Shown piece by piece: positions 1 through 15,570 of a DNA stretch of 15,570 nucleotides. The notes beneath the pieces are model-generated. The model searched no databases. It saw nothing but the letters and a program-made list of their open reading frames with translations, and was not told the origin of the DNA. Each line of letters opens with the position of its first letter. Position 1 is the first letter of the stretch. The position numbers were made by a program, and so were the translations under genes. Source of the DNA: Pseudomonadota bacterium (lineage in GTDB: Bacteria > Bdellovibrionota > FAC87 > UBA2466); NCBI GenBank assembly GCA_043767805.1, contig JAYUGC010000050.1, positions 1-15,570 on the forward strand, written 5' to 3'.

Positions 1-925
1 CAATCAAGGAAGACAGCGGGAACTGGAGCAGCAGGCCCACGCCGCCAATGAGAAAGAGCAGGACCACCGAGAAATTGACGGCGATTTTGCGCACGGGCGC
101 CATGGCGACGCTTTTTAACGTCTCGACGAACATGACTACGTTCGTGTTGGGAACCTCGTAGAAGAACCCGTAAGCGGGTCCCTGATCGGCTTCGAACTCG
201 AGCTGACCCTGATTCAAGGGAGCGGCGATGAACTGCTGGATGAGCTTTCTCGTGATGTAGTTGTTCTGGGTGATTTCCTGATCGTTTGAGAAAACGAGGC
301 GGCCTTCCTTGGTCAGCAGATAAAGCGTGTTCTTGTCGGGGCTCTTCACCGTTTCGCCGAGCCATTTACTCAGGTCGATTTTCCACATGGCGAAATAGGC
401 GCCGGAGGGCGTATTAGCCCCGAGCCAGCGCTGAAGGCTTCCGCCTCCGGAGGCTATGGTGAGAAAATGCTCGCCCGCGAATTGAAGGATCGTCCATTTG
501 GCGCCGAGCTTCGCGGTGGCCAGGTGAAGATCGTTGGGGCTCAAGGATTCCGGAAAATCGCCCCGGATTTTCATGAGCGTGCCGGACTCGGAGACTTTCA
601 AAATGACGTCGGGAGGCAAGTCCTCGCCGCCCGGGCGCCCTCGGAACTGCTCGAAAGTGTGAATGAGGTGGTTGCCTTGGCTTTCCAGCTCCAAAAAGAG
701 AATCGCCCAAGTGTCGGTTAGCTTATTCTTATAGACGACGCTCAAGGCGTAGATACCCGCCATGCCGCCCGCGAGAAAGATCGCGGCGAGAACCGTACTG
801 AGCAGAAGGCCCGCGATGGTCAGCCGAGGCTTGCGCAGCCGCTTGACCTTGGCTTTTCCGTCGGCCGCCGCCGTTTCGGCGACTTTGAGCTTTGGCGGCT
901 TCGCTTTTTTTGGCTTAGTGGCCAT
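1..925 (-). CDS. Membrane-bound sensor protein (TM1 - periplasmic Cache-like domain - TM2); 3' end and output domain lie outside the window
   Basis: Manual translation from ATG at 925 is open to position 1 (308 codons): MATKPKKAKPPKLK...LTIAGLLLSTVLAAIFLAGGMAGIYALSVVY (TM1)...TLYLLTKEGRLVFSND...AYGFFYEVPNTNVVMFVE (Cache/PAS-like strands)...IAVNFSVVLLFLIGGVGLLLQFPLSSLI (TM2). The start overlaps the last 11 nt of motB. Not in the ORF track because it has no stop in the window. Confidence 0.8.
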   Translation of the reverse strand, partial: MATKPKKAKPPKLKVAETAAADGKAKVKRLRKPRLTIAGLLLSTVLAAIFLAGGMAGIYALSVVYKNKLTDTWAILFLELESQGNHLIHTFEQFRGRPGGEDLPPDVILKVSESGTLMKIRGDFPESLSPNDLHLATAKLGAKWTILQFAGEHFLTIASGGGSLQRWLGANTPSGAYFAMWKIDLSKWLGETVKSPDKNTLYLLTKEGRLVFSNDQEITQNNYITRKLIQQFIAAPLNQGQLEFEADQGPAYGFFYEVPNTNVVMFVETLKSVAMAPVRKIAVNFSVVLLFLIGGVGLLLQFPLSSLI

Positions 926-1748
926 TCTTTTCCTTCTTTACGACGATGTGCACGCGCCGGTTCCGCTCCATGTTCTCGGCAATCCAGGATCCGTTCGCCC
1001 GGCGTTCGGGGAAGAGAGGCTCGATGGAGGCCATGGCACGGGTCAAAATCATTTTTTGAGGGACGCCCTGGTTGATGAGCTCTTCCGCGACCGCGCCTGC
1101 GCGCGCAGCCGAAAGCGACCAGTTGTTCGGATACAAAGATTTTTTCGAAGGCAGGGCGGAGTCGGTGTGGCCGACGATTTCGATGGCAAGCAGCCCTTTG
1201 ATGCGGCTCAAGTAGCGGGCGATGCGCCGGATGCCGATTTTCGCGTCGTTGGTAAGCTCCGCCGTGCCGCCCATAAAAAGCATGCCGCCGGGAAGGGCGA
1301 GCTCCACGCGGTCTTCCTTGTCCATCATCTGGGCTTTGAGCTTGGAGAGTACGTTGTCTTCTTTCGTCTCCATGCCTTCCATGAGCGCCTCTCGCGCCAT
1401 GGCGAGATTCTGCGTCTCGGCCACTTGCTTTTCGATTTTATCAACGGCCGCTTCCACGTTCTCACCGAGGTTCAGCATGGCGACGAGAAGCTGAAGCGCG
1501 CGGATTTGGCGCGCTTGCATCATCATGCCCACTTCGGTCTTGGTCTGAGCGGCTTTGACGTCGCCCTTGAAAGCTTCGGCGAGCTGCTTGCTCACGGAGT
1601 TGAACTTCTGATCGTCGACAGTAGAAAAGCTATACAAGATGACGAAGAAGCCGAAGAGAAGCGTCATCATGTCCGCGTAGGACACGATCCATAGCTCTCC
1701 TTCCTCTCCCCCACCTCGATGTGGCTTTTTTATGTCTCTGCCTAACAA
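915..1748 (-). CDS. motB: MotB-family stator protein (N-terminal TM with ion-binding Asp, C-terminal OmpA-like peptidoglycan-binding domain)
   Basis: WIVSYADMMTLLFGFFVILY matches the MotB TM motif; GHTDS...NNWSLSAARA...NRRVHIVV are OmpA_C motifs; TTG start with AAAGGA upstream; directly downstream of motA. Confidence 0.95.
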   Translation of the reverse strand: MLGRDIKKPHRGGGEEGELWIVSYADMMTLLFGFFVILYSFSTVDDQKFNSVSKQLAEAFKGDVKAAQTKTEVGMMMQARQIRALQLLVAMLNLGENVEAAVDKIEKQVAETQNLAMAREALMEGMETKEDNVLSKLKAQMMDKEDRVELALPGGMLFMGGTAELTNDAKIGIRRIARYLSRIKGLLAIEIVGHTDSALPSKKSLYPNNWSLSAARAGAVAEELINQGVPQKMILTRAMASIEPLFPERRANGSWIAENMERNRRVHIVVKKEKNGH

Positions 1749-1766
1749 AAACTATCCTTTCAAACT

Positions 1767-2588
1767 CTAGGCCGCCTGCTTGGGCGCCGCCGTCGGACGT
1801 GAAGGCTTGGTCTGTCTGCCGCGCTCGCTCGGGAGGAGGAAGGATTTCACCTTTTCTTCGACGAACTGAGTCGGCTTGTCGGCCGCAATCAACATGATCC
1901 CTTCCACCACCATGCGGCGGGAGATGAGGTCTTCCTTGCTCTGTTGCATGAGCTGCTCGGCGATCGGAATGAAAACGAAGTTCGAGAGCACGATTCCGTA
2001 AAGCGTCGCGACGAGAGCGATGGACATGGAGGGCCCGATGGCGTTCTTGCTGCCTTCCGAGCCTAAAGACTGGAGCAGCGCGATCATGCCGAGAGTCGTA
2101 CCGAGAAGACCGAAGGCGGGCGGAAAGCGCGACATCACGCGAAAGATTTCCGACTCGCCCAAATAGCGCTCGTAATGCGTTTCAGCGCGGGTCTCCAGCA
2201 GTTCGCGCAGGTCTTCGTGGGAGACTTCGGCGTCGAGCCAAAAGAGCACGTTGCCGGCGTCTTTCAGAAAGAGGTCGTCGACCTTGTTGACCGCCTGCTC
2301 GAAAGCCTGGCGGCCGCGGCGCGAGGCCTGCGAGAGGCCGATGATTTCCTGGATGAGGCCCGGGTAGTTGCGCTTGCTCTTGCCGATGACGCGGCGGAAG
2401 AACACTTTAAAGAGGCTGAAGATCTTGGGAAGCGAGAAGCAGACGCAGCTCGCGGCGACCGTGCCGCCGATTACGATTAGAATCGCGTGCTCGTCTAGAA
2501 AGACGTGGTAGTCCTTCGCCGAGCGGGCGACAGCCACCACAAATACGGTAATCGATAGTAGGAACCCGACCATCGAGGATAAATTCAT
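1767..2588 (-). CDS. motA: MotA/PomA-family stator protein
   Basis: AILIVIGGTVAA (TM2), PPAFGLLGTTLGMI (TM3), IGPSMSIALVATLYG...FIPIA (TM4); cytoplasmic SRRGRQAFE retains Arg and Glu at the torque-generating positions; AGGAG RBS at 2594-2598. Confidence 0.95.
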   Translation of the reverse strand: MNLSSMVGFLLSITVFVVAVARSAKDYHVFLDEHAILIVIGGTVAASCVCFSLPKIFSLFKVFFRRVIGKSKRNYPGLIQEIIGLSQASRRGRQAFEQAVNKVDDLFLKDAGNVLFWLDAEVSHEDLRELLETRAETHYERYLGESEIFRVMSRFPPAFGLLGTTLGMIALLQSLGSEGSKNAIGPSMSIALVATLYGIVLSNFVFIPIAEQLMQQSKEDLISRRMVVEGIMLIAADKPTQFVEEKVKSFLLPSERGRQTKPSRPTAAPKQAA

Positions 2589-2615
2589 GACTTCTCCTAA
2601 GCAGCACTAAAATCG

Positions 2616-4874
2616 TTATCCGGTTTTCTTCACCGGAGGCTTGGGCGGCGGCGAGGCCTGAGGCGTCACCGTTTTTTGCCCAATCGGCGTGGGCGTTGTT
2701 TTCTGGCCCATATTCGTGTTTTCCGTCGTTAAAGGTTTGAGGCCCGGGGAGGCCTTCGTGGCGCTGGCGGCGGCTCCCGCGCGAGCGATGCCGGTGTTGG
2801 TTCCGGTACTCGCGGGCTCTTTGCCCTTGCCGAAGGATCCTCCTCCGCCGCCCGCCGCCGCGGCCTTGGCCGTTTTGTCGCCGTCCCGGCGGATGACGCT
2901 GGTGAGCATGCCTTGCTCTTTCATGTCGGCGAGCTTCTTGACGATGACGTCCCGGACTCGTTTGAAAGCATATTGGGCTTGTCGGCCTCCGCGGCTCGAC
3001 AAGCTTTCGAACTCTTCCGCGATCATGCCCTTACGGCGGGCGGGCAGGCCCTGCATGATGACCTTGCGCTCGTCGTCCCGCACACCCAAGGCGAGGGCGG
3101 CGACGTCTTTATTGGAGAGCCCTTCGATGATTTCCGTGCGCGCTTCCTCGGTGAGCTTAAAGAGCGTGCGGATGGTGATGACGTTCTCACGGAAATAGAG
3201 ATCGAGGCGGGGATCCGAGGAAAGCTCGCGGACGATTTCTTCCGAGAGATCATCTTCGGCCGCTTCGATGATCTCTTTATAGACTTTGAGGAACGGACGC
3301 TGGGCATCGGACTTGGTGCGGTTCAAGATGGCTTCGATGCCGCGCATGAGGTCCGCGTCCTGATTGTTCGATTTCTCCGCTTCCGGCATTTTCGAAAGCA
3401 GGCCCAGGACCTTCGAGTAATTCTTGTTCGATGAGCCCTTCAAGCCGGCGAGCAGCATCGCGATCTTCGTGGCGTCGAGATAGAGGAAGAGGCGCGGCAT
3501 GAGCTCGGGCGCGAGCTCGATGGCTACGTTGGCCAAATCTTCGTCGGTGAGCTGGAGGACTTTTTCCGCGACCTTGTCGCTGGGGCGTCCGCGAGCCATG
3601 TCGAGAGAGTCGACGAGAAGTCTCGTTTTCAGCTCTTCGCCGGCCTCTAACATCATTTCCACTTTGGTGCTCTCGTAAGCGCCTTCCCGCATGAACTTTA
3701 AAATCGCTTCTTGAGAGTTGAGGCCGAGGCGCTTGAACATCTCGGTCGCCATTTCCCGGCCCAAGAGCTCGAGGGTGACCACCGCGCGGCCCACCGTCGC
3801 GGGGTTCGCGAGGAGCTGGGTGAGCTGACGGAGAATGACGGCTTCCGTGTTCTCGTTGGCGCTTTCCAAAATCTCGACCCGCAATTTCCCGAAATGCGTT
3901 TGCAGGGATTCCATCGGCAATGACGCGAGCCCGTGGCTCTTGTGCCCGCCTTCGCTGATGAACTTGCCTTCCATCACTTTCGGATCGGAGGAGCTGGGCG
4001 CGGCGACTCCCGTCGCGACGCCAATATTTGAGCCGACGCTCTCAACGGCCGCCGCCATGGTGGTGAAGGCATTGGTCAGGTTCTTGCCGGCCCCGCTGAT
4101 GCTTCTGCCCGCGAACCAAAGGCCCAAGAGGATGCAACCGAAGACGGCGACGATGACACCGAGGATGGCCCAGAGGGTCCATTTACCGAGGAAACCTTCT
4201 TGCTGATTCGCGCGCGCCAGATCGCGGCCGAGGCGATCGTTCTCGGCCTTCATGCGATCCAGGTTGTTTTTCAGCTCGCTCTTTTCCTGGCGCCAGGCAT
4301 CGGTATCGATCTCGATGCCGAGGTCGCCGAAGCGCACGCGGTCGCCGCGTTTTTGACTGAGCTCAAGCTCTTTGAAAAGGAGCTGCTGCAACCGGTTCTT
4401 GGTGCTGGCCAGACGGGCGGTGAGCAGAACTTCCAGCTCCACTTTCTGCACGTACGTTCCCAGCTCTTCGGTGGAGCGAGATAGAATGAGGCCCGACGGA
4501 TCGTAGGGCGTGAGCGGCAAAGCCTTCTTGGTCGGAGTCACGTTGACTGACACTTGGAACTCTCTCGCCGGGATGTAGCGCTCGAGCAGCTCGCGCGCTC
4601 TTTGCTCGAAGGCTTCCGTCAGAACGGCTTTCGTGTCGACGGTCTGGATCTTGCGGTTCTCGACGTCGGCCCCGATCGGCGGTCTCGCGGTCCCTCTGGC
4701 TTTTGCCGCGTCGCCGGTTTCCGGCGTGCTGCCGGGTCTTGCGCCTTTCGCGGGTTGGGCCCTTTCGCCAAAAGCGGACGACGCACCGGTGCCAGCGAGC
4801 AAAAAGCAAACGACGAAGGTCCACAACTGGAGCCGTTGTCGTCGATATTTAGGTTTTGCTTTTCTTACACTCAT
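2616..4874 (-). CDS. FliF(RBM3)-TM-FliG fusion protein; putative single-chain rotor
   Basis: N-terminal signal peptide (...FVVCFLLAGTGASSAFG). EQRARELLERYIP..FQVSVNV / VQKVELEVLL / LSQKRGDRVRF resembles FliF RBM3 (~4320-4622). TM at ~4107-4181. RAVVTLELLGREMATEMFKRLG resembles FliG_N. ENVITIRTLFKL...DVAALALGV...GLPARRKGMIAEEFE...IVKKLADMKEQG resembles FliG_C (~2904-3188). Low-complexity C-terminal tail. Confidence 0.8.
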   Translation of the reverse strand: MSVRKAKPKYRRQRLQLWTFVVCFLLAGTGASSAFGERAQPAKGARPGSTPETGDAAKARGTARPPIGADVENRKIQTVDTKAVLTEAFEQRARELLERYIPAREFQVSVNVTPTKKALPLTPYDPSGLILSRSTEELGTYVQKVELEVLLTARLASTKNRLQQLLFKELELSQKRGDRVRFGDLGIEIDTDAWRQEKSELKNNLDRMKAENDRLGRDLARANQQEGFLGKWTLWAILGVIVAVFGCILLGLWFAGRSISGAGKNLTNAFTTMAAAVESVGSNIGVATGVAAPSSSDPKVMEGKFISEGGHKSHGLASLPMESLQTHFGKLRVEILESANENTEAVILRQLTQLLANPATVGRAVVTLELLGREMATEMFKRLGLNSQEAILKFMREGAYESTKVEMMLEAGEELKTRLLVDSLDMARGRPSDKVAEKVLQLTDEDLANVAIELAPELMPRLFLYLDATKIAMLLAGLKGSSNKNYSKVLGLLSKMPEAEKSNNQDADLMRGIEAILNRTKSDAQRPFLKVYKEIIEAAEDDLSEEIVRELSSDPRLDLYFRENVITIRTLFKLTEEARTEIIEGLSNKDVAALALGVRDDERKVIMQGLPARRKGMIAEEFESLSSRGGRQAQYAFKRVRDVIVKKLADMKEQGMLTSVIRRDGDKTAKAAAAGGGGGSFGKGKEPASTGTNTGIARAGAAASATKASPGLKPLTTENTNMGQKTTPTPIGQKTVTPQASPPPKPPVKKTG

Positions 4875-4888
4875 CCAGACCTAAAAGT

Positions 4889-4918
4889 TCCTCCGCGAAG
4901 TAGAAAGCTACGCGGGGA
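4889..4918 (-). promoter_or_regulatory. Stem-loop in the 5' leader of the FliF-FliG gene that includes a GGAGGA Shine-Dalgarno-like sequence
   Basis: Minus strand reads TCC-CCGCG-TAG-CTTT-CTA-CTT-CGCGG-A-GGA (imperfect inverted repeat); GGAGGA lies in the 3' arm, 14 nt before the ATG. Confidence 0.35.
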
Positions 4919-4932
4919 TGTCCTCGAGTGAC

Positions 4933-4959
4933 TTTTCGGGTTAAAATCTAAATAGCTTA
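4933..4959 (-). promoter_or_regulatory. Putative sigma28 (FliA)-type promoter for the fliFG-motA-motB-sensor operon
   Basis: Minus strand TAAG-N15-CCCGAAAA versus consensus TAAA-N15-GCCGATAA, in an AT-rich divergent intergenic region about 60 nt upstream of the ATG. Confidence 0.45.
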
Positions 4960-4986
4960 AGTGGGCCAAACTTCATTGATTTCGAA

Positions 4987-5553
4987 ATGCCTACCCCCTC
5001 AAAAATTGCGCTTGTTTTAGCGATGGTTAGTTTGCTCGGCGCTTGCGCAGGGCGTCGGACCGTGACCTTCATTTCTCAGGAGCCCGGAGCCCAGCTGGCG
5101 CTCGTTCCCATGGAGTCTCCGGAAAGCGAAGGTACGAAGCTCAGGAACCCCGCCGCGGTCGACCTCGCCCAAATGAAGAATAAGGCGGTGCGTATATCCG
5201 CCACGGGCAAGGCGTCTCAGTACTGGTTCTCTTCCTTGGCCCAAGCGCCGCGAGTTCAGGTGAAGATCAAGCGCCTTGGCTCGTGCGAAGGGCAGGAGGG
5301 TAACCGCAACCGGCCGACGCGCTTACTCCTCAAGGCGTATCAGGCGCTCTACTCGAAGGACTTTTCGCTCGCGCGCGACTTGGCCTCGCGCGCGTCGCTC
5401 ATCGACACGACCCTCGCGGCCCCTCATATCATCACGGGTCTAGCCTTTCTGAAGGAAGGCGACAGGCCCAAGGCCCTCGCTTCGTTTAACCAGGCCCAGG
5501 CCTTGGATCCTGAAGATAGTGAGATCGGCTCTCTCATCAGGACGGCTCAGTGA
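4987..5553 (+). CDS. Lipoprotein with N-terminal beta-rich (PEGA-like) domain and C-terminal TPR repeats
   Basis: Lipobox LGA-C after a hydrophobic stretch; VTFISQEPGAQL is a PEGA-like start; LLKAYQALYSKDFSLARDLA..., APHIITGLAFLKEGDRPKALASFNQAQALDPED is a canonical TPR pattern. Confidence 0.8.
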   Translation: MPTPSKIALVLAMVSLLGACAGRRTVTFISQEPGAQLALVPMESPESEGTKLRNPAAVDLAQMKNKAVRISATGKASQYWFSSLAQAPRVQVKIKRLGSCEGQEGNRNRPTRLLLKAYQALYSKDFSLARDLASRASLIDTTLAAPHIITGLAFLKEGDRPKALASFNQAQALDPEDSEIGSLIRTAQ

Positions 5554-6185
5554 TACGGCGGTGGACGGCTTTGGCTGTCGGGCTTTGGGCCGTGGGCGCG
5601 CAAGCCATCGACACCACCGAAAATAGGAAGTTCGATCTCATTCTTCGCTCGGCCGTCGTGGCGGGGACCGTTACCCAAGACGGCCCGGATCCGGACCGTC
5701 CCACTCTCACGATCGGCACTCCGATTAAATACGGGGGAATGCTCATCGGTTTTGGCGTGAACTACGATCTCATGCGCTGGTTCAGCCTAGGGTTAGGGGC
5801 CCATTTCATCTTGGATTTGGCTCAGGGTTCCATCACCCGAAAGGGGCTCGAGATCACCGCGGGCTTTCATCTTTTGGGTGGGGCGCGCCGGATCATGACG
5901 GAAACGGATGACATGTCCTTGATGGAAAGAGACCCCTACGCGCTGACCTTTTTAGTGCGGCCCGGGTTTCAGAGCTATACCCCCGCGAGCGCCGCCACCG
6001 CGGCGGTCCAGGTCGACGCTTCTCTCATCGCCATGGATATGGGCCTGGAGTATCGGATAGACGCAGGCGAGGGATCGTCTATATCTTTGGCATTTTTGTA
6101 TAGTCTCATTTCACTTCCAGCCTCGGTTCCGAAGGCTAAATCCGCCCTGATGACCATCGAAGCCTCCTGGCACATCTTTCTCTAG
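5550..6185 (+). CDS. Putative small outer-membrane beta-barrel protein
   Basis: GTG start overlaps the upstream stop (GTGA); signal peptide ending AQA; alternating amphipathic strands (IGFGVNYDL, FSLGLGAHF, LEITAGFHL, MDMGLEYRI, ISLAFLY); C-terminal strand IEASWHIFL. Confidence 0.7.
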   Translation: MIRRWTALAVGLWAVGAQAIDTTENRKFDLILRSAVVAGTVTQDGPDPDRPTLTIGTPIKYGGMLIGFGVNYDLMRWFSLGLGAHFILDLAQGSITRKGLEITAGFHLLGGARRIMTETDDMSLMERDPYALTFLVRPGFQSYTPASAATAAVQVDASLIAMDMGLEYRIDAGEGSSISLAFLYSLISLPASVPKAKSALMTIEASWHIFL

Positions 6186-6226
6186 ATCCCAAGCCTAGTT
6201 AGCCTCAAGCCTTTGCCTCTACGCGT

Positions 6227-6261
6227 CATACCGGCTATACTCAAACCATAGCGGTATGTTT
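6227..6261 (+). terminator. Stem-loop downstream of the beta-barrel gene, possible intrinsic terminator
   Basis: CATACC-G-GCTAT / 9-nt loop / ATAGC-GGTATG (11 bp with one bulge), followed by only TTT, so the U-tract is weak. Confidence 0.35.
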
Positions 6262-6351
6262 GCGACGTGGTACGTAGCTTTAGTTTCGTCTCCTTTCCTC
6301 GCTCCTCTTTCCTAGCTGAACCGCTAAAAAACTCCCTTTTATCGCAACGCA

Positions 6352-6379
6352 TAAAGTTTTCGGTTCGTTCTGCCGATCT
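6352..6379 (+). promoter_or_regulatory. Sigma28 (FliA/SigD)-type promoter
   Basis: TAAAGTTT-N12-GCCGATCT, close to the extended consensus TAAAGTTT-N11-GCCGATAA, ending 25 nt before ATG 6405. Confidence 0.7.
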
Positions 6380-6404
6380 AAACGCTGAGCCCCCTGAAGT
6401 ACGT

Positions 6405-9400
6405 ATGAAGACATTTATTAGATTCCAATTAGCGGTGTTCATCGGCCTACTGCTTTTACTGGGCGGTTGCCTGGGTTACGAAACCCCGGTCCAAACTCCC
6501 AACAGTAAAATGGTTTTCGGCTGTTTAAGCGATCCGGACGGCGCGGGCCCGGACGGCGATGTCGTCTATAACAAGGCGACGTCCACCGTTTCCATGAACT
6601 GGGGTTTCCCCAAGAAGGCTCAAGGCCAAGTTACGTACAAGATTTACGACGCCGACACCGGCGACGTGCTTCAAACGACGGGTAGCAACGAGTGGTCCTT
6701 CGCCGTCTCTCGCGATACCATCCGCGTTTACAATATATACGTCGAAGCGAGCGATGACACGGGTGAGACCGATTGTTACCTGCGCGATAAGGTCGTGCAG
6801 GTCGCCATCAATCCAGGCTCCGCGCCCGTCATGGGCCGCAGCTGGGCTTATCCCGTTTCCCACGACCGGATCCTGATCGTCTGGGAAAAATCCGTTTCCG
6901 AGCAGACGGCTCGCTACGATGTCTTCACGCGGGAAAGCGTGTTCACCGGTAACGGTTTCTTGATCGAAAACCCGGTCGCCATCGGCAATACGGTCAAGAC
7001 GTACTTTTTCGTGGATAAATTGGACCCGAGCTCCGAGTACAGCTTCATCGTGGAAGCGGTGAATACGGACGGCGTTCGTTCCTCGCGCCGCCAGGCCGTC
7101 ACCGCCACGACTCTCAGTACCGACCGGCCCGCGTTCAACGGAATTTTCCAAGTGAGCCGCCTCGGCGGCACTGCGGGCTTGAGCGGTCTCGAGATTAAGT
7201 TCAGTCCGAGTACCGATGCGTCGGTCACCGGCTATCGCCTCTTCATGTACCAGGGCGTTCTCGATTACGATATGCCGTTTGGTCTCTACGTTCCGCAAGT
7301 GCCCGTGCAGGCCGTCTCCATCGGGGGTTCGGCGGCGGGCTATCACGTGCCCCGGCTCGGGCCTGGATCCATTCCTTATGAGAGCATGACCATCAAGAAT
7401 CTTTCCGCTGATACCAATTATTGTTTCGTGCTGCGCGCGTTCCGGGGCGGTATCGTCGGGCCGGTGGTGCAGGAAGAGAACAACCTCCGGGTTTGTAATA
7501 AGACCAACTCCGTCAAAGCGCCAACCTTCATGGGCGTGAACACGGTCAACGCCGCGGACGGCGCGACGGGCTTTACCACTCTGAACGTGAACTTTCCGCA
7601 TCCGAACGCGGATGGCGTCTGGAATAAATTCCGGTTCCAGTACAAAGAGTTTGCGACGAATCCCGGTCCTAATTGCGCCGGTAAAGATCTCACCACCGGT
7701 TTGATGGAGTTTTACACGGCCGATGATACGGATGGTCTGACGACCTTCCCCGTGTCGGCGAGCATCAACGCGAACATGTACTACTGTTTCAAGGTAAACG
7801 CCGTGTATCAGTCCGGCTTAATCACTTTGGTCTCGGATACGAATACGAAATGGGCCTCCGGCCGAGCGCGTCCGCTGCCGCCGGTTTTCACGGGTCTCGT
7901 CTCCGTGATTCGCACGCCGAGCGAAGAGGGCGAGCTCTTTGACTCGTTCGACCTCATTTACCAACCGGCCTCAGGCAGTTTTACGGAGTACCTATACGAA
8001 GTGTCCACGAGCCCGACCTTCACCGCCATCGTGAAGTCTCAAACGCTCGCCGACAGCCCGAATACGACCCGTATTACTTTGTCGGGCTTGCCGAAGGCCA
8101 CCCAATTGTACGCGCGGGTTAGCGCCGTCTTCCGCGTGGGCACGGGCGTCGGTGCCTTCGAGCTGAAAGATACGGACGACACCATTCCGGCGCGCGCGCC
8201 CCGCTATCTCTCCCTCAATACCACGCCCACCGCCGCGGATAAGGAAGGTATTCTTTCCGTGACGCCCGTCACTCCCAAGTCGATTCGCATTACGGCTACT
8301 TTACCTGTGAACGCGGGCGCGACGTGGAATCAGAACGTGTTTTGGCTCGTCAGCGACTACTACGCGGGTTGCACCAGCACGCCCATTTACTGTCAGCTTG
8401 GAAAGACAGCGGCGCAGCTCATTGCGGACTACAAGACCAATCCGACCTGGATCGTCGGGACCGTGGGTCGCTTGGTCGATAACATTCAAGTGAACTCCCT
8501 CAAGGCGGACGTGCAGTATTGCGCCCAGTTCCGTTCGCGGTATCGCTCGGTAACCGACTCCTTGGACTCGGCCAGCAATACGAACGATCTTCAAAAAATG
8601 TGCGCGACCCCACGCTTGTTAGCGGCTCCGTTCGCGGGTGTGGCGAAATTGTATAACCGCAACGATGCGGGGGGCTTCACCCAGCTTTGGGCCAAATTCC
8701 CCATGCTGCCCAATGGCGACTCTTTTACTCGCTACAGAATTGGCTGGAGCTCGGGAACTGGCGCGGGACCCAATACGGTTACCTTTGCGGCCCCGCAAAC
8801 CCGCGAGATCACCACTCCTAATGCCGCCGGCGAAAACTGCATCATCAAAGGCACGGATTTACATTGTCCTATCGAGCTGAGTAACAACTTGGCCCCGAAC
8901 ACCAGGTTCTACGTCAAAGTTCGAACCGAGTTCGATTTCGAAGGGGAAAGCGCTGCGCCCACGGGAACGGCGTTCTCCGCGACCGCCGTAACGACCCCGG
9001 CGAGTCCTTCGCTCCCCACGGCGGTGGCCGCAGCTCCTTACGGATCTACCTCGGTGAAGGTGGACTTCAAGGCGGCTAAGAATCCGACGACGGTCGATAC
9101 GGCCGATGCGGATCGGCTCTCGGGACTTTGGAACAACGTTTTCATCTATGTGGCCAAGAGCGATCCCGCGGTCGATTCGATTGTGGCCAATAAGGGCGTC
9201 CTCAACTCCGCGGGACTTCGCGTGCCCATGGATTCCGACATTGCCGCGGTCGCTAACTCTCAAGGCGAGTTCATCCTGGGCGCGGTGGATCTCGACGCCG
9301 GTATCATTTTGCGGGCTAACCGCAGCATTCTAGCCGACAACGCGATGAACTCTCTCATCATCAAGAACCTAAGCCCGTTGGGAATGGGCATGCAGTATAA

Positions 9401-12400
9401 AATCAGAGTCGCGAACGTTTATTGGGACGGCACCGCGAATAATTACGTGACCAGCCAAACGGTCTCCGCGGCGGCGGCTCCCGAGGCTAAGGCGCCGACC
9501 TTCGCCGGCTGGAAAGATTTTTCGAAGTACCATGACGAGCGCGATTTCACGGAATTACGAGTTATCGTCGATCCTCCCGTGGGCGAGTGCACTTCCATGG
9601 AAGCGCTCGTTTTTGAAAAGTCGTATATCTACAGCGTCTCGGATTGGACCGCGAGTAGCGGCGCCAAAGTGGAAAAAGAGCTTCCCTGCAGCGCGAGCGA
9701 GCTCGTATTCAATCGCGCCTTGGCCGGCACCGCCGGAGCCTTGCTGCCTGGAAAAGAGTATCACGTCCGCGTGCGTGCGGTGAACGTGGTGGGCACCGAG
9801 ATTTATACGACGGGCGAAAGCAAACAATCCACCGAAGCGAACCTCATGCAGCCGGTGCGTCCGTCGAGCGCCGACTTGGACACGACTCCCCTCGTTTTGA
9901 CGAGCCTTGCGAACTCTCCGGATAAGATTCGGGTCAATTTCAAGACGCCGACGCTCGGAGACTTCAACAAGGTGATGGTGTTCTATACGAGCCAGCTCAT
10001 TTCGGCGGGAAATTCCACGCTTCAGAAAAACTCGTTGATGGAACAGATGAAGACTCAGATCGTCACGGGACCTCCGAAACTCAGAGGCCCGGAAGCTTTG
10101 GTAGCGGGGGGAACGGCTCCTTTGGCGGGTACGACGGTCTTCACTCAACCCGTGCCGACCACCTCGGCGGCTCAGTCGATAAACTGGGAGCTTACCAGTG
10201 CGGTGGTAGGCAACCGATATTGCTTCGGCGTGCTGGCCATGTATGCGGTGACGGATGATTTTAGTGACGATCGGTACTTGCCCAGTCTTCCGGACGGCGA
10301 GCTTCCCGCGGACACTCAAGTCCAGTGCATCGATCTTCCGTTTACCCCCTCGGGCCTTACGAACGTGGCTCTTTCCAGCGCGGTCATGGACTCGGCTACG
10401 TGCCCGGACAACTCGAGTCAGCACTACATTCGCTTGACCTTCGCGAACCCGGCGGCGAGCGCGGCGACCATCGAGAGGTGGAAAATATTCATCGCGAACG
10501 GCGTGGATACCCTCAACTTCGGCGATACGAATGGCGACTCCTGGCAAGAAATTGCGAAAGGCGATTCCGTCCGCGACAAGAGCTCGGCCGGTTACCTTCT
10601 CGTCGGTTGCGAGGGCAAGGTTCCGGGAGGAAAGACTCACTTCCTCGTGAAGTGGGAATTTGGCGGCAGCGCCATCAACGACGTCTTCTCCAATCGCTAC
10701 AACACCACCCCGCTTAACATCAGTGCGGCGGAGTCCAACTTTGTCTGGGTACCCAAGAAGATTTCGGGTCTTTCGTATCCGTACCTCATGAACACCTTCG
10801 AGGCGTCTCGCGATGGCGTAACGGGGTCGTTCGGAACGGAAGCGGTCGCCGCGGAAAGCGCGCTGGATGATTGCAATGCGGCTTACCACTCGAACGGATC
10901 GCTGTCCCTTTGCGGTACTTCTTCCACCGGCAAGGTGCGCTCCATCAAGGGGGCGGTGCCGATGTCGGCCAACTGGAAGACTGCGTGGTGGGCCTGCCGT
11001 CAGAGCTCTCCCGTGAAAGGAATGCTCTGGCGTCTGCCCACTCAACAGGAATGGGTGCGAGCCTCCAAGTGGCCTTCGGCGGAGTACACGGTTGCCGCGG
11101 CGGACATCAACTCCCAGGCTTTGACCAATTGTAACGTGCTGCCGGTGAACCATTCTATCGGCGTGACGGGCGATAGGCCTAGCTGCGTATCGACCGTCGG
11201 CGCGGTCGACATGGTTGGCCGTTCGCGGGAATGGGTGGATGCCCGGCTCCAACGTTTCGATGAGACGAACGCTCGTCTCGGCTGGAGCCCGATTTTGGGC
11301 CGCATGATCGATAACGGTATCGATCGCCTGACCTACCGCTTACACGAGATCGTCCCCCCGGCCAATGGCTTGGGACTCTTGATGGGTAGCGATTTCGGAA
11401 ATACGGCGACTTATCAGCTCGCAGTCGACGCCGAGACTCAGCTTTGGAAAGACATCACCTATTCCAACGCGGCGGAAAGCGCGCCGGTGACTGGTTTCCG
11501 TTGCATGGGCTTGGTGAAAGCGCTGATGCCGACGGTCGATCAGCTGGCTCTCCCGCAAGAGCCGGTATATACGGCGGCGGAAGTGCCGGCAGGTGCCCCC
11601 GCTAGCTGGAAAATTCCGGAAGGCCGGTTCATCAAGGATACGCGCCCCGAGTCCGTACGCATCGTCGTCACTGACGATACGACGCCGAAAGGGAAAGTCC
11701 AGATATTCTGGCCGTCCTGGACGAAGGCTTGCTCAGGCACTTGCACGATGTCCTATGACATCTACCGCGCGGTCGAGCCGAACCACATCGATTCCCGGTT
11801 CACCACGTCTTGGGCGCTTCCGGGAGATGCCACCAATCCGAGCCCGTACAACAGCGCGCTGCCTCTCGATCCCTTGGCGACCGATGCCTCGGGTAACCAG
11901 GTTTGGACGCCGGTGGGCGCAAACCTCCCCGAAACGTACAACGTTTGTACTTCGACCACGGCCCCGAAGCTCCCGCCCGTCGCGGGAACGCTCGCGGCTC
12001 CTACGGGTAACTGCTATGAGTTCGACTACACGTCGGGCTCCGCGGTCGCCGCGGGCGAGAACAAGCGCATGTATCTTTACATGGTAGTCGCGAAGGACAG
12101 CCAAGGTAACCGGATGCCGCCTATGGTCCAGCGGTTCCGTACGCCGTATCTCTCGGGCGATTTCAGTCAGGGCGCGAAGGCTTCCTTCCGTCAGGAAATG
12201 CGCTGGCGGCGAGCTTCCGTCGGAGCGGTCGCCGAGACGTTCCAGTCTAGTAAGACGATTGCTCAGGTCTTGGTGCACGTGCCGATGGATATATCGGGAC
12301 ATGACCACGATTATTACATTCAGAAATATGAAAGTTTCCTCTACGACGGCACGGTGAACGACAACGGTGCCTCTGCCGCCAACCCCATTTCAGATGTGGC

Positions 12401-13379
12401 CGGTGTCTGGAGCCCGAATCTGGCGACTTGCACGGAATCCACCGAGCGAGACAGCTCGGTCTTCCCCTCCGAGTGCGGAACTTTGGGCACGTCGGCGAGA
12501 TTTGGCTCTAAACAAGGCACGACTCCCCTCGGCAATACCGTGTCCACCTCGGTGAGCTACGCTTCGCTCTGGAGAGGTTGCCGCAACAGCTCTTCCGACA
12601 TCACGGAAGGCACGGCGACCTATCGGTACAATCTGCACTCGCCCTCGGGCGCGGAGTACACGAAAGCTTCCGACTGGGGGGACGTGAATTTCGACAATTC
12701 CGTGGATCAGAATCCGTGGCTTGCCAACGGAACCAATGTCCGAAACGTCGAGTTTTCCAACGACGGAGCTCCGGTGGGACCGAGTCTAACGAGCTGCTTT
12801 ACGGAAGCTTGGGACGGCGTCACCTCTCCGGCGCCTGGCGCGAATCCTCCGATTACGGCCACGACTCCGGCCCTCACGGGTAGCCGTGCGAACTGCATCA
12901 GCCGTTACGGCGCGGTGGACCTCGTGGGTAACGCGTGGGAAATCAATGCCGAGCGTATTTACTGGCCGAGCCATTCCCCGACCGACCTCGGTATGATCCA
13001 AGACAACGGGCTCGATGGGCTGTGGCTTGGTCTTCAGGAAGAGCGCTTCGACTTAACCCTGAACTCCCTTCGCGTGAACCTCATCCGCGGTATCCCTTAC
13101 TTGTTCCACGGCAACCTTACCGCGGCGGACGGTATTACTCCGGCGCCGAGCACTCCGATCCTGTGGTTGCCGGGCTGGGAATTCGGTACTTACGCGACGG
13201 TAGCCATGGGCGGCGGATTCATGGAACGTTGGGCTTCGGGTAATAACAGTCAAAAGGGCACGACCATGAGCATGGGTCGGTTCGGCCGCGGCGCTGATAT
13301 CGCGAGCGGTAACAACCATGCGTCCGACATGAAAGCCACCGCCGGTCTCATTCGCCATGGCGGCCGCTGCGCCCGGTAA
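6405..13379 (+). CDS. Giant (~2324 aa) lipoprotein with ~11 fibronectin type III-like domains and two FGE-sulfatase (SUMF1)/C-type-lectin-fold domains; putative adhesin
   Basis: Start reassigned to ATG 6405 because MKTFIRFQLAVFIGLLLLLGG-C is a lipoprotein signal. Fn3 signatures LDPSSEYSFIVEAVN, LSADTNYCFVLRA, LAPNTRFYVKVR, LLPGKEYHVRVRAVN and others. FGE-like motifs WRLPTQQEW...GAVDMVGRSREWV...GFRC (~10734-11510) and SPSGAEY...YGAVDLVGNAWE...GGRCAR* (~12264-13379). Confidence 0.85.
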   Translation: MKTFIRFQLAVFIGLLLLLGGCLGYETPVQTPNSKMVFGCLSDPDGAGPDGDVVYNKATSTVSMNWGFPKKAQGQVTYKIYDADTGDVLQTTGSNEWSFAVSRDTIRVYNIYVEASDDTGETDCYLRDKVVQVAINPGSAPVMGRSWAYPVSHDRILIVWEKSVSEQTARYDVFTRESVFTGNGFLIENPVAIGNTVKTYFFVDKLDPSSEYSFIVEAVNTDGVRSSRRQAVTATTLSTDRPAFNGIFQVSRLGGTAGLSGLEIKFSPSTDASVTGYRLFMYQGVLDYDMPFGLYVPQVPVQAVSIGGSAAGYHVPRLGPGSIPYESMTIKNLSADTNYCFVLRAFRGGIVGPVVQEENNLRVCNKTNSVKAPTFMGVNTVNAADGATGFTTLNVNFPHPNADGVWNKFRFQYKEFATNPGPNCAGKDLTTGLMEFYTADDTDGLTTFPVSASINANMYYCFKVNAVYQSGLITLVSDTNTKWASGRARPLPPVFTGLVSVIRTPSEEGELFDSFDLIYQPASGSFTEYLYEVSTSPTFTAIVKSQTLADSPNTTRITLSGLPKATQLYARVSAVFRVGTGVGAFELKDTDDTIPARAPRYLSLNTTPTAADKEGILSVTPVTPKSIRITATLPVNAGATWNQNVFWLVSDYYAGCTSTPIYCQLGKTAAQLIADYKTNPTWIVGTVGRLVDNIQVNSLKADVQYCAQFRSRYRSVTDSLDSASNTNDLQKMCATPRLLAAPFAGVAKLYNRNDAGGFTQLWAKFPMLPNGDSFTRYRIGWSSGTGAGPNTVTFAAPQTREITTPNAAGENCIIKGTDLHCPIELSNNLAPNTRFYVKVRTEFDFEGESAAPTGTAFSATAVTTPASPSLPTAVAAAPYGSTSVKVDFKAAKNPTTVDTADADRLSGLWNNVFIYVAKSDPAVDSIVANKGVLNSAGLRVPMDSDIAAVANSQGEFILGAVDLDAGIILRANRSILADNAMNSLIIKNLSPLGMGMQYKIRVANVYWDGTANNYVTSQTVSAAAAPEAKAPTFAGWKDFSKYHDERDFTELRVIVDPPVGECTSMEALVFEKSYIYSVSDWTASSGAKVEKELPCSASELVFNRALAGTAGALLPGKEYHVRVRAVNVVGTEIYTTGESKQSTEANLMQPVRPSSADLDTTPLVLTSLANSPDKIRVNFKTPTLGDFNKVMVFYTSQLISAGNSTLQKNSLMEQMKTQIVTGPPKLRGPEALVAGGTAPLAGTTVFTQPVPTTSAAQSINWELTSAVVGNRYCFGVLAMYAVTDDFSDDRYLPSLPDGELPADTQVQCIDLPFTPSGLTNVALSSAVMDSATCPDNSSQHYIRLTFANPAASAATIERWKIFIANGVDTLNFGDTNGDSWQEIAKGDSVRDKSSAGYLLVGCEGKVPGGKTHFLVKWEFGGSAINDVFSNRYNTTPLNISAAESNFVWVPKKISGLSYPYLMNTFEASRDGVTGSFGTEAVAAESALDDCNAAYHSNGSLSLCGTSSTGKVRSIKGAVPMSANWKTAWWACRQSSPVKGMLWRLPTQQEWVRASKWPSAEYTVAAADINSQALTNCNVLPVNHSIGVTGDRPSCVSTVGAVDMVGRSREWVDARLQRFDETNARLGWSPILGRMIDNGIDRLTYRLHEIVPPANGLGLLMGSDFGNTATYQLAVDAETQLWKDITYSNAAESAPVTGFRCMGLVKALMPTVDQLALPQEPVYTAAEVPAGAPASWKIPEGRFIKDTRPESVRIVVTDDTTPKGKVQIFWPSWTKACSGTCTMSYDIYRAVEPNHIDSRFTTSWALPGDATNPSPYNSALPLDPLATDASGNQVWTPVGANLPETYNVCTSTTAPKLPPVAGTLAAPTGNCYEFDYTSGSAVAAGENKRMYLYMVVAKDSQGNRMPPMVQRFRTPYLSGDFSQGAKASFRQEMRWRRASVGAVAETFQSSKTIAQVLVHVPMDISGHDHDYYIQKYESFLYDGTVNDNGASAANPISDVAGVWSPNLATCTESTERDSSVFPSECGTLGTSARFGSKQGTTPLGNTVSTSVSYASLWRGCRNSSSDITEGTATYRYNLHSPSGAEYTKASDWGDVNFDNSVDQNPWLANGTNVRNVEFSNDGAPVGPSLTSCFTEAWDGVTSPAPGANPPITATTPALTGSRANCISRYGAVDLVGNAWEINAERIYWPSHSPTDLGMIQDNGLDGLWLGLQEERFDLTLNSLRVNLIRGIPYLFHGNLTAADGITPAPSTPILWLPGWEFGTYATVAMGGGFMERWASGNNSQKGTTMSMGRFGRGADIASGNNHASDMKATAGLIRHGGRCAR

Positions 13380-13467
13380 GCCCCCTGACGCTAATTCGTG
13401 AGCTGAGTGGCTGATTTTCCACCCCATTGCTTGCCTTGAAGATGGGCTTTGGGTTTAACTTCCCGCC

Positions 13468-14112
13468 ATGGAAGCTATCCGGAGCCTCGTCGACTTGTTC
13501 TTGCATCTAGATCACCACTTGGCCGCGGTCATCGCGGACTATGGTCCCATGACATACGTAATCTTGTTCCTGGTGATTTTTTGCGAGACGGGCCTCATCG
13601 TCCTGCCCATTCTCCCTGGCGACTCACTGCTCTTCGCGGCCGGGGCGCTCGCGGTCACTACCGATCTCAAGGTGGAAATTCTGATTCCACTTCTGTTAGT
13701 GGCCGCTATCCTAGGGGATGCGGTCAACTACGCTGTCGGCCATTACCTGGGGCCGAAAGTGCTCACCGAGAATCATCGCTTTCTGAAGCGAGCGTATTTG
13801 GAAAAAACCCATCATTTTTACGAGAAGTACGGCGGCAAGACCATCCTCTTTGCCCGCTTCGTTCCCATCGTGCGCACCTTCGCTCCTTTTCTCGCGGGCG
13901 TCGGCGGAATGACGTATAGCCGGTTCTTTGCGTACAACGTTTCGGGAGCCGTGCTCTGGATTTTTCTCTTCGTCCTCGCGGGCTATAACTTCGGCAACAT
14001 TCCCGTGGTGAAACAGAACTTCACCCTGGTCATTTTAGGCATCATTGTCGTTTCCGTGTTACCGGCCGTGGTCGAATTTCTGAAGTCCCGGCAGAAACCC
14101 GAGTTGAGGTAG
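13468..14112 (+). CDS. dedA: DedA family membrane protein
   Basis: FCETGLIVLPILPGDSLLFAAG, LGDAVNYAVG and YGGKTILFARFVPIVRTFAPFLAG are DedA hallmarks. Confidence 0.95.
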   Translation: MEAIRSLVDLFLHLDHHLAAVIADYGPMTYVILFLVIFCETGLIVLPILPGDSLLFAAGALAVTTDLKVEILIPLLLVAAILGDAVNYAVGHYLGPKVLTENHRFLKRAYLEKTHHFYEKYGGKTILFARFVPIVRTFAPFLAGVGGMTYSRFFAYNVSGAVLWIFLFVLAGYNFGNIPVVKQNFTLVILGIIVVSVLPAVVEFLKSRQKPELR

Positions 14113-14118
14113 TAGTCC

Positions 14119-15570
14119 ATGGCTCGAGACACGCTTTATCTAATCGACGGCAGCTCCTATATTTTCCGCGCTTACTTCGCGATTCAGCGGCTTTCCACTT
14201 CCAAAGGTTTTCCGACGAACGCCATCTACGGCTTCGTGAACATGCTGATGAAAGTCTTGGAGGAGAAGAAGCCTAAGCTTTTAACGATCGCGTTCGATAC
14301 GCCGAAGCCGAGCTTCCGTAAGGAAATGTTCCCCGAGTACAAGGCGAACCGCGAGCGCCCGCCCGAAGATCTCATTCCTCAATTCGCCCCTATTCAGCGG
14401 TCGGTGGAGGCCTTCGGGGTCATGCCTTTGCGCATCGAAGGCTGGGAAGCGGACGACATCATTGGTACGCTTGCTCGCCGGGCGGAGCGGGAGGGGTACG
14501 CGGTCGAGATCATCAGCGGTGACAAGGACCTCATGCAGCTCGTGACCGATCACGTGCGGCTCTACGAGCCGATGTCGGACCGTCAGTACGATGCCACCGC
14601 GGTCTTCGAGAAGTTTCAGGTGCGGCCCGACCAAATCGTCGATTACCTCGCGCTCATGGGAGATAGCTCCGATAACATTCCGGGCGTCGCGGGCATCGGC
14701 AAGAAGACGGCGGCCGAGCTGCTCACCCAGTTCGGATCTCTCGATGGCATTTACGAGAACCTCGAGTCCATTAAAAGCGAGAAGCGGCGGGAAACTTTGA
14801 AGCAGGAAAAAGACATCGCTTACCTGAGTAAGCGGCTCACTCAGCTCGATTGCGACATGAAGCTCCCCGTGACCTGGGACGAGCTACATTATAAGGGGCC
14901 GGATTTGCCGAAGCTTCAGGCCTTCCTCACCGAGTTCGAGTTCACGGGACTGATGAAGCGCTTCGACATGAAGGTCGAGACGCCCACCATGGATCGCGGT
15001 AAGGTCGTCATCCTGCGCACGGAGAAAGAGCTCGATGAGGCGTTGACCGTACTCAGCCAAGCGGCTCGGGTTGCGGTGGACACCGAGACGACGTCCCTGC
15101 AGCCGCACGATGCGGACCTCGTGGGGGTCTCTCTCTGCGGCGGGATGGATGAGTCCTACTATCTTCCGCTCGGCCACTATATTTCGGACGGCGAGAAACG
15201 CGAGTTGGCCCAAGGTCAGATGGACGCCTCCGCGGCCAAGGCGCTGCTCAAGCCCTTTCTCGAGAACGCGGCCATTCGCAAGACCGGCCAGAACATCAAG
15301 TACGACACGCAAGTGTTGCGGCGCTGGGGCGTTGAGATGGCGGGAGTCGTTTCCGATACGATGATCGCAAGCTATCTCATCGAGCCCGACGAGCCGCATA
15401 ACATGGATAGCTTGGCGTCCAAGTATCTCGGCCATCAGACCATCAAGTACGAAGACGTCACGGGAAAAGGGAAATCCCAAGTCTCCTTCGCTGAAGTGGA
15501 GATTAGTAAGGCCGCGGACTATTCGGCCGAAGACGCCGAAGTGACGCTAAAGCTCGAGAAGACGCTCGTG
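14119..15570 (+). CDS. polA: DNA polymerase I (5'-3' exonuclease and 3'-5' exonuclease domains; truncated at the window end)
   Basis: Manual translation from ATG 14119, open to the end (484 codons): LYLIDGSSYIFRAYFA, PTNAIYGF, YKANR, EADDIIG, SGDKDLMQL, LMGDSSDNIPGVAGIGKKTA, then AVDTETTSL, GQNIKYD, DTMIASYL, YSAEDA. GAGG RBS upstream. Confidence 0.97.
   Translation, partial: MARDTLYLIDGSSYIFRAYFAIQRLSTSKGFPTNAIYGFVNMLMKVLEEKKPKLLTIAFDTPKPSFRKEMFPEYKANRERPPEDLIPQFAPIQRSVEAFGVMPLRIEGWEADDIIGTLARRAEREGYAVEIISGDKDLMQLVTDHVRLYEPMSDRQYDATAVFEKFQVRPDQIVDYLALMGDSSDNIPGVAGIGKKTAAELLTQFGSLDGIYENLESIKSEKRRETLKQEKDIAYLSKRLTQLDCDMKLPVTWDELHYKGPDLPKLQAFLTEFEFTGLMKRFDMKVETPTMDRGKVVILRTEKELDEALTVLSQAARVAVDTETTSLQPHDADLVGVSLCGGMDESYYLPLGHYISDGEKRELAQGQMDASAAKALLKPFLENAAIRKTGQNIKYDTQVLRRWGVEMAGVVSDTMIASYLIEPDEPHNMDSLASKYLGHQTIKYEDVTGKGKSQVSFAEVEISKAADYSAEDAEVTLKLEKTLV

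Follow-up and report, generated by a model that had tools for sequence, protein, structure and literature searches.

In a member of the Bdellovibrionota we identified a locus whose genes probably specify a machine that arose from the flagellar motor, is complete in itself and forms no part of a flagellum (we put the probability of this reading at roughly 0.68). The locus comes from a Pseudomonadota bacterium (GTDB Bdellovibrionota; FAC87; UBA2466; assembly GCA_043767805.1, contig JAYUGC010000050.1, positions 1 to 15,570), and the window, by which we mean the whole stretch of DNA analysed, is one entire 15.6-kb contig. Its rotor gene is predicted to be co-transcribed with a motA and motB of flagellar type of its own. 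Across two phyla, rotor and stator are inherited together with a TPR lipoprotein and an outer-membrane barrel, and usually with a sensor and a secreted protein as well. The features of the window are as follows:

2-925, minus strand: sensor, truncated at the contig start
915-1748, minus strand: motB, MotB-type stator subunit
1767-2588, minus strand: motA, stator subunit of the flagellar kind (MotA/PomA)
2616-4874, minus strand: rotor, 752 aa, predicted FliF(RBM3)-FliG fusion
4875-4986, no strand: divergent intergenic region of 112 nt, separating the rotor operon from the TPR/barrel/giant arm
4987-5553, plus strand: TPR lipoprotein, 188 aa, with lipobox
5550-6185, plus strand: outer-membrane barrel, 211 aa, with signal peptide
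6267-13379, plus strand: giant open reading frame, opened by GTG at 6267; the likely ATG at 6405 gives 2324 aa

These coordinates agree with the gene order, strands and spacing previously described for this DNA: 27 nt lie between rotor and motA and 18 nt between motA and motB, and motB and the sensor gene overlap by 11 nt. In the opposite arm the TPR lipoprotein and barrel genes overlap by 4 nt, indicating translational coupling. Both promoters probably lie in the 112-nt divergent spacer, in which neither a sigma-70-like site nor an Rfam match was found.

The rotor protein joins a FliF ring domain to a complete FliG

The predicted structure of the 752-aa protein identifies it as a natural fusion of the RBM3 ring domain of FliF with a complete FliG. 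Its parts, by residue, are:

about 15-36: N-terminal transmembrane or signal segment
81-184: periplasmic alpha-beta-beta-alpha-beta ring-building domain
192-223: long helix
about 231-257: second transmembrane segment, followed by a linker
about 321-675: FliG-like N, M and C domains, followed by a disordered tail

In the AF2 model (pLDDT 80.1) the RBM3 domain is flanked by helices 8-32 and 234-287. Foldseek matched the model to FliG (3hjl, E 2e-5) and to RBM3 chains of FliF (E ~1e-2, prob 1.00). Structural alignment with VIA-align superposed residues 565-657 on FliG_C of T. maritima (1qc7_B; Z 12.0, rmsd 1.8 A, 89 of 89 aligned) and residues 358-661 on residues 4-323 of Salmonella FliG (Z 11.8, 284 aligned), and the rotor also matched 8ucs_H, a FliG_C chain solved in complex with MotAB (Z 11.8). 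At the other end, residues 74-188 aligned with RBM3 of Vibrio FliF (residues 255-452, 8z5v_A; Z 10.8, rmsd 2.2, 94 aligned), and the same region matched residues 231-438 of Salmonella FliF (Z 10.1). The fused rotor proposed in the earlier note is thus borne out by fold. The Pfam scores are borderline: FliG_C reached 23.1 bits in hmmscan against a cut-off of 23.3 and 28.3 bits in a six-frame search of the genome, and MgtE_N reached 26.1 bits against a cut-off of 25.9.

Two elements of the flagellar proteins are lacking. The rotor protein has no Pfam match to YscJ_FliF (RBM1/RBM2), for which the sole match in the genome lies on another contig, C38; RBM1 and RBM2 are the parts of FliF that hold the export gate. 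The EHPQ motif of FliG_M is missing as well: in a single profile alignment, made with hhalign between the rotor family and a single FliG (probability 49.6%), the canonical 'vdehpqt' stands opposite 'LYLDATK', and the family consensus at this position is LYLePxK. In FliG_M the EHPQR motif is the binding site for FliM.

The torque helix, by comparison with the FliG of the same genome, is intact. The charges of this helix that face MotA are R281, D288 and D289 in E. coli numbering (PMC12505986); in the FliG of this genome, the torque-helix R and E/D stand opposite R613 and E620/E621 of the rotor. Position 613/614 is basic in 27 of the 29 rotor loci that we compared and in 78 of 82 representatives of the family, and position 620 is acidic in all 29 loci and in 77 of the 82. 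The family has 252 representative clusters when the threshold is E<=1e-3, and 114 when it is E<=1e-30.

The stator is of flagellar type

MotA matches Pfam MotA_ExbB (74 bits), and MotB, which matches MotB_plug (70.4 bits) and OmpA (58.6 bits), combines a transmembrane helix bearing the channel aspartate D26 with a plug and with a peptidoglycan-binding domain of the OmpA kind. All 16 module MotBs compared keep D26, and all 19 module MotAs compared keep P156, P157 and P208; furthermore, the R..E motif of MotA aligns with the PomA stretch 'ARKGG..LALEE'. The solved structures nearest to MotA are those of flagellar MotA (6ysf/8ucs, E 5e-31) and PomA (E 3e-29). Judged by these sequences, this is a flagellar-type stator that appears to have kept its channel residues. 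It is nevertheless distinct from the stator of the host's flagellum: MotA shares 27.8% identity with the canonical MotA encoded on C38 versus 60-86% with its module orthologues, one from another phylum included, and for MotB the identity to its canonical counterpart on C38 is 25%.

Outer-membrane partners, sensor and secreted proteins

The TPR lipoprotein has a beta-rich N-terminal part and a TPR-like C-terminal part. The lipoprotein half of its earlier description stood, since all 26 relatives compared have the lipobox cysteine (Cys20) and none has Asp at +2; the TPR half is less firm, with a TPR_2 score of 22.6 bits that falls under the Pfam cut-off. The adjoining 211-aa protein had been called a beta-barrel, and its AF2 model (pLDDT 85.4) agrees, with about 10 strands and Foldseek matches to Ail (2n2l, E 4e-6), OmpA, NspA and the OprF barrel (4rlc, TMt 0.74) at E 4e-6 to 6e-5 and prob 1.00. 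Pfam OMP_b-brl was matched by just 1 of 21 barrel relatives. On the strength of the model, we assign this protein, which has a signal peptide, to the small outer-membrane beta-barrels of the OmpA/Ail kind.

The window holds the N-terminal 308 aa of the sensor, consisting of a transmembrane segment, a periplasmic domain of about 220 aa and a second transmembrane segment. The end of contig C58 carries its HAMP-PP2C half and the next gene of the operon, for a secreted protein of 412 aa; tblastn placed sensor residues 319-614 there, at 72844-73731, with 88% identity. This piece, and with it the SpoIIE/PP2C domain (E 2.7e-33), is outside the window. A full-length orthologue (L007:13912-15798) matches SpoIIE with 119 bits and HAMP with 21.8 bits. 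We therefore assign the gene as a putative membrane HAMP-PP2C phosphatase with the RsbU-like order TM-sensor-TM-HAMP-SpoIIE, which keeps the sensor of the operon as it was first described and adds the phosphatase identity that had been left unspecified. The secreted protein of about 400 aa has weak Fn3-like matches only.

The 2324-aa giant carries a lipobox and Fn3-like domains (fn3, 54 bits), as had been claimed; the lectin tip also proposed for it was not borne out, and its FGE-sulfatase match stays below the cut-off (16.8-19 bits against 23.3). A check of the FGE assignment against PDB sequences returned no match. The giant of a related locus, L067, is 29.6% identical to it over 2255 columns and has a C-terminal FGE domain scoring 48.4 bits, and it is solely by way of this full-length homologue that an FGE domain is suggested for the giant in the window. 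Homologues of the giant occur at 7 of the 29 loci; counting any large Fn3-type neighbour, the number is 16. The giant is accessory to the module, varies from locus to locus and is no constant partner.

The module stays together through rearrangement in two phyla

The 29 rotor loci come from two phyla. The gene found most regularly with the rotor is that of the TPR lipoprotein (25 loci), followed by motA (21), the barrel gene (20), motB and the sensor gene (18 each) and the gene for the secreted protein (16). Three of the four loci that miss the lipoprotein do so at contig ends, and L061 is the only one without it despite at least 1 kb of flank. Linkage is also kept where the locus is rearranged: the genes are co-directional at two loci (L066 and L074), and at four others (L059, L067, L076 and L077) motAB sits on the TPR side. 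A paralogous locus on contig C91 of the same genome has a lipoprotein gene, a rotor-like gene and a barrel-like gene on one strand. Because the TPR, barrel and motA genes stay with the rotor through several rearrangements, the two divergent arms are linked, and the co-occurrence of the plus-strand TPR and barrel genes with the rotor, on which their functional connection had been made to depend, holds across both phyla.

At five of the 29 loci (L061, L068, L071, L072 and L073) motAB is missing within the available flank, and in four of these five E621 is replaced by Q or R613 is lost. Some members of the family may therefore work without a dedicated stator. Changes of charge in MotA showed no consistent co-variation with those in the rotor.

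Relation to the host flagellum and alternative explanations

The rotor gene is not the only fliF/fliG of its genome, and neither it nor the homologues compared lie in a flagellar cluster, two situations that would have spoken for an ordinary flagellar role: canonical fliF, fliG and motAB lie on C38, flhA and fliM on C185, and the genome has four flagellins. As the window is a single 15.6-kb contig, the absence of flagellar genes from it is by itself weak evidence. However, the claim that the locus has no further flagellar genes holds at the orthologous loci, whose flanks extend to as much as 10 kb and where the 63 scanned neighbours outside the rotor family included no further flagellar family.

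This absence bears on the idea that the locus supplies an accessory of the flagellum, either an alternative stator with a scaffold of TPR lipoprotein and barrel that docks on the ordinary motor, or a second rotor ring, which we consider quite unlikely. The module has a FliG of its own with an intact torque helix, so that its stator has its own partner, and this rotor is without the RBM1/2 domains and the EHPQ motif. Sampling found it in 6 of 401 genomes of this phylum and in 38 of 131 of the second phylum, yet 113 of those 131 have FlhA; moreover, the large Bdellovibrionota families f8 and f10 show no full-length match to the rotor family or its sister family. What speaks for an accessory is that flagellar genes are present in all hosts checked, three rotor-positive genomes without an FlhA match still having flagellins, which makes the distribution compatible with a role at or with the flagellum. 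The stator, with its plug and OmpA domain, is of the flagellar MotA/PomA type, and the stator scaffolds of complex motors that are built from TPR proteins and lipoproteins, such as PflA/PflB, FlgP and MotX/MotY, offer a parallel. In addition, the several motAB pairs of B. bacteriovorus are treated as powering one flagellum in two papers (PMC11323537, PMC13689555).

The locus might instead be a signalling device, in which engagement of MotAB with the FliG-like part reports envelope load, surface contact or proton-motive force, HAMP-PP2C relays the report and nothing is moved. We regard this as unlikely, since the ring-building domain, three FliG domains and stator channel conserved in two phyla exceed what a sensor needs, and since lipoprotein and barrel accompany the rotor more regularly than the sensor does. 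A PP2C-type sensor is nonetheless present at 18 of the 29 loci, two loci (L072 and L073) have a 1740-aa kinase-AAA-GAF-PP2C protein in its place, and the rotor variant of L061 bears a C-terminal MshEN domain, which we take to be of the c-di-GMP-binding type; all three observations fit a signalling role. Decay of a second flagellar system into a functionless remnant would account for the missing parts of FliF and the weak Pfam scores, and is nonetheless highly improbable: every frame is open, the family has its 114 clusters at the stricter threshold, module MotA is 60-69% identical between distant hosts, functional residues are conserved and linkage is kept in two phyla, so that the conservation data contradict it.

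A possible mechanism and its significance

In the self-contained machine that we favor, homology suggests that the fusion protein would form a FliF/FliG-like ring in the inner membrane, and that ion flow through peptidoglycan-anchored MotA5B2 units would push on the FliG_C domains of this rotor. The periplasmic RBM3 ring, on its long helix, may then transmit that motion, or a force, to the lipoprotein and the barrel of the outer membrane. More speculatively, the output could move, release or present large Fn3-type surface lipoproteins for attachment or gliding, and the PP2C sensor could switch the machine through Ser/Thr phosphorylation. The picture as a whole, that of a free-standing envelope rotary motor whose MotAB-turned fusion ring drives or positions giant Fn3 lipoproteins via lipoprotein and barrel, and that would represent a new flagellum-derived apparatus for surface movement or prey attachment, regulated by Ser/Thr phosphorylation, in predatory Bdellovibrionota and a second phylum, is a tentative one that we hold to be doubtful. 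The repurposed trans-envelope rotary machine of the earlier note gains from the FliF-FliG fold and the conserved residues of torque helix and stator; its analogy to GldK, by contrast, leaned on the sub-threshold FGE match. If the module is what we propose, it would offer a minimal natural rotor for studying how rings assemble and turn, bear on the origin or reuse of the flagellar motor, and be a candidate force generator for the surface behavior of predatory bacteria.

Comparison with known systems

We found no description of such a module in the literature, where the closest case is the FliF-FliG fusion of Chlamydia. The Chlamydiaceae protein is likewise natural, joins a FliF of reduced length to a cytoplasmic part that resembles FliG and stands in a non-flagellar context; however, as described by Bergeron 2016 (PeerJ, PMC4768692), it has about 330 aa, with RBM2 and an RBM-like domain, no SpoIIIAG-like domain and a FliG-M-like region only, and MotA is never mentioned there, whereas the module's rotor keeps RBM3, three FliG domains with the torque helix and its own MotAB. 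Engineered fusions from Vibrio and Salmonella show that covalently joined FliF and FliG can assemble S-rings, the Vibrio construct having formed them (PMC11481574). These are laboratory constructs with full-length FliF in a flagellar motor, while the rotor described here is natural, has one RBM and is without flagellar partners.

The gliding motor GldLM/T9SS of Bacteroidota, with the adhesin SprB, offers a possible working likeness, namely an inner-membrane ion motor coupled to outer-membrane lipoproteins and giant repetitive surface proteins (PMC13104615); since GldLM is not MotAB/FliG, homology of motor and rotor is absent. In the module the FGE-like domain lies inside the giant Fn3 protein, unlike in GldJ and GldK, which are themselves lipoproteins with an FGE fold. 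ExbBD-TonB, TolQR-TolA, AglRQS-Glt and ZorAB are comparable in that each uses a stator-like ion channel to drive a non-swimming process of the envelope. In the classification of PMC12505986, ExbBD, TolQR, AglRQS and ZorAB belong to a non-flagellar 'GIT' group without a FliG-type rotor, in contrast to the module's stator, which by its best solved relatives is of flagellar type and has a FliG partner.

The nearest system remains the core of the flagellar motor, with which the module shares the RBM3 fold, two membrane segments, the N, M and C domains of FliG, the torque charges and a MotA/MotB pair with plug, channel Asp and peptidoglycan-binding domain. It differs in having FliF and FliG as one polypeptide, without RBM1/2 and the EHPQ motif, in having no adjoining genes for FliM/N, export apparatus, rod, hook or filament, and in its partners, which are an outer-membrane lipoprotein, a small barrel, a PP2C sensor and Fn3 proteins. 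To our knowledge, the FliG-MotAB torque pair is known solely from the flagellum, and all other 5:2 ion motors that we know of (ExbBD, TolQR, GldLM, AglRQS and ZorAB) act on partners of different kinds. Sequence and predicted structure together indicate that the torque-generating core of the module is the known flagellar one, and that its novelty is the machine that surrounds it.

Organization of the locus

The window comprises an entire 15,570-base contig (C50) of a 4.5 Mb Bdellovibrionota genome (G000), and its module genes form two divergent arms separated by a spacer of 112 nt.

Features of the window
2-925, minus strand: membrane sensor, first 308 aa; gene cut by the contig start
915-1748, minus strand: motB, third in transcription order
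1767-2588, minus strand: motA, second in transcription order
2616-4874, minus strand: 752-aa rotor protein, first in transcription order
4987-5553, plus strand: 188-aa lipoprotein, divergent from the rotor operon
5550-6185, plus strand: 211-aa secreted protein (barrel); 4-nt overlap with the lipoprotein gene
6267-13379, plus strand: giant ORF; likely start at 6405, giving a 2324-aa lipoprotein
13468-15570: VTT/DedA membrane protein and polA, after the giant gene and unrelated to the module

When the coordinates were checked, the minus-strand genes proved as tightly packed as the earlier note had described, with gaps of 27 nt and 18 nt and then an 11-nt overlap. A promoter scan returned no site in the divergent spacer and a single sigma-70-like site at 6213-6241, upstream of the giant gene, and the window had no Rfam match at E<=1. 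Sequencing runs listed for the locus comprised four DNA runs, all from one sediment study, and no RNA run. The same VTT/DedA-polA order was found in a same-genus relative (L007), so the insertion point of the module is stable within the genus.

The truncated sensor gene could be followed onto a second contig, C58. C50 begins at about residue 315 of a sensor orthologue, and residues 319-614 are encoded at the very end of C58; the contigs therefore abut, the assembly being broken inside the sensor gene. The end of C58 carries the HAMP-PP2C half of the sensor and one further operon gene, encoding a 412-aa secreted protein, beyond which lie unrelated lipid/sugar genes. The full-length sensor orthologue has the order TM, periplasmic domain, TM, HAMP and SpoIIE/PP2C.

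The 752-aa protein is predicted to be a FliF-FliG fusion

Pfam scores for the 752-aa protein were borderline (FliG_C, 23.1 bits with the cut-off at 23.3; MgtE_N, 26.1), and no match to YscJ_FliF (RBM1/2) was obtained. An AlphaFold model built from 83 relatives (pLDDT 80.1) begins with a hydrophobic helix at the N terminus and continues through an alpha-beta-beta-alpha-beta domain (81-184), a long helix (192-223) and, from 234, a membrane helix; an all-helical region (321-675) and a disordered tail complete it. The top Foldseek match of this model was full-length FliG (3hjl, E 2e-5), followed by FliF MS-ring chains (E ~1e-2, probability 1.00).

Structural alignments of the 752-aa model
565-657: T. 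maritima FliG_C; Z 12.0, rmsd 1.8 A, 89/89 aligned
567-658: FliG_C solved bound to MotAB (8ucs_H); Z 11.8, 2.2 A, 88/88 aligned
358-661: Salmonella FliG 4-323; Z 11.8, 8.7 A, 284 aligned
74-188: Vibrio FliF RBM3; Z 10.8, 2.2 A, 94 aligned
76-188: Salmonella FliF RBM3; Z 10.1, 2.2 A, 92 aligned

With RBM3 and FliG matches in one model, the fused rotor proposed in the earlier note was borne out. In a profile alignment with the genome's own FliG, R613 and E620/E621 fell on the R and the E/D residues of the torque helix, the FliG_C helix whose charged residues face MotA, and in the middle domain the EHPQ motif was not kept; since the probability of this alignment was only 49.6%, the torque-helix assignment draws on the fold too. 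Position 613/614 was basic in 27/29 rotors of the compared loci and in 78/82 representatives, and position 620 was acidic in 29/29 and 77/82, respectively. The torque-helix charges are thus conserved.

The module has its own stator genes

The MotB encoded in the rotor operon carries plug and OmpA domains and the MotA carries a MotA_ExbB domain (Pfam). The nearest solved relatives of this MotA were flagellar MotA (E 5e-31) and PomA (E 3e-29), and its 'SRRGR..FEQ' stretch aligned with 'ARKGG..LEE' of PomA. D26 was invariant in module-family MotB (16/16), as were P156, P157 and P208 in module-family MotA (19/19). Module MotA shared 27.8% identity with its canonical counterpart in this genome and 60-86% with its module orthologues, the 60% being to one in another phylum. 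When charges on MotA and the torque helix were compared, both sides had changed in loci L076 and L077 and one side only in L059 and L074, so that no consistent pattern of compensating swaps emerged across these four loci.

The earlier note's reading of the locus as a stand-alone motor was also compared with the rest of the genome. Canonical fliF, fliG and one motAB pair lie on contig C38, flhA and fliM lie on C185, and there are four flagellin genes; the 752-aa protein is thus not the sole fliF/fliG of its genome.

Distribution of the rotor family and of related proteins

A word-based search recovered only 8 relatives; an exhaustive profile search recovered 252 representative clusters at E<=1e-3, 114 of them at E<=1e-30, with members mostly of 600-750 aa. 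Pattern scans yielded few loci (4 in genome contigs and 2 in metagenome contigs), and most rotor loci were obtained by searching genomes. Of 401 sampled genomes of the phylum, 6 carried the family: G000 and 5 of the 33 other genomes in its family-level group. In a second phylum, reached via locus L009, 38/131 genomes matched at E<=1e-10 and 25 places did so at E<=1e-49.

G000 itself encodes further proteins of this kind. On C91 (7842-10915, one strand; locus L023) lie genes for a TPR lipoprotein of 196 aa, a rotor-like protein of 617 aa that matches the rotor-family profile at E 8e-133, and a 207-aa barrel-like protein; the 8.4 kb downstream contained no motAB, and only 0.5 kb of contig precedes the lipoprotein gene. 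On C157 (6102-10831; L024), genes for a secreted protein (323 aa), a TPR lipoprotein (215 aa) and a membrane protein of 563 aa that has FliG_M and FliG_C (63 bits) are followed by motA and motB. This membrane protein represents a sister family, related to the rotor family in the FliG part only (hhalign probability 94%), the N-terminal halves giving no hhalign alignment, and its torque helix is without the paired acidic residues. The sister family was found in 15 of the group's 34 genomes and also in three further families, with motA after its gene in 11/12 loci. Of the three MotB_plug genes of G000, therefore, one is canonical and two are attached to FliG-like membrane proteins. A 166-aa protein with little beyond a FliG_C domain (56 bits) is encoded on C33 (8911-9411; L025), not beside motor genes.

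The component set persists while gene order varies

Twenty-nine non-duplicate loci entered the comparison: the window, 5 other genomes of its family-level group, 21 of the 25 strong second-phylum places (G437:C923, G432:C588, G471:C292 and G463:C1 being left out) and 2 metagenome contigs. Counted with component profiles made from the first six or seven of these loci, and among relatives that are not independent (two genomes give two loci each), the TPR lipoprotein was present in 25/29 loci, motA in 21, the barrel in 20, motB and the PP2C-type sensor in 18 each, the secreted protein in 16 and a homologue of the window's giant in 7. The plus-strand lipoprotein and barrel thus accompany the rotor in other genomes, as expected if the two arms belong together, the hypothesis of the earlier note. 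Three of the four TPR misses had <200 bases of flank, and only L061 was without the gene despite flank; motAB was absent despite flank from L061, L068, L071, L072 and L073. The genes were co-directional in L066 and L074, and motAB lay on the lipoprotein side in L059, L067, L076 and L077. Judged from these sequences, gene order varies and the component set persists. Furthermore, the lack of other flagellar genes reported for the window extended to the neighbours, as 63 scanned non-rotor neighbours matched only MotA/MotB among flagellar families.

Individual loci departed from this arrangement. L061 encodes an 862-aa rotor-family member (6738-9326) with a C-terminal MshEN domain (60 bits), a domain of the c-di-GMP-binding type; TPR, barrel and motAB genes are absent nearby, and a gene for a DUF4388 protein adjoins the rotor gene. 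In L072 (747-7902) and L073 (11944-17967) a ~1750-aa kinase/AAA_16/GAF/SpoIIE protein replaces the HAMP-PP2C sensor, its gene is separated from the rotor gene by one for a lysine-methyltransferase-like protein, and motAB is absent within 8 kb. In L022 (8515-10376) an ExbB-ExbD-ExbD set adjoins the barrel gene, where other loci have a giant protein.

Envelope and surface components

The lipobox Cys of the 188-aa TPR lipoprotein was invariant in 26/26 relatives, none of them with Asp at +2, and the C-terminal TPR-like part is conserved. In E. coli, absence of Asp at +2 of a lipoprotein points to the outer membrane; by this rule the TPR lipoprotein would be located there. The 211-aa protein was modelled as a barrel of ~10 strands (pLDDT 85.4) matching those of Ail, OmpA, NspA, OprF and OmpX (E 4e-6 to 6e-4). 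The ~400-aa secreted protein gave weak Fn3-like signals only, and when the alignments of the barrel and of the secreted protein were searched as profiles against solved structures, no match fell below E 0.09.

The giant had been described as a lipoprotein of Fn3 and FGE-sulfatase folds: the Fn3 domains were recovered, but the FGE-sulfatase match was sub-threshold. The giant could be aligned across 2255 columns to a protein of 2197 aa from another phylum, whose C-terminal FGE domain scored 48 bits; two pieces of the giant had no PDB sequence match. Large proteins occurred in 16/29 loci and fell into three classes: Fn3/FGE giants, Fn3/TIG/GLUG proteins of ~1900 aa then ~900 aa, and proteins of ~900 aa with no Pfam matches.

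Interpretation and comparison with known systems

Torque-making and torque-receiving parts are all present and conserved, and they belong together rather than to the flagellum. Because its most constant partners are predicted outer-membrane proteins, the module is best read as a machine reaching across the cell envelope, to which we give a probability of roughly 0.7. In such a machine the 752-aa protein would form a ring, the ring would rotate, and its periplasmic part would contact the lipoprotein. The recurrence of giant Fn3 proteins together with a phosphatase or kinase-phosphatase sensor suggests, tentatively, regulated handling of surface adhesins as the output.

That the module instead serves as an accessory of the true flagellum is quite unlikely; this explanation persists mainly because every host checked is flagellated. 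The three rotor-positive genomes without a FlhA match all carry flagellins and two carry FliF, so that no rotor-positive host lacking a flagellum was found among the genomes searched. A signalling device is unlikely, and a mere remnant is hardly credible.

Full-text literature searches returned no account of a FliF-FliG protein accompanied by a dedicated MotAB. The closest described protein is the Chlamydia FliF-FliG fusion, which according to its report retains RBM2 and, of FliG, a FliG-M-like part only; that report never mentions MotA (PMC4768692). A survey of stators separates flagellar from generic ones and, in its available sections, makes no mention of such a module (PMC12505986). Reviews from 2024-2026 regard the three B. 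bacteriovorus motAB pairs as flagellar (PMC11323537, PMC13689555). In our searches, the large Bdellovibrionota families f8 and f10 gave no full-length match to the rotor or the sister family, which suggests that the B. bacteriovorus lineage is without both, and its extra motAB pairs therefore probably lie outside modules of this kind.

Follow-up and report, generated by a model that had tools for sequence, protein, structure and literature searches.

A natural FliF-FliG fusion with its own motAB genes in a Bdellovibrionota genome, candidate rotor of a non-flagellar motor

Background

The host genome studied here encodes separate fliF, fliG, motAB, fliM, flhA and rod genes. Away from them, it has a second FliG, joined in one chain to a domain of FliF and followed by its own motA and motB. 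What does this set serve? FliG and the plugged MotAB stators are regarded as specific to the flagellum, and this module might be an exception. In a survey of 11,365 genomes, 11% of the non-motile species had rotor proteins, and the authors ask whether these serve another function (PMC12199754). The module is a concrete candidate for such proteins. We did not find it described in the literature searched, from which subscription journals were mostly missing; it could appear in the supplementary tables that accompany PMC12505986 and PMC12199754.

The window, that is the whole stretch of DNA analysed (15,570 nucleotides), is positions 1 to 15,570 of the forward strand of contig JAYUGC010000050.1, assembly GCA_043767805.1, from a Pseudomonadota bacterium (GTDB Bdellovibrionota; FAC87; UBA2466). 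Its features are collected in Table 1.

Table 1 Features of the fusion gene and its neighbours in the window
Feature	Position	Strand	Basis or remark
Fusion gene, 752 aa: FliF RBM3, stalk, TM helix, FliF_C-like helices, FliG; rotor candidate	2616..4874	-	profiles, fold searches
Predicted N-terminal signal peptide, residues 1-36, hydrophobic 17-35	4767..4874	-	hydropathy; cleavage presumed
Periplasmic FliF RBM3-type ring-building domain, residues 81-184	4323..4634	-	model, fold search, profile alignment
Long periplasmic helix or coiled-coil stalk, residues 192-225	4200..4301	-	helix in model
Single TM helix, residues 234-252	4119..4175	-	hydropathy: one strong segment here
Helix pair at FliF_C position, residues 321-355 (helices 321-337, 341-355)	3810..3914	-	model
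FliG_N-like domain, residues 356-433 (start about 356-359)	3576..3809	-	3hjl match; profile alignment
FliG_M, connecting helix and ARM_C, residues 434-562; without EHPQ and Gly-Gly	3189..3575	-	family profile, alignment of relatives
FliG_C, residues 563-657 (Pfam 553-655)	2904..3188	-	Pfam, family profile, structure matches
Torque helix in FliG_C: R613, E620, E621	3012-3038	-	alignment with FliG
Flagellar-type motA (273 aa), lying 27 bp downstream of the fusion; R90, R91, E97 kept	1767..2588	-	profiles
motB, 277 aa, plug and OmpA domain, conserved Asp26	915..1748	-	profiles
Membrane HAMP-SpoIIE (PP2C-type) gene, 5' part, overlaps motB	2..925	-	continues at end of contig C58
TPR lipoprotein of 188 aa, divergent; its start and that of the fusion are 112 bp apart	4987..5553	+	domain matches
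Small outer-membrane beta-barrel, 211 aa	5550..6185	+	relative: OMP_b-brl 1.1e-5; TP_0126/OMP_b-brl look-alikes, leads only
Giant FN3-repeat lipoprotein, weak FGE-sulfatase-like stretch	6267..13379	+	open frame 2370 aa

Results

One frame joins FliF and FliG

The fused polypeptide that an initial annotation had placed at 2904-4622 proved to be residues 85-657 of a single, longer open frame. The domain order proposed there (RBM3-like domain, coiled coil, TM helix, helix pair, FliG_N, FliG_M and FliG_C) was recovered by AlphaFold models of the parts (pLDDT 93.9 and 94.7), fold searches and profile-profile alignments. The signal peptide and a low-complexity tail (residues 664-752) had been missed. 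As had been foreseen, automatic annotation is weak, and Pfam gives only MgtE_N (1.3e-5) and FliG_C (9e-5, slightly below cut-off).

The junction was checked against assembly error. A Logan contig spans 800-5476 with 0 differences (run X1, maybe the source run of this DNA), and contigs of two further runs from the same study bridge the junction, at 3702-4541 and 3708-4495, also with 0 differences. Fusion homologues form 122 cluster representatives at E<=1e-30, the majority of them full length. Contigs and clusters together rule out an artefact at this point and the FliF-FliG fusion is real. Among 107 relatives, 95 have a hydrophobic N-terminal region (68 of the 95 with a signal-peptidase-like motif by a rough regular expression) and 95 have exactly one strong hydrophobic segment beyond residue 60.

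The periplasmic part is an RBM3 domain on a long stalk

Among 48,161 chains, the best match of the periplasmic model was FliF RBM3 (8z5v: Z 11.1, rmsd 2.2, 93 residues aligned), with RBM3 matches at Z 11.1, 10.0 and 9.5 against 7.3 for the next fold. The domain also resembles SpoIIIAG (Z 6.8), PrgK (6.5) and EscJ (6.4), matches that fall in the range of common folds. Profile alignment with the FliF of the same family gave a probability of 86% (E 5.1e-6), and the alignment between fusion and FliF was limited to FliF 229-420. The topology is alpha-beta-insert-beta-alpha-beta, with the beta-collar shortened to a PYxP-containing insert. The KRGD hallmark reported at 4341-4352 is exactly there (residues 175-178), and R, G and D are each the commonest residue in their columns (50, 52 and 63 of the 107 relatives). 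Family profiles do not reach this domain: the single fusion protein gave no Pfam match to YscJ_FliF or YscJ_FliF_C at E<=1 and no NCBIfam FliF family match, YscJ_FliF_C was found at E<=0.01 in none of the 24 relatives scanned out of the 107, and in the host genome PF01514 matches only the gene on contig C38.

A large part of FliF is missing. TM1, RBM1 and RBM2 are absent, with a median of 42 residues ahead of the RBM domain in the 107 relatives. The long beta-collar is absent too, the insert that separates strand 1 from strand 2 having a median of 33 residues (25-50) versus 88 in FliF and being helical and coil in the model. The stalk, on the other hand, measured from the end of the RBM domain to the TM helix, has a median of 88 residues in the 107 relatives versus 33 in 30 FliF, and in most relatives it is longer than here. 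When four copies of the RBM domain were predicted as a complex, the score was 0.02, which was counted neither for nor against a ring.

The cytoplasmic part is a complete FliG without the switch motif

The cytoplasmic model matches full-length FliG (3hjl, model residues 40-345 on chain residues 6-325), and its top 14 VIA matches are all FliG. For FliG_C the matches were 1qc7 (Z 12.1, rmsd 2.1) and 8ucs (Z 11.3, rmsd 2.2). The family profile aligned with FliG M-C at E 1.3e-21, and fusion residues 359-663 with residues 11-336 of the same-family FliG at a probability of 97.3%. Identity to canonical FliG is low, 12-19% in structural alignments. An MgtE_N or generic ARM protein, the alternative named by the initial annotation, was not borne out: FliG reached Z 10.3-12.8 versus 4.7-6.0 for MgtE, Foldseek armadillo matches had E>=0.12, and the FliG N-M-C order is present. 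"The end of FliF plus the whole of FliG" holds then for RBM3 and for FliG N-M-C. "MS-ring and C-ring in one polypeptide" was an overstatement: the fusion has only the S-ring domain, without RBM1 and RBM2, and the FliM-binding motif is lost, so that it could build neither an MS ring of the normal kind nor a C ring that switches.

R613, E620 and E621, which we take to be the counterparts of torque residues, fall in the alignment on the charges of the torque helix in FliG from T. maritima and from the host. R or K was found at 613 in 84 of the 107 relatives, D or E at 620 in 97 and at 621 in 94; all three charges occur together in only 69, and the position of the second torque arginine (631) has R or K in 51. 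The EHPQ motif, which binds FliM, is in 0/107 relatives versus 28/28 canonical FliG. The Gly-Gly hinge is also lost, its columns being R-P-Y/F in the relatives. A quick FliG tree, whose branches are long and which leaves 22 of its 44 forks open, has a long branch between the module and the FliG of the host family.

In flagella the C-terminal helix pair of FliF co-folds with FliG_N. The helix pair of the fusion, of which residues 334-355 (3810-3875) had been quoted initially, aligns in register with the FliF C-terminus but was not singled out by score, reaching 14.6-14.9 versus 15.6 for other helical windows of the protein; these are poor controls, since the better-scoring ones sit in the repeats of FliG itself. 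A Trp is at the FliF_C-matching column in 8/107 relatives. Position and register, as seen in alignment and model, make FliF_C a plausible identity for this pair. A wide structure search placed the FliF_C:FliG_N chains 5tdy_D and 5wuj_B on the C-terminal, not the N-terminal, domain of the model and is thus no test of co-folding.

The fusion travels with its own stator and with envelope genes

The initial annotation did not include the setting: the module has its own motA and motB, stands apart from the host flagellar genes and is kept in relatives in which no flagellum was found. motA comes directly after the fusion in 7/7 loci examined and motB follows in 6/6 loci reaching it. The seven module MotAs cluster together (FastTree support 0.999), separate from the flagellar MotAs that these genomes also encode, and all seven keep R90, R/K91 and E97. 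The MotA of the window also matched the profiles of MotP (4.5e-45) and PomA (2.6e-40), both below cut-off. T164, A194 and T195 are present in 7/7; presumably, by the familiar motifs that we used for mapping to PomA numbering, these are two of the three threonines of sodium stators. In sodium-driven PomA the threonines are T158, T185 and T186 (PMC10374538).

In 6/6 loci reaching that far, the gene for the membrane phosphatase either overlaps motB or comes after it, and on contig C58 it is itself followed by a 412-aa exported protein. Lipoprotein and barrel genes flank the module in 6/6 loci with upstream sequence. The giant lipoprotein, which likely starts about 46 codons into its open frame, is a looser member, found at L012, L014 and L015 and not at L019 (3/4 other loci reaching far enough). 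Very large exported lipoproteins adjoin the module in 4/5 loci with enough sequence, and also a paralogous module (L086). The paralog on contig C91 is flanked by TPR lipoprotein and barrel homologues, and motAB was not found beside it in the assembly. No rod, export, switch or filament genes were seen at the module loci, and no locus had an ATPase or export-gate gene.

Strong-score carriers were 5/33 other genomes of the family, versus 0/372 genomes of other families in a sample of the phylum (E<=1e-25), and 1 locus came out of a metagenome scan. The host and 3/5 carriers tested have flagellin or other flagellar genes. In the other two, G004 (94% complete) and G020 (92%), five family searches, for flagellin, rod, FlhA, FliM and the RBM3 of FliF, gave no match, and the module supplies the only FliG_C and the only MotB plug of each. 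Both are fragmented MAGs (480 and 230 contigs) of a single genus, g4, so that they count as one loss event and the absence has to be read as "not found".

Discussion

A candidate stand-alone motor

As judged from sequences and models, the module is not a flagellar FliF-FliG: it is without RBM1/2, most of the collar and EHPQ, it has its own motAB, and it occurs in carriers in which no flagellar genes were found. Probably the fusion is the rotor of a stand-alone, switchless envelope motor, driven by MotAB, homologous to the flagellar core and serving no flagellum. By prediction and homology, the signal peptide would place RBM3 and stalk in the periplasm, and beyond the TM helix the FliF_C-like helices would follow on the cytoplasmic side, with FliG N-M-C after them. 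By analogy with FliF and FliG, copies would assemble into a ring through contacts between RBM3 domains on the outside and M-C stacking of FliG on the inside, with FliF and FliG fixed at 1:1. Conserved residues and the operon suggest that the co-encoded MotA5B2 would be held on peptidoglycan by the OmpA domain of MotB, that ions would pass at Asp26, and that R90, R91 and E97 of MotA would push the torque helix. The motif loss suggests a rotor that works without FliM and FliN; it would have no CheY switch and would turn one way, and with RBM1/2 and the beta-collar missing it would have neither export gate nor rod. Incomplete torque charges in the relatives, the helix pair that its score did not single out, flagellum-less carriers known only as fragmented MAGs of one genus, patchy presence and the C91 paralog without adjoining motAB were counted against this reading.

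What the motor would do is a guess, one that could easily be wrong even if the rest holds. The stalk may raise the ring toward the outer membrane; there, work might be relayed by the TPR lipoprotein and the small barrel to a surface protein, e.g. the giant FN3 lipoprotein; the output could be surface movement, attachment or display, regulated by the HAMP-SpoIIE protein. We tentatively suggest, with somewhat more doubt than trust, a second FliG-MotAB machine, a switchless stalked ring rotor that transmits torque through the periplasm as far as an outer-membrane module and moves or deploys giant surface lipoproteins; this machine would be present in several paralogous versions per genome and outlive the flagellum.

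As a rival, an energy transducer or mechanosensor in which no large ring rotates continuously is unlikely. MotAB would act on one or few fusion molecules, whose stalk would pull or twist outer-membrane partners like the TonB, TolA and GldM arms, or the complex would sense envelope load and signal it through the HAMP-SpoIIE phosphatase. The long stalk and the constant phosphatase gene fit this, and the ring itself is a proposal. RBM3, however, forms rings in FliF, the full FliG N-M-C is a known ring polymer and has been retained, and a plugged, OmpA-anchored stator is called flagellar-specific in PMC12505986.

An auxiliary role in the host's flagellum, with spare stators and a subunit that acts as alternative rotor or as decoy tuning how the cell swims, seems improbable. 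The flagellar genes of the host and of three carriers would agree with it, as would a MotA whose usual rotor-contact charges could act on ordinary FliG. B. bacteriovorus, moreover, is reported to have three motAB pairs for one flagellum (cited in PMC12827227), which also counts against the stand-alone motor. Such a role is difficult to reconcile with the two carriers in which flagellar genes were not found by the five family searches and with the linkage to non-flagellar envelope genes; and without RBM1/2, most of the collar and EHPQ, the fusion could serve no export gate, rod or FliM binding.

We give similarly little credit to a minimal secretion or translocation ring, a SpoIIIAG/SctJ-like channel in which MotAB and FliG would power the passage of cargo, such as the giant lipoprotein, through the periplasm. 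It would account for the giant exported lipoproteins, also beside the paralogous module, and for the SpoIIIAG, PrgK and EscJ resemblances, but these are in the common-fold range, the barrel is small (about 210 aa), no ATPase or export gate is at any locus seen, and G004 and G020 gave no FlhA/SctV match. Decay of what is left from a flagellar operon after its duplication or loss, suggested by low FliG identity, lost motifs and patchy presence, is hardly credible given the intact frame, the architecture fixed across the 122 clusters, selectively kept torque charges, conserved gene order and the long branch from the host family's FliG in the quick tree.

If this second machine is real, FliG would for the first time be known at work outside a flagellum, and a living model of a filament-less motor would be at hand, whether the flagellar motor descends from it or the reverse. 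With three genes for rotor and stator, no smaller FliG-based motor would be known. The module makes old questions testable: whether RBM3 and FliG suffice for a turning ring, what determines ring size without an export gate, and what use a filament-less motor has. It is also a warning that genomic fliG and motAB matches need not mean swimming.

Comparison with known systems

The closest system is the flagellar motor core (FliF, FliG and MotA5B2/PomA5B2), which shares with the module RBM3 with an RGD-type motif, the succession TM, helix pair and FliG N-M-C, the torque-helix charges and the plugged, OmpA-anchored stator. Unlike this core, the module is one chain, with a signal peptide in place of TM1-RBM1-RBM2, no EHPQ, a shorter collar insert and a longer stalk; its locus is without rod, export and switch genes, and it occurs in genomes in which flagellar genes were not found.

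Laboratory fusions in Salmonella reportedly link the FliF C-terminus to the start of FliG. Those of Salmonella and Vibrio have a junction like the one proposed for the module, but they retain the whole of FliF and belong to the flagellum, whereas the module fusion is natural and its FliF part is RBM3 only. The Vibrio alginolyticus fusion (PDB 8z4d) forms MS rings (PMC10941966). A natural FliF-FliG fusion in a non-flagellated setting is known from Chlamydiaceae (Bergeron 2016, PMC4768692). It has about 330 aa, two TM helices, RBM2 without RBM3 and FliG_M only, and the accessible text of that paper describes no FliG_C torque domain and names no stator among the flagellar genes.

Finally, ExbBD-TonB, TolQRA, AglRQS-Glt, ZorAB and GldLM, like the module, put an ion-driven stator to work on envelope partners. 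Agl-Glt also has small barrels and TPR lipoproteins, the GltE match at the module locus being weak (E 0.036), and GldLM is unrelated. We know of no non-flagellar 5:2 motor that uses FliG. The plug/OmpA design is described as specific to flagellar stators, the non-flagellar 5:2 motors being without it (PMC12505986), and the module combines this design with a candidate FliG rotor of its own.

Domain anatomy of the FliF-FliG fusion

The initial annotation placed FliF and FliG domains in one polypeptide, and this was confirmed by the single open reading frame found on the reverse strand (see the table); the stretch first singled out (2904-4622) corresponds to residues 85-657. Hydropathy showed a hydrophobic N-terminal stretch (17-35) and one strong transmembrane (TM) segment (234-252), and, beyond residue 60, 95 of 107 full-length relatives have a single segment of this kind and 12 have two. 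Pfam reported only MgtE_N and a weak FliG_C. The C-terminal tail (2616-2885, reverse strand) is of low complexity, with abundant Gly, Ala, Thr, Pro and Lys; it varies among relatives and often ends in KKAA.

A word-based search retrieved 14 proteins, each spanning 91-100% of residues 70-665, and the profile built from them, run at E<=0.001, matched 334 cluster representatives, of which 122 passed E<=1e-30. The family alignment contains the 107 of 157 fetched proteins with a length of 580-850 aa. The read-level check of the junction suggested with the initial annotation was provided by Logan contigs from three runs of one study, one of which covers 800-5476 with zero differences (run X1, possibly the source of the window), while contigs from two further runs bridge the TM-to-FliG_N junction. 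An assembly artefact as the origin of the fusion is ruled out by these contigs and the full-length relatives.

In the fold check of the periplasmic part (AlphaFold plus Foldseek), RBM3 of FliF was the best match. The model of residues 75-226 (pLDDT 93.9) runs helix, strand, insert, strand, helix, strand and then a 34-residue helix; the first 17 Foldseek rows were all FliF rings (best E 3.9e-4), and in a Foldseek-independent search (48,161 chains) the top three were FliF RBM3 structures, with Z 11.1 (rmsd 2.2, 93 aligned), 10.0 and 9.5, followed by OsmC-like proteins (Z 7.3) and SpoIIIAG (Z 6.8). Furthermore, a profile of 30 canonical FliF of the host family aligned with residues 73-188 (probability 86%, E 5.1e-6), covering only 229-420 on the FliF side, with the RGD motif in register (KRGD, residues 175-178, at 4341-4352) and the collar start matching the PYxP of the family. 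RBM1 and RBM2 are absent from the fusion, since relatives have a median of only 42 residues ahead of the domain.

The cytoplasmic order FliG_N, FliG_M, FliG_C proposed earlier is borne out by fold searches and profile-profile alignment (359-663 against FliG 11-336, probability 97.3%). The model of residues 317-665 (pLDDT 94.7) had FliG in the first 12 Foldseek and the first 14 VIA rows, and the family profile matched FliG M-C at E 1.3e-21. Aquifex FliG 6-325 aligned with 40-345 of the model (278 aligned) at a high rmsd, as expected because the domain arrangements differ; FliG_C taken alone gave an rmsd of 2.1. MgtE was rejected as the identity of this part, reaching Z 4.7-6.0 while FliG fills the top rows. 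Two helices (321-337 and 341-355) precede FliG_N in the model, and the pair, whose sequence quoted in the initial annotation is 334-355, is in register with the FliF C-terminus, but other windows score just as well; it is a possible FliF_C counterpart.

The torque-helix charges of FliG from T. maritima and from the host, which meet the stator, are matched in the alignments by R613, E620 and E621, retained in 84, 97 and 94 of the 107 relatives (all three in 69). EHPQ, the FliM-binding motif, was found in 0/107 relatives against 28/28 canonical FliG, and the Gly-Gly of the FliG hinge is replaced in the family.

Operon and stator

Coordinates of the module and of related features in the host (G000) and at other loci
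Feature	Location	Strand	Remarks
Fusion gene	2616-4874	-	single open frame, 752 aa
motA	27 bp past fusion end	-
motB	18 bp past motA	-	plug, Asp26, OmpA domain
HAMP-SpoIIE membrane phosphatase gene	window 2-925 and G000:C58:71564-73731 (C58 range includes the exported protein)	- in window	overlaps motB, runs on in host contig C58
Exported protein	C58, after HAMP-SpoIIE gene		412 aa
Giant lipoprotein	6267-13379	+	FN3 repeats; weak FGE-sulfatase-like stretch, E 0.006
DedA/VTT-family membrane protein, then start of DNA polymerase I-like gene	13468-15570	+	polymerase assigned by eye
Second host module	G000:C157:43713-46830	+	563-aa RBM/TM/FliG protein, then divergent motA, motB
Fusion paralog	G000:C91:62841-65914	-	617 aa, E 3e-127; near contig end
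Stand-alone FliG_C protein	G000:C33:12910-13410	-	166 aa, no membrane anchor
motAB pairs with lipoprotein and 608-610-aa neighbour	L085:6752-10948; L086:91-8033

The HAMP-SpoIIE and exported protein genes remain downstream of motB; a Pfam scan of the latter in three relatives gave nothing but one weak hit. A TPR lipoprotein and a small barrel are transcribed opposite to the fusion, as is the giant lipoprotein, which has no paralog in the host genome at E<=1e-5; giant proteins at this place in relatives are of varying size, and TIG repeats occur in one. The DedA/VTT and polymerase genes are ordinary genes at the locus edge. The gene order is shared by six loci in other sequences (L012-L015, L019, L020) as far as each extends: motA directly follows the fusion in 7/7 loci, lipoprotein and barrel flank it in 6/6, and the giant protein is present in 4/5.

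In a tree of 20 MotAs drawn from six genomes plus one metagenome contig, the seven from modules form one group (support 0.999) separate from flagellar MotAs, and all seven retain R90, R/K91 and E97. Of the three threonines linked by PMC10374538 to sodium use in stators, these seven have two; the MotA of the second host module has all three.

Further FliG-type proteins and motAB pairs

Two more long FliG-domain proteins were found in the host. The fusion paralog sits between lipoprotein and barrel homologues, with no motAB beside it in the assembly and the contig end near, and may share the stator of the window. Exported proteins, one of them a TPR protein, are encoded upstream of the second module. 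Short proteins like the stand-alone FliG_C protein also occur in genomes G001, G008 and G027.

In five carriers, 13 motB loci fall outside the flagellar group, and a FliG-type neighbour is present at 10 of them: five are the window-type module, four are others, of which one reaches no more than E 4e-5, and the last lies at a contig end. The order in L086 is giant protein, TPR lipoprotein, motA, motB and FliG-type fusion. At the remaining three pairs (L087, L088, L089) no FliG-type neighbour was detected, and in two of them MotB is long (366-396 aa), with a C-terminal portion that gives a poor alignment to other MotBs.

Distribution and proposed function

Strong matches to the module were found in 5/33 other genomes of the host family and in 0/372 genomes from other families of the phylum sample (three candidates scored per genome). 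Taxon labels of relatives were Bdellovibrionota or a family thereof in 3/4 of those labelled. As leads only, Atlas look-alike clusters with FliG domains were mostly Bdellovibrionota, others belonged to Balneolota, Bacteroidota, Cloacimonadota and Elusimicrobiota, and one carried YscJ_FliF_C on 15% of members.

The fusion has the domain anatomy, homologies, residue pattern, operon and independence from flagellar genes described here, and we think it probable that the module is a stand-alone rotary motor. Copies of the fusion would assemble into a ring, the stator would engage it and rotation would be in one direction; the output might, at a guess, pass through lipoprotein, barrel and surface protein. 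Judged from the residues, the pattern fits a rotor still meeting its stator, with FliM switch binding gone. A lever-like transducer or sensor is an unlikely but serious alternative; against it, plugged, OmpA-bearing stators are regarded as flagellar in PMC12505986.

That the module is a flagellar auxiliary is considerably less credible. One B. bacteriovorus flagellum is served by three motAB pairs as cited in PMC12827227 (PMC11271337 being a citation only for these pairs), the host has ordinary fliF, fliG, motAB, fliM, flhA and rod genes elsewhere in its genome, and flagellin is present in three of the five other carriers. On the other side, flagellin, rod, FlhA and FliM had no match in G004 (94% complete) or G020 (92% complete), whose sole FliG_C and sole MotB plug sit inside the module. 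FliF RBM3 was detected in 30/34 family genomes, the four without a match all belonging to the genus of G004 and G020; these two are fragmented MAGs of one lineage, with five independent flagellar families missing together. A secretion ring, to which the RBM domain might point, is slightly less credible still, and a relic is highly improbable.

Returning to the rotary motor, no description of the module was found in the literature searched. Rotor proteins occur in 11% of non-motile species according to PMC12199754, which asks whether they serve another function. The "MS-ring and C-ring torque module" of the initial annotation holds for the anatomy but not as a flagellar MS/C-ring. Compared with FliF, the segment inserted after strand 1 and ahead of strand 2 is shorter in the relatives (median 33 residues, range 25-50, against 88) and the distance from RBM domain to TM is longer (88, range 21-178, against 33; about 50 in the window fusion). 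Chlamydiaceae have a natural FliF-FliG fusion with RBM2 and FliG_M only (PMC4768692), and an engineered Vibrio FliF-FliG fusion assembles rings (PMC10941966). Most likely, the fusion works like the core of the flagellar motor, yet without several of the features that define membership.
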